Source: a virus. From it: a DNA stretch of 56,927 nt. This document shows, piece after piece, positions 1-56,927 of this stretch; the first letter of the stretch is position 1, and each line of letters starts with the position of its first letter. The notes under the pieces were generated by a model. It had not been told where the DNA came from and ran no database searches. It saw nothing but the letters and a program-made list of their open reading frames with translations. The DNA lies in the IMG/VR virus record IMGVR_UViG_3300045988_096557; one strand, given 5' to 3'. The position numbers and the translations under genes are program-made.

Positions 1-45
1 AACTACTACCCCTACAGCAGCGGGCTGGCGCCGGCTTTCGTCATT
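1..45 (+). repeat. DGR variable repeat (VR), 3' portion. The 5' part lies outside the window.
   Basis: Window 1-45 aligns to 717-760. Every mismatch sits opposite a TR adenine (A to C/T/G), and both repeats share a GC-rich 3' block GGGCTGGCGCCGG. Confidence 0.8.
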
Positions 46-51
46 GGATAA
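1..51 (+). CDS. 3' end of the DGR target gene (partial; start lies upstream of the window). The C-terminal codons carry the variable repeat and the gene ends at TAA 49-51.
   Basis: Reading frame N-Y-Y-P-Y-S-S-G-L-A-P-A-F-V-I-G-stop. It is homologous to the template repeat at 700-760, with mismatches only at TR adenines. Confidence 0.7.
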   Translation, partial: NYYPYSSGLAPAFVIG

Positions 52-132
52 TACAGCAAAATAACAATTCGGGACAGTTAAGGTTAAATTGTCCAATAAA
101 AAAATTATATATTCAAGTGAGGGAAATTTTAA

Positions 133-627
133 ATGTCTGTAAAAGTAAAGGATAGACACCTATCAAAACAAGACTGTCTTTATAAAGCCCGTGAATTGGT
201 TGGCTACATTTTAGTCTTAACTCGTCCCAGAGAATTTGATAAGGATGGAAAACAAATCTGCAAACCTGGACTGCTTGGAGAGGGTCAACCTCTTCAAGCG
301 TTCGGGTACGATATAATTAAATGCGGAAAGGGTATACACGCTTGCTGCTATGAGGCGTGTAAGATAAACTTAAAAGATAAAGAAACCCTTACAAAGAGAA
401 ATGAATATCACAATAAAGCGATTGAATATTGTGATAGTATATTTCGACAAATCGACCTATGTATTTATTAGTATGCTCAAAACAGCAAAAAGAAAAGAAG
501 ATCTTTTGAACATCTAGCTAGATTGACTAAGAAAGTAAAAGAATCAATCCAAGATAGAAAAAATAGAGATAAACTTATAGTCGAGCATAGATATTAGGCT
601 CCTAAAACTCATAGGAGAAGTCGATAA
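133..627 (+). CDS. Avd-like accessory variability determinant (small basic protein). The ORF is 133..471 if TAG terminates, or extends to TAA 625-627 if TAG is read through.
   Basis: It occupies the canonical target-avd-TR-RT position. It is a small basic ORF, and the extension past TAG 469 is strongly basic and ends at TAA. Confidence 0.45.
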
Positions 628-654
628 TATTTTTCTGCGGTTAAGTTCTGTATC

Positions 655-760
655 TTTCGGTCCCGTAACTACAACAACTCGAACAACGTTTGCAATGTCA
701 ACAACGATGGATCTGCGAACAACAACAACTACAACAACAGCAACGGGCTGGCGCCGGATT
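655..760 (+). repeat. DGR template repeat (TR). The 5' boundary is approximate.
   Basis: An AAC-rich tract (aac aac aac tac aac aac agc aac ggg ctg gcg ccg) that is near-identical to the VR except at adenines. The supplied ORF 690..947 is a spurious read across it. Confidence 0.8.
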
Positions 761-1066
761 AGATGGAGCTATCATGTTGCGAGTTAAGCTGCGGAGCAGC
801 GCAAACGAGCAACGCCTAAATAGTACCCCGAAGTATATTATTATCCATCTAATTAAGGTTTACTCTGGATTGCACTCACTACGTGGGGAAGAGATTGAGA
901 GACCATTAAAGAGCTTTGCTCTACAACTATCGAATAATATACTATAGGTAGATCTGCCTTTTCATCTAAGGAGAACTTAACCATTTCACTGAAAAAGTGG
1001 ATAAAGTAAGACTGTAGACGTGGAGCTCGAGTAGCTACCACTATAGCTACATGATAAGGAGAAAGT

Positions 1067-2284
1067 ATGTCTGAAATAAATCAAGATACTACTTTCGAGC
1101 GTTTTTGTAGTTTTGACGCTATGTATGATGCGTCTTATAAGGTATGTCGAAACGTTCGATGGAAAGATAGTACAATTAATTTTGAAGAGAATAGGATAGA
1201 AACAATTTTAAAAACAGAAGCTGATCTGCGAGCGTGTGAATACGAATAGCTTGTGTTTAGTTGTTTTTCGATAATCGAACGAGGCAAACCAAGAGATATA
1301 AGAGCGTGTCATATCAACGACAGACTGGTACAAAATGCGTTATGTGAACAAGTTTTATTACCAGAATTAACTCCTAGATTTATCTACGATAATTGTGCGA
1401 CTTTAAGAGGAAAAGGAATAGACTTTGCTTTAAAAAGAGTAAAGAAACACCTTCAACAAGCTCATAGGGAATATGGATTAGGAAAAGATTTTTATGGATT
1501 AAGAATTGATATTCAAAAATATTTTGATTCTATTGACCATAAATCTTTAAAGAAAGCAGCTAAACGTTTGATAAAAGATAAAAGAATTTATCAACTATGC
1601 TGTTATTTAATAGATACATTTTCTTTTAAGCTAACAAAAGATTCCTCTCCCATACCAGGAAAAGATTATTATATTGGTAAACGGCACAAATACACGAAAA
1701 TTAGTACCACTAATTTCAAGTCTGGCCGCAAATACTATGAATATGATAATAAAAGTCTTGGATTAGGAAGTCAAACATCACAATTATTCGCATTGCTAGC
1801 ATTGAACGAAATTGACCACTTCATCAAAGAAGAGTTACATATTAAGTATTATGGTCGTTATATGGATGATTTATATTTATTCCACAATGACAGTCAATAC
1901 TTAGCCGAATGTGAAAAGAGAATAGAAGTTCGCTTAAATAAGCAAGGATTAAAGATGAATAAGAAAAAGACTACTATTACTAGAATCTCTCCTATTCACG
2001 CGGACGGCAAACGTCACACTCCATTAAAATACTTAAAGTGGAACTTTTATCTCACAGACACTAATCATATAATACAAATTCCTTTTAAAAAGAAAGTGGC
2101 TCATTAGCGCAGAAAGTTAAAGAAAATGCAAGCGCTATGGCTAGAGGGTAAAATTTCAACAGATGAAATTTAGAAATCCTATCAAGGTTGGAGGGCACAT
2201 ATTTCTAAAGGAACTTGTTTTTATATAATTCAAGATATGGACAATTATTTTCGTTCATTATTTAAAGGAGTTGAAATAAAGTAA
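1067..2284 (+). CDS. DGR reverse transcriptase, about 405 aa, with three in-frame TAGs (1247, 2105, 2171).
   Basis: The N-terminal segment and the listed ORF 1253..2107 join in one frame across TAG 1247. Motifs recalled from Bordetella phage bRT (not compared computationally): the N-terminal region, KDRLVQNALC versus bRT KDRLVQHALC, and the YMDD box. The gene ends at TAA 2282-2284, overlapping the next ATG. Confidence 0.8.
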
Positions 2285-2946
2285 TGTATATTCTATTAAA
2301 TAGAGAGAATGTAGTAGTTGATATTCTTTCAGAAGCACGTTACATTAAACTGCAATCCTCAAATGGTATTGTCGTTGCCTGCGAGGAAGAAGAGGGAACT
2401 GGGGTTATCGGCTCAAATGGAGATACACATTATACTCTAATTAAAGCCGATGTATTAAATCAATCTAATGCTGTAAAAGTATTAGAGATAGAAACAATTC
2501 CATCAGATGTTACTCCTAATTATTCAATATATAATCAAGAAGATGGAACATTCACTTCTGATTTAGATTAGGAAAAGTATGACAAACAAGAGGAAAACAA
2601 GAAACTATTCGCAGAGTATCTTGCTACCCACCCACTAACTTGGGTTGATGGAAAAGAATATGGAATTACGTAGGAGGACCAGTCTGAGATTAGCTTAAAT
2701 CTCAATCAATATCAAGTCGCTCTCGCGGCCGAAGTAGAAAATCCTACGCTTGAGTGGCACGCTCGACACGAAGAATGTGTGCCATGGAGTTTAGAGCAAT
2801 TATCCGCTCTAAGTTTAGCTATTTCAAATGCGGTATATCCCAAATATCATTTAATGCAAGAATATAAAACTTAGATATTCGAAGCTGATTCAATAGATAA
2901 ATTAAAAGCTATTGAATTAAACTATGAAGATACCGACAGTGAGTAA
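2284..2946 (+). CDS. Hypothetical protein, 220 aa, with 3 in-frame TAGs (2569, 2671, 2872).
   Basis: ORF 2284..2571 continues in the same frame for 125 further codons with no TAA or TGA until TAA 2944-2946. A ribosome-binding site AAAGGAG precedes it. Confidence 0.5.
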
Positions 2947-3382
2947 AAATATAATTCTATTTGCAGTTGGAGGAACTCTATATTACGGTATAGAGTTCCT
3001 CTATAAAACTTTTATCAGCTTTGGAACTTGTCATTGGTCTATGTTCTTATTGGGCGGCTTATGCTTTTTATTAATAGGACTAATGAATGAGAACGTTCTT
3101 TGGGAAGAATCTATTCTTACTCAAGGAGTAAAAGGCTCTTTAATCATAACTGCTTTAGAATTAATCTTTGGTCTAGTATTAAATGTAAAACTAGGCTTAG
3201 GCATTTGGGATTATTCTCATGTTCCATTGAATTTTATGGGGTAGATTTGTTTACCATTCTCTATCGCCTGGTTCTTTTTAAGCCTTTTGGCAATAGTATT
3301 AGACGACTACCTAAGATGGAAATGGTTTGGAGAAGAAAAACCGCATTATCATTTATATAGTAAACCTCCTTGCGAGAAATAA
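2924..3382 (+). CDS. Small membrane protein with four predicted transmembrane helices, 152 aa, one in-frame TAG (3242). It may be a holin-like or CmpB/DUF1113-like protein.
   Basis: Four hydrophobic segments, and the same-frame continuation past TAG to TAA 3380-3382. Confidence 0.45.
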
Positions 3383-3383
3383 A

Positions 3384-3433
3384 AAAAAATGGGGAGAACC
3401 TTGAAATTAAGGTTCTCCCCATTTTTTTTTATT
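3384..3433. terminator. Bidirectional rho-independent terminator between convergent genes.
   Basis: A9-TGGGGAGAACCTT-loop-AAGGTTCTCCCCA-T9, a perfect 13-bp stem flanked by an A-run and a T-run. Confidence 0.75.
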
Positions 3434-4211
3434 TTACATCAATGATAATAATAGCAATATCATTTGTTGGTTTTTCTTTTGTATAAAAGGTAATTCCAAC
3501 CCCAACTGATGCATCAGCGTGATCAATTTTACTATACTCTTCAAGATTAGAAGTATAACTAATAATAGGTGGCACATTACCTGCTTTTCCGCAAGTTAAA
3601 GAAGTATTGGAATAAGTATATGTATACATATCTTCATTTAATACCCAACCTGATGCAGAAAGAGTTGCTGGATAAGCTGCCGTAGTACTTCCACTAATCT
3701 AGTTATCTGTTTCCAATTTGCTATACACATCTAAATTAGTTCTCGCCCCTGCTGCATTAATTGCCCCGGTTCCACCAACTGAAATTGGAAGCGTTCCAAA
3801 TTGCGGAGCGCCAGCTGTAGCGGCAAATAAAGCGCCAGTTCCTTGCAATCCTGTTACACCATTCTCGCTATTTCCGATAACAACCTAACCAGCCGCAATT
3901 TCAACCATCTTTACCGCATTAGTTCCATTACCAATTAATAAAGCATTTACAGTTAGACTATTATGTCCAGTTCCGCCCTGAGCTACAGTGGCAGTCATAT
4001 TTTTAAGAAAAATATCATCAATATCAATCTCAGTAATATCATTCTTTAGAACTTGAGCAGCATAGGCATTTACCTGCAAACGCCCACCTTCTTCATTACT
4101 AATATCAATAAAGAGATTTCCTTTATCTTCTGTGAAATAAGCGTATCCTTCATGAAGAGGTACACTATTCAAATTATCTTCTGGTCCTCGAAAAATCTTA
4201 AATAAAGCCAT
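3429..4211 (-). CDS. Tail fibre protein, about 260 aa, with 2 in-frame TAGs.
   Basis: ORFs 3885..4211 and 3429..3629 are in the same frame and are joined by a TAG-only stretch. N-terminus MALFKIFRG...GYAYFTEDKGNLFID, Gly-rich repeats such as GGTGAINAAGAR, and a ribosome-binding site AAGGAGGG. Confidence 0.65.
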
Positions 4212-4244
4212 TTTAGGCCCTCCTTTATACTCTCTAAATATAAA

Positions 4245-6155
4245 TTAAGGTATTAAATCACTAAAACTTCCCCAAGATAACAACTCTTCTATCTATTTGG
4301 CAGAATATGTCTATCTATCTTTATTTGTAATAGCTCCACCGATTAAAGTGTTGATATAATGAACGCTATAAGTTTTATTTGTTACCTCTCCACCATCTTC
4401 ATTATTATAATCATTATCAATAAGGTTAGCAATACCTCCGGTTAGTTGAACTCTTCCCCATACTCCATCGGCTGCTTTATAATACCAATAAGAAGTTTCC
4501 TAATTAGTCTCATATTCAACCCAAGTAATAGAGAAAATATCCTCTGCGCTGATTTCTCCATCGTAATTTTCTTCGATGTAATTTACGCCATTCTATAAAG
4601 AATCCTTAATTGTTTCAGTTTCGTTAATAGTGTAACTTTTAACTATTTTAAGAGCTTCTCCAACAGGACCTTTTAAGTTTCCTTTATTCTTAACCCATGT
4701 TCCATTAGAGCTTAATGAATAAATATCTCCTGTATCAGTATTTAAATACAAATCTCCTGTTTTAGCTCCATCAACAGTAACATTTAAAGATGTATCAGAA
4801 ACAGCTAATCCAGCAAATAATTTAGATCCTCTTGGAATCTAGAAATCAAGATTTACTGTATCAGAAGAAATAATCTTACTAGAGACAGATCCCTCTTCAT
4901 CAATTCCTATAAAATCAAAAGAAACTCCATATTTAACCGCGGATGGAAGCCCAAAGACAAGTTTCCAAGCGGTTTCTTCCGTATTAGTAAATTCTCTTAC
5001 TACAGTAGGTGCAGTTGGTTCATACCCGCTACCACCATTTGTATAAGGGTCTAATTTTGTTACTTCTATTTCAGGTAATGGAGACTAAATACAAGCAACA
5101 TATTGGAAAGTGCAAGTTGTACCCGACTTCTTTGTTACCTTGTAAATAAAACCGGTCGGTGCATTAATATAATAATCACCAATATTATAATCTGCAAAAG
5201 CTTCATTCGTTTCTTCATAAGTTCCAGCAGTTCTTTCTCCTAATAATTCACCATAATAAAACTTAATAGATTCTGGTAAACTAAATTTTAATACCGGAGA
5301 ATTAATATTAGTATTATCTATCTAAACTGATGGGTTTTCCTCTGGACCTACAATAATAGTCTCTGGATTTCCCATTACCTAGCTTTGAGGTAAAAAGAAA
5401 TTAATAACTGGATTATTTATATCATCAAAATTTATCTCAAAATATGGTGTTTCATTAGAATCAAGAACTGTTGTAGTTCCTTCCTATAATGATTGAGATA
5501 CAGGTAATTGGAATTTAATTGCCGGTCTATTTATAGAATAAGAACCAGACGTTTCTAAGGATACTGTAGGTTCCTCTCCAACATTTAATAATTCAACTAG
5601 CGCCGTTTCAATAACTTGTGATTGTGGCAAAGATAATTTTAAACTTGGATTATTTATATCTGTTGTATCTAATTTCACACTAGGATTTTTATTGCAATCT
5701 AGAACGGTTGTTTCACCTAATTGAATATTTTGACTCTAAGGTAACTAAAAAGTTAGCCACAATCTATCTAAATCTGTATTATCCCAAACTACATTTGGAT
5801 CTTTATCGGCATCAAGAACTTCCGTATCATGTAGGCTAATTCTTGGTGTATTTCCTGTCATGGAAGCCTGCATCTCATAGCTTAGGCCGCCCGCAGATCC
5901 ACTTCCATCTTTATCATTAAAAACTTTTTTCCAAAGGGTAGAGTTATAACTTTTACCATAATTCTATAAATCTTCATTCTTATAAATATCATAATTTGCA
6001 TCACTTGGCAAACCATACGATACAATAACGAAATCTCCAGGGAAAATAGAAGATGTCCAACCCTTTGTTAAATCTCTATCCATCTAATATTTACTAGTAA
6101 AGATTTGCTTAATTTCAAAATCTATACCTTTAGGTCCTCCATAGAAACTCTCCAT
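4245..6155 (-). CDS. Tail or fibre-associated structural protein, about 636 aa, with about 13 in-frame TAGs.
   Basis: Hand translation stays open in frame from ATG (ribosome-binding site TAAGGAGGTG) to TAA 4245-4247. It contains repeated NPS.KLSLPQSQV-like units, and ORF 5484..5678 is in the same frame. Confidence 0.5.
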
Positions 6156-6169
6156 AGTTTGACACCTCC

Positions 6170-6763
6170 TTATACATAAATAAAGTCAATAATGACATTA
6201 TATAAATCCTAATAATTTTCTGGAGCATCAACATTATCAGGATTTGGTAGTACATAAATGCCATTTACCCCCTGATTATATAAGCTTAATGCTGTCTAAT
6301 AAGCCTCTATATAAGCAGTCTGAATATTATTATATGCGTCCCAATAAGCCTTATACCCTTCTGGATCGGTATCTTGATCTGGCATATCTGGATTTTCTTT
6401 ATAAAATCTCTCCAAATCTTCACTCCTTTTTTTATCTGCGGCTTGCATTCCCGCAGTTCCTTGTTCAATAGCCTACTGAGATGCTTCTTCGTCTTTTTCA
6501 TACTTTCTAGGTCTAATAAAATACATATTAGTAATAGCTATGTCATCATCTAGTTCATATATTCCAGTTCTACCAACCATAATAGTTTTTGATTCATTCA
6601 TAACTATCTTGGTCCCAGCAGGAGCCTATACTCCAACTTTATTAAATTGAGAGGCCCCCACTTGGACAACAATATCACTGAATATATTCTACCCACTAGA
6701 AACATAACTACCACTGTTGTTATCTATTACATTATAATATATTTGACCAACAGTTGGCATTAT
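6170..6763 (-). CDS. Hypothetical virion protein, 197 aa, with 5 TAGs.
   Basis: Ribosome-binding site AAGGAGGA plus ATG. The frame is open to TAA 6170-6172, and the stop lies inside the ribosome-binding site of the next gene. Confidence 0.45.
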
Positions 6764-6779
6764 CTCCTACTCCTCCTTA

Positions 6780-8681
6780 TACTCTTGTTAATACTTCCGT
6801 GGCTGTAATACTCATAGTTCCATTATATGAAAGAGGTAAAGTGAATTGAGTTATCTAATAATTTCCACTAAGTCCACTGTCTTTATCTTCAACATAAAGA
6901 ATATTATTTGGTTCCATATAATATTTTGGTAAACAAGTAATGGATATAGTTGTATTATAATTTAAATTCTAATACAACATTTCTCTAATTTTATCAAAAC
7001 AACTCGCATTTGTGGAGCTTATTGAAAATAAATTATAATACTCAGAAGTAAGAACAAAAAATCTCTAACCAATTCCTCTATATTCTGCTATCAAATCCTG
7101 GTCTAATCCTTCAATAAATATAATATCAGGAGCTTCTATATTATATACGGAAGTTATATCAGAACTATTAATTACTTTAGTCCTTCTACCTATCTCATTT
7201 ATTGAATATTTTCCAATTTCTGAACCGGTATCTATAAAATCTAGCCAATAGTTTAGATTTCCTGGATTATTAAATACATCTGGATTCCAATGATTATATT
7301 CATCCCATTTCTCATTTAGTGGATTATATAAATTGCGCCATTCGGCGATTAATTCAGAGTCATAGTAATTATCATATACACTATTTGTTACTTGTGCGTT
7401 TAATGCTCTACGATATAATTCCTCTCTCCACTCATCGCACGGAGATCCAACTAATTCTACTTCATATCCTGATATTGAATAATCAGAAGATATATTATTA
7501 AAATCATATCTTATAATTAATCCCGTCTCTTTATCACTCACAGCCCACATATAATATCCTGCTAAGTCAATTATTGGTTTGGTATCAATAGCAAGATGAT
7601 ACCTAATATCAACTTCTATTCCAGATGTAGTGGTTCTCTTTCCCCAAACATAAAAATCATTTTTTATATTATCAAACTTTGGACTGCGGGTTATGGCTGT
7701 AGTAGTATCAAGATCGGTTAAAGAGTATAAAAACTTAGCATTATTATAGCTCTTTACATAATTTTCTGGAGATAACTCTGTTAAAGGACTTCCAGTATTA
7801 AGATAATTCTTTATCTCCTAAAAGATAAAGCGACCATCTATATCATAAAAATACTCAAAATTTCCAAGAACTTCAACTATTTTATCTAATAGAGTAGTTA
7901 CAGTATCTCCAGCATCTAAAATTAATTCTCCCGGATAAGTAAATTCAGTTTCTCTATATCCAGCATCCTATCCATAACTTATCATATGAGGAAAATCAGC
8001 GCTTGGAGAAAAGTTCATACTTTCATAATTATTGCTAAAATATATGGGTTTATCTCCTATATATTTAACCAACATCTTACAAGTTTCTTCTATGTCAGTA
8101 ATAATAATATTTGTTATAGCCTCTCCGCCCCAATGGTTGACTGCTTCATATATAATTTGAAAGATAGTTGGATATACAATTTCTATATCTCCATCTTTTT
8201 TCTATATATAACTTTCATGAAAGGTTATAGAGCCTGGAAATGTCCCTCCTGCGGTTCCATCAAGTAAACACATTTTATCTTTTCCACTTATAGAGATTGT
8301 CCATCCAGAAGTGGATCTTGCTACCGATGCGTTAGATAAAACAAACAATCCACAAGGGAACCAAATTATGTCACCATAATTTGCATAAGATTTTAAGGGA
8401 TTATTATATCCAACAAAAACTTTAACCTTCTTATTTATTGAAATCTCATTATCTATATTTTCAATATCGCTATTATTCTCATTAGCTAACATAGTTAGGT
8501 TAATTGTTCTACGAACAGAGGACGATCCATTAACACTTAAACTACCAGCAGTTATGTTACCCTATATTTCTCTAATAGGTTTTTCATCAAAAGAAAGTAA
8601 AATAATTTTTGCGTAATGAGTTTTAATATTTAATTTATCAAGAGCTACAAGGAAATCCATATCATTTAAATAATCAAACAT
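6780..8681 (-). CDS. Tail tip protein with a prophage-tail endopeptidase-like N-domain (Tal-like), about 633 aa, with about 8 TAGs.
   Basis: ORFs 7065..7550 and 8202..8492 are in the same frame. The N-terminus LSFDEKPIREI.GNITAGSLSVNGSSSVRRT resembles the Sipho tail / Tal N-domain family. Overlapping ATGTTTGA junction with the upstream gene. Confidence 0.5.
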
Positions 8682-11463
8682 AATACTATTCCACCTTCAT
8701 GCGCATTTGATTTGTTAAACATTTATAATTTATTACACAAAACTAAGCACTTTCTAAAGCTATATATTTAACCATATTATCTAATGGATTAAGAGTATAC
8801 CTTCCAGTTGGACCAATCTTTATAATAGACGGATTACTTCCATCTGGACTAGAACTAATTAAAAGGGTAGTTCCTTCATCCGCCTCAATATCAAGTAAAA
8901 CAATATCACTAAAAGTATAATAAATCTCGCCATCTGTCAACTATCCATCATCATTTAACTCGAAATGAGTATTATATATAAGCTCAACTTGTTTCTATGT
9001 TTCTTCTTTTATTATCTCATAAATATTAATGGTTTTATATAGATTAAAGGTTGTATTATCAACAATAGTATCTCCCTATTTATCCTTGACTAAAAACTTT
9101 TCCATATTTGGTGGAACATTACTAAATATACGATAAGTTTCACTGTTTCTATAATCGTAATTATAGAATTTTAAAACTCCATCTGTACCAGTAAAAATTC
9201 CAGAAATCTATCCCCAAATGCGAGAAGCATCAATAGCAGAAACGACTCCAACAGAAACGTCCTCAACCTAATTCAACTAGCAAACATAGTTTACAACAAT
9301 AGGAACGCTAGACGCGGACAAAGATAAAGAATTTACATTTTCATTTAAATGATAAACTCTATTTGGAGCAACTAAAATTCTTGAACCATTAACATTAATT
9401 TCGATAGCTGCGGATTCAGGGCCATCAAGAGCGAGAATCAAATCTTTACATTCCTAAATCTGTCTATCATATTCAGAAGTATCCTCGTCATCTCCCGCGG
9501 CTTCAGATTTAAGAGCTTCTAATTCTAGTAATCGTGCAGTCAAATCTATTTTTGGATATTGCTCAATCTAAATATCTGTAACTTGAATTAAATTAAGTTT
9601 ATATCCTCCGCCTATACTAACCTCTTCCTGCTCTCTTATCTTCGCATATAAATCTATATTTCTACCATAAATTCCACTTAACTATCCGAAAGAATTTATT
9701 CTATCTTCGCTAGCCAAACTTTCAAATTTACCAATATTTATTATATTAACTTCATTTAAATTTTCTATGGTATTCTCTAAAACTTCATACGCAGTAGCAG
9801 AAAAGGAGTAAATCATGCGGCCGACCGTATTATTCGGAGTCAAAGATACATTCAGCAAGCCTATAATTATATTTCCTTCGGTAGAAGATTTAAAGAGCTT
9901 ATAATTAAAATCATTTAAAAATTCTTCCACTTTTTCTCTAAATATTCTTTCAATAAAAATATTATCATTTGTTAAACTAGTTGAGATAGATAATTTATTT
10001 TCATCTGTAGAAACTTCAGAATAAGTTTCCTACTTCTCTTGACATTTTCCTCTGGTTACATTGTTTTTAATAAATTTGTCTTTGGGAATTACTAATTCAT
10101 TATTGTAATAAAGTCCATCATCTTTTAAAGAGAAAAATGTCTAATCTTCATCCATCTAAAAACTTATTAATCCAGAAATTGGAAACTCTGCATAATAAGC
10201 CTTACCATTCTAAACCAAATGAGGATATTTACTTCCTAAGGTATCTTGTTTACTTCTTAAAGTAGTATGTTTAAAGCTGGATAATGTCTAATTAAGAGAT
10301 AACTTTAACTATATATTATCCCTATAAATATAGCTATATTGGAAATCAACACTTCTACCTTGGTTACTTGTATCATATACCTAAGAAGTCCGCAACCCTG
10401 CTGAATTTTCCTATTGTATGGCATATTTATATCTTATACCACTTTCAATAGCAAAATCAACATGAATAACTGAATCATTTAATACTTGATTAGAAAATTT
10501 AAGATATTTTAAATCTTCCCATATCTAATAATTACTTTTTTCAGAACTTCTTGTTATTACATAACTACCACTAAGTCCATTTTTAGCGGTACAAAATATT
10601 TTTATACAACCATTTTCTCGACAATATACATCATTATCTTCAACTCTAATAGATACTCCCTCTAAATCTCCCAAATAGGTCCTATTAACTGAAAAATTAT
10701 AAGGCTCTGATTCTCCTTCATATTCATTAATAGTAATAATAGAGTAGACTACTGTATAGCTTTTATTATTGGTTAACACGGTTTTAAATCTATAAGTATC
10801 GGTATTATTAATAGAACCATTGTGCTATAACCATCCAGATGTTTCAAGTAAATAATTAGGATCTTTAGAGGCTCCTTCATACAAATCAAATTTATATCTA
10901 TCCAATAATTCATTACTAGCAGAGCTAATATTAAAGCTTCCTATAAACAAAGGAGTAAGAGTTGCCTCTATTCTTTCAGTAGATATAACATCTTCTCGTT
11001 TAGCTTCATCGTTTTCTATTTTAATAATTGGTGTATCTATAGCCTTGATTATCATTACAGTAGACCATTCAGAAAAGGCTCCCGCATCTATCTGCTATTG
11101 TTTCCAAGTGGCAAATTCTGATAACGAAGTATACATTGGATTTATACCAAAACGCATTTGTACTTTGTATAAATAGCCTGGCTACCAAGATTCGGCTAAT
11201 TCGCTTCTATTAATTGATACAAAATATTGATTTCCTAAAGACCCTATCGCAGAAGGAGCTTTATAAATAGTTCCATCTGGATATTGGTCTGTATTTACAA
11301 TACTTTTATTATTAGACTAACGAACTAGCCGCACTTGTACATGACCTATGTCATTAAAAGACGTAATTGGCTATAGCGTAAAATTTATCTAATATACGTT
11401 CACGCTAGAAAGAAATGCTGGCTATGTACTCTACAAAGTAGGCGGATAAATACTAATTGGCAT
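8674..11463 (-). CDS. Large distal-tail (Dit-position) protein with FN3-like modules, about 929 aa, with about 30 TAGs.
   Basis: ORFs 8743..8940, 9682..9930, 10525..10779 and 10825..11055 are all in frame 1. Hand translation runs uninterrupted from ATG (ribosome-binding site AAAGGAGG) to TGA 8674-8676. Confidence 0.45.
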
Positions 11464-11534
11464 AATTAACGCCTCCTTTTTCTCATCTAAAATATTTAAA
11501 AAATCTTATATTTTTTATAAATATAATTGGCCAA

Positions 11535-11566
11535 GAGGCTGACGAGTTTTACTCCTCGTCAGCCTC
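11535..11566. other. Perfect 12-bp stem-loop (GAGGCTGACGAG...CTCGTCAGCCTC) separating tail genes. Possible attenuator or RNA-processing site.
   Basis: An inverted repeat seen directly. The stop codon of the upstream 123-aa gene lies in its loop. Confidence 0.4.
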
Positions 11567-11920
11567 CACCATAAAATATAGAGTATTCATAACTTTTAAA
11601 GGAATATCATACCCCTATAAAATATCAATAGAAAAAGTCGCTAATGGAACGCTAGTATTAACCGCCAATAAAGCATTTAATTCTTGATTAGCCGCTTCCC
11701 TTTTCTCCTCTGAAATCTAATAGGTTATATCATCAACTTTTTCTCCATATCTTTCAATAATCTTTTTTCGTTCGTTATAAATATCCTCAGCAATAGGAGA
11801 AAGAATTTTAAAATTTCTTATTACTGCATATGATACACTCGCGGGAAGAAGTGAGCAATCTTGTATTGTAGAATTTAAATTCTCAACTGCTTCCAAAATA
11901 TCCTTGTTTAACATTTTCAT
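11549..11920 (-). CDS. Hypothetical protein, 123 aa, with 2 TAGs.
   Basis: ORF 11717..11920 with a same-frame extension to TAA 11549-11551. Ribosome-binding site AAAAGGAG. Confidence 0.45.
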
Positions 11921-11940
11921 AATTAAGACTCCTTTTTCTC

Positions 11941-12681
11941 TTATGGTGAAACCGCATCTGCTAAAGCTTCAAATAAAGCTGCACTAATCAAAGTTTTATC
12001 TGCGGTAACTCTTGAAGTCCCGCAAGCAGATGCCATAGAATTATAAACACTCGCAGTTATCCAATCACCACGAGAAACTTTTAAATTATTGTATGAAGAA
12101 TACTGATTTGACTAGTTTCTCCAACTTTTATATTTACCAACCTAGTCAGCTAACTAATTCCATTTGCTGGCTGTAGCATAATCTGCTATATAATCTCCAG
12201 GACTGCATCCAAAAGAAAAGCTAGTTGGTTGCGTATATACAGTTACACTATCAGATGCAGATCCTAAACTAACTGTTGTCCTAGACGTAGTTGGCCCAGT
12301 AGTTGTTGTTACATCTTCATATATTGGATTCCCATTTTCGTCTTTTCCTACTTCTTCTCTATGGGTAGACCATCGAGTTACAGTAGTAGTTTTCGTACAT
12401 CTAGCACTTAATGTACCTCTAACTGTGTTTGCCCTTCCCGCGGTTAAGCCAGTAAAATTATGAGTTGGTTCTTTTGAACTAGAGCTGCCTCCATCGCTAA
12501 AGCTCCAACTCCATACTGTATTGCTATAAGAAATAGTAGTTCTAGAACCATTTTTACTATCTCCAGTAGTGGTCGTTCCGGAATCACTTGGATACACCCA
12601 TCCTACCGCAGTACAACTTATTGAAGCATATCTCTATCCAACACTAGAGTAAGAAGGAGAATGTAAAGTTACAGAACCCAT
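11941..12681 (-). CDS. Ser/Thr/Gly-rich structural protein, 246 aa, with 4 TAGs.
   Basis: ORF 12154..12597 with same-frame extensions on both sides. Ribosome-binding site TAAGGAG, and stop TAA 11941-11943. Confidence 0.45.
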
Positions 12682-12695
12682 ATACTATCAACTCC

Positions 12696-15600
12696 TTACG
12701 CAAATTGGGCATAGATACCGTGCTAATTTTCTTTAGAAACATTTACATTTAGACTTCCTCCAGTTATCCATATTCCGCCACCTTCTGTTCGTAGAGCTAT
12801 GTTTCTAGAAGATTTTAAAATAATACTATGATCTCCTCGTTCAGTAAGAATACCAATATTCTCAGTAGGACCATAATCATCTTCTCCTTCAACATATCCT
12901 AAAGTTCCCAGCTTATTTCTCCAACGATTATCTAAAAATATATCTACTTGATTCGTCTAAACTAAACCATTATATAGTCTTGTGGCACCATTTTCCAATC
13001 CGCTTTCACTGATAATCCAGCCACCAATCTCACCATTATCACAAGTCAAAGTAGTTGCATTAATATCTCCGCTAATATCTACATTGTCTGATTCAAAATC
13101 ATCACACACAATTCTACCATTTGAATATAGTGTAGTTCTTCCTCCAGAAATTCTATTTGAACTGATAATCCAGCCACCAATCTCACCGTCATCTGCATAA
13201 ATTGAACCATTAATCGTTGCATTTTTACACTACATTTCTCCAGAGCTAGTAACATAAAAGTAAGAAGATCCAGAGAAAACTGGTCTATCTGCCGTACTGC
13301 TAGAACTAGCTCCTGCCCAAAAACGATAAGTACCAGAGCTCGCTATTCCAGTTCTATAATTATCACTAGTTAACTTATTAGAAGAAAGAATCCAACCTCC
13401 AATATTTCCCTATTTAGCAGTAATTAATCCGCCTTTAGAAACAGAAAATTTAGCACTTGATGCTGTAGCACTTCCTGCCCAAATAGCAAAATCATTATTA
13501 TTAGTAGGAGTAGAAGTATTGGTTGGAGATTGGCTATTTAATTCAACTCTCGTTGAGCCAGAGCCGCTATATAGTCTATTGGTTTCAATAGTCCAACCAT
13601 TAGATCCTGTTTTCGTTCCTCCAATTTTACCAGAAGAGGCGTAAATAGTCCCTGAAACTTCTGCATTGGTGGCTTTTACAGTTCCATTATATTTTACTGT
13701 AAAAGCTCCTCCGCCAATCTTTATAGCTTCGGTAGATCCATCTGCTTTAAGATCAGCAAGAGTAATAGTCATTCCATTAGAGGCATCCCCACCTTCTTCT
13801 GAAGAATTCCCTCCACCATAAATCTTCGCTGAAGTTCCATCAATAATGATCTATCCTCCACCACTTTTAGCTCCAAAAAACGCTGTTCCATTTTCCATTA
13901 AACCAAAAGTATTAACTCCAGCTTTATAACCATATAAACCTATTTTATCTTGAACGCTATCTTTTCCCATAACTACACCAGTAAAACGATTAAAACTATC
14001 TTTCTCTCCTGCTCCAATCTATGGAGCTAAGATATACTAACCATTTTCTTCATCAATTTGTAGCTATGTGCCATCCCATCCATTTATTAGCTCATTGCCA
14101 TATGTATCAAGATATAAAATAACGGGATGGTAGATATATTTTCCTTCGTATTCACATTTTAATAAAGCAATACTATTATCTTCAAAAATAAAACTAGATG
14201 CAGGTTCAAGATAATAAAGATTATCTTTTTCTTCAACTGTTAAAATTTCTTTTACAAGAGAAGAAATATTGCGACTATAATCCTAATTATTAACAATAAA
14301 TTCAATGTTATTGCTATAAAAGGATGGATTAACACCAGACGCAGTATATTTAATATAAGAAGGAATAGAACTAATATCAATATTATTTAATTCATCATCA
14401 CTAAAATTAACAGCAACATCAATAGGGTAATTACAGTAAATTTCATAGGCTCTATTATTCTTATTGTCATTAATAGTTACCTAAACTTTTACATATCCAC
14501 CTGCGGGATTTGAGATCAACTATGTTGTACCACTTGCTATTTTGCGGTCATCATTCTCGCCTTCCCGCAATTCAATATTAACACCAGTCCATTTATAAGA
14601 TAGGGTGTAATTACCATTATTATTGATTAATTCTCCATCTTTATATACATAGCATCTTATAGGTAATTCATTTACCCAAGATTCATCTCTATAAACTAAT
14701 GGAGTTAATCCAGATAGTTTCAATCCAGTGTCAGGGTCAAATGGTCTAATAGCACTTACATACGTAGTACCGTTCGTACCCTAATCACCATCTTTTAAGA
14801 ACAGAATTTCTTTTCGGAAAGAATATTCTTGCTCATCCATAGTAATTATACGAACTAAGATAGTATTATTGTTAAAATTAACTTTATACTTCTACTTAAT
14901 AGTATAATGTAAAATATTACTATTGTCAACCCAGAGGTTTTCAATCATAGACTCGCTAGGATTATATCTTGAATTAGTAATATCTTTTCCATCTGGACCA
15001 ATCCATTCTACTTTATAAGAAGTTCCTACACCATCTTTCCAAGTTAAAACAACTTGAAGAGTACGTTCTTTTTCAGCGTCTTCAATAGCTATATCTCCAT
15101 TTGCATCATATCTGAATGTATCTTCTCCATTATAAGTAATTGTTACATCTTCTTCAGAAGAGCTATTTGTGACAAGATGTTCTAATACAGAGATAATCTC
15201 GGTATGTTCTTTATTATAAACTCCACAAATAAAAGTGACAGAAGAGTACAATAACAAATTAGTAACTGTGATGGAATTTTGCTATAATCCAACTGCTGTA
15301 TAGCTTCCATCTGGATAAAGCATATACCAATCTCCAATAAGAACGGTGTTATCCGCATTGTTCTAAACTTGAATGATGATATCTTCTCCTACTGTTGTTT
15401 GTTTAAGCTAAAAATCATAGTTACTTGTTAAATTATATATCATTACTTCCGCACTCAATGTTACGCTATCATTATATATAACCACTAATTTATACTACTT
15501 CTAATGTTTCACTTGCTCAGCCTTAAGTGTCATCGTATTGCTCTCGGACGCTGTGACGGGAGCCCATCCTACACCACCATTTTTATCGTAAGAATCGCTA

Positions 15601-16610
15601 CCTAACAAAACACTTACATCTCGCTCAAACCACTTACATTTACAAGTTTGTTCATCTATTATATTATCGCCCTAATAAATTAATCGACCAACTAAATCAA
15701 GAGAAGAGATCTCGTTGGTAAATGAATTTCCTTGCGGGGTCGAAATATCTAAATAATATAAATTATCTGTTAAATCTTTCTGTTCAACAAACTAAATCTC
15801 TATATCCTTTACAAAAATGTTAGGTACAGTTCTATTCTCTTTATCTGTAACTACACCAGATTCCACATAACGATCATAGACAAAATTTTCTTCAAATAAC
15901 TTAATCTATTTAAGTCCAGTTAAATAATTTTTTTGAGCCTTAATAACCACAGATTGCGGGCTGTAGACCTAAAAGCGATAGGGGTCTCCATTAAAAGAAC
16001 TTAAATCAAGCTTATAAGAAACTATATCTCCACTTTTTGTAAAGAACTATATATCTAAACCATAATTTCCTTTGGTGTGTTCACAATGGAAAGTAGTTAA
16101 GAAAGAGGCTTTTATTCTAATAAGCTCATTGTTATTTGCATACTATTGGAATAGTCCATGATATCCTTCTTCATTACCACTATAAATAATCTACTAACTT
16201 AAATCACTATCTGCTGGTGCGCCTGCTACGACGCCCCTTTCCGCATCTTTGTCATAATCATACATTGTATCAAATGTTGGGCTTTTTTCTATTATTGAAT
16301 TAGAAAGCGACAGCATCTCTCCATATGATAATGATTGTTCATTTATCTTACAAACAATTCTTTTTCTTGCAGATAAATCATCCTGGGGAATAGTAACATA
16401 TACAGTATCCCCTACTTTATACTGCTTTTTTACATCATCCGCAAAAGCAGAAACTATATTTCCAGAATATTTAACTTTATACTCTCCGCTATCAAGATTA
16501 ACAATACTACTAATCTCTGCTGAAATAGTCTTATCATAAGTTAATTTTGATAGTGCTTTATCAACTAGAATATCTATCGTCTAAAAGATAGATTCAGAAG
16601 CAGTATTCAT
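12696..16610 (-). CDS. Large tail fibre / host-specificity protein, about 1304 aa, with about 40 TAGs.
   Basis: ORFs 13410..13772, 14520..14723 and 14892..15257 are all in frame 0. It contains repeated IGGWI(I/L)SxN...G fibre-type motifs. Ribosome-binding site AAAGGAGGA, and stop TAA 12696-12698. Confidence 0.55.
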
Positions 16611-16633
16611 TATTTATCCTCCTTTTTCTCATA

Positions 16634-16668
16634 GGGATAATAGGGGAGGAAATCTCCCCTATTATCCC
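16634..16668. other. Stem-loop (GGGATAATAGGGGAG...TCCCCTATTATCCC) at the boundary between the tape measure protein (TMP) and the fibre gene.
   Basis: A perfect 14-bp inverted repeat. The TMP stop codon (16662-16664) lies inside it. Confidence 0.4.
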
Positions 16669-19600
16669 TTTCTTCTATTTGCCCATTGAGTAGCATCATC
16701 AGCTAAACTACGAATAGCATCTTGAATTTCATCAGAAGATGTCGCATTTGGGAACTCAACTCGCTCAATATTTATATACGGTTCAACTGTGTTGTCTGCT
16801 GGAGTAATCTAAGTATTAGATCCTAATCTTGATGCCATAAGATTAGAAATAGATAGTGCATTTCCATCAAGCGCTTTCTCTATAGAAGCTATAAAACTAG
16901 GTTCAAAAGCTCTTATAGCAGAAACCGCCGCGAGAATATTTTTCGTATCTTCTTGATTTAAAACTAACTCTTTTTCGTGTAAGAAAGCTAATTTAGCATT
17001 ATCAAATTCTCCAGTATAACCTCCTGTATCAAATCCGCTTATTTGACTTTCTTTTAACCAGCCATATGCAGAATTATTAGACTATACATGAATCGGATAT
17101 GGTCTGCCTTTAGCTATATTAGTTATTTTAACTTTCTTGCCGGGCCCACGTCTACCTGCTGGATCTGTGCCATAAGAATCATGATAATAAGTTCCACCAG
17201 TATAAATGACTTCGTCTCCTACTTCTGGGATTCCATTGCCACTTCCAGCTCCTCCGCTGGAAGATCCGCTATTACTATTGCTAGAGTTATTATCAGAAGA
17301 TTGATCTGAATTAGCAGGAGGTAAATCATCTTTATCTATTCCTCCAGCGCTTTCTATTGTATTTCCAGCTGCTCTAGCAGCCTCCTCAAGAGCTCTTATA
17401 TATTCTCTAACTGATTTAGCCATGTCTAAATATTCTTGACTTAAATCTTGAATAGTGCTTATCTATTCTAACATCTAAGTGACAGCTTCTGATCCCACAT
17501 CAGAACATAACTCTGTAGAAGTTGTAACATCATCAAGATAACCTTCTAAATCATCAAGACTTGTTCCAGTCTAATCTGCAACTCCAGAGACAGTAGTTTG
17601 ATAATCTTCCATCGCTCCGCTTGCTTCGTCCATGGCCTTAGATAGAAAATCTTCAAAATTTCCAGCATTAGAAGTCATATTAGCAAGATCTTTTGCGAAA
17701 ACATTATCAAATAAATCAATAAGTTTTGTATTACTTCCAACTATATCTTGAATCTATTCATTATCAGATAATAACAAATCAATAATACTAGAGCCAGAAT
17801 TAGCTATAATATCCTGAATTTCTTGACTTGTAATTCCAGTTAAGTCACTTACCTCGTCTCCCGCAACAATAGCCATATCAATTAAGGCTTTATTACCGGC
17901 TTCGGTCATATCCTAAATAGCGATCTATTTTTCGTTCTCTAGGTCTTTAACCTTCTGCGTATAATAAGAATAGATTTCTTGCGCGCGGGCAGATCTTTCC
18001 TCATCAGTCAAGGTCATATCAGAATAAATCTCTTTTATTTTATCCTGACATTCCTGCCAAGTAGAAATAATTTCTCCAGTAACATCTTCAACCTATTGTT
18101 TAGCTATATTATACCATTCATTCTCTGCATCAAGTAAATTCTATTCCGCATCTGCTATCTAGCTCGCATCTGCGGTGTATTGATAATTCCAGTTACCTTG
18201 ACTATCTCTTACTAATCTAAGTTGATTCTTTGCATTTTGAGCATCTTCAAGAGCCATCTAGGCCTAAAGAACATTATACTTGGCTTCAAGAATTTCTAGA
18301 TCATATTCAGATAGAGTATTATTCTCTCTACGAATATCAATTTCTTCTTGTAACTATTTCAACTAATCTTTCATTTTAGAATTAGTGGCTTTATCAATAT
18401 CCTATTGAAGTTTATTATACCAAGAAGATACTTCATATGCTTCATTTACTTTATCTAAATATCTATCTTCTTGCTCAATGTAATGATCGAACTTGTCTTG
18501 TAGCAAATCTAAGCCAACTCCGCCAGAAACCGCCTATCCAAATTCATATACGGCTCTTTCAATAGCCTAAGTATACATTTCTTGTGCAGTTTCCATAGCG
18601 GCTTGCGCGGAACTTAACATCGCCTATTGGGCTTCATTATATTCTTCTAATAATGCATCTCGATTAGCTTTTAAACCATCATATGCCGGATCTGTTTCAT
18701 CACCATCTAATGCATCTAACGCACTCTAGGCTTCTAAAAGTTCCTATTTAATACCGTCGTACCACTATTTATTTAACTGCGCATTTGCTATTTGAGCTTT
18801 CATTGTCTCTTCGCTTACTTTTTGGAGCTATTCAAATCCTTCTTCGGTTTTATATGTAACCCCCTAAAGTGTATACAATTCTTTTATAAGTCCAAGAACT
18901 GATTCATTATGATCAAGTTGATCAGTAAATTCAGCGAATCTTTCAGATGCAGCGTCTAATGCATCTGGCAACATTTCTTCAAGACCCTCTACCCAATCAA
19001 GTAGAGCTTCTGCGGTAGAAATTATTTTACCCTATAAATCAGATATTTTACTTATAATTCCATCAATATCAGTCGCATCCGTTGCGTTAGCCAATTCTTC
19101 TTGATAACTTTTAAGCGTTTCTTCATAATCCTTGATTATTTTTATATTTTCGTTCACACTATTTTCATCAATACGAGCGACTTCAATACCATGAGTTAAT
19201 TCATCACCAAATGATTCTGCAATCTTTTTAGTTAATTCACGAACAGCATCTTTAGCATCTTTTATTTCTATTACAACTTCAAGTTTATATTCAATCTAAC
19301 TCAATCTATTGTCTGCGATGCTTCTCTCTAGTTCTTCCTATTCGTCCTTTACTTCTTGAATTTTGTCAAGAGTTTCTTCATATTGGGCGAGAGCATCCTA
19401 ACGAGCTTGGAATAATTCATCAGCAGCTTCCTTTTGTAACTGCCAACTATCATATTCTGCCTATCTAGCTTCCTATTCATCTTTAGTAAGATTACTAAAG
19501 GCAACTAAAAAAGCATTATAATCCGCTAAGAAATTATTATTATAATCATCTATTATAGATTGAAGAACACTTTGATAACCTTCAATTTCTCCATTTTCAT

Positions 19601-22600
19601 CAAAAATAAGAGAATTATTAAACAACCCTTGAAGATCTGCCTAGTCTTTTGTAAGATAAGTTTCAGCTTCATTAAGTAGTTTGTTATAATTAGCTTGCTA
19701 TTTCTCTAATTCTTGAAGTTCTCTCTAGTATGCTTGAAGTTTATTGGCGCCATAGGCTCTATCTATATTATTTCCAATATCATCTAATAAATCGTTCTAA
19801 TTCTCAATTTCGCGAGTTATTTCATGGTATCTATCTTCAATATCCTTTAGAGTCTTTTCATCTTCTTCGTCATACTTAGTGCCTTCATTATCTCCGCCAC
19901 TTGAACTTCCCTTTACCCCTTCTATAGCTCCATCAATAGAATCTAATAATTTGCTCTAGGCTATTTTTGCTGCTGCTATAGCCTCATTATACCCATCAAT
20001 ACTCCCCTAATAAATGGCCCTTAGCGCTTCTCCAACTGCCTAAGATTGCTTAGCTTCAAGTGCCTCACTAGCATCACCATAAATATTTAAATCGTCTGCG
20101 GTTACAGGTTCTACATCTAAATTTGCAGTTAAAGAATTTAAGAAATCATTAGCGTTACTCGTATCTATTGTTGTTGCAGCCGAACTATCAAAAGAAACAG
20201 CAGAAGTATCAAAATCTTGCTTAGTAACATTATCAGTTCCTATTTGAGATACTTGAATTCCAGTAGCATATGCCGCATCTCTAATTTTTTCAAGATTAGC
20301 AAGAACATTTTGAGTATTTAACTATACATTAGTACTCATGTTCTGCGCGCCCTAAGCAGAATACTCGCTAACATTAGTCCATAAAGTCTACTAATTTGTA
20401 TCTTGTGCGGTTAAACTATTGACCTAATCATCTAACATTTCTCCATTAGCAAGATTCTAAGCATTTACATATCCCGCTAATAAAGTTCTCTTCTGCTCAT
20501 CTGATAATTCGTTTATAGTTAATTCTCCAGAAGCTAGCTGATCAGCGATCTTAAGCGAAGCTTCAGCCTCTCCTCGTTTAGCCTCTAAAAGAGAAATAAG
20601 ATTTTGAAGCATATTAGATTTGGTATCAGCATCAACAGCTAATTGCCCCTAAGAACTATTATAAAATGCTTGATACATCTCATCTGTTAAAGCAAATGTA
20701 CCATCCCTTAATAATTCCGCGTTAGCTATAAAACCTGGATAGATAGATTCAATAGCCTTAGCTGCTTCTCTACTAAAACTCCAAACTTGTTCTCCAGCTT
20801 CATTGGTAGTCTAGCTTACTCCATCAGAAATAGCATCGAATACACTTACAATTCCGTCAACGGAATTTTCAATCTAATCTAATTGATTCTAAAAATTTAA
20901 TTCTGCATTTATTTGTAACTAAGCTGTGCTAGAATCTATATCATCCTATAAACTACTAATTAGCTACTCTGCTAAAGTTACAGTATCAATTTTATCTTGA
21001 GCTTCTTTTGTCCCATACTCAAATGCACTAGCTACGTTATCCGCAGTTTCGGTTTTAAAAGATTCCCAATCAAAATTTTCACCTAACAAATCCCAATCAA
21101 TCGTATAATTATCAAGATTAAATTCTTCTCCGCCATTTAAGCTACCTTGATAATCATTATACGCTTCTCGAACTTGTTCCCAAGCATAAACAACTTTTTC
21201 TGCACGTTCTAATTCAGAATCGCTATATTGATTTAAAATATCCTATTGCTCAGTTATTCTCTTTTTTGCTTCACTAATCTAATCTATTAATCCATTATTG
21301 ACAGCCTAATAGGATTCATTTATAATCCTCTATAAATAACTCTATTGTTCAACTAAAGTCATAGCAAGGAACTAATTAAAATCAATAATTCCTTTTTCTT
21401 GATTTCCCCAATCAACAGTTTTAGAAAGTGATTCTAATCCTTCTCGATCTAAATCTCTATCTCCAAGAGTTTCTAAGGCAGATTGTGCAGTAGTTAAAGA
21501 TTCTGTTGCGTTTTCAACTTCGGAAATAGCATCAGTATATTTTTTAGCACTGTCATAGGCATCCTAAAAAGTCTCCTATGTTAAAGCACCCCAATTTAAT
21601 AAATTTAATACAGAAGTATCATAATTTTCATCTGTAAAAATAGATTCAAGATTACTTTTTAATTCTTCATCATTGACTAATTCTTCAACCTCTAAAATTG
21701 CGTCATAAATATCTTTAAAGCCACTAATATCAGGATTCAGAGAAGTAGATACTAAATCATTGATTATATCGTTTAATTCTTCGCCTTCATATCCAGCAGA
21801 AGTGAGCGCCTCTGTAACTTCGTTAACCCAAATTTTATACTACGCTAAACTTGATACTTGATCATCGGTAATAGTCTAATTATTAAACTCTCCAAGCTAT
21901 ACCCGAATAGCATTTATACTCTCTTTAGTTTCTTTATATTGAGTGACAACCTCTTCCATTTTATCTCGCCACTCAACAGCAGCATTGTAAAGTCCAGATG
22001 CTCCTCTTTCCGAAACAGTCATGCTATTATTCATCAAATTAATAGCATTATTTAATTGATCATAAAAATTAATTAATTCTTCTGTATTATTTGGGTCTAT
22101 AGAAAAAGCTAAGTTTCTTCTTCCGCCAATTACATTGTCATTCCAACTACTATATAAAGCGTCCACATTATTGAGAAGAATATTAGATGCAGTATCTTCT
22201 TCGGTGCCATTCCAAAAATCATTAAAACCAGTAAAAGACCCCTCATAATTTCCACCAAAATATACGTGGCCCACGCCCTCTCTCGCGGTTTCAAGAATGA
22301 GAGTTTCATTCGCACGTAACGCTTCTTCTTGGGACTACAAAGTTTCCTAAAGTTCTCTTCTTTGAGCTTCTTGAGCAGCTTTTAAAACACTATTATAATC
22401 TTCATACTATCCACTTAGTCTAGCTAATGCACTGCCTTCTAAATCATACGCTTCAGCCAACTAACGAGTTAAATCATCTAACTCTTCTTTTCCATCCCCA
22501 GTTTCTTGATAAGTAGATAAGGCATTTTGAGTAGATTGAATTAACTCTCTATTCGCTTGTGCTTCTTCTTTTTTTGCATTTGCCGCATCAATAGAGGCCT

Positions 22601-25388
22601 AAGCAGCAGCCAAGGTTGCTTCATGCTATGCTTTTATAGCACTTGTTATTGCAGTAATCGCTATTATTGCTACCATAATTGCAGCAGTTAAGATGCCGGA
22701 AGCCATAGCGGCTTTCTGCTTCGCCATAGCAAGCTATTCTGTCGCTAAAGCCTCTACTGATGTTGCCGCGGCGTCCGCCGCTGCTGCAACAGCATGAGCA
22801 GTAGTTAACATATTTAAAGTTTTATAAACAGAAATAATAGAGGGTAGTAACATACCAAGAGAAGTAAACAAAGCTACAATTCTTTCAGTTGAAGTCATAT
22901 CTTCATCAGAAAAAATTCTTCCAATGCTCTAAAAAGCATTCATAATCATAGTTAAACTAGAAAGAGAACTTCCAACCTAAACCAATATTGTAGCCCAATC
23001 TCTCGTTGGTATTAATGCTTTTGTAATTACACTAGGGAACTTCGCTAACAATTCCTAATATCGAGCCTCTTGTTCAGTTGTTCTTGCAGTAACAGACTCC
23101 AATTTTGTTAATTCATTAATATAAGAAGTAACTACTCTTGGATCGGCTCCCATAGTCTATAAAATAGTCCCAAGTTCACGAATTTGCAATTTTGCATTTT
23201 GAGACTAATTTTTTAACCCCTCTAATTGCTAAGTCAGCCATTCAATCTAAGCATAATTATGTTCTTTGCCCGTAACACTAGATAATAAATTACGAAGGCT
23301 GTCTCTAGTCGCAGTTCCAGCGCTTTCAAGTTTTTTAAATTCTTGATACACTGTATCAAGTTTTGTAGATTGCTAAATTAAACTAGTTAACTAAGTAGTA
23401 ACATCATTATAAATTTTATCAAGGTTACTATTAGCTCTTATATTTAACTAAATTTGATTACTTTTATTTCTACTATTAAATTTATTTATTTCTGCTTTAA
23501 CTTCTTCTTGCCAGCCATCTTTTATTCCTATATTAAAATAAATAGTATCTCTAAGATTTAATACATTTTCCCTAGACTAAATCTACTACTAAGAATATGT
23601 CTTTAACTAATCTTGCAAAATACTTAATTTTAACTGTTCTGTCTAAATTAATCTACGACCATTAGCATCCATCGCGTCGTAGTTACTATTTATTTGGCCC
23701 TATATATTAGCCTAGTCAACCATAATATTAAAAAGATTTTTTTCAGCCTAAGACATAGAGTTTGTTAAGCCTAATTGAGTTGCTATCTCAGCCGCTGATG
23801 CCTACAAATTTCTCGCTCTATTCTACTCTAATCCAGATAGAACTTTTATATTAGCCACCATAGAACGCATTGATTCAGCAATCTTATTTCCATAAATCCC
23901 ATTAATCAACAAAGCGGTACTAGCTAAAATACCATTTAACCCTCCCATTGCATCAATGGCGTCTGCAATACCAGATAAAAATGGAGTTAAGACATTATCT
24001 GCATTTATATACAAATCTGGATTTATGACACTATCATAAATATCCTCAGCAGATGCTTTTACTCTATCTCTAGCAGCTTCCCAAGATTCAGCATAAATAT
24101 CTGCCTGTTCCTAAAGAGATCCCTCTGCTCCATAAGCACTAGCTAAATTCTCCTAAAAGAAATCCCAATTATCCATAAGTGCAATAAGACGAGTATATTG
24201 GCGAACTCCGGCTACGGTCTAAGCCAAAGCAATCTACTAGTCATTAGATAAGGTCTCCCATTTTGAACCCATTTCATCAAGTAAGGTATCCATAGTTTTA
24301 ATCTCACCATTAACATCAAAAATATCAATACCCACTTTTTCAAGAGCTTTAGAATATTTATTTAATGTAATGCCATCATCGAGAGTTTCTCCAAGATTTA
24401 AGCCTTGGATACGAGCAAATAAAGTTCTAAATGCTGTACCTACTGTATTAGCAGACTCACGTGTCGTAGCAGTGACAGTAGCAAGAGCAGAAGCAGCATA
24501 TTCGTAACTTAATCCAACTGTATCTGCTACAGAGGCAAATTGTTGGATACCTTCTGAAATTTCATCAGAGCTAGACGCTGTATCGGCGCCTAAACGCACC
24601 ATTACATCAGCATAATATTCAAGACTCTTACTTCCATCATAGAAGTTGTTCCAAACTGCGGTCAGCTGATCCGAAGCGGTCTATGCACTAATTCCTGCGG
24701 CATTAGCCATTTTAATAGTAGTTTCAGTTCTATCTAAAACTTCCTATTCAGTAAGACCCTATTGATAATAAATCAAAGCAGCATCACTATATTCAACAGT
24801 AGTTGTACTTAATGCTTTTGCTGCTTCATTTGCCTATTGAGCAAATTTAGCCATGTCTTCCGCAGAATTTTCAGTAACTATACGAATATTTGTTAATGAT
24901 TCATTTAGATCTTGTGCATACCCATAAGCTGATTCTATGGTTCCCACAAAACTATTTAACGCGGTGGAGGTAATCTGCCATCTCATAGTATTTTTCATAG
25001 TAATCCATAACTAATCAAATATTTTGCCAGTGCGCAATGCTGGAAGCTCCGCTTTTTGAATCGCTGTTGCTACATTTAAAAAAGCCTTTTGCCCCTCGGT
25101 ACCAATCGAAATTAACGAGTTGGCATAATCTTTAAGAGTTCTTCCGCTAGATTTTAAACTATTTTCAAAAGCTACTAAATCTAACTTTCCAGTCCCTTGA
25201 TTAAATGCCTAATGCATATAAGTAGATAACTCTAGCGCAGACTAAGAAGCTTGTCGCAATTCTGCTGTAACTTTAGAACCGGCACTGATTTTATTTAAAG
25301 ATTGAACTGCCTCGTTTACTGCTCTGTAAAGTTCAGCAGTATCAACATCAAACCCAATCTAATAATTTAATCTTCTATTATTAGCCAC
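16662..25388 (-). CDS. Tail tape measure protein (TMP), about 2908 aa, with roughly 100 in-frame TAGs.
   Basis: ORFs 17082..17423, 21897..22274, 23823..24014 and 24237..24602 are all in frame 0. Hand translation shows no TAA or TGA across about 8.7 kb. The sequence is Ala/Gln/Glu/Leu-rich with coiled-coil character, and the C-terminus DTGGYTGEFDNAKLAFLHEKELVLN is typical of TMPs. GTG start with ribosome-binding site AAAGGAGGA. Confidence 0.6.
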
Positions 25389-25493
25389 AATCCTTTTCCT
25401 CCTTTATCACCCATAAAACAAATAAGGCTCTTGAGAATTATATCTCAAGAGCCTTTTAATTCTCTATCTAATTTGTAAATTATATTAGATTTA

Positions 25494-26033
25494 TTAATCT
25501 TTTCCAACCACATCTTTAATTACTGATAAAGTTTCAAGATTCTCACCATTTTTAATTTTTTCCATTATATCAGTAATATATGTATCTAATCCAGAAGCAT
25601 TTTTATTCATCATTTGGATAATGCCTGCGGCAGAGTTATTATATCTTGCTATATCGCTTAAAGTATCTCTAACTAAGTCTTCAATAAAAGACAATTCATC
25701 TACTGGAATAGCACTTCTAACTGCATCAATAACACCATTAGTCTCTAGTGTATCATAAGTTTTGGCAATATTTTCATGCACATCTTCTTGCTCAAAAACA
25801 ATTCCACCATACCATCTGCAAATAGCAATAGCAAAATAAGTTTCTACTCTTACCGGACTAAAACACCCAGTCATCTCATCTATCGCTAAATCTGCGACAA
25901 AAGTAATAAGATTTGTTTTATCTGCAATCGGAAGATAATTAACCACAGATAAAATCTTATCTTCTCCAATTTTTACTTCTGTATATTTAATTTTAGGCTC
26001 CAAACCCAAATCTTTAAAAGTAATTTCACTCAT
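25494..26033 (-). CDS. Tail assembly chaperone-like protein, 179 aa (no TAG; TAA stop).
   Basis: Intact ORF immediately upstream of the TMP, with its own promoter and a ribosome-binding site AAAGGAG. Confidence 0.45.
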   Translation of the reverse strand: MSEITFKDLGLEPKIKYTEVKIGEDKILSVVNYLPIADKTNLITFVADLAIDEMTGCFSPVRVETYFAIAICRWYGGIVFEQEDVHENIAKTYDTLETNGVIDAVRSAIPVDELSFIEDLVRDTLSDIARYNNSAAGIIQMMNKNASGLDTYITDIMEKIKNGENLETLSVIKDVVGKD

Positions 26034-26049
26034 TGTAAAAACTCCTTTA

Positions 26050-26085
26050 TCTCATTTATATTTTTATTATACTAGAAAAATTAAC
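26050..26085 (-). promoter_or_regulatory. Internal sigma-70-like promoter (TTGACA-17-TATAAT) driving the chaperone and TMP genes.
   Basis: The reverse complement of 26050-26085 reads CTTGACAATAGTTAATTTTTCTAGTATAAT. Confidence 0.5.
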
Positions 26086-26098
26086 TATTGTCAAGTTT

Positions 26099-27541
26099 TT
26101 AATATGCGTATTTAGACAATATATTATTGTTTAATGTAGCAGAAATTGTTAATTTACTTATAACTTCATTAACTATATTACTACGAATTAAAGCGTCTAA
26201 TACATTTGGACCAGTATTTCCATACCACTTATTACCAGTAGAATTTTCTCCCCCAATAGAAACTATTTCATGACCGCTATTGCGAACTATGTCATCACAA
26301 ATATTATTTATAATACGCTAAATAGAAAAAACTTTACCATTAACAATAAGTAACTGACCAAGATGTCCTTTAGAAGAAGCTAGACCGCCAGAAGAAACCC
26401 ATTCATTAAAAAATGAGGCGGCTACCGATGCACGAATATTATTAAAAGATTCTTCAAAATCTGATCCAGTGAATCTATGAGCAATCATATTATAAGCAAG
26501 ATATTTTTCTGGCTAACCAGAAAAATAATCCCCTACATTCATATTTGAAAAAACCTAAATTCTATTTGCAGATTTCTTTTTATTCTACCACTTTGCATTA
26601 ACATTAGCACTAATTTCTATATTAAATACTTGATTACCCTTAGTTACTGACAAATTAAAAACATCATTATTAAAAACTTTAACAGCACCTCTACTTCCAT
26701 TGTCAGAAGTAGTATTCTATCCTCTATCAACCCACTTTAATTTTCCACCAGACTACTTAATAGCAGTATCTAATATACTATCCGCAGTATTAATTCCAAT
26801 AGATATACCTTCTGCGACTATAGCTTGACTAATCTAATTTCCAATAACTTTTCTAAAAATATATGATATTGTATTAGCAAAAGATCTAGAGTTTACACTT
26901 CCACCTTCATTTAATCTTGAAACCGCTCTACTCAACGAATCTATTACTTCTTTCGCTACATTGATATCCCCATCTTCAATAGACATAACATAGTGCTGCT
27001 AAGAATTATCTATCTAAAAACTAGTACCAATTAGCGATCTTCCTATCTAGGTTAAAGCATCAAGAACACTGACATTTATCATATTGGCTTTCATAAGAGC
27101 CTATATCAATAATCTAAAAAAATCATTAACTCTTTTTATATCAGGTGCCCCATTAGCCAACAAATTATTAAAATTGCCAGCCTATTGTAATATAGTATTA
27201 TAATTCTCAAAATTTACCTATCCACCGGCTAATTCAATTCCTTCATTGATACCTGCCGCGATCTAATCAAGAGTAGAATCCAATAAGGTACCAATCTATA
27301 AATCACTCAAAACTCTTAACCCACTCGCGGCAACTGGACCTTTAGACCGCATCTATTCTTGAATTGATACAATCTAAGTCTCAATTCCCGCAGTCTTCAT
27401 TTTACTCATTGCCTCTTGATACTATCCACTAAAGAGAATATTTGCGGACTCTACATCTCCATATTCTCTTAAATGACTACTATGATAAACAATATAATTT
27501 AAAGACCAACGCTATACATAATCATAAATATTAACATCCAT
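26099..27541 (-). CDS. Hypothetical tail-region protein, about 480 aa, with about 25 TAGs.
   Basis: Ribosome-binding site TAAGGAGATATAGG plus ATG. Hand translation stays open to TAA 26099-26101. No standard ORF of 60 aa or more is listed here because of the TAG density. Confidence 0.45.
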
Positions 27542-27600
27542 ACTCCTATATCTCCTTATAAAAAGAAAAAGGGAGGACTTTATTAAGTCCTCCCTTAAAA

Positions 27601-28992
27601 TTAAATGGTGTCATCGCTAACAGAGACTAGCTTATTGCGCATTTTTGCGCCAGAATAAGTGCTTGTGCTTTCTGCAAAACTGAGCTTGTTATTAATAGTA
27701 TAACTCTTCTCAAAGTCTCCGTTAATCTTAGTAATCTTAGCTGTAATAGGAGTTGTATTACTCTCCTTAGTAAGAATTACTAATAGGCCATCTGCCAATT
27801 CTGCGCCATCTACGGTTTGAGTCTTTGTATTGCCCTCAATACGGTCATCAGTAGAGAAGTATTTCTCATATGCTGGGTTAGTTGTTACTACAGTATACTT
27901 GGTACTATCGCTCTCTACTGGAATTTGGAGGCTAATTTGTGCGGCTTCTGGAATTGTATCTCCATAAGCCTCAGTATCATAAGCCTTTCCTGTTACAGTA
28001 CCAGTTACATCAAGTTCCGCCTCTGTGGCACTGTTAGAAACAAAATTTACAGTTACATCAGCGGCTTCACTCTCATAAGTACCAACATTCTCAGAGCATG
28101 GCTCACGAGAACCTTCGGTTTCTCCAGTTTCATCAGTAATTACCTGAATAGCGGCAAGAACTTTATGAGTTTGATCAAACTTAGTGTAGTCTGGGAAAGC
28201 GTCCATTGTAAATGTAAAGGTAGATGGATCACCGTTAGCAGCCATGCTGAATGTGAAGTTACTCTGAACCTTACAGTTAGGAATAATAAATTCAGCAGGC
28301 ATATCTACGCCATCGCTCTCACGGCGGAATAGAGTAGAAGCTTCAAGATAATAGTTTCCACCAAGCTTATCAGCGGTAATCTCAATCATCTGGGCGCCAC
28401 CAGTGCGCTTTACATAATAGTCAACTAAAACGATAGTACCAGATGGGAGCACTCCCGCATGAGAATAACAAGTTAAAGTTGATTTTCCGTCCTCTGTATA
28501 AGAAACAGAAACAGGAATGCATGGTTCAGCATTAACTTGACCATCATCTCCTAATACCATTACAAAAATGTCAGCAGAACGATGATACATTTCATTTTCA
28601 TGATCTGCAAATCCATTCCAGCAGGCTTTATCAGGAATTACGATAGTGTTAGCTGTTTCAACTTCTACCTGAGAAGTTTGATGAACGTAAATTGGAGCTT
28701 CTTTTGTTGCATCAAGCAGACCTGCACCAGAAAGAATAGAGAAGCTCTCTGGAGAAAGTAAAGCATCTTCCATTGTAAATGTTAGAGTACGCTCACCTTC
28801 CCAAGCAATCAATCTAGTATATCCACGTCCGCCCTGTGCGTATACAGTTGTTGCAGCACCTTCAAGAGTAGAGGTTCTTAAAGTGTCAAAGTACAAAACT
28901 GGTTCATTTTTATAGAACTTACGATTACCTAAAGTCTGATAGCTTTTGGCACGAAGTACTACATCGCAAATCTCACGAATACCAAAACGCAT
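27601..28992 (-). CDS. Major tail protein with a C-terminal Ig-like domain, 463 aa (no TAG).
   Basis: N-terminal block FDTLRTSTLEGAATTVYAQGGRGYTRLIAWEGERTLTFTMEDALLSPESFSILSGAG is characteristic of siphophage major tail proteins. Ribosome-binding site AAGGAGG. Confidence 0.65.
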   Translation of the reverse strand: MRFGIREICDVVLRAKSYQTLGNRKFYKNEPVLYFDTLRTSTLEGAATTVYAQGGRGYTRLIAWEGERTLTFTMEDALLSPESFSILSGAGLLDATKEAPIYVHQTSQVEVETANTIVIPDKACWNGFADHENEMYHRSADIFVMVLGDDGQVNAEPCIPVSVSYTEDGKSTLTCYSHAGVLPSGTIVLVDYYVKRTGGAQMIEITADKLGGNYYLEASTLFRRESDGVDMPAEFIIPNCKVQSNFTFSMAANGDPSTFTFTMDAFPDYTKFDQTHKVLAAIQVITDETGETEGSREPCSENVGTYESEAADVTVNFVSNSATEAELDVTGTVTGKAYDTEAYGDTIPEAAQISLQIPVESDSTKYTVVTTNPAYEKYFSTDDRIEGNTKTQTVDGAELADGLLVILTKESNTTPITAKITKINGDFEKSYTINNKLSFAESTSTYSGAKMRNKLVSVSDDTI

Positions 28993-29006
28993 GAGCTAAT
29001 TCCTCC

Positions 29007-29732
29007 TTAATTTTTAGGATGTATATCTCGCATCCATGATTCAACTGGTTTATCTGGTTTGCCGCCCGCAAGACGAACCCGCAAGTCAACATCCCATTCA
29101 ATAAACGCATTATATCTTTCCATCAAATCAAATATCTAAAACATATTTAGATTTAAGCAATCCTCTAAACTCATTGTATTAGATCCGATTGTCAAGATAG
29201 ATATATAGCGTGTTAGAACACTCTCATTATTTCCTTTGCTTTTGATTTCTGCTACTTTTCGTCTACCGCGCATTAACTTTTCAGCAATTTCTTTAGCTCG
29301 GTCATTAGCTGGATTATAGATAACATTATTTCCCTAAAATAGACTGTTTACACACAAAATCTCTTTTAGTACGCTTTGAAAAATATCAAAGTTATTATCA
29401 TCTATTAACAAAGGCTAATTTTCTCCTTGCTTAGTTAAAATTATTGAATTTCTAGTTATTACTGGTATATAATCAGGAAATAATAATGTAAGTAGCATAA
29501 TAACAGCATTTTTTTTATCTTTATCCTGTGACTATTCTAACACCTTCATCAATACTTGAAAATTAGTTAATGATGATAAAAGAGTTTCGTCCTATATTAA
29601 TGATTCTTTATCTAAACATAAATATTGAACTGCCATAAAAAATTTTGTCTCTCCCATAAGAGCTATCTCTTTAATGACGGGAACGTGAATAGTAAGTTGT
29701 AATTCAGGAATGGGAATATCAATTCCGGCCAT
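29007..29732 (-). CDS. Head-tail joining region protein, 241 aa, with 6 TAGs.
   Basis: ATG overlaps the upstream gene. The frame is open to TAA 29007-29009. It lies immediately 5' of the major tail protein. Confidence 0.45.
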
Positions 29733-29748
29733 TAAAGCTAATCTATAA

Positions 29749-30285
29749 TCAAGCAAGCGGATTTACCTTATCTTCATTTCCGCGAATAGCAAGATATGTT
29801 AGAGACAAACCAGCAAATTCTTCATCATATATATATGGCGTAGCTGATACAAATTCTAGCTCTCCTATACCCGTTAAATGAGTTCCATCAAGCATTGAAT
29901 CTATCTCTCCCGCAATTCGATAAGGTCGTAAATCATAATCTCCCAAATCCCAATTATCATAATGACAAATAATATCAATACCAAATGTATTATCTCTATA
30001 TTCAGGATTTGTAGAATTTCTAACCATAGTGCCATAAATCAATCTTAAATAAGATTTTTCTGGTCTATCAACCTTTATCTTAGGAACAGCAGAAATCTAC
30101 TTAGTATCAATCATTTCCTTTATCATATCTCCTGTAACGGTCGGTTTACTTTTCCAATCTCTAGTATTATAAGTTAATAATTTCAAAACATTCTAATTAG
30201 AAAGTATTCTTTCCATAATCAGAGAAGCATCTTTCTACATACCTAACAAACTAGATTTAGGATACTCATAAGTATTTTTTTTCAT
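29749..30285 (-). CDS. Head-tail joining region protein, 178 aa, with 3 TAGs.
   Basis: ORF 29749..30042 extended upstream in frame to ATG, with a ribosome-binding site TAAGGAGAGTG. Confidence 0.45.
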
Positions 30286-30300
30286 TTCAATTCACTCTCC

Positions 30301-31293
30301 TTAAAATAAAGATTCTACTACAATAACTTTTTCCAGTACAGTATTATCCTTCTTCCATACTAGAGTGAATTGACCATGAGTAGTTTTATTCCACACCAAC
30401 TAAACAGATTTATTTCCATTTGGACATAAAGTTACAGGAACATTCTTTTCTAATATTGACCAAGCTCCATTAGCTTCTTCTACAGAATAAGATTCTTCTA
30501 TCATTGGTTTAATAAAAGTCTCTCCCATAATCCCGCTATTTGGAGTAGGATCTTCTGGTTCGAATATTAAACCATCTTTCATACTATTTTCTATATCATC
30601 AGTATCTCTATTTATATAATCTTCTTCTGCACTCACTTCAATTACATTCTTCATACTTATATCATCTGGAGCCTAAACTTTCCAACATCTTCCAGCGAAC
30701 AAAAATTCACTATATCTATCAAAAGCATGAATAGTTTTTTCATTTCTTGGCATAAGTATGTTTAAGCTAAGATTAGGTTTATCCAATCTTTCTTGATTCT
30801 TCTAAATAGACTCGATTTGGGTTTCAACTGGACCTCGAATCGCAGCCCAAGTCTAACACCAATTCCCTTCCTAATCTTTAAACTTAATTCTATATCTACA
30901 ACGTCTTATTTCCCCTCTAAAATAAGCGTCCTCAGTTATTTCTTCAAGATAAATTATCCAATGAGTGCCAGTTTTTTTCCACTCAAAGACATCTCCAGGC
31001 TCATATTGATTAATATGATCTATGGAGATTATCTTATCATCATAGTCCTGTTTCACTTTATCTGGATTAATAAGCGCACGACACATAGGATAAATATTCA
31101 TATCTGGATCAATAGCATCTAACGTTGCATCTAAAACCTAGGTTGACTTCTAGACTAATTGAACAGTACAGGCTTGATAAGAATATAATAATGCTTTCTA
31201 AAGAGTTCTCCATTTATCTTTGATCATTCTATCTTCCTAGTGAATACCACCCTACCATTCAAATCTTTTTCGCATTAATTCAAGATTCGTCAT
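30301..31293 (-). CDS. Hypothetical virion protein, 330 aa, with about 10 TAGs.
   Basis: ORFs 30400..30654 and 30871..31101 are in the same frame. The ATG overlaps the upstream stop (ATGACGAATCTTGA), and the stop is TAA 30301-30303. Confidence 0.45.
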
Positions 31294-31588
31294 CTCTAAT
31301 CACCTACGCCAACAAATCAATACATCTAAAGACTGTTTTTCGATAAATCATAAAATCATTGCAGACATTTGAAGATAACCCTTCCAGTTTAGACAATAAA
31401 ATAAGTCCCTCAACTCTATCTTTATACATTTTAACTAATCCACTAATTTCTTCTGTTATTACATTCAAATGATTTACCCAGTCTTCATTATTCTCTCTCA
31501 TTGGAATTAACTTCCATAACTAATTAATCAATCTCTTTAAATCCTACTCTTTTGTTTCTAATGGGAAATTAATATCATATTTATCCAT
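31280..31588 (-). CDS. Hypothetical protein, 102 aa, with 3 TAGs.
   Basis: ORF 31304..31501 extended in frame. The ATG overlaps the upstream stop, and the gene ends at TGA 31280-31282. Confidence 0.4.
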
Positions 31589-32123
31589 CAAAAACACTCA
31601 TCTCTCTTAATGTTGACCAGTTTGATTTATAAGAGCCTTGATTATCAATTAGTTTTCTTCTTTTATAGAGACGCTGCATATGATGACTTTGACGTTCTGC
31701 TTCCTTTTTCAACTCTATTAATTTGGCTAAATGATTAGCCTAGGAAGTCATTTTAAAATCTGTTCCAGAATATTTCATTCTCGTCTATTCTATTGAAGCC
31801 ACCTGGCGTTGTAACCAAGTATTATACATTAGAATAGCAAGAATATTTATTTCTTCTGTCGTTAAATGTGCAGAAAAGGCTGGAATAATAGTTGCTATTC
31901 CAGTCTCTTCATCATTATTTTCTATATTGGTAAAACTGTATAATGGAAAACGAGGGAACTCAAAACCAGGAAGTGCATCCATTAGGATGTTATACAAATC
32001 TTTTTCAGTATCTTCCTATGTCCATTCCATATACATATCATCAGTAATCTTGCCAAAAAATCTATCATAAATTTCTTCAAAGGGGGTCGGATCGCCCTAA
32101 ATTGGATATTTCTTATTATCCAT
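31581..32123 (-). CDS. Hypothetical head-tail connector region protein, 180 aa, with 4 TAGs.
   Basis: ORF 31785..31997 extended in frame. Ribosome-binding site TAAGGGAGG, and stop TAA 31581-31583. Confidence 0.45.
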
Positions 32124-32142
32124 GGCTATAACCTCCCTTATA

Positions 32143-32676
32143 TCAATCAGAAATAGCTACTCTGCGTTTTGGAGTATCCTCACTTGTAGTTGACACTCTT
32201 CTTACAGGTTTCTCTTCCTTAGGATTCTTTTTATCATCTGCTGTTAATTCTAATGCTTTAGTAACATTAAATCCTAATTGTTTTTCCAAAGCATCTCTTT
32301 TAGACATATCATTTAAAGGAAGAGAAATAGCATGGGATTTAATCAGATCTTTAGTGCCTTCTGGAGCAAAATCAAGAGCATCCTTAAATTCATCTAAAGA
32401 ACACGTATTCATCCAAGAATCAATCTCTTCTTCTTTCATCCAATACTCTGGTTCAACCCTACCATTAATAAGATATTCAACAATCTCTCTATCATCTACA
32501 AGTAAGTAATTATAAATTAATTTGCGGCCTCCAGGCGTTTGTACTAGCTTTTCTAGTTCAGATACTTCAAGTTCCTTGTGTTCTCCAGGATAAAACATAC
32601 GGCGCACGCCCAATTCAGGCAATCTATATACAACACGACCTGCGCTCTTGTTATAAACAGTGCAACTATTTTTCAT
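32143..32676 (-). CDS. Hypothetical protein, 177 aa (no TAG).
   Basis: Intact ORF downstream of the capsid gene. Confidence 0.5.
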   Translation of the reverse strand: MKNSCTVYNKSAGRVVYRLPELGVRRMFYPGEHKELEVSELEKLVQTPGGRKLIYNYLLVDDREIVEYLINGRVEPEYWMKEEEIDSWMNTCSLDEFKDALDFAPEGTKDLIKSHAISLPLNDMSKRDALEKQLGFNVTKALELTADDKKNPKEEKPVRRVSTTSEDTPKRRVAISD

Positions 32677-32740
32677 AATTTTTATCTCCTTTTTCTCAAT
32701 AAATAAAAGGGGATAGGGATATTTCCCTATCCCCTGTCAA

Positions 32741-33793
32741 TTAACCATTATTTGGATTTGGGTTAGTATTATCAAGCTCGCCTTGAAGTTCAGTATCAAC
32801 ATAAGAGAAGATGTTATTCGCCATCATTACACCGACACCAACCTTACGGTAAACCTGAATATCACGAGACCAGTCGTCATTATCATCGCGTTCGCGCACG
32901 TGGGTAGTACCCTCAAAAGCAACTTTTACAGGACGGCTCTCAGCTCCACCAGGAATAATCCAAGCATAACCTGGATCGATCATCTTTTTGGAGTTAGTCT
33001 CATCCTCAAGAGTTTGGGGTAGAATTACCACTCTAGTTCCCTTGTAATTTGCAAGATAACCAGTTCCCCAATACTGATCTCTCATGTTGTCAGAAATCCA
33101 AGCATCATTATCTGGAATCATTTTTACTGCAAACTCACGAGTGCAATAAATAGTTGGCTGACCATAAGCAGTAGCAGTATTTACAAGATAATCCATAGTT
33201 GGTTCGTCAAAACCAGCAACAGCACAACGGTTTGCTGCGGGAAGCTGATTGATAGAACCCATAAGAGCTTGAGCAATCTCTCTATAAATAAGCTCTTGCA
33301 TACCCTCTGTTACAATTTGAGTAAGTTCTGCAAAGTTTACTCTTCCATCAAGGAACTCCTCAAATCCGATACGAGCAGCTCCACCAATGGCGCTTGTTCC
33401 AACTTCGAAGCTCTCAGAACCAAGCTTAAAGGTCTCATACACACCAGCAAGCCCCACACGAGTAATGAATTGCTTAGCGCGAGTAAGTCCAGTTCTACGA
33501 GTAAATACAGGCTTGTCGCCTTGTGCGAAAGTTCTAATCTCAGCAAAATTGCCATAAGAATTGAGTAAACGATTAGGAACAACTTCGTCCATAGTCTGCT
33601 CAATTAAAGAGAATAGAGTATTTTTATTTTCTCTATAAAGTTCATCTGTGCCAACAAATTCATTTAGCTCATTACGCAAAGTAGTATTTAAAGCGTCATA
33701 GCTAAAAGACTCTCCTTGATAGCTATAGGTACCAGAAGGATTTGCATTAGCGACAGTTTTCATTAAACTAAGTAAATTAGCTTTATCTAACAT
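32741..33793 (-). CDS. Major capsid protein, 350 aa (no TAG).
   Basis: Intact ORF in the capsid position after the scaffold/decoration genes. Composition and length fit a major capsid protein. Confidence 0.55.
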   Translation of the reverse strand: MLDKANLLSLMKTVANANPSGTYSYQGESFSYDALNTTLRNELNEFVGTDELYRENKNTLFSLIEQTMDEVVPNRLLNSYGNFAEIRTFAQGDKPVFTRRTGLTRAKQFITRVGLAGVYETFKLGSESFEVGTSAIGGAARIGFEEFLDGRVNFAELTQIVTEGMQELIYREIAQALMGSINQLPAANRCAVAGFDEPTMDYLVNTATAYGQPTIYCTREFAVKMIPDNDAWISDNMRDQYWGTGYLANYKGTRVVILPQTLEDETNSKKMIDPGYAWIIPGGAESRPVKVAFEGTTHVRERDDNDDWSRDIQVYRKVGVGVMMANNIFSYVDTELQGELDNTNPNPNNG

Positions 33794-33812
33794 TCTTCTT
33801 CACTCCTTCCAA

Positions 33813-34502
33813 TTAACCTACACGCTGTACTTTTACACCAGGTTGAAGATCTGGCATAGTATACACTTTTACTACTGCAAAGATAGGATCTAAATCTCCA
33901 CCTTTAGCAGAAGTTTCAGTATCTTTAGTTAAATATCCATCAGTATCAATCTTTAGACGATCGCCTACTGCAAGCTCTCCGGCATTAGCCTTAATGGTAT
34001 TAGTAGTCCAAATATCACCAATACTAATCTTAATTACGCGAGGTACCATTTTAGTTCCTTCTGGCATCAATGCAGGATAAGTAAATGTCTCCATATTTTT
34101 CTTATATGCTACATCACTACCTTCGCGTACAGCTTCTCCGGTATAATCACTTATTGTAGCAAGTGTAGAAACTGTTTGTCCAATTGGACTATATACACGA
34201 GCATTATAATTATCCTTAATCATAGCAAAATCAGCATCAGTTTCGCGATCTCTATAAATCTTTACTTCATTAAATACCATCATCCAGGCGCCAGAAGTAG
34301 CTTCCGTACTAAAATCGCATACGCCTTTTGCATAATCATACTTTACAAATTGACCGTTCTCAAGAATCTCAATAGCGCTAGCTGCGGGAAGCTGAGCATA
34401 TACTTGACCATTTCTTGGAGCGGAAAGATGGTTTGGCTCCACTTGACCATATCCATACTGGACAAAAGTGGCATTACCTAATCTTTTAGAACTCTTAGCC
34501 AT
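33813..34502 (-). CDS. Capsid-associated protein (decoration or scaffold-like), 229 aa (no TAG).
   Basis: Intact ORF between the protease/scaffold-like gene and the major capsid protein. Confidence 0.4.
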   Translation of the reverse strand: MAKSSKRLGNATFVQYGYGQVEPNHLSAPRNGQVYAQLPAASAIEILENGQFVKYDYAKGVCDFSTEATSGAWMMVFNEVKIYRDRETDADFAMIKDNYNARVYSPIGQTVSTLATISDYTGEAVREGSDVAYKKNMETFTYPALMPEGTKMVPRVIKISIGDIWTTNTIKANAGELAVGDRLKIDTDGYLTKDTETSAKGGDLDPIFAVVKVYTMPDLQPGVKVQRVG

Positions 34503-34515
34503 TCTTTAATCCTCC

Positions 34516-35775
34516 TTAAATACTGCTTTTAGCAGTTTCACGAATTGCTTTTACCCAATCAGGAACGTTGTCAGTTTCTGGATTATTTAAATTAAAAAGT
34601 CCCTTTGGGGTATTATCTTCTTCTTTATGCTTTTCTTCAAGATTGAAATTTACTTTATTTCTAACACAAAGAATAGATAATTTAGCTTCAATATCATCTA
34701 AAGAATAAGTATCAATATGCTCAGCGACATCTTTCTTATCCTCATCACTTAACATATAGAAACTATCAATCATTTGTTGTTTACTTTGACGTTCAGCATT
34801 AAGTTTAAATTCTCTTAGTGCTGTAACTTCATTATCTAGATTAGTTTTTTCTTGCTCAAGAGCAGAATATTTAGTCTCTAAATCGGTAAACTTTGTAAGT
34901 AACTCTGTATATTCTGTTACTTCTTCAAGATTATACTTCTTACCTTGAGGAGTATCCTTTTTCTTTTCTTTTTCTCCCTCTGGGGCTGGAGCAGGATTTT
35001 CAGAAGTCTTTTTCTTCTTACCCTCTTCGGGATTTGGAGTATTTTTCTCGAAATCAGTAGGTACTTTCTTCTCATTCTCCATAGGTTCTTGAGAGCCTCC
35101 TTTATTTAAAGTTTCTTTTAATTGATCCATCATAGAATACATCATAGTTTTAAGTTTCTAAAACTCTTGATTATTCTCTAAAGAAAATTGAGAACTAAAT
35201 TGAGCTCCCTCGAAACAAGGCTCAACATTTTCTCCGAGAACACATAATTTCTCAATCAATGCCTCATTGTAGATAAAGATTCTTTCATTTGTTTTATCAT
35301 CTTTTGTCCAAAATCCTGATTGATTTTCTTCATTCAATTCCATAGAATGGTTATTGCCATTCTCCAGGATTCTTTTAGATTCTGGATAAACGCTAGTCCA
35401 AATGTATACATCTGTCACAAGATATTCTCTTTCTACGCCTTCATCATTGAACTTCTAAAACCATACATTTGCATTTGTAGGAACAAATCCATATGGTCTT
35501 GTGGTATCAACAATAGCAAACTTACCATCTCGAACAATAATTTCTCTGTTGTGGCCTTCAAAATCATTTATTTCATGATTAAAATATCCAACAATAGGAC
35601 TTCCTGGTAGTTTACGTCCCATTTCCGCGGCCACTTCTTTGGTAATTACAGTATGGTTGCGGTTAGGTTGCTACCCAACGTAGCAAACTTTGCAGACACC
35701 TTTACTAACTAGAGGAGAAATCTAAGTGTTCTAAATATATTCCATCGTATTTAAAATGGGAACACTAATATGCAA
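34516..35775 (-). CDS. Prohead protease / scaffold-like fusion protein, about 419 aa, with about 5 TAGs. The C-terminal half is a charged coiled coil.
   Basis: ORFs 35158..35418 and 34516..35145 are in the same frame and are joined across a TAG. TTG start with a ribosome-binding site GGAGGG. Confidence 0.4.
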
Positions 35776-35789
35776 GTTCAATCCCTCCT

Positions 35790-37415
35790 TTATGACGAAC
35801 TTTCTTGATTAGCTATTGTCTTATCTGACTTTTCGCCATCTTCTTTTTTGGGCCTGCCGGCTCCATTAGTATTAGTTGAACTTGTCTACTTATTCTAAGA
35901 ATTAGTTTTAGATGACTAATTATTATTACCCAAATCTTTTCCGCTTCTGGTATTAGAACTCATAGGCGGAATCATAATTTCTGCTAAATTCAATACTTCG
36001 TTCTCAAATGTTAATGTAGCTAATATACTCGATTGAGAATGACCTAAAGCAATCTGTGGCAACATCTTAGAATAACCCAGTTGAGCGTGCTCTTTATATA
36101 ATTTAGATAACTCTTTATAATTAAACTAAGTAGTTTCTAACATTTCCGCTCTAAACTCATAATGATTTTTGCGATTAAATTTCTCTACTACTCGATTTAA
36201 TAAATCTGTAAACATGAGAGGAATATCTCTTACGCTAGATTCATCTGTCAAAATAGAATTTGTAACTGCAATATTGCCATCTGCATTAAACAAATTATGA
36301 GTTACACCTGAGTTATTATAAACTGTACGTTCAACTTTTTCCAAATCGTCTGTCGTTGTATTAGAATTATTATCTTTTGTATCAATTTTTTCAATATCTG
36401 CAAAAGTTGTTAATACATCTACACCAATAGCTCGTTTTAACATAGTTACAGCATTATTATGAATATCCCTTGCTTCATCAACATCAAAAATCAAATCTCC
36501 ATTTTTATCAAGAGGCAACTTCTAAATAATAATTTTTAATAATTGTTGCATTGTCTTTTGACGATCTAATTCTTGCGCTTGATCTAAATCAATAATAGAA
36601 GGAATAACCCCAGCTAGAAAAGGAAATTCATTATCATTTAGACTAAACTTTACAGAAATACTAGGATCTAGTGGATACCATACAGTAGTATCACCTGGAT
36701 AATCCCCTTTTAATTTTCCCTGTTTATAAAGAATATATGCCTTTTGAATGTCCTGTGGAAAAATCTTTAATATCTAGATTTTATACTGCGGATTGGCAAA
36801 ATAAGTGTCAAAAAACTAAAGATTTAATTCTACTATTGGATTAGGGCCCTAGAAATATCTACTTCTGCAATATGAAGCTGGTAATTTCTAAATTGCAAAT
36901 CTATCTCCAAAATCAACAATTACACCATAATAAGCTCCTTCTTTAATAATATCTAATGATATATTTCCAAGCATTCTCTTCACACTAGATTTATCAAGGT
37001 AAAGCAAGACCTTTGAAAAATCTTTCAATAGCTTATCTTTATCTTTCTACGCGTCTACTGTGTATGGAGTAATATACCAATCAAATCTATATAAGAAGGC
37101 TAAATATTTACATAATCTATAATAAATACCGCTACTTTCATAAAAGTAATTAGAAATCTCTCTTAAAGTCTTGTAATCATGCTTATAAATAGCATTTAAT
37201 ACAAACTTTTTATCTCCATAATTTCTATTTATCTTTTTATATGTGCCTAGATTAATAAGCGCATCATCCACAGACCGTAATCCAACTCGCATTTTTGCAT
37301 AATCAACAGTATCATAGTTCAAAAAATCTTCTTCCTATTGATAACGAGTAATAATACCTCGATCTAGTAGATCAAAACCTTTAGCTCTTATTTCTTCCTA
37401 TCGACGTTTTAACAA
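35790..37415 (-). CDS. Portal protein, about 541 aa, with about 13 TAGs.
   Basis: ORFs 36126..36518 and 37047..37322 are in the same frame. TTG start with a ribosome-binding site GGAGGTG, and stop TAA 35790-35792. It sits between the terminase and protease/scaffold genes. Confidence 0.55.
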
Positions 37416-37432
37416 AATATCACCTCCAGGTG

Positions 37433-37789
37433 TTAATATCCAGCTTTACTCATTAAATAATCATAAGAGATGATATTTTCCTCCGTATAGGGAACTTCAA
37501 TGAGGGTAATACCTTTTAATGCACAAAATCTACGCTTTTGATTATCATTATATTTCTATTGGTATAATCCTCTATTTCCACCAAATTTACTAACAGCCTA
37601 ATAATGCTATTTACCCTGATACTCAATTAAAAAATCAAGATTTCCATCATCATCAAAAACAGCAAAATCAAAACGAAGTGGCCTACCACTTGGTGCTTTC
37701 AGCCCAGGAAACTCATACTCTTCTTTAAAGTTCATGCCATTTTGCTCTAATATCTCATGAATTTTAATTTCTCCACGACTGGCCTTCAT
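37433..37789 (-). CDS. DUF559 / Vsr-like endonuclease domain protein, 118 aa, with 3 TAGs. Probably a freestanding homing endonuclease inserted between the terminase and portal genes.
   Basis: Motif RFDFAV...DFLIEYQGKQH, matching the DUF559 signature (yivDF...IEvDG..H). It starts 4 nt after the terminase stop. Confidence 0.55.
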
Positions 37790-37792
37790 ATC

Positions 37793-39538
37793 TCACACCT
37801 CACTCATAAACATAAAATCTGAAAATCTTCTACTTTTACGCTTGCGTTTACTATCTTCTTCCTATTTAATATAATATAATCCATATTCAAGCGCAGAGAA
37901 TTTATCTTTGGGCACAGACTTATTTGCCTGTTTTAAAATAATATTTACACCCTCATTTTCTTCTCGCAAATTTAGCATTTCTTCTCTTAATATAGAAGTT
38001 AAAGTGAATGGTTTTAAATATTCTGCCCGCTCTTCTGGTTTCATGGCTTGACCTTTCTTGGTACCAAGTAATTTATTTCTAGCAACTTTTTCGTCGATTA
38101 AAAATCTTAACTTTCCAGCCCGCAACTATGTCTAAACATTGCTATGGGCTTCGGTATTAATTGGCGCATTTGCCTTAATTTCATAAATAGCATCATATTC
38201 TGTATTATCTGTTCTAAATCGTTTGTATTCTCCATCTTCATCATTAGCTACACCAAAATCAGGAAAAACTTCATTGGTATCTGGCACTATTTGTGGTTTA
38301 ACCATATAATCCATCAATCCAGCACCAAGTCCATTACCGTCAATAACAATAATTTTAGCTTTATAATCATAATATAATCTTTTTAGCTTAATTGCCTAAT
38401 CTTCAAAATGTTCATCATCCATAGTATATATATTAACAAGAGACTTAATCGCTGGTCCTTGAGACTGAGGGGTTACTTTAAATACACATACAACAGATTG
38501 ACATTTCTTTCTTCCTACATCAACAGAAAGAACATAATATGCTTGAGCAGAAGAGCGCCCGGAAGATTCATATTCAGGCTAAAGCAATTTTCTACTTCTA
38601 TCAAAAGCATCACCATTAAAGAAGGCATCTTCTACGGTGCCACTCCATTTAGATTCATACTCTCTATCAAATGATGCTTCATTAAATGTACCATCTTGTT
38701 TTAACTCCTATACAAAGTTGCGGGATTGCAATCCCACTAGCACAGGAATTCTCCATGTTCCGCCCATTACAATACTCTTTTCGGGTTCTAGTATCATGCG
38801 CACTAGCAAAGTAATCAACTTATTATATGGGAATGTGTTTTTCCACCCCGCAGTAGTTACATAAATCTAAGATTTATTAAGTGTTTCTTCTTCATGAACA
38901 GATCCGTCTAAACATCTTCTATCAACGTTCATTAGAGGGATTAAAACTTCATTTAAAATATCTCCATCTACACCAACGCACTCCTCAATTAATCCTCCAT
39001 GTCTACGCTTACCACGAGAAGATTCTCTAGCCGCGACGTTGTCAAAATAAGATCCATTTTTGAAGATATACTTACAATAATCTTTTCCTTCCTAAGTCTT
39101 ACCTCTTCGCCAATCAATCTCTCTCTAAAGTGCGGGAATCGCATTACAAATTTCCTAGACTTTTTCTTTTGCAATACCTGCTGCCTATTCTTTTCCGCCA
39201 GAAGTAATGAATAGCTTACATCCAGGATATAATATACATCTACACATAAGTACCATTACTGATAAGAATGACTTAGAATAAGCACGGGGAAATACCATGT
39301 ATACATACTTATATCTCATGGCCGCCCGCAAGAAAACTCTCTAATAAAAATAAAAATTAATTTCTTTTTTTCTTGTCTCGTCTCCGCCGGTCTACAAAAA
39401 GTCAATAAACATATCTGGATATTCTCTCCAAAAAGCTATATACTATCTTGCTGCTGGAATTATCGCACGAACTCTTTCTTCGGAAAGACCAATTTTCTTA
39501 TTATTATTTGAAAGGTTTAATAAATCTTTTAATGCCAT
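37793..39538 (-). CDS. Terminase large subunit, about 581 aa, with about 14 TAGs.
   Basis: ORFs 37862..38125, 38132..38317 and 38989..39174 are in the same frame. A deviant Walker A motif FPRAYSKS, and a nuclease-domain motif IIVIDGNGLGAGLMDYM. Ribosome-binding site AAGGAGG. Confidence 0.7.
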
Positions 39539-39541
39539 ATA

Positions 39542-40711
39542 TTAAACCTCCTTTAATATATTATTTAACATTTCCTCATCTTTGTCTCTTTCCGACTCTT
39601 TCATATCTTCATACTCTTGATAATCTTCTTCTGTTAATTCTGGATGCTCGTAATTAAATAAATCTTCATCCTCATCGCTATCTTCAACATCAATATTTGC
39701 CTCGCGTTCTCTGTCTTTAACTATTTCTCTTAACGAAGCTTCGATCATATTACCAAGATTCATTTCCTCTGTAACTAGAGTATGAGTATATTGCTGTAAA
39801 TCCTAAAGAGTTCTATCTACTTTATCTTGTGGCCCTTCCGTATAATATCTAGGAATAAAACCCTCTCTTTCACAAAGGGCTACTAATTCACCTATTGAAT
39901 CTACAAATTCACCGGATTCGCCTTTGTTCTAAGCAGCCGTAAATTTGCCGCTTTTCATTAAACTATCATAGGCTTTTTGCATCTTCTAAAAGCCATCAAT
40001 ATCTCCAGCATCAATTAACTAATTTGCTTTTAAACTAGCTTTACATACCATAATAAGAGTATCTTTATGACCTGCTCCTTGAATATCATAAGAACTCATC
40101 ATATCATTATAAAGCTGCTCCATTCTTACTCTTTCTTCCCAAGAATATCCGCGGCCCCATTTAAGACGTAATACTAATTTATCTTCTTCGGTTAGCTAAT
40201 CACCAAAATCATCATCTTCCTCTGGATCTTCATATTCTGGAGTTCCTACAGGGGCCTAAACATCCTCTAATTCTTTTGGTTTTGGAGGAGTTCTATCAAT
40301 AGACAACTGCTCTTGAATTTCATCTTCTGTAAATCCTTGAGCCTTCATATTAAGAACTTTTTTATCAATGGAATCTTTCTCTAGCGTTTCTGTATCTGCC
40401 CAAGTGTATTTATTCCATTGCTTTAATTTCATTTTAGATAAATAGCGTCCAATAATAGTTAATCCAGTAACTTTCTTTGGATCTTTTCCATATTTCTCCA
40501 ATAAACCATTCCATTCTTCTTTAATATATGGAACGTCAATCTCCTATAAAATCCATTTATAAGTTTCTGGATCCCAGTTATCTACGTGCATAGTAAGACA
40601 CTTTTTACAAATATCCATCTTTCCATCTGGAGGATACTTCTCTAAATTTTTTGATGTATAAAACTATTTATCATCCATAGTTTTACCACATTTTTTACAA
40701 TAATGGCTCAT
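39542..40711 (-). CDS. Putative DNA-packaging / terminase small subunit-like protein with an N-terminal CxxC zinc ribbon and an acidic C-terminus, about 389 aa, with 8 TAGs.
   Basis: ORFs 40256..40501 and 39542..39763 are in the same frame. The N-terminus reads MSHYCKKCGK...CKKC. It lies immediately upstream of the terminase large subunit. Confidence 0.4.
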
Positions 40712-40717
40712 TTATAA

Positions 40718-41788
40718 TCAACCTCTTTTCTTATTGCGACAGCGCTTACAGATACTATACAAATTATCCTTACTTGTCTTATTCTTTGAAAAGAATTGAT
40801 TATGGGCTGGCTTTAATTGCCCACACTTAGAACATTTTTTCATTGGGTATCCTTTTTGTTTATACTACCAACGTAAAAAATCTTCTAAAGCTTCTTCCGC
40901 AATGAGTTTAGGAATCTTATTTCTCCATAGGCTAGAAATATATTCAACGCTATATGTTTTACCAAACTCATTTTTTAATATTTCCTATATTTCGTTATTC
41001 TACTTTTTATCAATTTTGAGTTCAACAATTCGTAAATAGATTGGAAAGTCTTTGAGAGCTTTATCACATATTTCTTCAAATGATTGAATTAAATACCATG
41101 TATCTCCCTCAAACTAATCATAACTATCTTCTTTTAATTTTGAATAATTGCATAAAATAGCAGAAACAACATTGGCGTCCATTAGCGAAATACCCTTTAC
41201 TACTACCTCCTGTCCATTAAGATAACTCTAATCATCAAGAGGAATATGAGTTCTTACGGATCTCGTTAATTTACATGGTATAATAGGTTTCTAATATGCT
41301 TGCTTAATGATATACTAATCTTTTCGCATCTCTATTAATGCTTTTTTCATCATATATGCCTATTTTGTCCCAGCAGCGCGTTTTAAAGCGCCCTCCCAGA
41401 CATTAATGGTTTCTCTCAACTATTTTAAACATGGTATAGTATCTAAATCTTTCTGTGTAATAGAAATCTTTGGCTAAAATATAACATTTTTATTTTCTGA
41501 CATTAAACCATAAATGCCATCCTCGCCATTTTCCATCTATGACGCAAGCCCTTCGAAAGAACATTCTCTTTTATTAACAGTAGCCATTCTATTATCTGTT
41601 AATATATTCTTTTCTTTCTTCTCTTGCTTTTCCATACATAGAACTAAATAATCTGCTAATATTTCTAAATAACTCGAACTAAGGTTCGGATTTTCTGCGA
41701 TTATTTTTTCGACAAGCGCCTTCCGTTCTTCTGGAGACTCAATAGTATAATCTAATTTTATCATACTGTCATCTCCTTTTATACTCAT
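40718..41788 (-). CDS. DNA-binding protein with a C-terminal zinc ribbon (CSKCG...CKRCR), about 356 aa, with about 12 TAGs. It is the first gene of the late operon.
   Basis: ORF 41537..41788 extended in frame to TGA 40718-40720. Ribosome-binding site AAAGGAG. Confidence 0.4.
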
Positions 41789-41818
41789 ATAATAACAAAA
41801 AAAAACTAGATTGTCAAA
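41789..41818 (-). promoter_or_regulatory. Candidate promoter of the minus-strand late operon (TTGACA with an extended -10 of the form TGnTATTAT and non-ideal spacing).
   Basis: The reverse complement of 41789-41818 reads TTGACAAATCTAGTTTTTTTTTGTTATTAT. Confidence 0.35.
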
Positions 41819-41824
41819 TCTTAT

Positions 41825-41853
41825 TTGATTAATTTATTTAAAAATGTTATAAT
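41825..41853 (+). promoter_or_regulatory. Sigma-70-like promoter: TTGATT, 17 bp, TATAAT.
   Basis: TTGATT 41825-41830, spacer 41831-41847, TATAAT 41848-41853. It is divergent from the late operon promoter. Confidence 0.55.
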
Positions 41854-41890
41854 ATAATTATAAAAAATAAGATAGGAGATTTGTTTGCCA

Positions 41891-42223
41891 ATGTTCTTTG
41901 ACGAACCATATTTAGATTTACCGAAAAAAGCATAGTATTATTTTAATATCTTAATAATCAGTATTGCTATATCTCCATAGTATGCTTAGGAAATCTTCCA
42001 AAATAAAGCAATAAGTTTATGGGATATTTAGGGAGTTAATGATCCTAGACCTATTGCTATTCATATATATACTTCTTACCATATTAATAAAGATTTTGAC
42101 TATGAAGTATAGTGTATTCCTCACTAGGTATTAGAAGTTAATGAAAATGAAATATCTTTCTATGAAATGATTGATTACGATACTAGTGACCCTTGGAGGC
42201 TTAATCCAGATGCAATAGATTAA
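41891..42223 (+). CDS. Hypothetical protein, 110 aa, with 6 in-frame TAGs.
   Basis: Ribosome-binding site AGGAGA plus ATG. There are 110 codons with no TAA or TGA in AT-rich DNA. It overlaps the FolD start. Confidence 0.45.
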
Positions 42224-42995
42224 TATAAAAGAATATTTTCAACAATAGGTAAACAAATTGCGGGAGATTAGTGGTAATGTTCCATCACTCATGATTATCG
42301 ACGCAACAGCCTAGGATCCCGCAAATCAAATTTATATTCGTAATAAAATAAAAGACTTTAATGCTCTTGGTTGGGAAGCAGAAGTGTTTAGAGCGAATAG
42401 TTCAGTAGAGTTAAGATTACTCTTAGGCCATGCGAAAGACTGGGATGCGGTAATAGTTCAAATGCCAGTAGCAAATGGAATTGATTTCAATTATAGTCAA
42501 ATACCTATCTCTAAAGATGCGGATGGTTTAAATCCTATGAGCAATATTACTCCAGCAACAGTAAGAGGAATTATAGACTATTTGGATGAATGTGGTTTTA
42601 ACTACGAAGGTAAATCTGCTGTTATTTTGGGAAGAAGCGATATTGTAGGAAAGCCAATGGCTAAAGCTCTACTGGATAGAAATATGACCGTATCAGTATG
42701 TCATAGCAAAACAGATATAAATACAAAACTCTATTTAACAAGGCAAGCAGATTTAATTGTCTCTGCGGTAGGAAAATTTAGCTTAACAAGAGAAGCCTGT
42801 CCTAACGCTATTGTTATAGATGTTGGTATTCGCAGAAATGAAGCAGGAATTATTCTTGGAGACTTTGTAGAAATTGATGAAATTGCAAAAAGAAATAATG
42901 TATGGTCAACTCCTGTCCCCGGAGGAGTAGGTCTATTAACAAGATTGGGGTTGATGAAAAATTGTTTATAGTTAGCGAAACAGGCGCAAAGATAA
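42210..42995 (+). CDS. folD: Bifunctional methylenetetrahydrofolate dehydrogenase/cyclohydrolase FolD, about 261 aa, with 4 in-frame TAGs.
   Basis: Motifs recalled from canonical FolD (not checked by computation): PANQIYIRNK (catalytic Lys region), GRSDIVGKPMAKALL, AIVIDVGIRR, TPVPGGVGLLT. The listed ORF 42384..42971 continues upstream across TAGs and downstream across TAG 42969 to TAA 42993. Ribosome-binding site GGAGG. Confidence 0.7.
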
Positions 42996-43348
42996 TGAAA
43001 TTTTCGGGAGATTTTGACAAATATGCTGAAGAAGTTCTTCATATTAACAATCCCTTTCGAAAATTTTATCATACACAAAGTCCTTCAGTATTTAAAACTA
43101 ACACCGATGGTATCATAACAATAGATATGGAAGAATCTCGAAAAATATATGAAGAAACAAAAGTAAATAGAGAAGAATGGATTAAATTAAGAGATAGATA
43201 TGTCGCAGAAAGAATACTGCGGGAACTTGGATATGAAGTTCTATTAACCTCGTCTTATTTTGAATACTATCCTGATGCTATTCCTTGTGAAGGAGCGTCA
43301 GGGCAATGCACAATAGACTGTAGAATGAATGGGTGTAAATATGAGTAA
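42995..43348 (+). CDS. Hypothetical Cys-rich protein, 117 aa.
   Basis: An ATG at 42995 overlaps the FolD stop (TAATG) and is in frame with the listed ORF 42902..43348. Confidence 0.5.
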   Translation: MKFSGDFDKYAEEVLHINNPFRKFYHTQSPSVFKTNTDGIITIDMEESRKIYEETKVNREEWIKLRDRYVAERILRELGYEVLLTSSYFEYYPDAIPCEGASGQCTIDCRMNGCKYE

Positions 43349-43349
43349 A

Positions 43350-43511
43350 ATGTGTCCTTGCATTGATTATTGTTATAATAGATTCGGTCGGTAGTACACA
43401 CCAGACTGCGACAATACTTGCGATTATGCAATTAAAGTTAAAGAAAATAAAATGCTTAAAGAATATTTAAAGAGATTAGCGGCGGAAACAAATAGTTTAC
43501 ACACTTTATTT
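43350..43511 (+). CDS. Small Cys-rich protein, 53 aa, with 1 TAG.
   Basis: The ATG lies 2 nt after the previous stop. It contains the Cys-rich segment CPCIDYCY and ends at TGA. Confidence 0.3.
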
Positions 43512-43572
43512 GAAGATTGGGATAATTAAATTATCCACTTCTGCCCAACCGCACGGAAGAAAGGAAACTGCA

Positions 43573-44340
43573 ATGAAACGAGAAGAGCTCAAACAACACG
43601 CGCAATCGCATTACGCAGACATTAAAGTGAGACTCAGGGAAGATACAGATCGCGCAATTATAAACTCTGAAATTTTTGGCCCCAATCTTCCTTTTCCGCA
43701 AAAACCGCGAGAAACCCACCATAATACCTTTTATCTTAAAGACCAAGATAGTGTATCCTGCCTATTCGGTTTAACCGATCGGAGCAAGACTGCGATCTTA
43801 AATTATGCAAGCTATAAACATCCAGGTGGTTATTTCCTTGGAGGTAGCTCTGCACAAGAAGAGGCATTGTGTCACGAAAGCAACCTTTATCCTATTCTTC
43901 TTGCTTTTGATGATACTTATTACGCATGGAATAGACAGAGACTGAATCGAGCCCTATATCTTGATAGAGCTATCTATACTCCTGATGTAGTCTTTGAAAA
44001 AGACGATAGTAGAAAATTAGCTGATGTAATTACTTGTGCTTCTCCTAATTATAGAACAGCACATACTTATCAGCAAGTTCCTCTTTCTCTAAACAATAGG
44101 ATAATGGAAGAGAGAATTAATTTTATGTATCGAATTGCCGAGGTTAAGGGAGTGGAAAATTTAATCGCGGGAGCCTGGGGCTGTGGTGTTTTTATGCAAG
44201 ATCCATCAACGGTCGCCACCTTGCTCGTAAACGCAGCCCGCAATTATAATATTCCAAATATCTATTTTGCGATTCCAAACCGCAATTCCCGCAATTTTAG
44301 AATTTTCTTGGAGGTTTTGGAAAAATGTTCAAGCAATTAA
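43573..44340 (+). CDS. Macro domain protein of the bacterial PARG-like / DUF2263 type, 255 aa.
   Basis: Signature HPGGYFLGGSSAQEE (the GGG-x6-8-QEE PARG motif) and a LIAGAWGCGVF block. Ribosome-binding site AGAAAGGAA, with an ATG at 43573 in frame with the listed ORF. Confidence 0.65.
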   Translation: MKREELKQHAQSHYADIKVRLREDTDRAIINSEIFGPNLPFPQKPRETHHNTFYLKDQDSVSCLFGLTDRSKTAILNYASYKHPGGYFLGGSSAQEEALCHESNLYPILLAFDDTYYAWNRQRLNRALYLDRAIYTPDVVFEKDDSRKLADVITCASPNYRTAHTYQQVPLSLNNRIMEERINFMYRIAEVKGVENLIAGAWGCGVFMQDPSTVATLLVNAARNYNIPNIYFAIPNRNSRNFRIFLEVLEKCSSN

Positions 44341-44762
44341 TTATTGCGAGGCGAGACTTAAATATGTCTCCAGGGAAACTTGCCGCACAAGTTTCCCATG
44401 CTTCTATTGCTTTTCTTTTGGAAAAGTTATATTGGGGAAGTAAAGAAGTTGTTAAAGAAAGAGACGGTCTTATGTATCATATAGGAATAAGCCTCGATAG
44501 AGACTTATTCCATAATTGGATAGCGGAAGCGGAGACCAAAGTAGTTTGTAGAGCGAAGAATAAGAATGATTTGTTAAAGGCTGTTAAGATAGCAGAAGAA
44601 TTAGGATGGGAAGAGAATAAGGATTATTGGCTTATCTATGATGCTTGTAGAACAGAGTTAGAACGCGAAGGCCCGGAAGGGACTTTGACGTGTATTGGAT
44701 TTAGGCCAATGGAGGCGGAAGAAATTGACAAAATTGGGAAGAAGTATCAGCTTTATAATTAA
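44325..44762 (+). CDS. pth2: Peptidyl-tRNA hydrolase, PTH2 family, 145 aa.
   Basis: Motifs RRDLNMSPGKLAAQVSHASIAF and a C-terminal CIGFRP...IDKIGKKYQLY match the PTH2/Bit1 signature. It overlaps the macro domain gene by 16 nt. Confidence 0.7.
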   Translation: MFKQLIIARRDLNMSPGKLAAQVSHASIAFLLEKLYWGSKEVVKERDGLMYHIGISLDRDLFHNWIAEAETKVVCRAKNKNDLLKAVKIAEELGWEENKDYWLIYDACRTELEREGPEGTLTCIGFRPMEAEEIDKIGKKYQLYN

Positions 44763-44967
44763 TATAGTTTTGATTTTACTATTGTTGACTGCTTGCGTGG
44801 AGGAGAACAATCGCTATCCAAGGCTAGAGTATATTCCTACAATGTGGAGATCTGATGCGATTAATATTAAACTAGAGGATGGATATATCTTAAAAGGATA
44901 TGAAACGATAGAAACTGAGGATGGATATAATTTGATTTTTAGTTTTGAGGCAACCGACGATGGATAA
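44695..44967 (+). CDS. Putative lipoprotein (lipobox LLTAC). The start is uncertain and it overlaps the pth2 3' end.
   Basis: A hydrophobic signal peptide followed by Cys. Confidence 0.35.
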   Translation: MDLGQWRRKKLTKLGRSISFIINIVLILLLLTACVEENNRYPRLEYIPTMWRSDAINIKLEDGYILKGYETIETEDGYNLIFSFEATDDG

Positions 44968-45103
44968 AGTATTAGTATGGTTTGACGGCAAGCATTATTA
45001 TAATATATGCGCAGTCTGTGGAGAATTATATCCAATTTACAAAGTAGAAGATCATATTATATATAATTTAAAAAAGAAGTGTAAATGCGGAGAGAAGAAG
45101 TGA
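44957..45103 (+). CDS. Small zinc-ribbon protein (CxxC...CxC), 48 aa.
   Basis: ATGGATAAAG overlaps the previous stop. It has two Cys pairs and ends at TGA 45101-45103. Confidence 0.3.
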   Translation, partial: TMDKVLVWFDGKHYYNICAVCGELYPIYKVEDHIIYNLKKKCKCGEKK

Positions 45104-45125
45104 GTTCTTCTCTCTTTTCGTTATT
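45091..45125 (+). terminator. Rho-independent terminator candidate.
   Basis: AGAGAAGAA...TTCTTCTCT stem followed by a T-rich tract. Confidence 0.4.
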
Positions 45126-45389
45126 GAGATTGAAAAGTCGATTTAGATTTTGAAATGGCGTGGCAGAACGATTTTACAAAAAAATTTCCAGTTTTTCCCA
45201 AAATACACGCCCCTCTTTCACATGGTAAAGTATTGAAGTGTAGTTGGCCTCTTTCACTCGTTAAAGTACGAAAGCAAGAAAGCACGCCCCCCTAAAGGAA
45301 TACGCGCGCGTAAAGGATTTGTGCAAACTGCACAACAAGATGTTATTTATTTTGTGCAAAAGAGAGAGAAAGAAATTTCAAAAAAACTA

Positions 45390-45418
45390 TTGACAAGTGA
45401 GCATTTTGGTGGTAAACT
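45390..45418 (+). promoter_or_regulatory. Sigma-70-like promoter with an upstream A-tract (TTGACA-17-TGGTAAACT).
   Basis: TTGACA 45390-45395, spacer 45396-45412, TAAACT 45413-45418 preceded by TGG. The upstream tract AAATTTCAAAAAA is UP-element-like. Confidence 0.5.
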
Positions 45419-45486
45419 GGACTTGTCCAGTAGGACAGAGACAAAAGCACGGCACTTTGAAAATTAAAAAAATTTCAAAAAAGGTA

Positions 45487-45515
45487 TTGACAAACTGCTA
45501 AAGGTTTGATACAAT
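45487..45515 (+). promoter_or_regulatory. Consensus sigma-70 promoter with an upstream A-tract (TTGACA-17-TACAAT).
   Basis: TTGACA 45487-45492, spacer 45493-45509, TACAAT 45510-45515. The A-tract element matches that of the previous promoter. Confidence 0.55.
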
Positions 45516-45568
45516 ACAGACAGAACAAAAGAGAACCACACCACAAAAAGAAAGGGAGTCAAAAGAGT

Positions 45569-45943
45569 ATGAAAAAGATTGATTTTACCAATGAAGATCG
45601 AGCCATTATTATGGAGTATATGGCCGCTAAGATGGCTAAGTCTGCGGCGGAGGCGGCGGAGAAAGCAGCTAAGGCTAAGGCTAAAGAGCTATTCTCCAGA
45701 TTAGGTAAGGCTTTTAAGGCTACGGACAAAACAAGTTATCTATATGGCACGGTACAAATGCAGGGTAAGGCGAAAGCGGTGGTATATAAAGAAACTACCG
45801 CAAAAGGAACGGTTGACTGGAAAGCCTATGCTATGGCATTAGGCGGGACAGAGGCCGAAGCAGAGCAATTCCGCAGACCTTCCGATGTTCGTACCTCTTT
45901 TGATTGGGCGACAAAGACCCAAGAAGAAGAAATTAGAGGATAA
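45569..45943 (+). CDS. Hypothetical early protein, 124 aa (possibly Gp157-like).
   Basis: Ribosome-binding site AAAGGGAG, with an ATG at 45569 in frame with the listed ORF 45506..45943. Confidence 0.5.
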   Translation: MKKIDFTNEDRAIIMEYMAAKMAKSAAEAAEKAAKAKAKELFSRLGKAFKATDKTSYLYGTVQMQGKAKAVVYKETTAKGTVDWKAYAMALGGTEAEAEQFRRPSDVRTSFDWATKTQEEEIRG

Positions 45944-45954
45944 CAGTTTATAAA

Positions 45955-45995
45955 CCCTGCCTTGCAAAACACAAGGCAAGGCAGGGTTATAATAA
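45955..45995 (+). terminator. Rho-independent terminator.
   Basis: CCCTGCCTTGC...GCAAGGCAGGG, an 11-bp stem, followed by TTATAATAATT. Confidence 0.5.
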
Positions 45996-46017
45996 TTAAA
46001 AGAAAGGGGCATACTAT

Positions 46018-46164
46018 ATGTATCAGTTACAAGTTTTAGCCAATGAGAAAATGCGCTATTATGAACCATCCACCCTTTCAATGGCAAGATGGAAGGTCAG
46101 TCACGAGATAGTCAATCCTAATCATTGGATTGTGGATTTATCCAGTGGAGAAATCGTAGATTAA
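46018..46164 (+). CDS. Small hypothetical protein, 48 aa.
   Basis: Ribosome-binding site AAAGAAAGGGG plus ATG, ending at TAA 46162-46164. Confidence 0.35.
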   Translation: MYQLQVLANEKMRYYEPSTLSMARWKVSHEIVNPNHWIVDLSSGEIVD

Positions 46165-46210
46165 AAAGAAGCTGACCTAACGGCTATACGGGGAGAAAGG
46201 ATAAAAGACT

Positions 46211-46513
46211 ATGAACAATTATATTAAGTGGTTCGTTGGGCCTACTTTTAGAAAGCGTGAATTTATTAAACTTTTGCGGTATAAGATGAATGTGCGTTCC
46301 GCAGAGGTAGAGGACGGCATCATCTTAGACCTGGATGCTTTTAATGCCATGCGAGTGGCCTATATGCCACACTGGGCTTATATCAATAGAAAGTTTATCA
46401 ATAGCAATCTGCATACCAGAATTGCAAGCGAAGACGAATATAAGGTTGCTATGGTCGGAGATACAATCGGTACTGAATGGGTTAAAGAACAGGAGGCAAA
46501 GAAATGGAAATGA
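46211..46513 (+). CDS. Hypothetical protein, 100 aa.
   Basis: Listed ORF with a ribosome-binding site GGAGAAAGG. Confidence 0.55.
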   Translation: MNNYIKWFVGPTFRKREFIKLLRYKMNVRSAEVEDGIILDLDAFNAMRVAYMPHWAYINRKFINSNLHTRIASEDEYKVAMVGDTIGTEWVKEQEAKKWK

Positions 46514-46656
46514 GAATTATTAAGCGGATAGGAGGCGGCATTTGTGCCGCTCTCCTACTCTGGGCAGTTCTTAGTTGGGCTGATATAGTGGCGGATAACT
46601 GTGAGCCAAACCCACAGCACAGCGAATATAATATGTTCGTTCTCATGACTAAATAA
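46504..46656 (+). CDS. Small membrane peptide, 50 aa.
   Basis: Overlapping ATG with a hydrophobic core GGGICAALLLWAVLSW. Confidence 0.35.
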   Translation: MEMRIIKRIGGGICAALLLWAVLSWADIVADNCEPNPQHSEYNMFVLMTK

Positions 46657-46669
46657 TAGGAGGAAAAAA

Positions 46670-46903
46670 ATGTATAGAGGGACTTATATCGACGCCATGG
46701 GCCGCAAGCGCAGAGAGATGGGATATTTCAGTCTTAATAAGCCCACTCTGAATAAACTCCATATACCAGTAATTGTCCAAGCGAGAGATAAGACAAGTGC
46801 GGCGAATAAAATCAATAGGAAATATAAGTTGCGTATAAGTCCCAGCAATCTACGGGAGGTGCCGATGGGCACAGGCTATCTCATGGAAACCATGGAGCTG
46901 TAA
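46670..46903 (+). CDS. Hypothetical protein, 77 aa.
   Basis: Listed ORF with a ribosome-binding site AGGAGG. Confidence 0.55.
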   Translation: MYRGTYIDAMGRKRREMGYFSLNKPTLNKLHIPVIVQARDKTSAANKINRKYKLRISPSNLREVPMGTGYLMETMEL

Positions 46904-46914
46904 AGGAATAAAAA

Positions 46915-46953
46915 TGACTGGCAATCTGCACAAAGATTGCCAGTCATTTTTAT
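46915..46953 (+). terminator. Rho-independent terminator.
   Basis: TGACTGGCAATC...GATTGCCAGTCA stem followed by TTTTTAT. Confidence 0.6.
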
Positions 46954-46975
46954 GCACTTTTCCATATTGACTTTT

Positions 46976-47116
46976 CGCCGGGCCGCCAGCGTGCGCCGCG
47001 GCCCAAATTTTTATTTATCCGGCAGTTTCAACAATTATATGATCGAAAGTCTGTGCAATTCGACAAAAGATTTTCTCCCGAAATTACTTGACATTCCTCT
47101 TGTCATGTGTTATTAT
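46976..47116 (+). repeat. Early-region intergenic cassette, copy 1: GC-rich hairpin, AAATTTTT, TTTCAACAATT / TGTGCAATT half-sites, and promoter TTGACA-17-TATTAT (47088-47116).
   Basis: Motifs read directly from the sequence. The same architecture recurs at 6 further sites. Confidence 0.6.
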
Positions 47117-47170
47117 ATACTTGTCCAGAGGGACAAGGTCACAAAAAGAATTTGAAAGGAAGTAAAAGAA

Positions 47171-47410
47171 ATGACTTTGAAAATGATTGCAGGTCTGCTT
47201 TCTCCGCTCGCAGAAGATACCATGTTCTTTGACGGGGAAGGGGTCGAAATTATCAATGAGAATACTCAAGCTCATTACCATGAGCTACCTGATCACAAGA
47301 TAACCCTGGGAGGAGACGTCATTGAGGCGTCTAAGGAATGGGTGCTGGGACTTCCGGTAACTGGCATTAAAGCAAGAGGCAACAATCTAATCATTTATGT
47401 AGATGGTTAA
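47171..47410 (+). CDS. Hypothetical protein, 79 aa.
   Basis: Listed ORF with a ribosome-binding site GAAAGGAAG. Confidence 0.55.
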   Translation: MTLKMIAGLLSPLAEDTMFFDGEGVEIINENTQAHYHELPDHKITLGGDVIEASKEWVLGLPVTGIKARGNNLIIYVDG

Positions 47411-47473
47411 GAAAACCTGCGGGAGTGGAGGTTTATGGCCTCCACTCCCCACGATAAAAAAGGAGAAATAAAT

Positions 47474-47689
47474 ATGATTGCTGTTATTAAATTTGAAAGT
47501 GCAGAAAAGTCTGTGGAGTTTGGAAACACAATTTGTAATATGGCTGGTTGGTGTTTGAGTCATCCTCTCAATTCCAATGTTACCGGCTGTGTTCGTACGC
47601 TTGATTTTAATGCCGGCGACAAGCAAGATAGAGCCTTATATAATTATCTGCTAAAAATTGGAGCTTTCGAGGAGGTGGAATTAAAGTGA
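47474..47689 (+). CDS. Hypothetical protein, 71 aa.
   Basis: Ribosome-binding site AAAGGAGAAA, with an ATG at 47474 in frame with the listed ORF 47435..47689. Confidence 0.5.
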   Translation: MIAVIKFESAEKSVEFGNTICNMAGWCLSHPLNSNVTGCVRTLDFNAGDKQDRALYNYLLKIGAFEEVELK

Positions 47690-48095
47690 GTATTGAGCGT
47701 TTACCGCACACATATCCCATTGGCTCCACTGTTTGGACAAATAAGGGATATGGCACAGTTCTACTTCACATTGGTAAATACCATCTGGTTTGGTTACAGA
47801 GATTAGGGTTGGCGTAATGCCGGCCCTATTGATTTTTTCAAAAAAATATATTATAATAATTATAGAAAAATAAAGAAAGGAGTTTTTCTAATGACCTTAG
47901 AAGTGCTGAAAGCATTCGTGGTTATTTTGGAGTTCTGTTTGAACTAGGATTCTTGTAAAAATTGTCCTATGTCTCAGTTCTGCCAGAAAATGCCTTGCGA
48001 GTGGTAAATGTTCCTTCCGATTGTTCTAAATCGGCGATTCCCGTGATGGAGTCGTTTTTCGCACGAGCCTAGGTCACTAGAATTTATTTATCAAA

Positions 48096-48329
48096 ATGCA
48101 AGAAACTACTTTCTCTCGCAAATTAGATTCAAGTGGTAGAATTATGATTCCGATTCGCTTGCGTGAACAAATGGGACTTACTTCCGGTTAGGAATACTAT
48201 TTTACTACTATGGTAAAAGATGGTAGAAAATATATCTGTATTGACTGCGGATCGGTTGATTCCTCGCTTGAAGAAGCTATGAAAATTATCCAAGCAAACG
48301 GATTAAAGATTGTTGAAAATGCCGATTGA
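48096..48329 (+). CDS. Small AbrB/SpoVT-N swapped-hairpin domain protein, 77 aa, with 1 in-frame TAG (48189).
   Basis: SRKLDSSGRIMIPIRLREQMGL matches the AbrB N-domain and is paralogous to the N-terminus of the protein encoded at 49554..50015. Confidence 0.45.
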
Positions 48330-48371
48330 CTTCTCAAAAGAAAGGGAGTTGTTGGTATGCAGAAATTAATG

Positions 48372-48403
48372 ACCTCCTGAAATTCAGGAGGTTCTTTTTT
48401 TTT
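48372..48403 (+). terminator. Rho-independent terminator.
   Basis: CCTCCTG...CAGGAGG stem followed by a T9 run. A 7-codon mini-ORF (ATG 48357) ends inside the stem. Confidence 0.6.
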
Positions 48404-48410
48404 ATTCGTT

Positions 48411-48551
48411 CGCCCGGCCGTGCACCACAGGCGCGGCCGGAATTTTTTATCAAGAGGCAATTTGCACAATTTTAGGCTCGAATTGTTGTGCAATCTGACG
48501 AAAGATTTTTTCCTAAAATCGCTTGACTTTCTGCTTTGCCTATGGTATATT
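48411..48551 (+). repeat. Early-region cassette, copy 2: GC-rich hairpin, GAATTTTTT, TTGCACAATTTT...TTGTGCAAT dyad, and promoter TTGACT-17-TATATT (48523-48551).
   Basis: Motifs read directly from the sequence. Confidence 0.6.
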
Positions 48552-48604
48552 ATTATCAGAAAGAGGGAGACAGAAACACCTCGAAAGAAAGGAAAGAAAA
48601 AATC

Positions 48605-48862
48605 ATGGAAGAAAAGAAAATGATTTTGGTCACGGACGGATACGACGATAAACCTATCTGCGTAGCGTCTAATACCATCGCCGCCCGCAAGTCTGCGTTG
48701 GATTATCTGGAAAATCAATATGACGATGGAGAATGGGAGGCTATTCTGGAAGAAGATGGATATAAAAATCGTGATGACCTTTTCCATGATATGATGTTAG
48801 GCATGGAAAGCGAATGGGAGCGTTTCAATATTAACTTTGCGGAAGTTTCCTTTGCGGGGTGA
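48605..48862 (+). CDS. Hypothetical acidic protein, 85 aa.
   Basis: Ribosome-binding site AAAGGAAAG, with an ATG at 48605 in frame with the listed ORF. Confidence 0.5.
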   Translation: MEEKKMILVTDGYDDKPICVASNTIAARKSALDYLENQYDDGEWEAILEEDGYKNRDDLFHDMMLGMESEWERFNINFAEVSFAG

Positions 48863-48866
48863 GTAT

Positions 48867-49019
48867 ATGACAACTTTTACCATGATAATTCTGATTGCTT
48901 TTGTTCTGTGTCTGGTATGGCAATTTGTAGCCGCTATTGAAAAAGATTGCATAGGACTTGAAATCATGTTTGCGGCGGAAATCTTAATGTTCGCATATCT
49001 TGCAAAAACTTTGATGTAA
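48867..49019 (+). CDS. Small membrane protein, 50 aa.
   Basis: ATG 48867 with a hydrophobic core. Confidence 0.4.
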   Translation: MTTFTMIILIAFVLCLVWQFVAAIEKDCIGLEIMFAAEILMFAYLAKTLM

Positions 49020-49024
49020 GGGGT

Positions 49025-49053
49025 TGACAAATCGCCCCAACTATGGTACAATA
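49025..49053 (+). promoter_or_regulatory. Consensus sigma-70 promoter: TTGACA-17-TACAAT.
   Basis: GGGGTTGACAAATCGCCCCAACTATGGTACAAT. Confidence 0.55.
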
Positions 49054-49114
49054 AGACCATGGAAGGGACGACCCCGATAAATAAAAATTAAAATTAAGAA
49101 AGGAAGTTTTGGAA

Positions 49115-49501
49115 ATGCGTGTTAGTAAGGTTGTTCGGGAGTATATTGAAAAGGAAGTTGGAGTAAAGGCTGAAATCAAGAGGCAGGCTGTCCATGAAAC
49201 CTTTTCCGCTTATGAGACAGAGTGTAAAATCATGCAGGAGAAAGTTAAGCAGGCGGTAAAAGCCCTTAACGACGAACTTCTTTCGGAGGTTAAAAACAAG
49301 GGGATGAGTTTCCGCAGATATAATGACCGGCTGGTAGAGGCTTGCCAGGATTGTATTTACCCCGCTATGGAGAACGAGAAGAAAAAGGCCATGCGGGAAG
49401 TTAGCGACTGGGAGAAAAATGCCGTAACGGAAATTATTCTTACGCTTGAGTTGGGTGGTACTAAAGCTGACCTCGAACGGATGTTGAAAGAACTGGATTA
49501 A
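49115..49501 (+). CDS. Hypothetical protein, 128 aa.
   Basis: Ribosome-binding site AGAAAGGAAG plus ATG 49115, in frame with the listed ORF 49109..49501. Confidence 0.55.
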   Translation: MRVSKVVREYIEKEVGVKAEIKRQAVHETFSAYETECKIMQEKVKQAVKALNDELLSEVKNKGMSFRRYNDRLVEACQDCIYPAMENEKKKAMREVSDWEKNAVTEIILTLELGGTKADLERMLKELD

Positions 49502-49513
49502 GAAGGGAGGAAG

Positions 49514-49544
49514 GGAGTGCAAGACTATAAATCTTGCACTCCCG
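49514..49544 (+). other. Perfect 12-bp stem-loop (GGGAGTGCAAGA...TCTTGCACTCCC) in a 5' UTR, with no T-tract.
   Basis: An inverted repeat seen directly. A related hairpin beginning GGGAGTGGAGG lies at 47417-47447. Confidence 0.4.
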
Positions 49545-49553
49545 CAGATAAAA

Positions 49554-50015
49554 ATGAAAGCTACTGGAATTGTGCGCCGTATTGATGATTTGGGCCGGAT
49601 AGTAATTCCAAAGGAAATCCGTAGAAACCTTCATATTAGAGAAGGCGACCCATTAGAGATTTTTCTTGAAGAAGATGGCGGCGTAGTTTTTAAGAAATAT
49701 TCTATAATGGGAGAATTTTCCTCTTACGCTAAACAAATGCAAAATGCCCTTTCATCTAACGGAATCGCCGCGGCTATTTTTGACAATGATGGAATTTTAT
49801 GCGGGCCGCGTTCCTTTGGAATTACAAGAGTTCCCGATGACTGGATTGATATTCGCAGTTCGGCGACAAAATGGGAAAGTATGTTTATTACACCAATTCT
49901 TGTGAATGGCGACCAGGTTGGTTTTATTTGCTATAAAAATAGCAATAACGAAGAATCTGTCCATGACATGGTTAAACTTTCTGCAAGATTTCTTGCAAAT
50001 ATATGTGAAAGTTAA
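49554..50015 (+). CDS. SpoVT/AbrB-family transcriptional regulator (AbrB N-domain plus a GAF-like C-domain), 153 aa.
   Basis: The N-terminus GIVRRIDDLGRIVIPKEIRRNLHIREGDPLEIF is a near-canonical SpoVT/AbrB swapped-hairpin domain. The overall length and a C-terminal domain of about 100 aa resemble SpoVT. Confidence 0.6.
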   Translation: MKATGIVRRIDDLGRIVIPKEIRRNLHIREGDPLEIFLEEDGGVVFKKYSIMGEFSSYAKQMQNALSSNGIAAAIFDNDGILCGPRSFGITRVPDDWIDIRSSATKWESMFITPILVNGDQVGFICYKNSNNEESVHDMVKLSARFLANICES

Positions 50016-50040
50016 AAGAGGGCTTCGGCCCTCTTTTTTA
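50016..50040 (+). terminator. Rho-independent terminator (AGAGGGCTTCGGCCCTCT followed by TTTTTT).
   Basis: A GC stem with a T-run. The same stem sequence recurs at 50909 and 52303. Confidence 0.65.
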
Positions 50041-50064
50041 TCCCATTTTTTGAATAGGCTTCTC

Positions 50065-50182
50065 GGCGGCGCGCTAACGTGCGTGGCGCGCCGAATTTTC
50101 TCTTTTGTAGAAGTTGCACAATTTTCCAGCCGAAATTTTGTGCAGTTTGCCTCTTGTTTTCTATCCCGAAATCTGATATACT
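50065..50182 (+). repeat. Early-region cassette, copy 3: GC-rich hairpin, GAATTTT, TTGCACAATTTT...AAATTTTGTGCAG dyad, and promoter TTGTTT-17-TATACT (50154-50182).
   Basis: Motifs read directly from the sequence. Confidence 0.55.
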
Positions 50183-50214
50183 TTAATCAACCTAAAGAAA
50201 GGAAGTAAATCAAA

Positions 50215-50679
50215 ATGAAAAAGATGCTCTGCTTTGATATGGATGGAACAATCGCTGACCTGTACGGCGTGGATGATTGGTTAAAAGATTTAATGAATGA
50301 AAATCCCTATCCATATACAGTCGCCAAACCTCTTTGCGATATAGAAGAATTGAATACCGTTCTTAATAAACTCATTGAGCAGGGCTGGGAAATTCGGGTT
50401 ATCAGTTGGCTTGCAAAAGACAGTTCTAACTCATATAAAACTGCTGTTCGTGACGCAAAGCGCATTTGGCTTGCAAAATACAACTTCCCCGCACATAAAG
50501 TCCACCTTGTGGAATATGGCACAACAAAAGCAAATTGTGTGCGGAAACACTTTGAGCCGGGAATTAGCAATTTCATTTTGATTGATGATAATAAAAGTGT
50601 GCGGGATGGCTGGCATTTAGGGGAAACAATCGAGCCACATGAAGATTTACCTACGGCCTTATGGCGACTGGTAGAGTAA
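50215..50679 (+). CDS. HAD-superfamily 5'(3')-deoxyribonucleotidase-like hydrolase, 154 aa.
   Basis: N-terminal HAD motif I CFDMDGTIADL, and an LIDD motif near the C-terminus. Confidence 0.55.
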   Translation: MKKMLCFDMDGTIADLYGVDDWLKDLMNENPYPYTVAKPLCDIEELNTVLNKLIEQGWEIRVISWLAKDSSNSYKTAVRDAKRIWLAKYNFPAHKVHLVEYGTTKANCVRKHFEPGISNFILIDDNKSVRDGWHLGETIEPHEDLPTALWRLVE

Positions 50680-50719
50680 TCCACCAGTCAATCTTAAAAT
50701 AAGAAAGGAAGTTTTGTAA

Positions 50720-50908
50720 ATGAAGATTAGAAAGGTTAATAGGCTTATCCTCAGCGAGGAAGAGCGACAAGTATTGAAAAATGCGTCCATTCTCATTGGT
50801 CAAATTGATCAGGTTATGGCCGACAATGAAATTGATGACGATATTTCGCTTGAAGATTTGAGCTATTGGCTTGACGAGATTATCAATAAAGAATATCTTG
50901 GATATTAA
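50720..50908 (+). CDS. Hypothetical acidic protein, 62 aa.
   Basis: Listed ORF with a ribosome-binding site AGAAAGGAAG. Confidence 0.5.
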   Translation: MKIRKVNRLILSEEERQVLKNASILIGQIDQVMADNEIDDDISLEDLSYWLDEIINKEYLGY

Positions 50909-50932
50909 GAGGGCTTCGGCCCTCTTATTTTT
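50909..50932 (+). terminator. Rho-independent terminator (AGAGGGCTTCGGCCCTCT followed by TATTTTT).
   Basis: A GC stem with a T-run. Confidence 0.6.
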
Positions 50933-50952
50933 ACTCTTTAATATCGTTTGGG

Positions 50953-51069
50953 CGGCTCGCTGGCGCACGCGGCGAGCCGAGTTTTTGTTTTTGTCGATGT
51001 TGCACAATTTTGGCTTGCAAATTTTGTGCAATTTGCCATCTTGTAATTATCCCGAAAGTATGGTATTAT
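50953..51069 (+). repeat. Early-region cassette, copy 4: GC-rich hairpin, AGTTTTT, TTGCACAATTTT...AAATTTTGTGCAA dyad, and promoter TTGTAA-17-TATTAT (51041-51069).
   Basis: Motifs read directly from the sequence. The downstream leader of about 160 nt has only a tiny RBS-led ORF. Confidence 0.55.
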
Positions 51070-51232
51070 ATATTTGTCAAGAGGGGAAGGCCAAGAAATC
51101 AAGAGGTCGCGAACTCTTAGAAAGTAAAGGAAGTAAATTTATATTGTGTCGTAAGTCGAGTGAACGCCGTTAGAATAGGCCGTTCTAATGCCCAGTAGCT
51201 TGCAGTAAATCGCAATAAAAATTTCCTTTTCC

Positions 51233-51261
51233 TCTTGACATCAAGCATGATATGTGCTATA
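51233..51261 (+). promoter_or_regulatory. Consensus sigma-70 promoter: TTGACA-17-TATAAT.
   Basis: CTCTTGACATCAAGCATGATATGTGCTATAAT. Confidence 0.55.
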
Positions 51262-51295
51262 ATAAACTCAACAAGAGGAAAGGAAGTCAAAGATT

Positions 51296-52087
51296 ATGAT
51301 TGATAAGCGTAGACACTATGTTTTGGTGGTTGATACTGAAACTGCTAACACACTGACTGAAACTGACGAAAACGGCAAAGCCCGCATGGATATGAGTTGC
51401 GTTCTTGTCTATGATTGCGGATGGGCGGTAGTGGATACCAAGGGCAATATTTATGAAACTGCCAGTTTTGTAAATAGGGACATTTTCAACGATGAGCGGG
51501 ATCTCATGCGGACTGCTTATTATAATTGGAAAATTCCCCGCTATATTGAGGAACTGCGGGCCGGCACTCGTAAAATGGCTACCACTTATGAAATCCGCCA
51601 AGCTATGCTCAATACCATTGAGCGATACGGCATTAAGGAAGTTGCGGCTTATAATGCCAGATTTGACGATAATGCCTTGAGAGTTACACAGCGTTATGTG
51701 ACCTACTCCAAGTGGCGTTATTGGTTCCCGTTTGACAGCGTGGAGATTTGGGATATTATGAAGATGACACAGGATGTTATCTGCAATATGCCCACTTATA
51801 AGAAATTCTGTCAGGAAAACGGATATGTCCAGGCTAATGGTGTCCCCCGCAAGACTGCGGAAATCGTATGGCGGTATATCTCCGGCAATAATGAGTTTGA
51901 GGAAAGCCATACGGGATTGGAAGATGTGCTGATTGAAGCGGAAATTATGTGGTATTGTATGCGACAGCACAAGCCCATGAGAAAAGCTCTTTATGAGAAT
52001 AGGAAGGAATTTCCTCCCATGACCGATTTTCAGAGGCGGCTTTCCGCAAGTTTGAAGAATAATCCGACAATCCGGGTTGGGGCTTAA
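51296..52087 (+). CDS. DEDDh-family 3'-5' exonuclease (DnaQ-like), 263 aa.
   Basis: Exo I motif VLVVDTETAN, the Exo II region, and an Exo III motif HTGLEDVLIEAEI. Confidence 0.6.
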   Translation: MIDKRRHYVLVVDTETANTLTETDENGKARMDMSCVLVYDCGWAVVDTKGNIYETASFVNRDIFNDERDLMRTAYYNWKIPRYIEELRAGTRKMATTYEIRQAMLNTIERYGIKEVAAYNARFDDNALRVTQRYVTYSKWRYWFPFDSVEIWDIMKMTQDVICNMPTYKKFCQENGYVQANGVPRKTAEIVWRYISGNNEFEESHTGLEDVLIEAEIMWYCMRQHKPMRKALYENRKEFPPMTDFQRRLSASLKNNPTIRVGA

Positions 52088-52115
52088 AGCCCCGCCCGGT
52101 AGAAAGGACAGAGAT

Positions 52116-52298
52116 ATGAGAACTGAAAAAATTTGGTTCGACTTTATGAACGCCGATTGCCAATATCAGGCAAGAAAGGTCATTGAGCGAATGGGATGGA
52201 CTATTGATGAAAATCTCGATGGCGATGGCGGCTATCCTGTTCATTTCCCCGAAGAGGATTTAGGACTGTTTGAATTTCTTGATATATGCTGGTCATAA
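52116..52298 (+). CDS. Hypothetical acidic protein, 60 aa.
   Basis: Ribosome-binding site GAAAGGACAGAG plus ATG 52116, in frame with the listed ORF 52077..52298. Confidence 0.45.
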   Translation: MRTEKIWFDFMNADCQYQARKVIERMGWTIDENLDGDGGYPVHFPEEDLGLFEFLDICWS

Positions 52299-52302
52299 AG
52301 GA

Positions 52303-52328
52303 AGGGCTTCGGCCCTTCTTTTTTATAC
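52303..52328 (+). terminator. Rho-independent terminator (GAAGGGCTTCGGCCCTTC followed by TTTTTT).
   Basis: A GC stem with a T-run. Confidence 0.6.
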
Positions 52329-52341
52329 CTCGAAAAGTCAG

Positions 52342-52501
52342 CGGCCCGCGGATGGCTGACGCGGGCCGAATTTTTCAATGGTAATGTTGCACAAAAATTT
52401 CGCCCCGTTTTTGTACAAAATTCTGCACAAAAACTTTCTCCCAAAATCCTGATTTTTTGTGCAATTTGACGCTTGCAATCTGTTTCCACTTGTGTTACAA
52501 T
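52342..52501 (+). repeat. Early-region cassette, copy 5: GC-rich hairpin, GAATTTTT, four TTGCACAA / TTGTGCAA-type half-sites, and promoter TTGCAA-17-TACAAT (52473-52501).
   Basis: Motifs read directly from the sequence. Confidence 0.55.
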
Positions 52502-52571
52502 ACTATCAGAAAGTGAGAGAGACGAACGGCAGACAGCGACAGCGAACTTTCAGAAATCTTTCAAAAACCCC

Positions 52572-52860
52572 TTGACAAGCCTTTGCAAGTGTGATATAAT
52601 CATTACAGAAAGCAAGGCAAGGCACCTTGAAAATTTTCAAAAAAAGACTTGACAAACCGCCTTGAATGTGCTATACTAAAGGCGTAAAGAGGAAAGCCAA
52701 ACGGTTTTGAAACGGCGAGTAGCGACAGTCAAAAAAGTTTGAAAAACCTCTTGACAAACGCAAGAAGTTGTGGTACAATAAAGGCACAGTAAAGGTTATA
52801 GCATACCAGTCCCGGTTGAGAGAAAAATCTCTTGACAAACGGAAAAAGGTATGATATAAT
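52572..52860 (+). promoter_or_regulatory. Array of four tandem consensus sigma-70 promoters, each with an upstream TTTCAAAAA / TTTGAAAAA A-tract and an extended -10: P1 52572-52600, P2 52649-52677, P3 52751-52779, P4 52832-52860.
   Basis: Each is TTGACA, exactly 17 bp, then TATAAT / TATACT / TACAAT / TATAAT with TGn upstream. Confidence 0.6.
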
Positions 52861-52906
52861 AAATACATCAAGGGTGACGACCTACCGTCAGAAAGGAAGT
52901 ATCATT

Positions 52907-53308
52907 ATGAGCGAGAAGAAAGTCCGTATCACTAAGGCCCAGCGTTTCGAGGACATCAAGGCCCTTCTGAATGGCGACCCCGTGACATATGGCACGACCC
53001 CGGAGATTGCGGTCACTGTTATTGACCATGAGCTGGAGCTTCTGGCGAAGAAGAACTCTGGTAGCGGCGATAAGAAGTTGACCCCGACCCAGCAGGAGAA
53101 CGAGGCGCTCAAGGAGCAGATTGTGGAGTACCTGTCCACTCTGCCCGATGACACCGATGGCGTGACCTGCACGGAGATTTTGAAGTCCGTGCCTGCCCTG
53201 ACTGATTTTAGCAATCAGAAAGTGGCGGCTCTGGTGCGTCAGCTCAAGATGGCCGGCCGTGTCGTGGCTACGGAGAAAAAGGGCAAGTCCCTGTTCCGTA
53301 TGGCCTAA
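52907..53308 (+). CDS. Hypothetical protein, 133 aa, GC-rich, with a possible winged-helix C-terminus.
   Basis: Ribosome-binding site GAAAGGAAGT plus ATG 52907. Markedly higher GC than the flanking DNA. Confidence 0.55.
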   Translation: MSEKKVRITKAQRFEDIKALLNGDPVTYGTTPEIAVTVIDHELELLAKKNSGSGDKKLTPTQQENEALKEQIVEYLSTLPDDTDGVTCTEILKSVPALTDFSNQKVAALVRQLKMAGRVVATEKKGKSLFRMA

Positions 53309-53343
53309 CCCCGATAGGGCGGGGTGAAATATCCCCGCCCTAC
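53309..53343 (+). terminator. Stem-loop / terminator candidate (AGGGCGGGG...CCCCGCCCT).
   Basis: A 9-bp GC stem. A similar hairpin lies at 53771-53797. Confidence 0.4.
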
Positions 53344-53414
53344 TAAATAAGAAAAGGGGTGATACCATAAGTAGCAGAATTACGGATGCCGAGCGGATCG
53401 CAAGGTATAAGGGC

Positions 53415-53765
53415 TTGAACCTATCCCCGCAAGAGGAAAAGGATTTACTTGCCTATGATAAGGCCGTTGAAGCGGGGGGGCGGACGCAGTATGACCTCCC
53501 CCCGGATAAGGCAAAAGTAGCGCAGAAATTCGCCCATGCGGGAACACGGAAAGCGCCCACCGCCTACAAGTTTACGCCCCGGCAGAGAAAACCCAACGCA
53601 ACTAAAGGGGGCATTATCGCAGAGCTTGCAGAGTTTCTGGAAAAGAATAGTCAGTTTTCCATTGTAAATCTGCAAGTCACCAACAAGGAACGGCAGATAG
53701 CCTTTTCTATTGGTGAGGACAGTTTCGAGTTGACGCTTGTGCAAAAGCGAAAACCGAAGAAATAA
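53415..53765 (+). CDS. Hypothetical basic protein, 116 aa, GC-rich (TTG start as listed).
   Basis: Listed ORF. No strong ribosome-binding site. Confidence 0.4.
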   Translation: MNLSPQEEKDLLAYDKAVEAGGRTQYDLPPDKAKVAQKFAHAGTRKAPTAYKFTPRQRKPNATKGGIIAELAEFLEKNSQFSIVNLQVTNKERQIAFSIGEDSFELTLVQKRKPKK

Positions 53766-53843
53766 CCGGGATAGGCGGGATACCGTCTATCCCGCCTCCC
53801 AAAAGGAAGTGATACTATCCGCCGTGAGAAAGAGTTTCTGTAT

Positions 53844-54164
53844 GTGGGGCATTATGTGGACACAAAAGGCCGTTATATCCTGAAAATAGGAACGACAAAC
53901 GACCTAAAGCGCAGAGCCGCAGAGCATACAAGGAATTACAAGAAAACCCGTGAGTTTACCATGCCGGAAAATTCCTGTTTTGTCTATGACTGGTGGCGTC
54001 CTCTTTCCAAGTATAATACTTTGAGATATGAGGACGCAAACCGGGCAAGATGGCAAGATATGGGAATTGGGCGTTTCATCAGGAACGACAGATTTTTCTG
54101 TGAGAAAAAACCTGACATGGTAACAATTACCATTCGCAAAACCTATACTATCCCGCTGGCATAG
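53844..54164 (+). CDS. GIY-YIG nuclease domain protein, about 106 aa, GC-rich. The start is uncertain and the gene ends with TAG.
   Basis: GHYVDTKGRYILKIGTTNDLKRRAAEH resembles the GIY-x10-YIG...R...E motif. Confidence 0.45.
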   Translation: MGHYVDTKGRYILKIGTTNDLKRRAAEHTRNYKKTREFTMPENSCFVYDWWRPLSKYNTLRYEDANRARWQDMGIGRFIRNDRFFCEKKPDMVTITIRKTYTIPLA

Positions 54165-54180
54165 TCCAGCGGGATTTTTT
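54140..54180 (+). terminator. Rho-independent terminator (TCCCGCTGG...CCAGCGGGA followed by T7).
   Basis: A stem with a T-run overlapping the gene's 3' end. Confidence 0.6.
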
Positions 54181-54204
54181 TCGTCATTTTGCACAAAAGC
54201 CCTG

Positions 54205-54324
54205 GGCGGCGCGTTTGCGGTTGCAACGCGCCGAATTTTTCGTTTACTAGTAATTTCAACAATTTTATCGGAAAAAATCGGTACAAATCGTTTAATTGAC
54301 TTTTCCCGAATTTCATGTTATAAT
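54205..54324 (+). repeat. Early-region cassette, copy 6: GC-rich hairpin, GAATTTTT, degenerate half-sites, and promoter TTGACT-17-TATAAT (54296-54324).
   Basis: Motifs read directly from the sequence. Confidence 0.55.
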
Positions 54325-54349
54325 AGAAGAAACAAAGGAGGAATTTAAA

Positions 54350-54964
54350 ATGATTTTTGATTTAGATTAGTTACTTGAGTTTTTTCATGCGTCTAAATCT
54401 ACCGTTACAACAAATTTTCCTAAATTTGCTTCTAATCAAGCTAAAAAAGGATATTTAATTACTAAATAGGGAATTGGCAAAGAAGCAACTTATGAAGTAG
54501 AAAAAATTACACCTAAATATATTGATCCTTCAAACTTTTCTAATCGAAAGATTGAAATCGCAGAGTCTCTCCCCGGAGAAATTTGGAAGACTACTTATTG
54601 CTCCAATAAGCATGAAGTTTCCAATCTTGGTAGAATAAGACGAAAAGATAATAAAACATTGATTAAAGGATCAATGACCTCAGACGGATATTTAAAAACA
54701 GAAATAATAAGAAATACTCCCCTCAGAATCCATCGAATTGTAATGCAAACTTTCAATCCTATTGAAAATTTTGAAACTAAAGTAGTAGATCACATCAATG
54801 GAGTTAGAACAGATAATAGACTTGAAAATCTACGTTGGGCCTCCCCAGAAGAAAATACTCTCTTGATGTTAAAAAATCGAGAGGAAATTACTCGTGAAAC
54901 TACTAGACTTATAAATAAGTATGGATATGAAAAAACGCTTGAATTAATTCAAGCAATACCTTGA
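54350..54964 (+). CDS. HNH homing endonuclease (NUMOD4 plus HNH), 204 aa, with 2 in-frame TAGs (54368, 54467).
   Basis: GEIWKTTYCSNKHEVSNLGRIRR...DGYL...HRIV...VDHINGVRTDNRLENLRWASPEEN is a classic HNH_3 motif set. Ribosome-binding site AAAGGAGG. The listed ORF 54659..54964 extends upstream in frame across two TAGs. Confidence 0.65.
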
Positions 54965-54968
54965 TATT

Positions 54969-55640
54969 CGGCGGGCCGCGCAGGGATGTGTCGGCCCGAA
55001 TTTCCCCGATCGGACCATAGCGCAAAATTTTCATAGCAACTTGGCCATAACGCAACTTCATAGCAATTTTCCCAAAATTCATAACACCCTCTTCCAAACA
55101 CCGATCGGCCCTACTTTACTTCTTCCTTTATCTAGTTCCGATCGGTCCAGCAATATTGGCTCTCTCGTCCAATTTTTTATAATAAAAATCTTAAAATTGT
55201 CAAGTATTCACAGTACCAAAACTTTCTAAAATACAACTAGCAATAGCAAAGATATAGCTATGAAAAACAAATACGACCAGAGATTTCTTTCGCGGAACCG
55301 ATCGGTTTAACACGATTTTATGATAAAAAATAGCTCAAAAATAGAGATTTTAGCTAGATAAACCGATCGGCCCGCGATCTTTTACCTCTTGTTATCGCAA
55401 AATATAACAAAAAACCTCTAAAATCTTGCAAAAATGCGCGTTTTTCTAACAAATTTACTTAAAAATAAGCAAAAAATGCCTCGTTTTTCTCAAAATTTCT
55501 TGATATTCACAGAATTAAAACCATTAAAGATACAGCAAACAATAGTAAAGATGTTGCTAACTATTTGAAAAGGAAAAATCTTTTCCGCGGGATTCCGTTA
55601 AAGCGATCTTTTTATCTAGACCCGATCGGTTCGACAATAT
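54969..55640. other. AT-rich non-coding region rich in repeats: a partial cassette (copy 7) hairpin, five CATAGCAA-like direct repeats, six CCGATCGG palindromes, and two 26-bp direct repeats. Candidate replication origin or partition site.
   Basis: CCGATCGG occurs at about 55006, 55100, 55137, 55297, 55362 and 55621, and again at 56316. No ORF of 60 aa or more is credible here. Confidence 0.45.
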
Positions 55641-55736
55641 ATAAAAAATATAATATAATATATACATAAGATAAAGAAAAGGAGGATTTTAGTTTAAGAA
55701 GCATCATAACGCTTTTTCTAACTAAAAGAACTTATT

Positions 55737-56192
55737 ATGAATAGTTATGAGATTATGATTCGTGATGCAATGCAGAATGGTTCTACTCAGGAGGAGATTG
55801 CAAAGGCATTTACTGATGCTATGAATAGAATCTCCGAGGCTAACGCCGCAGACCATGAACGAGATATTCTTCTGGATGAGATTGAGTCTACTTTTTATGG
55901 CAATGTTGATGATTTGTCTCTCACTGAGGATGACGTTGGTCGTGTAGCTGCGCTGGTTTATAGCAAGAGCAATCCTAAGTGGACAGCAAATGATATTAAG
56001 CAGTTTATGCAGGCTATGACTGTAACTGCTAAGACTTCCGCTCGAGTAGTCAATGCAAAGAGTCTTGATGAAGTAATTGACATTGCTGTTGACTCTATTT
56101 CTGATGCTCTCGCAAAGAGTGTGCCTCAGGTTAAGGGTAATACTAAGTCTGATGAAGATAGTATTATGGAGTTTTTGAAGCATTTAAAGTAA
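55737..56192 (+). CDS. Hypothetical acidic protein, 151 aa.
   Basis: Listed ORF ending at TAA. Confidence 0.5.
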   Translation: MNSYEIMIRDAMQNGSTQEEIAKAFTDAMNRISEANAADHERDILLDEIESTFYGNVDDLSLTEDDVGRVAALVYSKSNPKWTANDIKQFMQAMTVTAKTSARVVNAKSLDEVIDIAVDSISDALAKSVPQVKGNTKSDEDSIMEFLKHLK

Positions 56193-56211
56193 CAAGAGGA
56201 AAAAGATTAAA

Positions 56212-56245
56212 GGAGAGAGAAGTATTGTAGCTTCTCTCCTTTTTT
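56212..56245 (+). terminator. Rho-independent terminator (GGAGAGAGAAG...CTTCTCTCC followed by TTTTTTAT).
   Basis: A stem with a T-run. Confidence 0.6.
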
Positions 56246-56375
56246 ATATATATTATAATCGCGGAAGGCTAGGTTTACGATCGTTGTGACGAGTGTTGTG
56301 ATGGTTCGTACCTAGACCCGATCGGCACCCAACTCCATCATTTTATAAACTTCTTTTAATTTCCTTTAATTTCTT

Positions 56376-56795
56376 TCAATCTTCATATAAAGATAATCTA
56401 CATCTCTATCCAGTTCTATTTATCTCTCTTATCCTTCCAACCAAATCATATATCTCTCCATTTTTATCTCGATTTTTCAATTCGATTTCTCTAAAACCTT
56501 CTTCTAACTTTTCAATTCGTTTTTCTAAATCGGTTATAGAGTCCTCTAAATCTTGAGTAAAAACATCTATACTTATCCTATTATGATACTTATCTACTAT
56601 AACTCTACTTCTTCCTTCTACCTTTAAATTCTCTTCCATCCATTCTTCTAACTTATCATCAAATTTATTCTTTACAAAATATACCTTGCCTTCTTCTTCA
56701 TCATCTTTAAAGTAAACTAATACTGGTTCATACTAATTTAATCCATTCTTCATGAATTGATAATTTTCTACCTTAATCGGTTTAAATACTTCCAT
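56376..56795 (-). CDS. Hypothetical coiled-coil protein, about 139 aa, with in-frame TAGs. It extends the listed ORF 56406..56639 upstream to ATG 56795 and downstream to TGA 56376.
   Basis: Ribosome-binding site AGGAGGA plus ATG. Same-frame continuation across TAG. Confidence 0.4.
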
Positions 56796-56927
56796 GCCTT
56801 AATCCTCCTACTCATCGCTTTTTCACAAATACATAAAAAAGTCGCGACTGTTATCTTAACTCTGTTATCTAATATATGTTATATTTGTTGTATTGTCAGA
56901 ATACCATGAAATGGATTTTTATTTACT

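Follow-up and report, generated by a model that had tools for sequence, protein, structure and literature searches.

Overlapping genes for a PARG-type macrodomain and a divergent PTH2-family peptidyl-tRNA hydrolase in a TAG-recoded phage: a possible dispensable kit for the translation apparatus

The window analyzed here, a stretch of 56,927 nucleotides of viral DNA (IMG/VR record IMGVR_UViG_3300045988_096557), comes from a phage that recodes TAG. Reading TAG as sense lifts the summed length of open reading frames (ORFs) of at least 150 amino acids from 5,780 to 18,496 amino acids, which bears out the stop codon recoding proposed in an earlier note made from the sequence, and a single ORF of 2,913 amino acids contains 102 in-frame TAG codons. 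In the late genes, TAG makes up 2.7% of the codons, and the block that begins with the PARG gene at position 43573 and runs to about 54 kb has one TAG codon across the 16 predicted genes checked. The position of the gene pair within this TAG-poor block suggests that it has early-gene character. No tRNA or tmRNA genes were found in the 56,927 nucleotides, and a nucleotide search with the 42- to 47-kb region gave no match among GenBank phages. The phage is roughly 100 to 150 kb in size, which does not make it a jumbo phage, and its relatives are binned with gut Clostridia (Oscillospiraceae, Eubacterium, and Lachnospiraceae), the presumed hosts. The features of the locus are as follows.

41825..41853, plus strand: promoter-like site (TTGATT, 17-nt spacer, TATAAT, extended -10), a putative element from a consensus scan
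42210..42995, plus strand: gene for a FolD-like methylene-THF dehydrogenase/cyclohydrolase (PF02882, E = 3.2e-38), with four in-frame TAG codons
around 43561-43565, plus strand: AAGGA Shine-Dalgarno-like site ahead of the PARG ATG
43573..44340, plus strand: PARG gene, bacterial-type macrodomain (DUF2263/TIGR02452), ATG to TAA, 255 amino acids
44310..44314, plus strand: GGAGG Shine-Dalgarno-like site within the PARG coding sequence, 10 nt before the PTH2 ATG, with a presumed role in PTH2 translation
44325..44340, plus strand: overlap of the PARG end and the PTH2 start, 16 nt, read from the sequence
44325..44762, plus strand: gene for a divergent PTH2-family peptidyl-tRNA hydrolase, ATG to TAA, 145 amino acids
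44695..44967, plus strand: small lipoprotein-like ORF from the ORF list, in a different frame from PTH2, whose 3' end it overlaps
44960..45103, plus strand: Cys-rich (zinc-ribbon-like) ORF of 47 amino acids, the last gene of the cassette
45089..45115, plus strand: terminator-like hairpin (11-bp stem, then a T run), a putative element from a consensus scan

The first ORF of the pair had been described as a bacterial-type PARG (DUF2263), and profile scores, motifs, and structural modeling all agree with this. It matches PF10021 (PARG_cat_microb) with an E value of 3.5e-26 (92.8 bits; cut-off, 23.5) and TIGR02452 with an E value of 3.6e-49 (167.7 bits; cut-off, 50), and phmmer aligns it with the PARGs of D. 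radiodurans and T. curvata at E values of 1e-24 to 1e-21; no PHROG family was matched. The signature of these enzymes is defined as GGG-X6-8-QEE (PMC8120803). In the motif previously pointed out, HPGGYFLGGSSAQEE (amino acids 83 to 97), it takes the form G85-G86-Y87, seven residues, and Q95-E96-E97. Hence, the QEE and the spacing are present, while the third Gly is replaced by Tyr, at a position occupied by Y, F, M, L, G, or N within the clade. The QEE aligns with that of D. radiodurans PARG and is invariant across 15 homologues. In the same homologues, the loop G200-A201-W202-G203-C204-G205-V206-F207 is invariant except for W202, which is F in two of them. This Gly-rich loop, which we take to be the macrodomain diphosphate-binding loop, aligns with GAWGCGVF of PDB entry 5zdb. 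The AlphaFold2 model (pLDDT, 89) shows a macrodomain fold with an N-terminal helical extension, and Foldseek matches it to 3sig, 3sih, and 5zdb at E values of 1e-16 to 1e-18, with TM scores of 0.78 to 0.83 (about 0.8 for the T. curvata and D. radiodurans PARGs). Other macrodomains are much weaker matches (about 1e-6, versus 1e-17 for PARGs), and the modeled protein clearly belongs to the PARG clade.

The assignment of the second ORF to the PTH2 family also stands, on a PF01981 match (E = 1.4e-22; 80.5 bits; cut-off, 23), the aligned catalytic residues, and the fold of its model; it falls in phrog_1866. The profile searches, structure predictions, and residue checks suggested earlier thus support both families. 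The scores of the PTH2 ORF lie under the NCBIfam archaeal equivalog cut-offs (82.7 versus 126 for NF003314 and 65.5 versus 82 for TIGR00283), which marks it as a divergent member of the family rather than an archaeal equivalog. Its motif DLNMSPGKLAAQVSHAS spans amino acids 11 to 27, and its C-terminal sequence is GFRPMEAEEIDKIGKKYQLYN. Residues K18, D106, and T110, invariant among 15 homologues, correspond in the alignment with S. solfataricus Pth2 (1xty) to its K18, D86, and T90, to which Fromant et al. in 2005 reportedly assigned active-site roles. The AlphaFold2 model (pLDDT, 86) has the four-stranded α/β fold of PTH2, and its solved Foldseek matches, which include archaeal and human PTH2 structures (1rlk, 3erj, 1xty, 1wn2, and 1q7s), have E values of 5e-9 to 5e-7 and target-normalized TM scores of 0.77 to 0.82. 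A β-hairpin insertion follows helix 1 at about residues 33 to 55 (hairpin 39 to 53 in the model); the insertion varies from the 20-residue hairpin seen here to about 75 residues in PTH2 relatives of 198 amino acids. The conserved DAG motif reads DAC here, a replacement of Gly by Cys, close to the catalytic Asp, that is specific to the clade. Given this change and the scores under the cut-offs, the specificity of the enzyme may differ from that of archaeal Pth2. The remark that phage-encoded PTH2 is rare is true by frequency, with 33 of 50,697 GenBank phage records carrying the gene, but it is not new, PTH2 having been described in jumbo phages (PMC7824862).

The overlap of the two genes was given as 16 nt, which is exact (44325-44340), and two relatives, L020 and L021, share the identical overlap length with a PARG that is 65% identical. 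The PTH2 start lies inside the PARG gene, which may let ribosomes re-initiate there in the translational coupling supposed earlier, and it is preceded by a GGAGG site of its own. The promoter-like site sits in a divergent intergenic region upstream of hyp110-FolD-hyp117-Cys66-PARG-PTH2, and the hairpin putatively closes the operon. The pair would appear to be cotranscribed near the end of what is probably an early operon, at about 41.9 to 45.1 kb. Upstream, the locus is anchored by the FolD-like gene, which is conserved in synteny across 23 viral loci. Recurrent FolD/DHFR neighbors had suggested that PTH2 could shut off the host by hydrolyzing fMet-tRNA, an idea that was rejected because the phage itself needs initiation. 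Downstream, the lipoprotein-like ORF encodes a signal peptide whose lipobox reads LLLTAC, and its start is uncertain (TTG at 44695, 44725, or 44734); a homologue follows PTH2 in L037, and in L016 and L023 the end of PTH2 is overlapped by short genes. Pfam searches with ten neighboring genes gave matches for three only (FolD, a SpoVT/AbrB-like regulator, and a reverse transcriptase), with no ADP-ribosyltransferase, ligase, or kinase among these genes adjoining the pair. The sole RNA repair candidate in the window is a weak HAD/Pnk-like match at 50215-50679.

Of the 22 informative loci in the home lineage, 11 carry the complete pair, which comes in three gene arrangements; in another 9 only PTH2 is present, and in 2 only PARG. 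Adjacency persists at 43 to 52% protein identity (L022 and L290, the latter at 45%/43%), and L023 and L032 keep the linkage with an inverted gene order. In the full set of viral loci collected, 10 of 80 PTH2 loci have PARG no more than 1.3 kb away, and 8 of 79 PARG loci have PTH2 no more than 1 kb away. No PTH2 is found within 10 kb in 69 of the 79 PARG loci, and no PARG is found within 10 kb in 60 of the 62 PTH2 loci outside the home lineage. The two exceptions are L104, with a distance of 8 kb, and L096, an unrelated and more GC-rich contig in which PARG, an unknown gene, a PTH2 fusion, and a Metallophos gene stand in a row, PARG being 1.2 kb from PTH2. The linkage is limited to one broad phage group binned with gut Clostridia, where the adjacency is real and old. 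The term "module" applied to the pair earlier is weakened: linkage survives divergence and rearrangement in that group and recurs in L096, but PARG is missing from the majority of PTH2 loci, as PTH2 is from the majority of PARG loci.

Three near-identical genomes (L188, L196, and L323) carry clustered deletions in PARG, PTH2, and the adjacent small genes, with intact flanks; the lipoprotein-like ORF is eroded along with the pair in L323, and the 47-residue Cys-rich ORF is struck in L188 and L323. Confinement of the deletions to the cassette indicates that the phage can do without it and that its genes are lost together. These alleles could also be taken as proof that the two genes depend on each other, a conclusion that was rejected since the deletions extend over the adjacent small genes. 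A rival reading is an obligate two-step module, in which both enzymes would act sequentially on one damaged molecule and neither would be useful alone. Such a molecule might be a tRNA that carries ADP-ribose on a ribose hydroxyl and is trapped in the peptidyl-tRNA form. This would fit the adjacency kept at low identity, the 16-nt overlap kept at 65% PARG identity, the linkage kept despite inversion, the gene row of L096, and the joint erosion in three genomes, as well as Xanthomonas phage XacN1, in which a phosphoesterase, a YbiA-like protein, and a Nudix gene lie within 3 to 4 kb of PTH2 (YbiA-like proteins form the NADAR family [PMC11833690]). However, the many loci with one gene and not the other, both outside the lineage (60 of 62 and 69 of 79) and within it (nine with PTH2 and two with PARG), make it unlikely, as do L027, L037, and L038, in which PARG is broken and PTH2 intact; the joint erosion, which spans neighboring small genes, may instead mean a dispensable cassette.

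Broken or heavily deleted copies are found in L011/L188, L027, L037, L038, L134, L196, and L323 and among numerous database proteins, as expected if the genes were functionless passengers, remnants of horizontal acquisition with no current role. That the intact copies are such remnants is highly improbable in view of their dN/dS ratios (0.03 to 0.22 overall, 0.06 to 0.22 for PARG, and 0.03 to 0.12 for PTH2), which indicate purifying selection, of catalytic residues that are invariant down to 41 to 56% identity, and of the conserved gene overlap and Shine-Dalgarno site. Both enzymes of the window are intact and probably active.

The earlier note had also tied PTH2 to TAG recoding, as an adaptation that recycles tRNAs from ribosomes aborting at TAG while RF1 and the suppressor compete. 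PTH2 is indeed present in 20 of the 22 informative loci of the recoded lineage. Neither gene of the pair has an in-frame TAG, and a TAG-free PTH2 could be made before suppression sets in; codon 4 of the L265 relative is an in-frame TAG, so that this gene is translated under the recoded regime. However, homologues with 28 to 37% identity occur in cultured phages with ordinary reading frames, according to their deposited annotation (Clostridioides phiCD211, Enterococcus H1, Xanthomonas XacN1, and Sinorhizobium phiM12), and others with 43% identity occur in integrase-bearing elements. No sign of recoding was seen within 10 kb in 52 of 70 viral PTH2 loci, by a crude local score that considers only ORFs of at least 200 amino acids and mislabels some AT-rich loci as TGA recoded. 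Lak phages, which we take to be TAG recoded, have a PARG relative and no PTH2 match, and the gene is lost in near-identical recoded genomes. A literature search found no paper joining stop codon recoding, bacteriophage, and peptidyl-tRNA hydrolase. The relatives in phages with ordinary annotation, the integrase elements, the 52 loci, the Lak phages, and the absence of TAG from the genes themselves weaken the claim, and we regard such an adaptation as quite improbable.

The genes found beside PARG and PTH2 in other viruses point toward nucleic acid repair. Within 3 kb of PARG in 71 other viral loci, Metallophos phosphoesterases occur in 11 loci and RNA_ligase (PF09414), above its Pfam cut-off, in 7; matching below the Pfam cut-offs only, a second RNA-ligase-like group occurs in 8 loci, and RlaP/nucleotidyltransferase-like proteins occur in 10. 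Near the PTH2 genes of another phage group, an AAA_33 kinase that also matches an HD domain, at a borderline score, is found in 12 loci; in phiCD211, a gene annotated as a tRNA splicing ligase lies 1.1 kb away from PTH2, and in a Butyrivibrio element, PTH2 is directly followed by Thg1. In D. radiodurans, the PARG gene is part of a ligase-PARG-HD/polynucleotide-kinase operon (PMC11833690). Bacterial-type PARGs (DUF2263) were the sole hydrolase type tested that reversed the 2'-OH ADP-ribosylation of RNA by RhsP2; they protected cells from this toxin, and they also act on 5'-phosphate-linked ADP-ribose on RNA and DNA (PMC11833690). On the PTH2 side, ribosome rescue was proposed for the jumbo-phage enzymes by Iyer et al. 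in 2021 (PMC7824862), and bacterial Pth detoxifies TacT-acetylated aminoacyl-tRNA (PMC9241777). No description of a phage-borne PARG of bacterial type was found in the literature searched, and a survey of NAD/ADP-ribose in viruses makes no mention of PARG or PTH.

The counter-defense or tRNA/translation-rescue role first put forward remains, in our judgment, the most reasonable reading, in view of the families, the neighbors, and the published biochemistry. To its specific form, in which the two are separable but related repair or counter-defense enzymes for the translation apparatus, in a dispensable kit rather than an adaptation to the altered code, we give about an even chance. The macrodomain would strip off ADP-ribose put on nucleic acids by host ADP-ribosyltransferase toxins, its likeliest targets being ADP-ribose linked to the ribose 2'-OH or the 5'-phosphate of tRNA and other RNAs. 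Where damaged tRNA, stalled ribosomes, or acetylating toxins disrupt translation and peptidyl-tRNA or N-acyl-aminoacyl-tRNA accumulates, PTH2 would cleave the ester bond in these molecules, thereby returning the tRNA to the pool. The two would work in parallel, keeping the RNAs of translation usable with no obligate two-step system, and the cassette would be conditionally useful and easily lost. Several points weigh against this parallel-repair reading, with its presumed substrates, timing of expression, and counter-defense role: the genes beside the pair in the window include neither an RNA ligase nor a clear polynucleotide kinase, the neighbors are drawn from other lineages (with two of the four PARG neighbor families below Pfam cut-offs), the host is presumed from metagenome bins and the SpoVT-like regulator, and the promoter and terminator are consensus matches only. 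To our knowledge, no ADP-ribosyltransferase defense has been described in the presumed hosts.

More speculatively, the cassette could be a dedicated tRNA de-blocking system directed against a putative RhsP2-like antiphage defense of gut Clostridia that ADP-ribosylates RNA 2'-OH groups, which we hold to be rather unlikely. PARG would then clear ADP-ribose off tRNA ribose hydroxyls, the insertion-bearing PTH2 would remove peptidyl-tRNAs on or off ribosomes stalled by the modified tRNAs, and the deletion-riddled alleles would mark phages in hosts that lack the defense or that sense both proteins.

Two other targets of the macrodomain have to be considered. The earlier note suggested that it counters DarT-like defenses, and a macrodomain undoing DarT-type ADP-ribosylation of phage DNA would be compatible in principle with the fold; phages reportedly carry orphan ADP-ribosylhydrolases that neutralize DarTG1 (PMC11825919). 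However, the enzymes credited with reversing DarT modification of thymidine and guanosine are NADAR and the DarG/TARG1-type macrodomains, with PARG-type enzymes not among them (PMC11833690), and the model lies far closer to PARGs than to other macrodomains, so that this role is very improbable. Alternatively, PARG could destroy soluble ADP-ribose-derived molecules, such as the 1''-2' gcADPR signal of Thoeris, with PTH2 being unrelated. PARG chemistry is the cutting of a 1''-2' ribose-ribose bond, and Iyer et al. argue that phage macrodomains may favor soluble ADP-ribose derivatives (PMC9503650). A YpsA-like SLOG domain, DUF488, and an AAA_28 protein adjoin PARG in related loci, and one PARG homologue (P0202) is a PARG-YAcAr/SLOG fusion. 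Experimental precedent is absent, the literature search having found no paper that mentions both gcADPR and PARG, and the RNA-ligase and phosphoesterase neighborhoods, together with the D. radiodurans operon, point instead to nucleic acid repair. We consider a soluble target distinctly improbable.

Returning to parallel repair, the phage PARG resembles T. curvata PARG, D. radiodurans DRB0099, and S. coelicolor SCO0909 in family, macrodomain fold, helical extension (TM score of about 0.8), QEE catalytic motif, and GAWGCGVF loop. The activities of the bacterial enzymes on poly(ADP-ribose), RNA 2'-OH ADP-ribose, and 5'-phosphate ADP-ribose would fit a repair role for the phage protein. It differs in being phage encoded, in its 23 to 29% identity to the solved enzymes, in the Tyr at the third Gly of GGG, and in its neighbors, which are PTH2 and small phage genes instead of the ligase and HD/Pnk of the D. 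radiodurans operon. Similarly, PTH2 shares its Pfam family, fold, and K18/D106/T110 (K18/D86/T90) with S. solfataricus Pth2 and human PTRH2/Bit1, but it has 145 rather than 115 to 120 amino acids, an insertion after helix 1, and DAC for DAG. Its proposed role of recycling tRNA from jammed ribosomes is that suggested for jumbo-phage PTH2 (Iyer et al. 2021), whereas the phage here is smaller, at about 100 to 150 kb. With the NADAR-type and antitoxin-like phage hydrolases that reportedly act against DarTG1 (PMC11825919), PARG would share the concept of a stand-alone hydrolase undoing host ADP-ribosylation; it belongs to another family and probably acts on the ribose or phosphate ends of RNA instead of on DNA bases. 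Phage tRNA/RNA repair kits (Pnkp and RNA ligase, RtcB, Thg1, and CCA-adding enzymes) likewise keep tRNAs usable under attack, and relatives of PTH2 and PARG adjoin such genes in other phages; unlike them, the pair has no ligase or kinase beside it, the kit being reduced to an ADP-ribose remover and a peptidyl-tRNA hydrolase.

Reversal of RNA ADP-ribosylation by bacterial-type PARGs was shown only in 2025, and phage PTH2 has so far been noted by comparative genomics only. The tempting link between PTH2 and stop codon recoding appears unsupported. The lineage could show whether RNA ADP-ribosylation serves as an antiphage defense in gut Firmicutes and whether PARG is the answer of phages to it. 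It offers a compact natural test case, in which the intact pair, single genes, and freshly eroded alleles occur, the last in near-identical genomes.

The PARG and PTH2 of the window are each a divergent, phage-borne newcomer to a known family, and their linkage is restricted to one lineage. The reading of the first gene as a bacterial-type PARG, made earlier from the sequence, is borne out by profile matches far over the curated cut-offs (Pfam PF10021, microbial-type PARG catalytic domain, E 3.5e-26; NCBIfam TIGR02452, E 3.6e-49), and the PDB sequences closest to it are those of the PARGs from D. radiodurans and T. curvata. The textbook GGG-X6-8-QEE motif described in the earlier note holds for the QEE and the canonical 7-residue spacing but not for the third Gly, which is a Tyr at a position variable across the clade. 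Q95-E96-E97 does not vary among 15 aligned homologues, the most distant 41% identical, and neither does the GAWGCGVF loop except for W202, which is Phe in two members. The AlphaFold model (pLDDT 89) gives a TM of about 0.8 on 3sig and 5zdb, ordinary macrodomains matching far more weakly.

The PTH2 assignment is likewise upheld (PF01981, E 1.4e-22; also phrog_1866), although the protein falls under the NCBIfam archaeal Pth2 equivalog cut-offs and is therefore a divergent family member. Residues K18, D106, and T110, invariant in 15 homologues, correspond by alignment to the S. solfataricus Pth2 (1xty) residues K18, D86, and T90, whose catalytic roles were reportedly described by Fromant and colleagues in 2005. 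The model (pLDDT 86) has a target-normalised TM of about 0.8 against archaeal and human PTH2 structures. Structure prediction, proposed along with the family assignments, thus matched both folds, with the PARG QEE and PTH2 K18/D106/T110 present; as judged from sequence and models, both enzymes look catalytically competent. Both evolve under purifying selection among intact orthologues (dN/dS 0.06-0.22 for PARG and 0.03-0.12 for PTH2). The PTH2 model carries an extra β-hairpin after helix 1 (residues 33-55), where the clade has a hypervariable insertion of ~20 aa in the window and up to about 75 aa in relatives, the longest occurring in 198-aa relatives found in integrase-bearing elements. In addition, the archaeal DAG reads DAC in this clade, an invariant Cys replacing Gly near the catalytic Asp (residues 106-110). 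The insertion and the Gly-to-Cys change may alter substrate or ribosome contacts.

The two genes share a strand and, as first noticed, overlap by 16 nt (ATG 44325 versus TAA 44340). They lie near the end of a tightly packed plus-strand gene run that starts at a divergent junction with the late genes.

Features of the putative operon
41825-41853: promoter-like site (consensus match only)
41891-42223, +: hyp110
42210-42995, +: FolD
42995-43348, +: hyp117
43329-43529, +: Cys-rich 66-aa ORF
43573-44340, +: PARG, ATG to TAA, 255 aa
44325-44762, +: PTH2, ATG to TAA, 145 aa
44695-44967, +: small lipoprotein-like ORF with a signal peptide and lipobox LLLTAC; start uncertain (TTG)
44960-45103, +: 47-aa zinc-ribbon-like ORF
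45089-45115: terminator-like hairpin (consensus match only)

A GGAGG site 10 nt upstream of the PTH2 ATG is PTH2's own, which makes co-transcription with PARG likely and strict translational coupling only possible. In another frame, the last 41-68 nt of PTH2 are shared with the small lipoprotein-like ORF, the extent depending on that ORF's start codon; another locus (L037) has a homologue of this ORF after PTH2, and in L016 and L023 the PTH2 end is likewise overlapped by short genes.

The same pair occurs on five IMG/VR contigs of 98-164 kb, and the window matches IMGVR_UViG_3300045988_091188. Among phages sharing the upstream FolD-like anchor gene (the FolD lineage), the arrangement varies.

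Arrangements downstream of FolD, with PARG identity to the window
L020/L021: PARG then PTH2, same 16-nt overlap; 65%
L022: PARG, 2-nt gap, 198-aa PTH2; 52%
L023: PTH2, two small genes, PARG; 44%
L024/L025: AAA_28, PARG, DUF5662, without PTH2; 45%
L016: PTH2 only, no PARG

Across 22 informative FolD-anchored loci, 11 have both genes, 9 PTH2 only, and 2 PARG only (upstream of FolD). In a set of 80 viral PTH2 loci, PARG lies within 1.3 kb of PTH2 in 9 of 18 from the FolD lineage and on the unrelated contig L096, and is absent within 10 kb in 60 of the 62 outside that lineage. Conversely, PTH2 lies within 1 kb of PARG in 8/79 viral PARG loci, all of the broad phage group of the window. Among 54 loci from bacterial and archaeal genomes, two near-identical contigs of ~148 kb, assigned to Oscillospiraceae and Eubacterium bins, have the pair, and L290 has PARG, PTH2, and DUF488 in a row (45%/43% identity). 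These arrangements and counts point to a linkage that is old and rearrangement-proof within one broad Clostridia-associated phage group, yet lineage-restricted and no general rule, each gene apparently functioning without the other. The two-gene module envisaged in the earlier note is hence real as an adjacency in the FolD lineage, whereas most viral PTH2 and PARG loci are unpaired.

Two outlying loci differ in context. In a Butyrivibrio MAG (L281, 3475-11250, also one of those 54 loci), a 206-aa PTH2 is followed directly by a Thg1 tRNA-His guanylyltransferase domain, then an integrase and a distant PARG, and is also flanked by AAA_15/AAA_21 (Abi-like ATPase) and DUF3226/OLD-TOPRIM-like genes; the region looks like an integrative element within a defence island. 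The more GC-rich L096 (2322-5602) has PARG, a 218-aa protein, a 343-aa protein, and a Metallophos phosphoesterase in a row, and the 343-aa protein may be an N-terminal domain fused to PTH2. PTH2 also lies repeatedly near folate enzymes: the FolD anchor (42210-42995 in the window), a distant FolD (38% identity) 750 nt away in L208, and, in Enterococcus phage H1 (L321), a DHFR directly before and FolD 1.3 kb after. This proximity probably reflects a common position within early operons; a link to initiator-tRNA formylation is conceivable.

L188, L196, and L323 are three genomes that elsewhere share 95-99.8% identity with intact relatives, but have deletion clusters confined to the PARG-PTH2 block, with 10-15 separate deletions each, of 2-542 bp. 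Compared with L189, L188 has 15 deletions of 2-207 bp from the PARG start to the terminator region (7365-8801, L189 coordinates), and only one further indel and 20 substitutions across 12.8 kb. L196, against L206 (inverted arrangement), shows about 15 deletions from PTH2 through PARG (7194-8592, L206 coordinates) and none in 7.2 kb upstream. L323, from a different study, differs from the window at 43754-45026 by a single insertion of 134 bp and 10 deletions measuring 9-153 bp, whereas the only indels in the flanks are of 1-2 bp. Therefore, the genes from PARG through the zinc-ribbon ORF form a dispensable block that shares a fate and is lost as a unit. Both genes are dead in L134, and many database proteins are eroded alleles of cassette genes, one missing the QEE motif. 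The 15 deletions versus 3 substitutions in L188 are far above neutral decay, and microhomology of 2-9 nt is seen at the seven L188 junctions inspected; candidate explanations for this ratio are an assembly artefact, selection for loss, and deletions in non-essential DNA by which the phage escapes CRISPR.

The window belongs to a phage with TAG reassigned, as proposed earlier. One gene is for a virion structural protein (phrog_2729); with TAG read as sense, total long-ORF length triples and large genes emerge on the minus strand at 3.4-41.8 kb. The heaviest TAG user, a 2,913-aa ORF (16662-25403, -), has 102 in-frame TAG codons (3.5% of codons). No tRNA genes were found in the window. Within the putative operon, TAG occurs 6 times in hyp110, 4 in FolD, and once in the Cys-rich ORF; the 16 predicted plus-strand genes checked from PARG (43573) to ~54 kb have just one TAG between them, with GC climbing over the same stretch from about 0.30 to 0.38-0.56. 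This sharp shift suggests that an early block using the standard code, or else a recent acquisition of DNA, begins at the PARG gene. PARG and PTH2 have zero TAG in 400 codons (P about 2e-5 under the late-gene usage of 2.7%), so the host's standard code suffices to make both.

The absence of TAG from both genes is one of four observations that weaken the suggested tie between PTH2 and recoding. PTH2 is nearly universal in the window's recoded lineage, which keeps the tie conceivable, but it has standard-code relatives (by deposited annotation), it is lost in near-identical recoded genomes, and Lak phages with PARG gave no PTH2 match.

What, then, could these enzymes act on? Among hydrolases tested, only bacterial-type PARGs reverse RhsP2-catalysed RNA 2'-OH ADP-ribosylation, a bond chemically identical to that of poly(ADP-ribose); they protect cells from the toxin, and ADP-ribose on 5'-phosphate ends is a further target that they remove (Lu et al. 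2025, PMC11833690). Reversal of DarT modification, raised in the earlier note, is by contrast unlikely for a PARG-clade enzyme (PMC11833690). ADP-ribose-1''-phosphate processing, which the earlier note raised as well, is among known macrodomain activities (survey of NAD/ADPr in viruses, PMC9503650). The D. radiodurans PARG gene sits between ligase and HD/polynucleotide-kinase genes (PMC11833690). Neighbours at other viral PARG loci include Metallophos phosphoesterases (11 loci), RNA_ligase PF09414 above the Pfam cut-off (7 loci), and, below cut-off, two more groups, one RNA-ligase-like (8 loci) and one RlaP/nucleotidyltransferase-like (10 loci). PTH2 relatives of another viral lineage neighbour an AAA_33 kinase whose match to the HD domain is borderline (12 loci); in phiCD211 the neighbour is annotated 'tRNA splicing ligase', and in XacN1 the neighbours are a phosphoesterase, a Nudix gene, and a YbiA-like protein, a NADAR-family member (PMC11833690). 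Jumbo-phage PTH2 was proposed by Iyer et al. to rescue ribosomes jammed by cleaved tRNAs (PMC7824862), and bacterial Pth detoxifies TacT-acetylated aminoacyl-tRNA (PMC9241777). By analogy with this biochemistry, these neighbours, and these proposals, PARG and PTH2 would most likely be two enzymes, related in role yet separable, that maintain translation RNAs or defend them against host attack, their substrates being inferred. A cassette dedicated to de-blocking tRNA, as an answer to some undiscovered RNA-ADP-ribosylating defence in gut Clostridia, strikes us as a long shot.

Further genes of the window
1067-2284, +: reverse transcriptase (PF00078 RVT_1, E 4.6e-17), YMDD motif, 3 in-frame TAG
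48096-48329 and 49554-50015, +: two AbrB/MazE-type DNA-binding proteins, one with a SpoVT C-terminal domain
50215-50679, +: HAD-like protein with weak PHROG matches to polynucleotide kinase/phosphatase and 5'-deoxyribonucleotidase families

The SpoVT domain hints at a Bacillota host. The reverse transcriptase may be part of a diversity-generating retroelement; TAG-containing ORFs (133-627 and 2284-2946) flank it.

Follow-up and report, generated by a model that had tools for sequence, protein, structure and literature searches.

Repeated intergenic cassettes of a GC hairpin, an operator-like dyad and a predicted promoter in the early-gene block of a gut phage

Cassettes in the early-gene block

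The early-gene block of the gut phage analysed here (the window, a stretch of 56,927 nucleotides) is split into units by copies of an intergenic cassette of about 150 bp (Table 1), which lie in one orientation, as tandem copies, within 10 kb and show pairwise identities of 50-80%. The first-pass annotation had described seven of these sites as one modular element of uniform architecture, and all seven are indeed present. In leave-one-out searches with nhmmer, using models that lacked the cassette under test, cassettes 1 to 6 were each recovered with E values of 1e-11 to 4e-20 (1.8e-18, 3.2e-13, 3.7e-20, 1.3e-12, 1.2e-11 and 1.6e-13, respectively) and with no unrelated match at E < 0.01 in the whole 57-kb window, so that the similarity among these six intergenic regions is significant. 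Cassette 7, however, matches over its hairpin and tail only (E = 2e-4), and the additional half-sites noticed at 45330-45360 are part of an eighth cassette that lacks the hairpin (cassette 0). The half-site TTGCACAA occurs 11 times in the window as compared to 1.8 times expected, always within 45.3-54.2 kb, and AATTT directly after a GC-rich intergenic hairpin block is confined in the window to these cassette sites. Some details of the original description need correction: TCCCGAAA lies in the promoter spacer of cassettes 3, 4 and 6, but upstream of the -35 in cassettes 1 and 2 and between half-sites in cassette 5; the conserved +1 motif is common to a subset of cassettes only; and the stem said to be identical in three AT-type terminators is shared by two (AGAGGGCTTCGGCCCTCT), the third being GAAGGGCTTCGGCCCTTC.

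Table 1. Positions of the cassettes, their parts and associated genes in the window
Feature	Position	Strand	Remarks
Cassette 0	45329-45418	+	no GC hairpin; long class, -10 68 nt from dyad centre
Cassette 0 dyad	45329-45360	+	CTGCACAA-N16-TTGTGCAA
Cassette 0 predicted promoter	45390-45418	+	TTGACA-17-TAAACT, then cassette 1-like CTTGTCCAG leader
Terminator ahead of cassette 1	46908-46953	+	conventional, bidirectional-looking hairpin
Cassette 1	46979-47116	+	long class; hairpin 46979-47005, degenerate dyad 47027-47058
Cassette 1 TCCCGAAA	47076-47083	+	
Cassette 1 predicted promoter	47088-47116	+	TTGACA-17-TATTAT
Terminator ahead of cassette 2	48371-48393	+	conventional
Cassette 2	48414-48551	+	long class; hairpin 48414-48440, perfect dyad 48462-48493
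Cassette 2 predicted promoter	48523-48551	+	TTGACT-17-TATATT
Terminator ahead of cassette 3	50017-50040	+	conventional; AGAGGGCTTCGGCCCTCT and T-run
Cassette 3	50067-50182	+	short class; hairpin 50067-50093, dyad 50114-50145
Cassette 3 predicted promoter		+	-35 TTGTTT 50154-50159, TCCCGAAA in spacer, -10 TATACT 50177-50182
Terminator ahead of cassette 4	50908-50930	+	conventional; AGAGGGCTTCGGCCCTCT and T-run
Cassette 4	50953-51069	+	short class; hairpin 50953-50979, perfect dyad 51000-51031
Cassette 4 predicted promoter	51041-51069	+	TTGTAA-17-TATTAT, TCCCGAAA in spacer; then GTCAAGAGGGG leader
Terminator ahead of cassette 5	52301-52325	+	conventional; GAAGGGCTTCGGCCCTTC and T-run
Cassette 5	52342-52501	+	composite; hairpin 52342-52368, dyad 52387-52418
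Cassette 5 second half-site pair	52423-52430 / 52457-52464	+	TCCCAAAA inside
Cassette 5 predicted promoter	52473-52501	+	TTGCAA-17-TACAAT
Terminator ahead of cassette 6	54150-54180	+	conventional
Cassette 6	54207-54324	+	short class; hairpin 54207-54233
Cassette 6 degenerate dyad	54255-54286	+	TTCAACAA...CGGTACAA
Cassette 6 predicted promoter	54296-54324	+	TTGACT-17-TATAAT, TCCCGAAT in spacer; precedes HNH endonuclease gene it would drive
Cassette 7	54972-55006	+	terminal truncated copy; hairpin 54972-54998 and AATTTCC tail, no dyad or promoter
g14, SpoVT/AbrB-like protein	49554-50015	+	own hairpin-embedded consensus promoter 49024-49052
g20, unannotated 132-aa protein	53367-53765	+	

Throughout the cassette set the hairpin is an all-GC unit of 27 nt, after which come two purines and a T-run. 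Its cells are paired in 95.8% of cases, as compared to 66.5% in shuffles and 31-44% in slid controls, and 59 cells have changed on both sides as opposed to 22.5 in shuffles. Three pairs are invariant (C-N4-CG...CG-N4-G), the loop is semi-conserved, G.U pairs are scarce (8/432) and the mean folding energy is -18.7 kcal/mol; the closing pair of the cassette 1 hairpin is broken in the window and intact in two relatives, L010 and L011. This strong covariation argues that the hairpin is constrained as a structure. By this comparative evidence the hairpins are under structural selection, which fits the earlier suggestion that they act as protein- or RNA-level signals. In a strand scan 119 hairpins lay on one strand of their locus and 8 on the other, the latter all in loci fetched in reverse, and at the loci anchored on an AbrB gene every hairpin is on the early-gene strand. 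A conventional terminator lies ahead of the hairpin in 56% of cassettes, and in 24 of 54 the hairpin is the sole terminator-like structure after the upstream stop codon. Some tails contain three T only, and the purine dinucleotide between stem and T-run is obligatory. Such uniformity in length, invariant pairs, loop, base pairing and purine dinucleotide goes beyond what a terminator role requires.

The dyad, which in the non-redundant cassette set from many phages follows the hairpin at a distance of 18-21 nt, is a 32-bp inverted repeat TTGCACAATTTT-N8-AAAATTGTGCAA of constant length (half-sites 8+16+8 bp) and not, as first described, one with a variable spacer of N(12-16). Here covariation is absent (72.4% paired versus 73.2% in shuffles); instead, it is the half-site sequence itself that is conserved, ACAA...TTGT hardly varying at all, and the spacers drift. 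The dyad is therefore, as judged from its conservation, a putative site for a sequence-specific protein, and its fixed distance to a sigma-A-type promoter agrees with its description as operator-like. In 34 cassettes the -10 starts 47-48 nt (23 cassettes), 68 nt (5), 84 nt (2), 93 nt (3) or 40 nt (1) from the dyad centre, and we refer to distances of 47-48 and 67-68 nt as the short and the long class. As an alternative to selection for helical phasing, the addition of a second promoter at the former -10 can account for the shift of 20-21 nt in the long class. The cassette consensus includes TCCCGAAA and TGnTATAAT, and at five cassettes a promoter consensus scan finds a TTGACA-like -35, a 17-nt spacer, a TATAAT-like -10 and a TG extension. 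From these features we infer that the predicted promoters are of the host sigma-A type and would be active, and that the hairpins would terminate transcription. A second, separate class of promoter, compact in the manner of the PeSL discussed below and with its -35 in a hairpin loop, is found at 49020-49052 of the window and in Enterococcus phage H1.

Conservation and module shuffling among relatives

A search of related phages for the element, as proposed with the first-pass annotation, found the same architecture, its spacing likewise fixed, in the deposited genome of the gut phage Phass-1 and in about 40 IMG/VR contigs, which are 80-240 kb long, the carriers forming a clade of stop-codon-recoded phages. 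In Phass-1, whose genome is complete, one dyad is perfect, and of the 11 half-sites 9 lie together in a single early block of 8 kb. Because the element is conserved in many related phages, a phage-wide regulon of early transcription units, which had been suspected from the window, is the natural reading.

Between close relatives the cassettes bound indels and rearrangements. In L010, a 96%-identical relative, window positions 43957-48492 are joined to 50111-52118 by a crossover inside the shared TTGCACAATTTT. In L011 homology with the window resumes, past a replaced module, exactly at the cassette 7 hairpin, whose loop differs. Furthermore, g15 occupies three different positions among relatives, and several modules are present in some and absent in others. 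That cassettes are junctions of gene-module shuffling had not been noticed in the earlier annotation.

A working model and its alternatives

We consider it probable that the element insulates and co-regulates early transcription units and, in addition, is a linker for recombination. Each copy would form a self-contained transcription-unit boundary for standard-code early genes. The sense-strand hairpin with its purine-purine-TTT(T) tail would act as a factor-independent terminator or insulator that blocks upstream read-through, often as a backup of a conventional terminator, and the dyad, whose centre lies near -60 or, with two more helical turns, near -80 upstream of RNA polymerase, would be bound on one helix face by a dimeric or tetrameric sequence-specific regulator. 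A host sigma-A-type promoter would then restart the next unit, with TCCCGAAA as a second conserved box at a fixed distance from the dyad. Because of the upstream position of the dyad and the often weak -35 paired with an extended -10, we lean towards activation or alpha-CTD-mediated control of the kind exerted by p4 of phage phi29 (see below), simple occlusion being less likely. Finally, as near-identical repeats of about 150 bp that lie in one orientation between small modules, the cassettes provide portable homology through which modules are deleted, inserted and reordered with their regulation kept intact, as the comparison with relatives shows. Recombination at the cassettes could nevertheless follow passively from the repetition of sequence, without having been selected as a function.

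But which protein would bind the dyad? The first-pass annotation had proposed the SpoVT/AbrB-like product of g14, which, possibly together with the small AbrB-like g10, would be the single regulator of the TTGCACAA dyads and the early units. The protein carries the Pfam AbrB/MazE N-domain (E = 9.5e-12) and weakly matches SpoVT_C, its gene has a consensus promoter of its own, and a SpoVT-type tetramer with two DNA-binding modules would suit half-sites 24 bp apart. The cassette block, moreover, contains AbrB-family genes in L001, L002, L008, L009, L010, L011 and about 30 further loci; most loci of this co-occurrence, however, were found via the AbrB gene itself, and strict specificity for palindromes is not a known property of AbrB-type proteins. 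The proposal is weakened above all because in L010 a recombination joining cassettes 2 and 3 has removed g14 and yet four dyads are kept, and because Phass-1, with its perfect dyad and clustered half-sites, has no AbrB-domain ORF in its complete genome: a 77-sequence AbrB profile gave a best match of E = 3.7 in Phass-1, as compared to 1e-30 and 8e-19 for the two AbrB proteins of the window. We now regard g14 as an unlikely regulator. A speculative alternative candidate is g20, in which no recognisable fold was found and which recurs in cassette-bearing phages, Phass-1 included, wherever the sequence allowed a check; among the early-block proteins compared, only g4, g15 and g17 recur likewise.

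Alternatively, the dyad might be the site of a transcription factor of the Clostridia host, through which the early units would read the physiological state of the cell, as the motif does not vary even among phages in which the early proteins have diverged very far or are missing (e.g. Phass-1). Bacterial exact copies of TTGCACAA-N16-TTGTGCAA are mostly from Clostridia assemblies, a share that holds among the matches listed and is unreliable as a taxon proportion, and at about seven loci among these matches the site lies between divergent genes for a TetR-family regulator and an aminotransferase. Then again, the bacterial sites have neither the phage-type inner TTTT...AAAA tracts nor the rest of the cassette, chance alone would give about 140 exact matches in 596 Gb, and among the matches listed 40 of 123 sites lie inside long ORFs and no single bacterial regulon recurs. 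A host factor seems improbable to us.

Rather than primarily a terminator, the GC hairpin could also be a structure-specific site, recognised in single-stranded DNA, a cruciform or RNA by a protein of recombination or processing that actively mobilises the modules, much as has been speculated by the authors of the PeSL work discussed below for their stem-loops (PMC2839356). Its structure is kept while its sequence varies (27 nt, three invariant pairs, near-total Watson-Crick pairing, strict polarity), hairpins lie at the edges of shuffled modules and are directly abutted by partial cassettes, homology with L011 restarts at a hairpin with a different loop, and an HNH endonuclease gene is located between cassettes 6 and 7. 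Like integron attC sites, for which recognition depends on structure and not on sequence, the hairpins stand at gene-cassette boundaries with conserved structure and polarity but variable sequence, a likeness judged from position, structure and polarity; integron cassettes, however, are without promoters, whereas here a T-run and a promoter module come after the hairpin, and no integron integrase was found. The sole resolvable crossover, that of L010, lies in a dyad arm outside the hairpin. The spacing from the hairpin to operator and promoter, moreover, is fixed, and its T-run is that of a terminator-like structure. Searches found no recombinase next to the cassettes, no protein like MrpR (see below) in the window, Phass-1 or any fetched locus, and no target-site duplications or terminal inverted repeats at the cassettes, and we consider such a site quite doubtful. 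That one intergenic region was copied by segmental duplication and its copies persist as neutral remnants, without shared function, might be read from their tandem orientation and mutual identity but is highly improbable and contradicted by the conservation pattern, as the module geometry is kept in deeply diverged phages with flanking proteins only 30-60% identical, compensatory change keeps the hairpin paired despite sequence turnover, and the half-sites stay constant as opposed to the drifting spacers.

Relation to known phage systems

Like the cassette dyad, the p4 sites of the Firmicute phage phi29 are inverted repeats with a long spacer (about 15 bp) and are situated ahead of the -35 in sigma-A promoters, and p4 is a small dimeric protein which activates or represses via contacts with RNA polymerase. 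The cassette dyad differs in half-site sequence, the phi29 sites are without a repeated hairpin cassette, and no p4-like protein was identified here. In the Bacillus phage SPbeta a short motif, SPBRE, is present at about ten intergenic early promoters under one master regulator, MrpR (PMC10516654). Like the cassette it recurs at the early promoters of a Firmicute phage of large size, and SPbeta YonF is distantly related to the terminase of the window phage. However, SPBRE as derived here from six SPbeta promoter regions is CAAATAC-AAAWAATATGTATA, overlaps the core promoter, has no GC hairpin and shows no similarity to the cassette dyad.

On our best reading, the closest analogue would be the PeSL (promoter-early stem-loop) of T4-type phages, here with an added operator. 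Arbiol, Comeau, Krisch and colleagues described it as a promoter with a terminator stem-loop that takes part in modular shuffling (PMC2839356, PMC4122927). Like the cassette, PeSL is a short intergenic element in which a strong early promoter of the sigma-70 type is combined with a terminator in the form of a stable stem-loop. Its copies share one orientation, lie between small early genes that are not essential, and are sufficiently conserved to offer homology for insertion, deletion or swap of the flanked genes while the modules stay transcriptionally insulated. There is, however, no sequence homology between the two, and the lineage described here is an unrelated TAG-recoded siphovirus-like clade of Firmicutes phages. 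Moreover, the PeSL stem-loop (often GGGG...CCCC) usually overlaps the promoter, whereas the cassette has a separate 27-nt all-GC hairpin about 90 nt upstream and, between hairpin and promoter, a strictly spaced 32-bp operator dyad and a conserved spacer box.

Anatomy and conservation of the intergenic cassettes

All seven repeated intergenic elements described in the first-pass annotation (cassettes c1 to c7, the last consisting of hairpin and tail only) are present when the interval from 45.0 to 56.9 kb is read. The half-sites noted at 45330-45360 are there as well, yet they are not stray extras but part of an eighth, hairpin-less cassette (c0). Two details had to be corrected: the dyad is always 32 bp long rather than having a variable spacer of 12 to 16 nt, and the exact stem AGAGGGCTTCGGCCCTCT, thought to be identical in three of the preceding AT-type terminators, is common to two only. 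As judged from a whole-window scan for GC-dense blocks (cutoff 80% GC, slightly below which copy 6 falls), an intergenic GC hairpin followed by AATTT occurs at the reported sites only; the folding energies of the window hairpins range from -17.6 to -22.3 kcal/mol. The sequence TTGCACAA is found 11 times in the window as compared to 1.8 times expected, with all copies lying within 45.3-54.2 kb. TCCCGAAA alone is not enriched in the window, and its significance lies in its position within the cassette only. When a model built from six cassettes was searched with nhmmer for the seventh, c1 to c6 were recovered with E-values of 1.8e-18, 3.2e-13, 3.7e-20, 1.3e-12, 1.2e-11 and 1.6e-13, respectively, and c7 with one of 2e-4 for its hairpin and tail portion only, and no unrelated position across the 56.9 kb had E < 0.01. 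The comparison of the copies with random AT-rich intergenic DNA, by which the original observation could have been overturned, thus clearly favours it.

Cassette hairpins, the hairpin-less cassette and scored promoters in the window
Feature	Cassette	Position	Consensus score	Remarks
Dyad	c0	45329-45360		cassette without hairpin
Promoter	c0	45390-45418		cassette without hairpin
Hairpin	c1	46979-47005
Hairpin	c2	48414-48440
Hairpin	c3	50067-50093
Hairpin	c4	50953-50979
Hairpin	c5	52342-52368
Hairpin	c6	54207-54233
Hairpin	c7	54972-54998
Sigma-70/sigma-A-type promoter		47088-47116	11/12	17-nt spacer, TG extension
Sigma-70/sigma-A-type promoter		48523-48551	10/12	17-nt spacer, TG extension
Sigma-70/sigma-A-type promoter		51041-51069	9/12	17-nt spacer, TG extension
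Sigma-70/sigma-A-type promoter		52473-52501	9/12	17-nt spacer, TG extension
Sigma-70/sigma-A-type promoter		54296-54324	11/12	17-nt spacer, TG extension

The cassette also recurs with fixed geometry in related phages, where a search for it had been proposed. A scan of IMG/VR for the dyad yielded 11 loci on contigs of 22-188 kb, in all of which the order of parts is identical: a conventional terminator, the GC hairpin with its T-run, the dyad, and a promoter with TCCYGA in the spacer. Searching for homologues of the AbrB-like gene added 80 further loci, about 30 of them with several dyads and hairpins, and in these loci, oriented by that gene, the hairpin strand is the gene strand in every case. 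In a separate orientation scan one strand carried 119 hairpins and the opposite strand 8, the latter belonging to loci fetched in reverse. For the non-redundant set we obtained a hairpin of 27 nt, a gap of 18-21 nt between hairpin and dyad, a dyad of 8+16+8 bp and the consensus GCA-N2-TTGCACAATTTT-N8-AAATTTTGTGCAAT-NTGCC-N3-(T/A)GACA-N5-TCCCGAAA-N5-TGnTATAAT. Of 34 cassettes, 23 have their first -10 base 47-48 nt from the dyad centre, five have it at 68 nt, three at 93 nt, two at 84 nt and one at 40 nt. The distance between the TCCCGAAA box and the dyad is constant in every arrangement, the box being located in the promoter spacer in the short class (c3, c4 and c6), upstream of the displaced promoter in the long class (c0, c1 and c2) and between the half-sites in the composite c5. 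Finally, in the complete genome of the human-gut phage Phass-1, a single 8-kb early block contains all four dyads and 9 of the 11 half-sites. Enterococcus phage H1, a cultured relative, lacks the cassette. No close relatives turned up among GenBank phages when the 8-kb region was compared by megablast, and a distant blastn search with one cassette returned chance matches only. Taken together, anatomy, statistical significance and clade-wide conservation establish the cassette as a real and conserved element. It is apparently undescribed: we found no published description of it, and the only genome paper on the clade that we found (PMC10607447) does not mention promoters, terminators, repeats or hairpins.

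Judged from their sequence, and with a clade-wide consensus of TGnTATAAT, the cassettes should have promoter activity. Many short-class promoters combine weak -35 hexamers (TTGTTT, TTGTAA, TAGACA) with an extended -10, whereas the non-cassette promoters of the early block show the full consensus and A-rich upstream DNA. Enterococcus phage H1 contains nine copies of a compact composite, in which the -35 element TTGACA lies in the loop of the terminator hairpin (L092 5821-12619). This compact promoter-hairpin form also occurs in the window, at 45953-45995 and 49020-49052, and the phage therefore has two promoter classes. A reading of TCCCGAAA and GTCAAGAGGG as a second promoter for a phage sigma-like protein (40718-41833) was rejected, as their spacing is inconsistent between copies. 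Between c5 and the gene g19 (52560-52870) four full-consensus promoters stand in tandem (TTGACA-17-TATAAT with TG), all preceded by A-rich DNA, and Phass-1 has two such promoters at the syntenic place; they might produce short RNAs or simply provide very strong early expression.

Selection on hairpin and dyad, and their presumed roles

In an ungapped alignment of 24 distinct hairpins 95.8% of the cells hold standard pairs, compared to 66.5% in column shuffles and 31-44% with slid partners. Cells changed on both sides number 59 versus 22.5 in shuffles, and the covariation score is 0.674 versus 0.151. Selection thus acts on the hairpin as a structure formed within one molecule. Pairs 1, 6 and 7 are invariant (C-N4-CG...CG-N4-G), and in 54 non-redundant copies G.U makes up 8 of 432 outer pairs. 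The stems consist of 7-10 G-C pairs (-18.7 kcal/mol) with loops of 7-13 nt, larger than those of the usual terminator, and the tail of 3-6 T always follows AA, AG, CA or AT, a purine dinucleotide before the T-run being atypical. A simple terminator scan reports three of the seven window hairpins, that of c3 included, as full hairpins and a fourth, that of c5, as a 5-bp sub-stem only.

The strict co-orientation with genes, the location just after stop codons, the high stability, the T-run after the stem and the fact that 24 of 54 cassettes have no other terminator-like structure upstream lead us to suggest that the hairpin acts as a sense-strand terminator or insulator. A protein that reads the hairpin is possible too, given the large loops, the obligatory dinucleotide, the sometimes only three T, the fixed length and the invariant pairs. 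A general function as attenuator was dismissed, because an upstream copy of the hairpin 3' arm capable of competing pairing is present in 11% of the 54 cassettes as compared to 4% of controls. Rfam gave zero matches at gathering score in the window, with only chance microRNA-like matches to a terminator hairpin (E up to 1), and a tRNA scan of the window revealed nothing relevant. In one orthologous cassette (L001 5090-5150, L003, L004, L005, L008) and in L002 (10505-10560), an upstream GGGCGG can pair with the hairpin 5' arm; this competing pairing begins 8-9 nt past the stop codon of the preceding gene and resembles translation-coupled attenuation.

The same covariation test applied to 32 dyads gave 72.4% paired cells versus 73.2% in shuffles and thus no covariation. 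Conservation of the half-sites is at the level of sequence: ACAA and TTGT hardly vary, their centres are separated by 20 bp, and departures are uncompensated. Selection thus acts on the sequence of the dyad, a pattern characteristic of protein-binding sites, and the dyad would most readily be understood as bound by a protein. Taking the -10 element as positions -12 to -7 puts the dyad centre near -60 in short-class cassettes and near -80 in long-class ones, two helical turns apart and in both classes upstream of RNA polymerase. This position, together with the weak -35 and extended -10 elements of many short-class promoters as opposed to the full-consensus non-cassette ones, favours a regulator working through upstream contacts, which would either activate or trap the polymerase. 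The p4 protein of phage phi29 is a regulator of this type. After the dyad of c1, at 47059-47065, there is a TTCGACA, which we take to be the reverse form of the Bacillus Spo0A box; L011 and L002 have TTCGACG or TTGACG there.

Which protein, then, might bind the dyad? By distribution only, the product of g20 (53367-53765, plus strand) is a candidate. The early proteins of the window that are common to Phass-1 are only g4, g15, g17 and, by profile, g20, whose family profile matches two Phass-1 ORFs; a resemblance of Phass-1 proteins to g19 and g20 noted by eye was unsupported by BLASTP. The g20 family comprises 2,869 unannotated metagenomic proteins, has neither a Pfam domain nor a name and occurs in every cassette-bearing phage where this is checkable, Phass-1 with its two copies included. 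The model structure of g20 (pLDDT 77) shows three helices, a basic linker and an alpha-beta-beta-beta unit, for which a fold search gave no match with Z of at least 5, and the gene is not always directly downstream of a dyad. The SpoVT/AbrB-like product of g14 (49554-50015, plus strand), originally proposed as the regulator, has lost ground. Wherever a dyad-selected locus is long enough to reveal them, AbrB-family genes are found within its cassette block. However, the 96%-identical relative L010, which has lost g11-g14 by recombination between c2 and c3, keeps its dyads along with the small AbrB-like paralogue g10, and Phass-1 has dyads and no AbrB-domain ORF in its complete genome (best profile E = 3.7 compared to 1e-30 and 8e-19 for the window controls), so that an AbrB-family protein is not present wherever the operator is. 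A host factor binding the dyad could be imagined as well, as exact dyad matches in bacterial genomes are mostly from Clostridia among the matches listed, but these same matches are heterogeneous, without cassette context and look largely like chance, and we therefore rejected a host regulon. The g19 protein was discarded, having a weak winged-helix match only and a profile that does not reach Phass-1. One small recurrent context stands out among the bacterial matches listed: in seven Clostridia genomes (L120, L125, L128, L144, L164, L208, L214) TTGCACAA-N16-TTGTGCAA lies between divergent genes for a TetR-family regulator and a class-III aminotransferase-like protein, and is probably the operator of that regulator.

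Relation to known systems and exchange of modules

In kind, the cassette is a promoter-terminator cassette as known from T4-type phages, to which an operator, the new part, has been added. Its closest functional class are the promoter-early stem-loop (PeSL) cassettes of those phages (PMC2839356, PMC4122927). Like these it has a sigma-70/sigma-A-type early promoter, predicted by consensus scan, and the indels and replacements among relatives are bounded by cassettes, which matches the behaviour described for PeSLs. An adjacent stable stem-loop, supported by covariation, lies on the sense strand and is followed by a T-run; it may terminate upstream transcription, the purine dinucleotide before the T-run being atypical for this. 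Different from PeSLs, however, it resides in a phage that is not T4-type and whose terminase groups with those of SPbeta, Enterococcus H1 and Phass-1 phages; its hairpin/promoter context is unlike the published description and lacks homology to the T4-type PeSL consensus, its hairpin is separate and stereotyped, and operator and spacer box are additional.

The cassettes are associated with structural breakpoints between relatives. L010 corresponds to window 43957-48492 joined to 50111-52118, and at the junction the hairpin and left arm of c2 are followed by the spacer and right arm of c3, a hybrid that places the crossover within the shared TTGCACAATTTT of the dyad. In the close relative L011 the HNH module between c6 and c7 is swapped for other DNA, and homology (97% identity) resumes at the c7 hairpin, the loop of which differs. 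Across five further loci (L012, L013, L015, L034, L074) g5-g7, g16, g18 and the HNH endonuclease gene g22 are present or absent, g15 is placed before g17, between g17 and g18 or after g21, and hairpins are always found at module joints; among the last four of these loci the module order is rearranged. The idea of portable promoter-terminator cassettes that drive the modular evolution of accessory genes is thereby extended beyond T4-type phages and, since the linker carries the operator, newly acquired genes would join an existing regulon at once.

One might go further and regard the hairpin as a structure-read, strand-specific site for a phage protein and the dyad, in its 12+8+12-bp layout reminiscent of a recombinase core, as parts of an active, integron-like system of gene-cassette exchange, in which a regulated promoter would travel with each cassette. 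In that case an enzyme would catalyse and direct the shuffling of early host-takeover genes in this abundant clade of gut phages, which would not be a passive by-product of repeats. We consider this highly improbable; with respect to integron attC, no recombinase was noticed among the annotated proteins of the window. SPbeta also has a repeated operator at its early promoters, but homology to this SPBRE/MrpR system was rejected, because its 15-bp motif CAAATAC-AAAWAATATGTATA, worked out here from six promoter regions of SPbeta, bears no relation to the dyad, and a search for MrpR (YopR, a repressor with tyrosine-recombinase fold) by phmmer and tblastn among the ORFs of the 57-kb window, all Phass-1 ORFs and all loci revealed no homologue (best E 0.53).

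The early block of a TAG-recoded phage

TAG-recoding phages are abundant in human and animal guts, and we know of no cultured member of the cassette-carrying clade. The window phage is TAG-recoded: reading TAG as sense raises the minus-strand coverage by ORFs of at least 150 aa from 9.2 kb to 43 kb (late genes, window 3400-42000), and one ORF of 2,914 aa contains 102 in-frame TAG codons. No suppressor tRNA is found in the window. On the plus strand, the block from 42 to 55 kb is richer in GC and contains hardly any TAG; it encodes small proteins, nucleotidase-like, exonuclease-like and two AbrB-like proteins, a T5orf172 protein and an HNH endonuclease. In-frame TAG occurs in three early-block genes on the plus strand, a small Cys-rich ORF (47891-48007), the AbrB-like g10 (48096-48329) and the HNH endonuclease gene g22 (54350-54964). 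The large terminase is related to those of Enterococcus phages H1, VRE9 and EF1, Geobacillus virus E3, SPbeta (YonF) and Phass-1, which is classified under 'Caudoviricetes code 15 clade' and whose predicted hosts are Clostridia (PMC10607447).

For such phages the cassette provides a testable map of the standard-code early programme, as it would mark where units start and stop and which promoters share one operator, and separates from these the hairpin-embedded consensus promoters that do not. The map bears directly on how the phage changes over from its early genes, written in the standard code, to its late genes, which contain TAG, and the operator motif and hairpin signature are usable as search keys for the early regions of such phages in metagenomes.

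Three further features of the window deserve mention. Just after c7, the non-coding stretch 55006-56325 contains seven copies of the palindrome CCGATCGG (8 in the window versus 0.11 expected), ahead of which are four CATAGCnnAA repeats (55016-55070); in relatives the corresponding place is taken by TAAAGTG repeats. The palindrome array may be an origin or another protein-binding array. At the other end, a reverse-transcriptase-like ORF with a YMDD motif (1067-2284) follows a 164-aa ORF (133-627), and the region 133-2284 may represent a diversity-generating retroelement adjoining the tail genes. Finally, ATA and ATC follow the strong ribosome-binding sites of g20 (53367; AAAGGGGTGATACC) and g21 (53817; AAAGGAAGTGATACT), respectively, and with no in-frame ATG, GTG or TTG near these sites this suggests the use of rare start codons.

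What the first reader, a model, noticed from the sequence alone, without database searches (positions are those of the whole stretch)
52572..54180. Four back-to-back consensus promoters feeding a GC-rich gene island
Within 290 bp lie four promoters. Each is an exact TTGACA, 17 bp, then TATAAT, TATACT, TACAAT or TATAAT. Each has an extended -10 TG and an upstream TTTCAAAAA / TTTGAAAAA UP-like element. They lie at 52572, 52649, 52751 and 52832. The cassette-5 promoter at 52473 sits just upstream, making five in a row.

They precede three genes (52907-54164) whose GC content is visibly far higher than the rest of the phage. Examples are CCCCGTGACATATGGCACGACCCCGGAGATTGCGGTC and ACGCCCCGGCAGAGAAAACCCAACGC.

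The island contains a possible winged-helix protein, a basic unknown protein, and a GIY-YIG nuclease-like protein that ends at TAG rather than TAA or TGA. This suggests a horizontally acquired module under maximal early expression, or a promoter array that titrates host RNA polymerase.

Each promoter is followed by 40 to 70 nt of non-coding transcript, so short RNAs are also possible.
Basis: seen in the sequence. Interest (0 to 1): 0.65.

Follow-up and report, generated by a model that had tools for sequence, protein, structure and literature searches.

The report
Stacked early promoters driving phage operon
Four textbook-perfect bacterial promoters stacked head to tail drive a conserved three-gene early operon of an uncultivated gut phage that reads the TAG stop codon as an amino acid; the high GC is codon tuning of a very highly expressed first gene, not recently imported DNA.

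Summary
Four exact TTGACA-17 bp-TGnTAnAnT promoters sit at 52572, 52649, 52751 and 52832, with a weaker one at 52473. All point the same way and no terminator separates them. They feed three genes that end at an intrinsic terminator (54150-54182). That stretch is the most GC-rich of its size in the window (0.507 against a mean of 0.350).

The "acquired island" reading fails. About 30 related phage contigs (genomes of about 100-160 kb, TAG read as sense in late genes) carry the same module in the same place, behind 1-4 stacked promoters. Across relatives the -35 hexamers, the TG and the A-tracts are invariant while the spacers drift. Gene 1 (a winged-helix protein) keeps third-position GC (GC3) at 0.67-0.80 in most lineages, against 0.22 in late genes. 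That points to selection on codon usage rather than recent import.

New here: genes 2 and 3 start at ATA and ATC (ATT, ACG in relatives) after strong ribosome-binding sites, and conserved hairpins precede them. This implies gene 1 is made in far greater amounts than genes 2 and 3.

I found no support for short RNAs or for titration of RNA polymerase. The arrangement is a phage early-promoter cluster of a known kind (T7 A1-A3, phi29 A2b/A2c) with an unusual translational design. The protein functions remain unknown.

The parts
52338..52373 (+). GC-rich hairpin + CCGAATTT: copy 5 of a 7-copy promoter/terminator junction element that bounds the early cassettes
   Evidence: family D1 (copies at 46975, 48410, 50063, 50949, 52338, 54203, 54968). 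Stem sequences differ between copies while the flanks are conserved. Terminator-like.
52385..52472 (+). Operator-like TGCACAA / TTGTGCA repeats upstream of the junction promoter
   Evidence: families D5, D9, D14. Conserved in relatives (alignment A2). Any role as a regulator-binding site is inferred.
52473..52501 (+). Junction promoter P0: TTGCAA-17-TACAAT with TG (9 of 12 matches)
   Evidence: Conserved in relatives.
52508..52548 (+). Conserved purine-rich leader block, containing the motif ACGGCAGACAGCGACAG (52526-52542)
   Evidence: 73% of columns invariant, against 37% over the whole alignment. The motif recurs at 52712-52728, with 0.06 matches expected by chance. Function unknown.
52563..52600 (+). 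Promoter 1: A-tract, TTGACA (52572), 17 bp, TGa, TATAAT
   Evidence: Orthologous in relatives.
52640..52677 (+). Promoter 2: A-tract, TTGACA (52649), 17 bp, TGc, TATACT
52712..52728 (+). Second copy of the conserved motif ACGGCGAGTAGCGACAG, between promoters 2 and 3
   Evidence: Also present in L015 and in L017.
52742..52779 (+). Promoter 3: A-tract, TTGACA (52751), 17 bp, TGg, TACAAT
52823..52860 (+). Promoter 4: A-tract, TTGACA (52832), 17 bp, TGa, TATAAT. This unit aligns to a gap in the three-promoter relatives of alignment A2.
   Evidence: It falls in a gap of alignment A2. Present in the 92-95% identical contigs L033 and L034.
52891..52899 (+). Shine-Dalgarno sequence GAAAGGAAG, 7 nt before the gene 1 ATG
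52907..53308 (+). Gene 1 (133 aa): helical N-terminus plus C-terminal winged helix; ATG start; GC3 0.74
   Evidence: AlphaFold model with pLDDT 89.8. Foldseek matches only winged-helix domains. 395 unnamed homologues.
53315..53342 (+). Intercistronic GC hairpin with no T-run (TAGGGCGGGG-N8-CCCCGCCCTA)
   Evidence: Conserved as a structure, with 6 of 9 pairs showing compensatory changes. In L009 it is followed by a T-run.
53367..53765 (+). Gene 2 (132 aa, basic, unknown fold), starting at ATA 7 nt after the SD-like AAAAGGGGTGA
   Evidence: 2635 homologues, none with a functional name. AlphaFold pLDDT 78, no fold match.
53773..53797 (+). Second intercistronic GC hairpin (AGGCGGGATA-N5-TATCCCGCCT)
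   Evidence: A hairpin of different sequence sits at the same place in relatives.
53817..54164 (+). Gene 3 (115 aa, T5orf172 / GIY-YIG-like), starting at ATC 7 nt after AAAAGGAAG and ending in TAG
54150..54182 (+). Intrinsic terminator of the operon (10-bp stem, then a run of seven T)
54203..54238 (+). Junction element copy 6, which closes the cassette

Best explanation
This is the most strongly driven early operon in the window. The window comes from a phage of roughly 148 kb whose late genes read TAG as a sense codon. Its host is probably a gut Clostridia bacterium.

Transcription. Four full-consensus host sigma-A/sigma-70 promoters stand head to tail. Each has an A-tract in the position of the proximal UP-element subsite, TTGACA, a 17-bp spacer, an extended -10 TG, and a -10 hexamer. 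A weaker promoter linked to operator-like repeats lies upstream. No terminator separates them, so they should add their initiations into nested transcripts of one three-gene operon that ends at the terminator at 54150-54182.

Gene 1. It has ATG, a strong SD and a codon set unlike the rest of the phage: GC3 0.74, GAG 11/11, CAG 6/6, CGT+CGC 5/5. It is built for mass production by the unmodified host machinery, under the standard code, straight after DNA entry.

Genes 2 and 3. Each lies behind a conserved GC hairpin and starts at a near-cognate codon (ATA, ATC). They should therefore be made at a small fraction of the gene 1 level.

The high GC is thus a signature of expression level and host tRNA pool, kept by selection, and not a mark of recent import.

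What is shown: the anatomy, the conservation, the codon statistics and the start-codon positions. What is inferred: promoter activity, early timing, the expression ratio, and the roles of the proteins. My guess for those roles is that gene 1 is an abundant DNA-binding takeover or regulatory protein and gene 3 is a nuclease-like enzyme needed in small amounts.
For: Promoter anatomy and chance expectation.

Strict promoter matches occur only on the + strand between 45.3 and 52.9 kb. There are none in the 38-kb TAG-recoded late block on the - strand.

The stack recurs upstream of gene 1 in all relatives: three promoters in most, four in the window, L033 and L034, one in L006, L008 and L025. L025 looks like a hybrid of the first and last promoters.

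In alignment A2, invariant columns are 18/18 for the -35 hexamers, 6/6 for TG, 14/18 for the -10 hexamers and 15/18 for the A-tracts. The figure is 31% for spacers and 37% overall.

There is no + strand terminator inside the stack.

The module keeps its position in about 30 contigs.

Gene 1 GC3 is 0.67-0.80 in most lineages and always above its neighbours. The codon gradient runs late 0.22, early 0.425, gene 1 0.74.

Start codons. The N-termini are conserved with synonymous changes, including AGT to TCC for serine. The codon 6-8 nt after the SD is ATA, ATC, ATT or ACG. The same position is ATG in L025 (gene 3), L008 (gene 2) and L036 (gene 3), and GTG in L006 (gene 2). All other early genes in the window start at ATG or TTG.

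In E. coli, AUA, AUC and AUU initiate at 1-2% of AUG, and most other codons at 0.1-1% (bioRxiv 10.1101/063800).

The hairpin after gene 1 covaries.
Against: No expression data exist. Promoter strength, timing and the protein ratio are all inferred.

The host and its codon preferences are unknown. The only pointers are binning of near-identical contigs into Eubacterium and Oscillospiraceae MAGs and an AbrB/SpoVT-like gene.

In L008, gene 2 sits in its own cassette with two strong promoters and an ATG start. Low dosage of gene 2 is therefore not universal.

Start-codon efficiencies were measured in E. coli, not in Clostridia.

Relatives with a single promoter (L006, L008, L025) show the stack is not essential.

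None of the three proteins matches a functionally characterised protein.
Confidence: 0.65

Rival explanations
1. One reading: a GC-rich module recently acquired by horizontal transfer and placed under strong promoters.
For: Composition is atypical: GC 0.507 against 0.35, the maximum in the window. The families of genes 2 and 3 (2635 and 1321 proteins) are wider than that of gene 1 (395), and L008 shows the genes can sit in separate cassettes, so they do move among phages over long time spans. The early region is a mosaic between 92-95% identical genomes.
Against: The module is present at the same position in all close relatives and in relatives down to about 60% identity in gene 2. The GC3 excess of gene 1 persists down to 47% protein identity (L008, GC3 0.78), and even the two AT-richer lineages keep gene 1 above its neighbours. 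Gene 3 composition (GC 0.44) is like that of the other early genes. No integrase or tRNA gene flanks the module. The neighbouring HNH gene is a separate AT-rich indel.
Confidence: 0.1
2. The promoter stack acts mainly as a sink that titrates host RNA polymerase away from host genes, or as a T7-like motor site where transcription pulls the genome into the cell.
For: There are five strong sites per genome copy. In T7, three host promoters within the first roughly 1 kb drive genome entry (PMC3737178). Several independent contigs, including the window, end about 2.7 kb downstream of the operon.
Against: The promoters are always coupled to gene 1, with a conserved SD and ATG, so they serve expression. 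Five sites are very few compared with a cell's pool of RNA polymerase (inference). The contig ends fall in a repeat that L010, L011 and L014 read through. In L034 the module lies mid-contig, so a physical genome end here is unproven. The promoters fire towards that break, not into the bulk of the genome.
Confidence: 0.08
3. Each promoter makes its own short non-coding RNA, or the conserved leader and spacer motifs encode a regulatory RNA.
For: There are 46-73 nt between promoters. The P0 leader block is 73% invariant and the motif ACGGCRRNNAGCGACAG occurs twice. The 408-nt leader folds better than shuffled sequence (z = -4.86).
Against: There is no + strand terminator within the stack and no Rfam match. 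Units are gained and lost among relatives, from 1 to 4. Sequence downstream of each -10 is no more conserved than the spacers (33% against 31% invariant). The folding z-score is expected to be inflated by the repeated promoter units (inference).
Confidence: 0.08
4. The stack is neutral debris: promoters left behind when cassettes were deleted by recombination between repeated promoter/terminator junctions.
For: The early region is built of cassettes bounded by 7 junction repeats. It is a mosaic between near-identical genomes. L025 shows recombination between promoters. A comparable process is described for T4-type PeSL elements (PMC2839356, PMC4122927).
Against: The four strong promoters lack the junction hairpin and the TGCACAA repeats, so they are a different class. 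Three or four copies persist across lineages with about 60% identity in gene 2, with invariant promoter elements and drifting spacers. That is purifying selection on each copy.
Confidence: 0.09

Closest known systems
Phage T7 early promoters A1, A2, A3 (host RNA polymerase), upstream of gene 0.3
   Same: Several strong host-type promoters stand head to tail within a few hundred bp. They feed the first early genes of a lytic phage, which later switches to its own transcription specificity. T7 is cited from PMC3737178. Here the phage encodes a sigma-factor-like protein at 40718-41833.
   Different: There are four or five promoters rather than three. A position at the leading genome end is unproven here. 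The downstream proteins are unrelated. The host is Gram-positive-like and the promoters carry an extended -10. Copy number varies from 1 to 4 among relatives.
[quoted passage not shown]
   Same: Adjacent sigma-A early promoters in a Firmicutes phage drive an operon whose first product (p6) is a nucleoid-type DNA-binding protein (PMC3100819). That matches the layout here, with a DNA-binding-fold protein encoded first.
   Different: There is no sequence or fold relation between gene 1 and p6. No divergent late promoter or p4-like sites were found. There are two promoters in phi29 against four or five here.
PeSL (promoter-early stem-loop) cassettes of T4-type phages
   Same: The seven junction elements (terminator hairpin plus early promoter) bound small early genes. 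They lie near the breakpoints between near-identical genomes, as described for PeSLs (PMC2839356, PMC4122927).
   Different: The sequences, the host group and the TGCACAA repeats all differ. The four consensus promoters of the finding are not junction elements themselves.
Non-canonical start codons used for dosage or feedback control (E. coli infC and pcnB, both AUU)
   Same: A near-cognate AUH or ACG start follows a good SD, which is expected to cut initiation to about 1% (bioRxiv 10.1101/063800).
   Different: Here two adjacent phage genes carry such starts, and the trait is conserved across many genomes while the codon itself changes (ATA, ATC, ATT, ACG). No link to IF3 has been shown.
Standard-code early genes and recoded late genes in stop-codon-recoded gut phages
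   Same: The early + strand block has no in-frame TAG, while the late - strand genes carry up to 102 TAG codons.
   Different: What is added here is a three-step gradient of codon usage that peaks in the first gene behind the promoter stack.

Membership tests
Sigma-70/sigma-A promoter with extended -10 | -35 hexamer TTGACA | tested here: met
   Exact in all four promoters. Invariant in 18/18 alignment columns.
Sigma-70/sigma-A promoter with extended -10 | 17 +/- 1 bp spacer and a -10 hexamer close to TATAAT | tested here: met
   17 bp in all four. The -10 hexamers are TATAAT twice, TATACT once and TACAAT once.
Sigma-70/sigma-A promoter with extended -10 | TG one base upstream of the -10 hexamer | tested here: met
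   TGa, TGc, TGg and TGa. Invariant in relatives.
Sigma-70/sigma-A promoter with extended -10 | A-rich UP element upstream of the -35 hexamer | tested here: inconclusive
   An A5-6 tract lies 4 nt upstream of each -35 hexamer, with 15/18 columns invariant. This fits the proximal UP subsite as I recall it. Contact with the alpha subunit C-terminal domain cannot be tested here.
Sigma-70/sigma-A promoter with extended -10 | Initiates transcription with host RNA polymerase | not testable with these tools
   Needs 5' end mapping or in vitro transcription.
Tandem early promoter cluster of the T7 A1-A3 type | Three or more co-directional host-type promoters within about 300 bp, with no terminator between them | tested here: met
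   Four promoters within 289 bp, plus one more 99 bp upstream. No + strand terminator lies among them.
Tandem early promoter cluster of the T7 A1-A3 type | Located at the genome end that enters the cell first | tested here: inconclusive
   Several contigs end about 2.7 kb downstream, in a repeat. Others read through it, and L034 has the module mid-contig.
Tandem early promoter cluster of the T7 A1-A3 type | Expressed immediately after infection | not testable with these tools
   Only indirect: the block uses the standard code and host-type promoters.
Horizontally acquired genomic island | Atypical base composition | tested here: met
   GC 0.507 against 0.350, the maximum in the window.
Horizontally acquired genomic island | Presence/absence polymorphism among close relatives | tested here: not met
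   Genes 1 and 2 were found in every related locus that covers this position. Gene 3 is missing only in the distant relatives L008, L009 and L037. No relative was found at all in L032.
Horizontally acquired genomic island | Composition drifting towards that of the recipient genome | tested here: not met
   Gene 1 GC3 is 0.67-0.80 in most lineages, down to 47% protein identity in L008. It stays above its neighbours in the two AT-richer lineages as well.
GIY-YIG / T5orf172 nuclease superfamily (gene 3) | Match to the family profile above the curated cut-off | tested here: met
   T5orf172 PF10544 scores 24.9 bits against a cut-off of 20. The same Pfam is precomputed for homologues.
GIY-YIG / T5orf172 nuclease superfamily (gene 3) | Match to the GIY-YIG catalytic domain profile PF01541 | tested here: not met
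   16.8 bits against a cut-off of 22.6. A profile search of PDB sequences found nothing.
GIY-YIG / T5orf172 nuclease superfamily (gene 3) | Nuclease activity and an intact catalytic Arg/Glu/Asn set | not tested
   Invariant Y9, G25, R32/R33, E36, E72 and N90 are listed. They were not mapped onto a structure.
Winged-helix DNA-binding proteins (gene 1) | Winged helix-turn-helix fold | tested here: met
   AlphaFold pLDDT 89.8. The C-terminal H-H-H-strand-strand unit matches Z-alpha, ArsR/SmtB and AspA winged helices at TM (target-normalised) up to 0.84.
Winged-helix DNA-binding proteins (gene 1) | Membership of a named sequence family | tested here: not met
   RPA_C scores 22.0 bits against a cut-off of 22.6. 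No PDB sequence match.
PeSL-like promoter/terminator junction cassettes (surroundings) | Composite stem-loop plus early promoter, repeated at gene-cassette borders | tested here: met
   Seven copies, each followed by a promoter-like site.
PeSL-like promoter/terminator junction cassettes (surroundings) | Indel breakpoints between close relatives fall at the elements | tested here: inconclusive
   BLAST segments of L033 and L034 against the window break near 50016-50063, 50904, 51085, 54266 and 54966. These lie close to junction copies. The correspondence was not tested statistically.

The most novel reading that the evidence does not exclude
The near-cognate start codons of genes 2 and 3 (ATA, ATC, ATT or ACG, conserved across the phage family) may be more than a fixed attenuator. 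They could act as a switch that senses the fidelity of translation initiation. On this reading the immediate-early operon floods the cell with the gene 1 protein at once. Genes 2 and 3, including the nuclease-like protein, would be translated only once start-codon discrimination by the host (IF3) relaxes during takeover. The TAG stop of gene 3 would then be read through after the switch to TAG-as-glutamine, adding 45 residues. That would amount to a translational timer built into a hyper-transcribed operon.
Probability: 0.12. Interest if true: 0.7.

Novelty: new member of a known kind. Interest (0 to 1): 0.42.

Why it matters
Stacked host-type promoters at the head of a phage early operon are classical, so the finding as first stated is not new biology. 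Its value lies in three things.

First, it marks the likely first-expressed operon of a large, widespread, uncultivated family of TAG-recoded gut phages. That gives experimenters three small, conserved, uncharacterised proteins to test for host takeover or counter-defence.

Second, the three-step codon gradient (GC3 0.22, 0.43, 0.74) fits the idea that such phages write their earliest genes in the host's codon dialect and their late genes in their own. It may also help guess the host.

Third, the conserved non-AUG, non-GUG, non-UUG starts are rare in bacteria. Gene callers mis-annotate them: homologue N-termini differ widely. They make translational control of dosage or timing in a phage operon directly testable.

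The promoters themselves are compact, natural, maximal-consensus parts for Gram-positive expression work.

Tried and rejected
- Nucleotide searches of the island and of 22 kb of the late region against 50,697 GenBank phage records found nothing.
- Pfam, PHROGs and PADLOC gave no function for gene 2. For gene 1 they gave only matches below the cut-off or of marginal E-value.
- Profile searches of PDB sequences with the gene 1 and gene 3 alignments found nothing.
- Foldseek returned only generic winged-helix matches for gene 1 (PDB and BFVD) and nothing for gene 2 (PDB).
- Rfam at a permissive E-value found nothing in the stack. There is no tRNA gene in the window.
- I considered a replication origin. 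The cumulative GC skew turns near 41-42 kb, at the switch of gene strand, not at 52.6 kb. I dropped the idea.
- I considered a chimeric assembly as the cause of the GC jump. I rejected it because TAG-recoded, AT-rich genes flank the early block on both sides and because many independent contigs share the layout.
- I considered a real - strand gene under the stack (ORF 52671-52871). I rejected it because units are gained and lost among relatives.
- I considered that genes 2 and 3 start at the first canonical codons (TTG 53415, GTG 53844). I rejected this because the upstream residues are conserved as protein, with synonymous changes. For gene 3 the upstream stretch also contains the conserved FLYVG strand.
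- I did not use the representative-protein search or the metagenome contig scan. Neither would have added annotation.
Full report
**The observation.** The sequence at 52.47-52.86 kb holds four exact TTGACA hexamers. Each is followed by 17 bp that end in TGn, and then by TATAAT, TATACT, TACAAT or TATAAT. They lie at 52572, 52649, 52751 and 52832, all on the + strand. A weaker TTGCAA-17-TACAAT promoter lies at 52473.

The composite pattern A5-N4-TTGACAA-N13-TGnTAnAnT occurs six times in the 56.9-kb window, against 0.00 expected from shuffles. The six are these four plus a pair at 45381 and 45478. Gaps between the promoters are 46-73 nt. Three of the four have TTT[C/G]AAAAA upstream; the fourth has GAGAAAAA. 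No + strand terminator lies inside the stack.

The three genes that follow span 52907-54164 and have GC 0.507. That is the highest of all same-size windows (mean 0.350, sd 0.041). The excess is uneven: GC3 is 0.74 in gene 1, 0.56 in gene 2 and 0.50 in gene 3.

**Context.** The window comes from an uncultivated phage and has no nucleotide match in GenBank phage records. Reading TAG as sense raises the longest open frame from 1395 to 8742 nt. It also turns the - strand from 3.4 to 41.8 kb into a continuous block of large genes, with up to 102 in-frame TAG codons in one gene. That block includes virion proteins and a sigma-factor-like gene. Its genes stop only at TAA or TGA.

From about 42.9 kb to 54.2 kb the annotated + strand genes have no in-frame TAG. 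The two leftmost + strand frames (41864-42995) carry several TAG codons and may be recoded. From about 45.3 kb on, this block carries host-type promoters and intrinsic terminators. Strict consensus promoters occur only there and only on the + strand.

The block encodes small orphan proteins plus a microbial-type PARG, a PTH2 peptidyl-tRNA hydrolase and an AbrB/SpoVT-like regulator. Its cassettes are bounded by seven copies of a composite element: a GC hairpin, CCGAATTT, TGCACAA/TTGTGCA repeats and a moderate promoter. The stack and its three genes fill the cassette between copies 5 (52338) and 6 (54203).

**Relatives.** Searches with gene 1, with the upstream exonuclease-like gene and with the gene 2 alignment returned 37 loci from contigs up to 164 kb. 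Two contigs, of 147.8 and 149.0 kb, are 92-95% identical to the window across this region. They were binned into Eubacterium and Oscillospiraceae MAGs.

The gene 1-2-3 module is present, at the same position, in every locus that covers this position except L008, L009 and L037. Those three lack gene 3, and L008 also splits the module. A stack of the same promoter class precedes gene 1 in every related locus examined. There are three promoters in most, four in the window, L033 and L034, and one in L006, L008 and L025. The single L025 promoter combines the spacer of the first promoter with the downstream sequence of the last. That indicates copy-number change by recombination between promoters.

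In a seven-genome alignment the -35 hexamers (18/18 columns), the TG (6/6), the -10 hexamers (14/18) and the A-tracts (15/18) are invariant. Only 31% of spacer columns, 33% of columns just downstream and 37% of all columns are invariant. Selection therefore acts on each promoter as a promoter.

**The GC excess.** Gene 1 has GC3 of 0.67-0.80 in most lineages, including one with only 47% protein identity. In the two AT-richer lineages it still exceeds its neighbours.

Within the window, codon use forms a gradient: late genes have GC3 0.22, other early genes 0.425 and gene 1 0.74. Gene 1 uses GAG 11/11, CAG 6/6, CGT+CGC 5/5 and GGC 6/7. It uses CTG for 8 of 14 leucines, against 1% in late genes.

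A bias that persists this long and peaks in the gene behind the promoter stack is what selection on the codon usage of a very highly expressed gene predicts. This assumes a host that prefers GC-ending codons. It is not what recent import predicts. The "island" is an old, fixed part of this phage family.

Genes 2 and 3 have no ATG, GTG or TTG at their conserved N-termini. Seven nucleotides after a strong SD sits ATA (53367) for gene 2 and ATC (53817) for gene 3.

The residues that follow are conserved across relatives with many synonymous changes, for example AGT to TCC for serine. That stretch is therefore translated. At the same codon position relatives have ATA, ATC, ATT or ACG. In a few they have ATG (L025 gene 3, L008 gene 2, L036 gene 3) or GTG (L006 gene 2), which fixes the start site.

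Every other early gene in the window starts at ATG or TTG. In E. coli, AUA, AUC and AUU initiate at 1-2% of AUG and most other codons at 0.1-1%. Only two natural non-canonical starts are confirmed there (bioRxiv 10.1101/063800).

A GC hairpin with no T-run follows gene 1, and another follows gene 2. The first shows compensatory changes in 6 of 9 pairs. The design therefore points to gene 1 being made in far greater amounts than genes 2 and 3.

One caveat applies. In L008, gene 2 sits in its own cassette with strong promoters and an ATG start.

**The proteins.** Gene 1 (133 aa) folds with high confidence (pLDDT 89.8) into helices plus a C-terminal winged helix. Only generic winged-helix structures and uncharacterised phage proteins match it. 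Gene 2 (basic, pLDDT 78) matches nothing. Gene 3 passes the T5orf172 cut-off but not the GIY-YIG one. The three families hold 395, 2635 and 1321 proteins, almost all unnamed. No PADLOC model matches. Function remains inferred.

**Mechanism and rivals.** I read this as a stack of constitutive host-type promoters whose initiations add up into one operon. That gives the fastest possible build-up of the gene 1 protein straight after DNA entry, before the code switch. Hairpins and weak start codons then set a low dose for genes 2 and 3.

The rivals are each given 0.1 or less in the structured fields. They are recent import, an RNA polymerase sink or T7-like entry motor, short RNAs, and neutral promoter debris.

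Two observations remain unexplained. One is the conserved purine-rich leader of the junction promoter, with the twice-repeated motif ACGGCRRNNAGCGACAG. The other is the fact that the window and two other contigs end in the same repeat about 2.7 kb downstream.

**Comparison with known systems.** The layout works like the T7 A1-A3 cluster (PMC3737178) and the phi29 A2b/A2c early promoters, which drive an operon headed by the nucleoid-type protein p6 (PMC3100819). The surrounding junction elements work like the PeSL promoter/terminator cassettes of T4-type phages (PMC2839356, PMC4122927). None of the sequences or proteins is related to those systems.

**Verdict.** This is a new member of a known kind: a tandem early promoter cluster. 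It has an unusual and conserved translational design. Interest is moderate.

Noticed in passing
window 3429-41833 (- strand) versus about 42900-54200 (+ strand): The phage reads TAG as a sense codon in its late genes. One 2914-codon frame holds up to 102 in-frame TAG codons, and late genes stop only at TAA (19) or TGA (6). The annotated + strand early genes from about 42.9 kb on have no in-frame TAG.
   Followed up: partly
window 53367 and 53817; the same codon position in L006-L037: Genes 2 and 3 of the operon start at ATA and ATC (ATT or ACG in relatives; ATG or GTG in a few) 6-8 nt after a strong SD. Gene callers place the N-termini of homologues at many different positions.
   Followed up: yes
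window 46975, 48410, 50063, 50949, 52338, 54203, 54968: Seven copies of a composite junction element bound the early cassettes. Each has a GC hairpin whose stem sequence varies, then CCGAATTT, TGCACAA/TTGTGCA repeats and a moderate promoter. Breakpoints against 92-95% identical genomes fall near them, as with PeSL elements.
   Followed up: partly
window 45381-45515, feeding gene 45569-45943: A second, two-promoter stack of exactly the same promoter class (A-tract, TTGACAA, TGn, -10). It lies upstream of an alanine/lysine-rich 124-aa orphan protein with GC3 0.50.
   Followed up: no
window 54351-54964 (+): An HNH endonuclease gene with two in-frame TAG codons and GC 0.31, right after the GC-rich operon. 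The stretch 54266-54966 has no counterpart in the near-identical contigs L033 and L034. This gene, not the GC-rich module, is the indel.
   Followed up: partly
window 54162-54299: Gene 3 ends in TAG. If TAG is read as glutamine later in infection, the protein would gain 45 residues, up to the TGA at 54297-54299. Relatives such as L017 end gene 3 in TGA, so this is not conserved.
   Followed up: partly
window 52526-52542 and 52712-52728: The motif ACGGCRRNNAGCGACAG occurs twice, only inside the promoter stack, with 0.06 matches expected by chance. The first copy lies in a leader block that is 73% invariant across relatives. Function unknown.
   Followed up: partly
window 40718-41833 (-) and 1058-2284 (+): A sigma-factor-like gene with 11 in-frame TAG codons (PHROG 5767), which is a candidate late-transcription specificity factor. 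Also a reverse transcriptase gene (PHROG 1423, E 2.8e-84).
   Followed up: no
window 43573-44340 and 44325-44762 (+): Early genes for a microbial-type poly(ADP-ribose) glycohydrolase (PF10021, 92.8 bits) and a PTH2 peptidyl-tRNA hydrolase (PF01981, 80.5 bits). An AbrB/SpoVT-like regulator lies at 49554-50015.
   Followed up: no
window 56808-56927 (right end); ends of L002 and L005: The window and two independent IMG/VR contigs stop within a few tens of bases of each other, in the same repeat (…GGTATTGTCAGAATACCATGAAATGG…). L010, L011 and L014 read through it. This is either an assembly break at a repeat or a feature near a genome end.
   Followed up: partly
L025 9784; L008 1700-3750: L025 has a single promoter that is a hybrid of the first and last promoters of the three-promoter stack. 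L008 splits the module: gene 1 sits behind one promoter, and gene 2 sits in its own cassette with two promoters and an ATG start. Gene 3 is absent.
   Followed up: yes

What the first reader, a model, noticed from the sequence alone, without database searches (positions are those of the whole stretch)
54969..56330. Origin-like AT-rich region with a CCGATCGG palindrome array and iterons
About 750 bp (54969-55740) has no credible ORF and is very AT-rich. It carries several repeat families.
- The 8-bp palindrome CCGATCGG six times, at about 55006, 55100, 55137, 55297, 55362 and 55621. A seventh copy lies at 56316 just past the next gene. Each copy is embedded in GC-containing flanks such as ACCGATCGGCCC or CCCGATCGGTTCGAC.
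- Five tandem CATAGCAA-like direct repeats at 55020-55075.
- Two 26-bp direct repeats: AAAATGCGCGTTTTTCTAACAAATTT and AAAATGCCTCGTTTTTCTCAAAATTT.
- Repeated TATTCACAG motifs.

Such iteron and palindrome clustering next to AT-rich DNA is typical of phage replication origins or centromere-like (parS) sites. CGATCG also contains GATC, raising the possibility of methylation-sensitive control.
Basis: seen in the sequence. Interest (0 to 1): 0.6.

Follow-up and report, generated by a model that had tools for sequence, protein, structure and literature searches.

The report
Palindrome-studded control region of gut phage
A 770-bp stretch with no gene, in an uncultivated gut phage that reads TAG as glutamine, carries an 8-base palindrome (CCGATCGG) found almost nowhere else in the genome; it looks like a bank of protein docking sites that control promoters of one small gene, not a replication origin.

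Summary
CCGATCGG occurs 8 times in the window (0.11 expected), 7 of them in 55006-56325. In 23 related loci, which overlap and are not independent, I counted 131 copies in 30.5 kb of arrays against 2 in 210 kb of flanks. The five CATAGC/CATAAC repeats, the 26-nt repeats and the TATTCACAG copies are also there. The stretch is non-coding. "Very AT-rich" is wrong: 34.3% GC against 35.0% for the window.

The region is a conserved module in a large clade of TAG-recoded gut phages (contigs about 56-190 kb). Its order is:
- a GC hairpin of terminator type;
- CCGATCGG;
- CATAGC/CATATG iterons;
- sigma-70-type promoters P1 and P2, then a structured leader;
- an acidic 151-aa gene;
- a terminator, then a last CCGATCGG.

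The palindrome sits at fixed distances from the promoters: 19-20 nt after the P1 -10 hexamer, and 1, 19 or 22 nt before the P2 -35 hexamer. A winged-helix protein gene (52907-53308) lies upstream in all six array types where upstream sequence is held (type F was not searchable).

Best reading (0.45): an operator array for a dimeric DNA-binding protein that times expression of the small gene. The origin reading (0.2) failed the tests I could run: GC-skew minimum and least stable DNA lie at 41.8 kb, DnaA-like boxes are not enriched, and site spacing is irregular.

The parts
54969..55003 (+). GC-rich hairpin of terminator type that opens the module. It is the seventh member of a hairpin family that closes early operons.
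   Evidence: It folds at -20.6 kcal/mol. Six paralogues in the window and the orthologues of types A, C, E, G and L303 fold at -17.6 to -22.3 with different stem sequences. The 97%-identity block shared with L123 starts exactly here, at 54968.
55006..55013 (.). CCGATCGG box 1, directly after the hairpin
   Evidence: A box at this position is kept in types A, B, C, D, E and G.
55016..55087 (+). Five CATAGC/CATAAC iterons, spaced 13-21 nt start to start. The counterparts in types B, C, E, F and G are CATATG(C).
   Evidence: In relatives CATATG is almost confined to the array: 3 of 3, 6 of 8, 3 of 3 and 2 of 3 copies per locus.
55101..55108 (.). CCGATCGG box 2. With box 3 it forms a 14-nt inverted repeat.
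   Evidence: I15. It is absent from type B.
55138..55145 (.). CCGATCGG box 3, 10 nt before the -35 hexamer of P1
   Evidence: It is lost through a clean 10-nt deletion in relative L126.
55156..55183 (+). Promoter-like site P1 (TTGGCT-16-TATAAT)
55189..55260 (+). Copy 1 of a 72-nt direct repeat (contains TATTCACAG). It marks a lineage-specific segmental duplication.
   Evidence: D2. The stretch between the boxes homologous to 3 and 5 is only 58 nt in type B, against 217 nt here.
55298..55305 (.). CCGATCGG box 4. With box 5 it forms a perfect 12-nt inverted repeat, CCGATCGGTTTA / TAAACCGATCGG.
   Evidence: I18.
55363..55370 (.). CCGATCGG box 5
   Evidence: The homologous pair is spaced 51-81 bp in relatives.
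55430..55498 (+). Two 26-nt repeats (AAAATGCGCGTTTTTCT / AAAATGCCTCGTTTTTCT). By my reading they are homologous to the segment just downstream of P1 in type B, which carries a decayed box, CGCCTCGG.
55488..55559 (+). Copy 2 of the 72-nt direct repeat
55622..55629 (.). CCGATCGG box 6, 1 nt before the -35 hexamer of P2
   Evidence: The arrangement is the same in type B. The gap is 22 nt in types D and F and 19 nt in type G.
55631..55659 (+). Promoter P2 (TCGACA-17-TATAAT, followed by ATATA). It is the best-conserved stretch of the module.
   Evidence: It is invariant within type B even between lineages only 82% identical overall.
55687..55727 (+). Hairpin in the leader of the gene X mRNA
   Evidence: The hairpin is kept with different sequences in types A, B and B' (UGGUUCUUC/GAAGAACUA, UGGUUUUAC/GUAAAACCA, GGUUUUUC/GAAAAACU).
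55737..56192 (+). Gene X: a 151-aa acidic (pI 4.5), all-helical protein of unknown function that the module drives
   Evidence: It has 122 homologue clusters, all unnamed, and no Pfam, PHROG or PDB match by sequence or fold. A homologue follows the array in types A, B, C, D, G and L303.
56215..56238 (.). Bidirectional intrinsic terminator between the convergent genes X and Y
56257..56343 (.). Conserved non-coding island (CGATCG ... GTGACGA ... TACCTAGACCCGATCGGCACCCAAC) that ends with box 7 at 56318-56325
   Evidence: It is 93% identical to L277, although gene X there is only 32% identical as protein. The motifs recur in types B, C, D and G. No consensus RNA structure was found.
52907..53308 (+). 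Candidate binding protein: a 133-aa winged-helix protein, encoded 1.7 kb upstream
   Evidence: It lies upstream of the array in types A, B, C, D, E and G; for type F only about 2.9 kb of upstream sequence is held and no homologue was found there. The model has pLDDT 88, and its C-terminal wHTH resembles Fur, PerR, ArsR, MarR and TubR. The recognition helix SNQK..L.RQL (or a near variant) is kept down to 41% identity.

Best explanation
The segment is a conserved non-coding control region together with the small gene it controls.

Layout:
- A GC hairpin of terminator type closes the upstream operon.
- After it come two sets of short symmetric boxes: CCGATCGG, and CATAGC (CATATG in relatives).
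- The boxes are interleaved with host-type (sigma-70-like) promoters P1 and P2. Both promoters point through a structured leader into gene X (55737-56192).
- One further box lies beyond the gene's terminator.

Inferred mechanism: the CCGATCGG boxes are operators for a dimeric, sequence-specific DNA-binding protein. The candidate is the winged-helix protein encoded at 52907-53308. Bound 19-20 nt downstream of the P1 -10 hexamer it would block P1. Bound just upstream of the P2 -35 hexamer it would activate or repress P2. The many boxes, including the one past the terminator, would allow cooperative binding or looping. In this way the phage would time expression of gene X during infection.

Shown: the motif enrichment, the conservation, the promoter geometry, the transcribed leader and the synteny. 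Inferred: that a protein binds, which protein it is, and the sign of regulation.
For: - Enrichment: the motif is confined to this module. There are 8 copies against 0.11 expected in the window, and 131 in arrays against 2 in 210 kb of flanks across relatives.
- Site 1 and the post-terminator site are kept in types A, B, C, D and G while the sequence between them diverges beyond alignment. Types E and F are incomplete or degenerate at these positions.
- Fixed promoter geometry. The box is 19, 20 and 19 nt after the P1 -10 hexamer in types C, G and F, with a decayed CGCCTCGG at the same place in type B. It is 1 nt before the P2 -35 hexamer in A and B and 22 nt before it in D and F. The 21-nt difference is two helical turns. 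These gaps put the box centre near -40.5 and -61.5.
- P2 (-35, N17, TATAAT, ATATA) is present in all types examined. It is followed by a leader hairpin kept through compensatory changes, so the region is transcribed towards gene X.
- Six other intergenic cassettes in the same early block have the same plan: a GC hairpin, then TTGCACAA/TTGTGCAA boxes, then a TTGACA-17-TATAAT promoter. Here CCGATCGG and CATAGC occupy the operator position.
- An 8-bp perfect palindrome without conserved flanks, invariant in every copy, fits recognition of double-stranded DNA by a dimer better than RNA pairing.
- A wHTH protein is syntenic in six of the seven CCGATCGG-bearing types (A-E, G), with a conserved recognition helix.
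- Boxes turn over as regulatory sites do. One is gained in L133, one is lost in L126, and the count ranges from 3 to 7.
Against: - No binding protein has been demonstrated.
- The distant relative L303 keeps the whole architecture and a wHTH homologue whose helix starts with the same SNQK, yet has no CCGATCGG at all. This weakens the proposed protein-site pairing.
- Type C has no box within 45 nt upstream of the P2 -35 hexamer.
- 770 bp and about 11 boxes is a lot of DNA to control one 151-aa gene.
- The box after the terminator has no promoter to act on unless looping is assumed.
- The promoters are consensus matches only. No transcription data were available.
Confidence: 0.45

Rival explanations
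1. Replication origin. The CATAGC iterons and CCGATCGG palindromes would bind an initiator, possibly the upstream winged-helix protein. Transcription from P1 and P2 would help to open the DNA, as at transcription-activated phage origins (lambda ori, T4 oriF/oriG, lactococcal phage c2 ori; these examples are recalled from knowledge, not tested here).
For: - The stretch is long, conserved and non-coding, with two repeat families and promoters.
- A 50-100-bp patch at 55634 ranks 5th to 7th least stable in the window.
- A small DNA-binding protein gene is syntenic in six of the seven CCGATCGG-bearing array types.
- The module moves between genomes as a unit.
Against: - The cumulative GC-skew minimum is at about 41-42 kb. 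At 55-56 kb the skew turns the opposite way, though skew here follows gene orientation.
- The least stable DNA is 41775-41870, where the 102-bp intergenic stretch 41789-41890 has 15.7% GC.
- The region as a whole has the genome's mean GC.
- DnaA-like boxes are at background frequency and none is perfect.
- Box spacing is irregular (37-259 bp) and drifts among relatives.
- Type G compresses everything into about 330 bp, with the boxes placed relative to promoters.
- No replication gene was recognised next to it. Only a uracil-DNA glycosylase-like ORF, recognised by eye from its GQDPYH motif, lies about 8 kb downstream in type B.
Confidence: 0.2
2. A DNA-handling site other than an origin. This could be a centromere-like partition site, or a packaging, anchoring or injection-stop site, bound by the winged-helix protein. 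Comparable cases recalled from knowledge are TubR/tubC, omega-protein heptad arrays, the seven GATC-containing hexamers of the P1 pac site, and the repeat-rich T5 injection-stop region.
For: - The array consists of a dispersed palindrome that contains GATC.
- The wHTH model resembles TubR and the pNOB8 centromere-binding protein, among many other wHTH proteins.
- Several assemblies end within 40-740 bp after box 7.
Against: - The contig ends are explained by variable tandem repeats (CTACTATTTTATCAATTT) just past box 7.
- No ParA, ParM or TubZ family was hit by the ORFs flanking the array that I scanned, and none of the unscanned ORFs near it exceeds 263 aa.
- Large terminase and portal lie 16-19 kb away.
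- The boxes span 1.3 kb, far wider than a compact pac site.
Confidence: 0.1
3. An RNA element. The region would be transcribed as a long leader or non-coding RNA in which CCGAUCGG segments pair with one another, within or between molecules.
For: - The + strand folds better than shuffles (z = -2.7). In the predicted fold box 1 pairs with box 2 and box 4 with box 5.
- Boxes 2/3 and 4/5 form extended inverted repeats.
- A promoter abuts the hairpin in types B and C.
Against: - Any repeated palindrome gives such a z-score.
- Box 7 lies beyond an intrinsic terminator.
- No box varies by wobble or compensatory change.
- Box number is odd in L126 and L133.
- Box 3 can be deleted.
- There is no Rfam match, and no consensus structure around box 7.
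Confidence: 0.07
4. Recombination boundaries. The hairpin and CCGATCGG boxes would serve as crossover points that let the gene X cassette be swapped between phages, like the promoter-stem-loop cassettes (PeSLs) of T4-type phages (recalled from knowledge).
For: - The window is 95% identical to L207 up to 54266 and 97% identical to L123 from 54968 to 56808.
- The flanks differ among relatives exactly at the hairpin.
- A 17-nt direct repeat, TAYCTAGACCCGATCGG, brackets gene X (D5).
Against: - The right end of the shared block is at 56808, not at box 7.
- The internal boxes are not mosaic joints.
- No recombinase is associated.
- The boundaries may simply mark where selection tolerates joints.
Confidence: 0.08
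5. Methylation or restriction-related sites. CCGATCGG (core CGATCG/GATC) would be the target of a host or phage methyltransferase or nuclease, and methylation state would gate the locus.
For: The motif has the form of a type II recognition site and contains GATC.
Against: - None of the ORFs I scanned is a methyltransferase or restriction enzyme.
- Clustering of target sites in one intergenic region is not what restriction pressure produces.
- The motif is absent from relative L303, which has the same architecture.
Confidence: 0.05

Closest known systems
Multi-operator control regions of phages and plasmids (for example KorB OB sites of RK2, omega-protein heptad arrays of pSM19035, MetJ metbox arrays). 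Recalled from knowledge.
   Same: Short symmetric boxes are repeated many times, sit at defined distances from sigma-70-type promoters, and include distal copies that could act through cooperativity or looping.
   Different: The motif (CCGATCGG) and the binding protein are unknown. The boxes are not in tandem register. A second box family (CATAGC/CATATG) accompanies them, and one box lies beyond the regulated gene's terminator.
Iteron-type replication origins (lambda ori, plasmid oriV, SPP1 oriL). Recalled from knowledge.
   Same: Non-coding DNA with repeated binding-site-like elements and nearby promoters, and a small DNA-binding protein gene in the neighbourhood.
   Different: There is no phased iteron array, no distinct AT-rich unwinding region, no skew switch, no DnaA-box enrichment and no recognisable initiator.
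Promoter-stem-loop (PeSL) regulatory cassettes of T4-type phages. Recalled from knowledge.
   Same: Hairpin-plus-promoter cassettes recur between small early genes, and mosaic joints fall at the cassettes.
   Different: The host type and sequences differ. Here the hairpin precedes the operator boxes and the promoter. Mobility of the cassettes was not shown.
P1 pac site (seven TGATCA/G hexamers controlled by Dam methylation) and cyanobacterial HIP1 (GCGATCGC). Recalled from knowledge.
   Same: A short palindrome containing GATC or CGATCG is iterated about seven times (P1), or shares the CGATCG core (HIP1).
   Different: The P1 sites lie within about 160 bp inside the terminase gene, whereas here they span 1.3 kb and are 16 kb from the terminase. 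HIP1 is spread across the genome, whereas this motif is confined to one locus.

Membership tests
Iteron-type replication origin | Tandem, regularly phased initiator-binding repeats | tested here: not met
   CCGATCGG spacings are 95, 37, 160, 65, 259 and 696 bp and differ among relatives. Only the five CATAGC units are close-set, 13-21 nt apart.
Iteron-type replication origin | Adjacent AT-rich unwinding element that stands out from the genome | tested here: not met
   The region is 34.3% GC against 35.0% for the window. The least stable DNA is at 41775-41870. The only extreme patch here is promoter P2.
Iteron-type replication origin | Compositional (GC-skew) switch at the site | tested here: not met
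   The cumulative minimum is at 41-42 kb, and at 55-56 kb the turn has the opposite sense. The test is confounded by gene orientation.
Iteron-type replication origin | Initiator gene at or next to the origin | tested here: inconclusive
   A wHTH protein of unknown function lies 1.7 kb upstream and is syntenic in types A-E and G. No known initiator family was hit.
Iteron-type replication origin | Supports autonomous replication | not testable with these tools
   This needs an experiment, and the host is uncultured.
ParB/parS centromere | 16-bp parS-type palindrome (recalled consensus TGTTNCACGTGAAACA) | tested here: not met
   The motif is an 8-bp palindrome with unconserved flanks.
ParB/parS centromere | ParB and ParA genes nearby | tested here: not met
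   No such family appears among the ORFs flanking the array that I scanned. About 40 kb of the genome lies outside the window and was not seen.
Operator array of a transcription regulator | Sites at fixed positions relative to promoters | tested here: met
   The box is 19-20 nt after the P1 -10 hexamer in three types, and 1, 19 or 22 nt before the P2 -35 hexamer in five types.
Operator array of a transcription regulator | Dyad symmetry that suits a dimeric binder | tested here: met
   The 8-bp palindrome is perfect in every copy.
Operator array of a transcription regulator | Cognate regulator that binds the site and changes transcription | not testable with these tools
   There is only a candidate, wHTH133. 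L303 argues against a simple pairing.
P1-type pac site | Compact cluster within or beside the terminase small-subunit gene | tested here: not met
   The boxes span 1.3 kb, and the large terminase is at 37793-39538.
HIP1-like genome-wide palindrome | High density throughout the genome | tested here: not met
   Seven of the 8 copies lie in 1.3 kb, and there are 2 copies in 210 kb of relatives' flanks.
Known structured RNA family (Rfam) | Match to a covariance model | tested here: not met
   There are no matches at gathering score, and only chance-level hits at E up to 5.

The most novel reading that the evidence does not exclude
The CCGATCGG/CATATG array, together with the syntenic winged-helix protein, is the replication origin and initiator pair (or a partition-type DNA-handling site) of a widespread, abundant clade of TAG-recoded gut phages of Clostridia. 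It would use an 8-bp palindrome as its iteron, and it is exchanged between phages as a self-contained module.
Probability: 0.2. Interest if true: 0.6.

Novelty: new variant of a known kind. Interest (0 to 1): 0.4.

Why it matters
These phages are common in gut metagenomes: gene X alone has 122 homologue clusters, on contigs up to 148 kb. They switch genetic code between early and late genes, and almost nothing is known about how they are regulated. A conserved and easily recognised cis-element with a candidate binding protein gives a concrete handle on their early gene control, or on replication if the rival reading is right. It is also a sequence signature for finding members of the clade. 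The 8-bp palindrome is simple enough to test directly by gel shift or DAP-seq.

Tried and rejected
- DnaA boxes. TATTCACA resembles TTATNCACA (8 of 9), but such near-matches occur at 1.2 per kb across the window and none is perfect. Rejected.
- Gene X as the binding protein. It is acidic (pI 4.5-4.9), all-helical, and has no fold or sequence match. Unlikely to bind DNA.
- Hidden coding sequence. The table-15 open frame is broken by indels in close relatives. Rejected.
- tRNA or suppressor tRNA, and Rfam families. None found.
- Structured RNA around box 7. No consensus structure.
- Contig ends as genome termini. They are explained by variable tandem repeats after box 7 and by the DGR variable repeat at the window start.
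- Prophage or host identification. No relative of gene X was found in representative genomes. Related whole-phage contigs are binned in Oscillospiraceae, Eubacterium and Clostridia MAGs, which is only a hint of the host.
- Searches that gave nothing useful. The collection scan for two CCGATCGG 28-58 nt apart mostly returned unrelated high-GC DNA. DNA search of INPHARED gave nothing. The literature search for the motif found only primers and a HIP1-related table. The isolated CCGATCGG copies in L262/L266-type contigs are single sites, one of them coding.
- HNH or GIY-YIG endonuclease as the reason for the sites. Relatives without these genes keep the sites.
Full report
**Context.** The window is part of a phage genome that reads TAG as an amino acid. 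Long open frames cover 0.94-1.0 of most of the sequence under table 15, against 0.1-0.5 under table 11.
- A minus-strand late block (3429-41788) encodes a phage sigma factor, large terminase and portal.
- A plus-strand early block (41891-56192) is read mostly in the standard code. It is driven by near-consensus TTGACA-17-TATAAT promoters.
- The finding lies at the end of the early block. It sits between an HNH_3/NUMOD4 homing endonuclease (54350-54964) and a 151-aa ORF, here called gene X (55737-56192).

**The observation.** CCGATCGG occurs 8 times in 56.9 kb, where shuffles give 0.11.
- Seven copies lie at 55006, 55101, 55138, 55298, 55363, 55622 and 56318. The eighth, at 43775, is coding.
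- The CATAGC/CATAAC units, the 26-nt repeats and a 72-nt duplication that carries TATTCACAG are all present.
- The stretch is non-coding. It has no ATG ORF of 60 aa or more under table 15. The single 125-codon open frame is interrupted in close relatives by a 1-nt indel and by 10-nt and 14-nt deletions. There is no tRNA and no Rfam family.
- One claim fails. The region is 34.3% GC and the window is 35.0%, so it is not unusually AT-rich.

**Relatives.** A scan for paired palindromes, a search with gene X and scans with array-derived patterns recovered many related contigs of about 56-190 kb. Most come from one metagenome, and some are binned in Oscillospiraceae, Eubacterium and Clostridia MAGs. 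They fall into array types A-G, which are too divergent to align between the boxes. All share one plan:
- a GC hairpin;
- CCGATCGG;
- CATAGC or CATATG(C) iterons, then TTYCCCGAAA;
- further boxes;
- promoter P1, then promoter P2;
- a leader hairpin, then gene X and its terminator;
- a conserved island that ends in CCGATCGG.

Across 23 loci, which overlap and are not independent, the motif occurs 131 times in 30.5 kb of arrays and twice in 210 kb of flanks. The number of boxes ranges from 3 (type G) to 7. One homologous pair is spaced 51-81 bp apart. One box was gained in L133. One was lost in L126 through a clean 10-nt deletion.

**What the boxes track.** A direct measurement shows that P2 (-35, N17, TATAAT, ATATA) is present in all types examined.
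- CCGATCGG precedes the P2 -35 hexamer by 1 nt in types A and B, by 22 nt in D and F, and by 19 nt in G.
- The difference between 1 and 22 nt is two helical turns. It puts the box centre near -40.5 and -61.5.
- At P1 the box starts 19, 20 and 19 nt after the -10 hexamer in types C, G and F. Type B has a decayed CGCCTCGG at exactly that place.
- Downstream of P2, a leader hairpin is kept through different sequences in different lineages. This shows transcription towards gene X.

**The hairpin and the cassette plan.** The hairpin at 54969-55003 is the seventh member of a family. The other six (near 46977, 48414, 50065, 50951, 52340 and 54205) fold at -17.6 to -22.3 kcal/mol with different stems. 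Each is followed by a U run, by TTGCACAA/TTGTGCAA boxes and then by a consensus promoter. The early region is thus built from cassettes of terminator, operator and promoter. In the cassette studied here, CCGATCGG and CATAGC stand where the operators stand in the others. Long, promoter-dense intergenic regions are common in this block, for example 52299-52906 with four tandem promoters.

**A candidate binder.** Gene X is acidic (pI 4.5-4.9), all-helical and matches nothing by sequence or fold. It is an unlikely DNA binder.

A 133-aa protein (52907-53308) lies 1-2 kb upstream of the array in types A, B, C, D, E and G; no homologue was found in the roughly 2.9 kb of upstream sequence held for type F.
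- It models with pLDDT 88. Its C-terminal winged helix resembles Fur, PerR, ArsR, MarR and TubR.
- It keeps its recognition helix (SNQK..L.RQL or a near variant) down to 41% identity. This parallels the invariance of the box.

The link is only circumstantial. A distant relative (MT835855, L303) has the whole architecture and a homologue whose helix still starts with SNQK, but no CCGATCGG at all.

**Tests of the origin reading.**
- The cumulative GC-skew minimum is at 41-42 kb, at the divergent junction of the late and early blocks. At 55-56 kb the curve turns the other way, although skew here follows gene orientation.
- The least stable duplex in the window is 41775-41870, where the 102-bp intergenic stretch has 15.7% GC. 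In the array only the P2 promoter patch ranks high, and at a 200-bp scale the region is unremarkable.
- DnaA-like boxes are at background frequency.
- No replication or partition gene was recognised nearby.

These results do not exclude an origin, but every origin-specific prediction I could test failed.

**RNA and termini.**
- The + strand folds better than shuffles (z = -2.7), as any set of repeated palindromes would.
- Box 7 lies beyond a terminator.
- The island around box 7 has no consensus structure, yet it is 93% identical between genomes whose gene X proteins share only 32%. This points to sequence-level constraint, as expected for protein binding.
- Several assemblies end shortly after box 7. 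The cause is a variable tandem repeat, CTACTATTTTATCAATTT.

**Mosaicism.** The window is 95% identical to L207 from 51231 to 54266. It is 97% identical to L123 from 54968 to 56808, and the two stretches are separated by the HNH gene. The module therefore moves as a unit, with its left edge exactly at the hairpin.

The HNH gene sits between promoter 54296-54324 and the hairpin. A 69%-identical HNH gene is found with the same variant hairpin loop in a type B genome, L298. I read this as a homing insertion with co-conversion of the flank.

**Verdict.**
- The most likely reading (0.45) is an operator array for a dimeric DNA-binding protein that governs the tandem promoters of gene X, possibly through looping to the distal box.
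- An origin stands at about 0.2. Other DNA-handling sites, an RNA element, recombination boundaries and methylation targets are each at or below 0.1.
- It is a new variant of a known kind of element, in a poorly understood and abundant phage clade. Interest is 0.4.

Noticed in passing
window 1-37, 724-760, 1067-2284: A diversity-generating retroelement. The reverse transcriptase (RVT_1, YMDD) is at 1067-2284. The template repeat at 724-760 matches the variable repeat at 1-37, and all 6 mismatches fall on template adenines. The variable repeat and its target gene are cut by the window start, which probably explains why assemblies break there. The unannotated ORF 133-627 sits where the accessory gene usually lies.
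   Followed up: partly
window 41789-41890: A 102-bp divergent intergenic region with 15.7% GC. It lies between the phage sigma-factor gene (40718-41788, minus strand) and the early block. It is the least stable DNA in the window and coincides with the cumulative GC-skew minimum, so by composition it is a better origin candidate than the reported region.
   Followed up: partly
window 46977, 48414, 50065, 50951, 52340, 54205: A family of GC-rich hairpins with differing stems. Each is followed by AAUUUUU, by TTGCACAA / TTGTGCAA (or TTTCAACAA) boxes and by a consensus promoter. This is a second, separate operator system that serves most early operons.
   Followed up: partly
window 52562-52863: Four near-consensus sigma-70-type promoters in tandem (52572, 52649, 52751, 52832). 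They lie upstream of a 52%-GC island (about 52900-54160) of three standard-code genes in a 35%-GC genome. The island includes the winged-helix protein gene.
   Followed up: no
window 54350-54964; L298 1307-1915: An HNH_3/NUMOD4 homing endonuclease is inserted between a promoter and the module's hairpin. A 69%-identical copy sits at the same place in a different array type (L298), together with the same variant hairpin loop (GCGCAGGGATGTGT). This suggests homing with co-conversion, and a target in or next to the hairpin.
   Followed up: partly
window 48096-48329, 49554-50015, 44325-44762, 43573-44340: The early block encodes two AbrB/SpoVT-type regulators (one with a SpoVT-like C-terminal domain), a PTH2 peptidyl-tRNA hydrolase and a microbial-type PARG. 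The SpoVT/AbrB genes point to a Firmicutes (Clostridia) host.
   Followed up: no
L122 about 4600-4700; L124, L125, L126 ends; L137: Just past the last CCGATCGG, relatives carry variable-number tandem repeats (CTACTATTTTATCAATTT, or CCTATTTT in L137). Several contigs end inside these repeats.
   Followed up: partly
L303 (MT835855.1) 8330-10000: A distant relative from human faeces (30% GC) keeps the hairpin, P1, P2, gene X and the post-terminator island but has no CCGATCGG. GTCCC-containing strings stand at the corresponding places and may be a replacement motif.
   Followed up: partly
window 56376-56795: A convergent minus-strand 139-aa acidic ORF (gene Y). It travels with the module in types A and D but is absent from the other types.
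   Followed up: no
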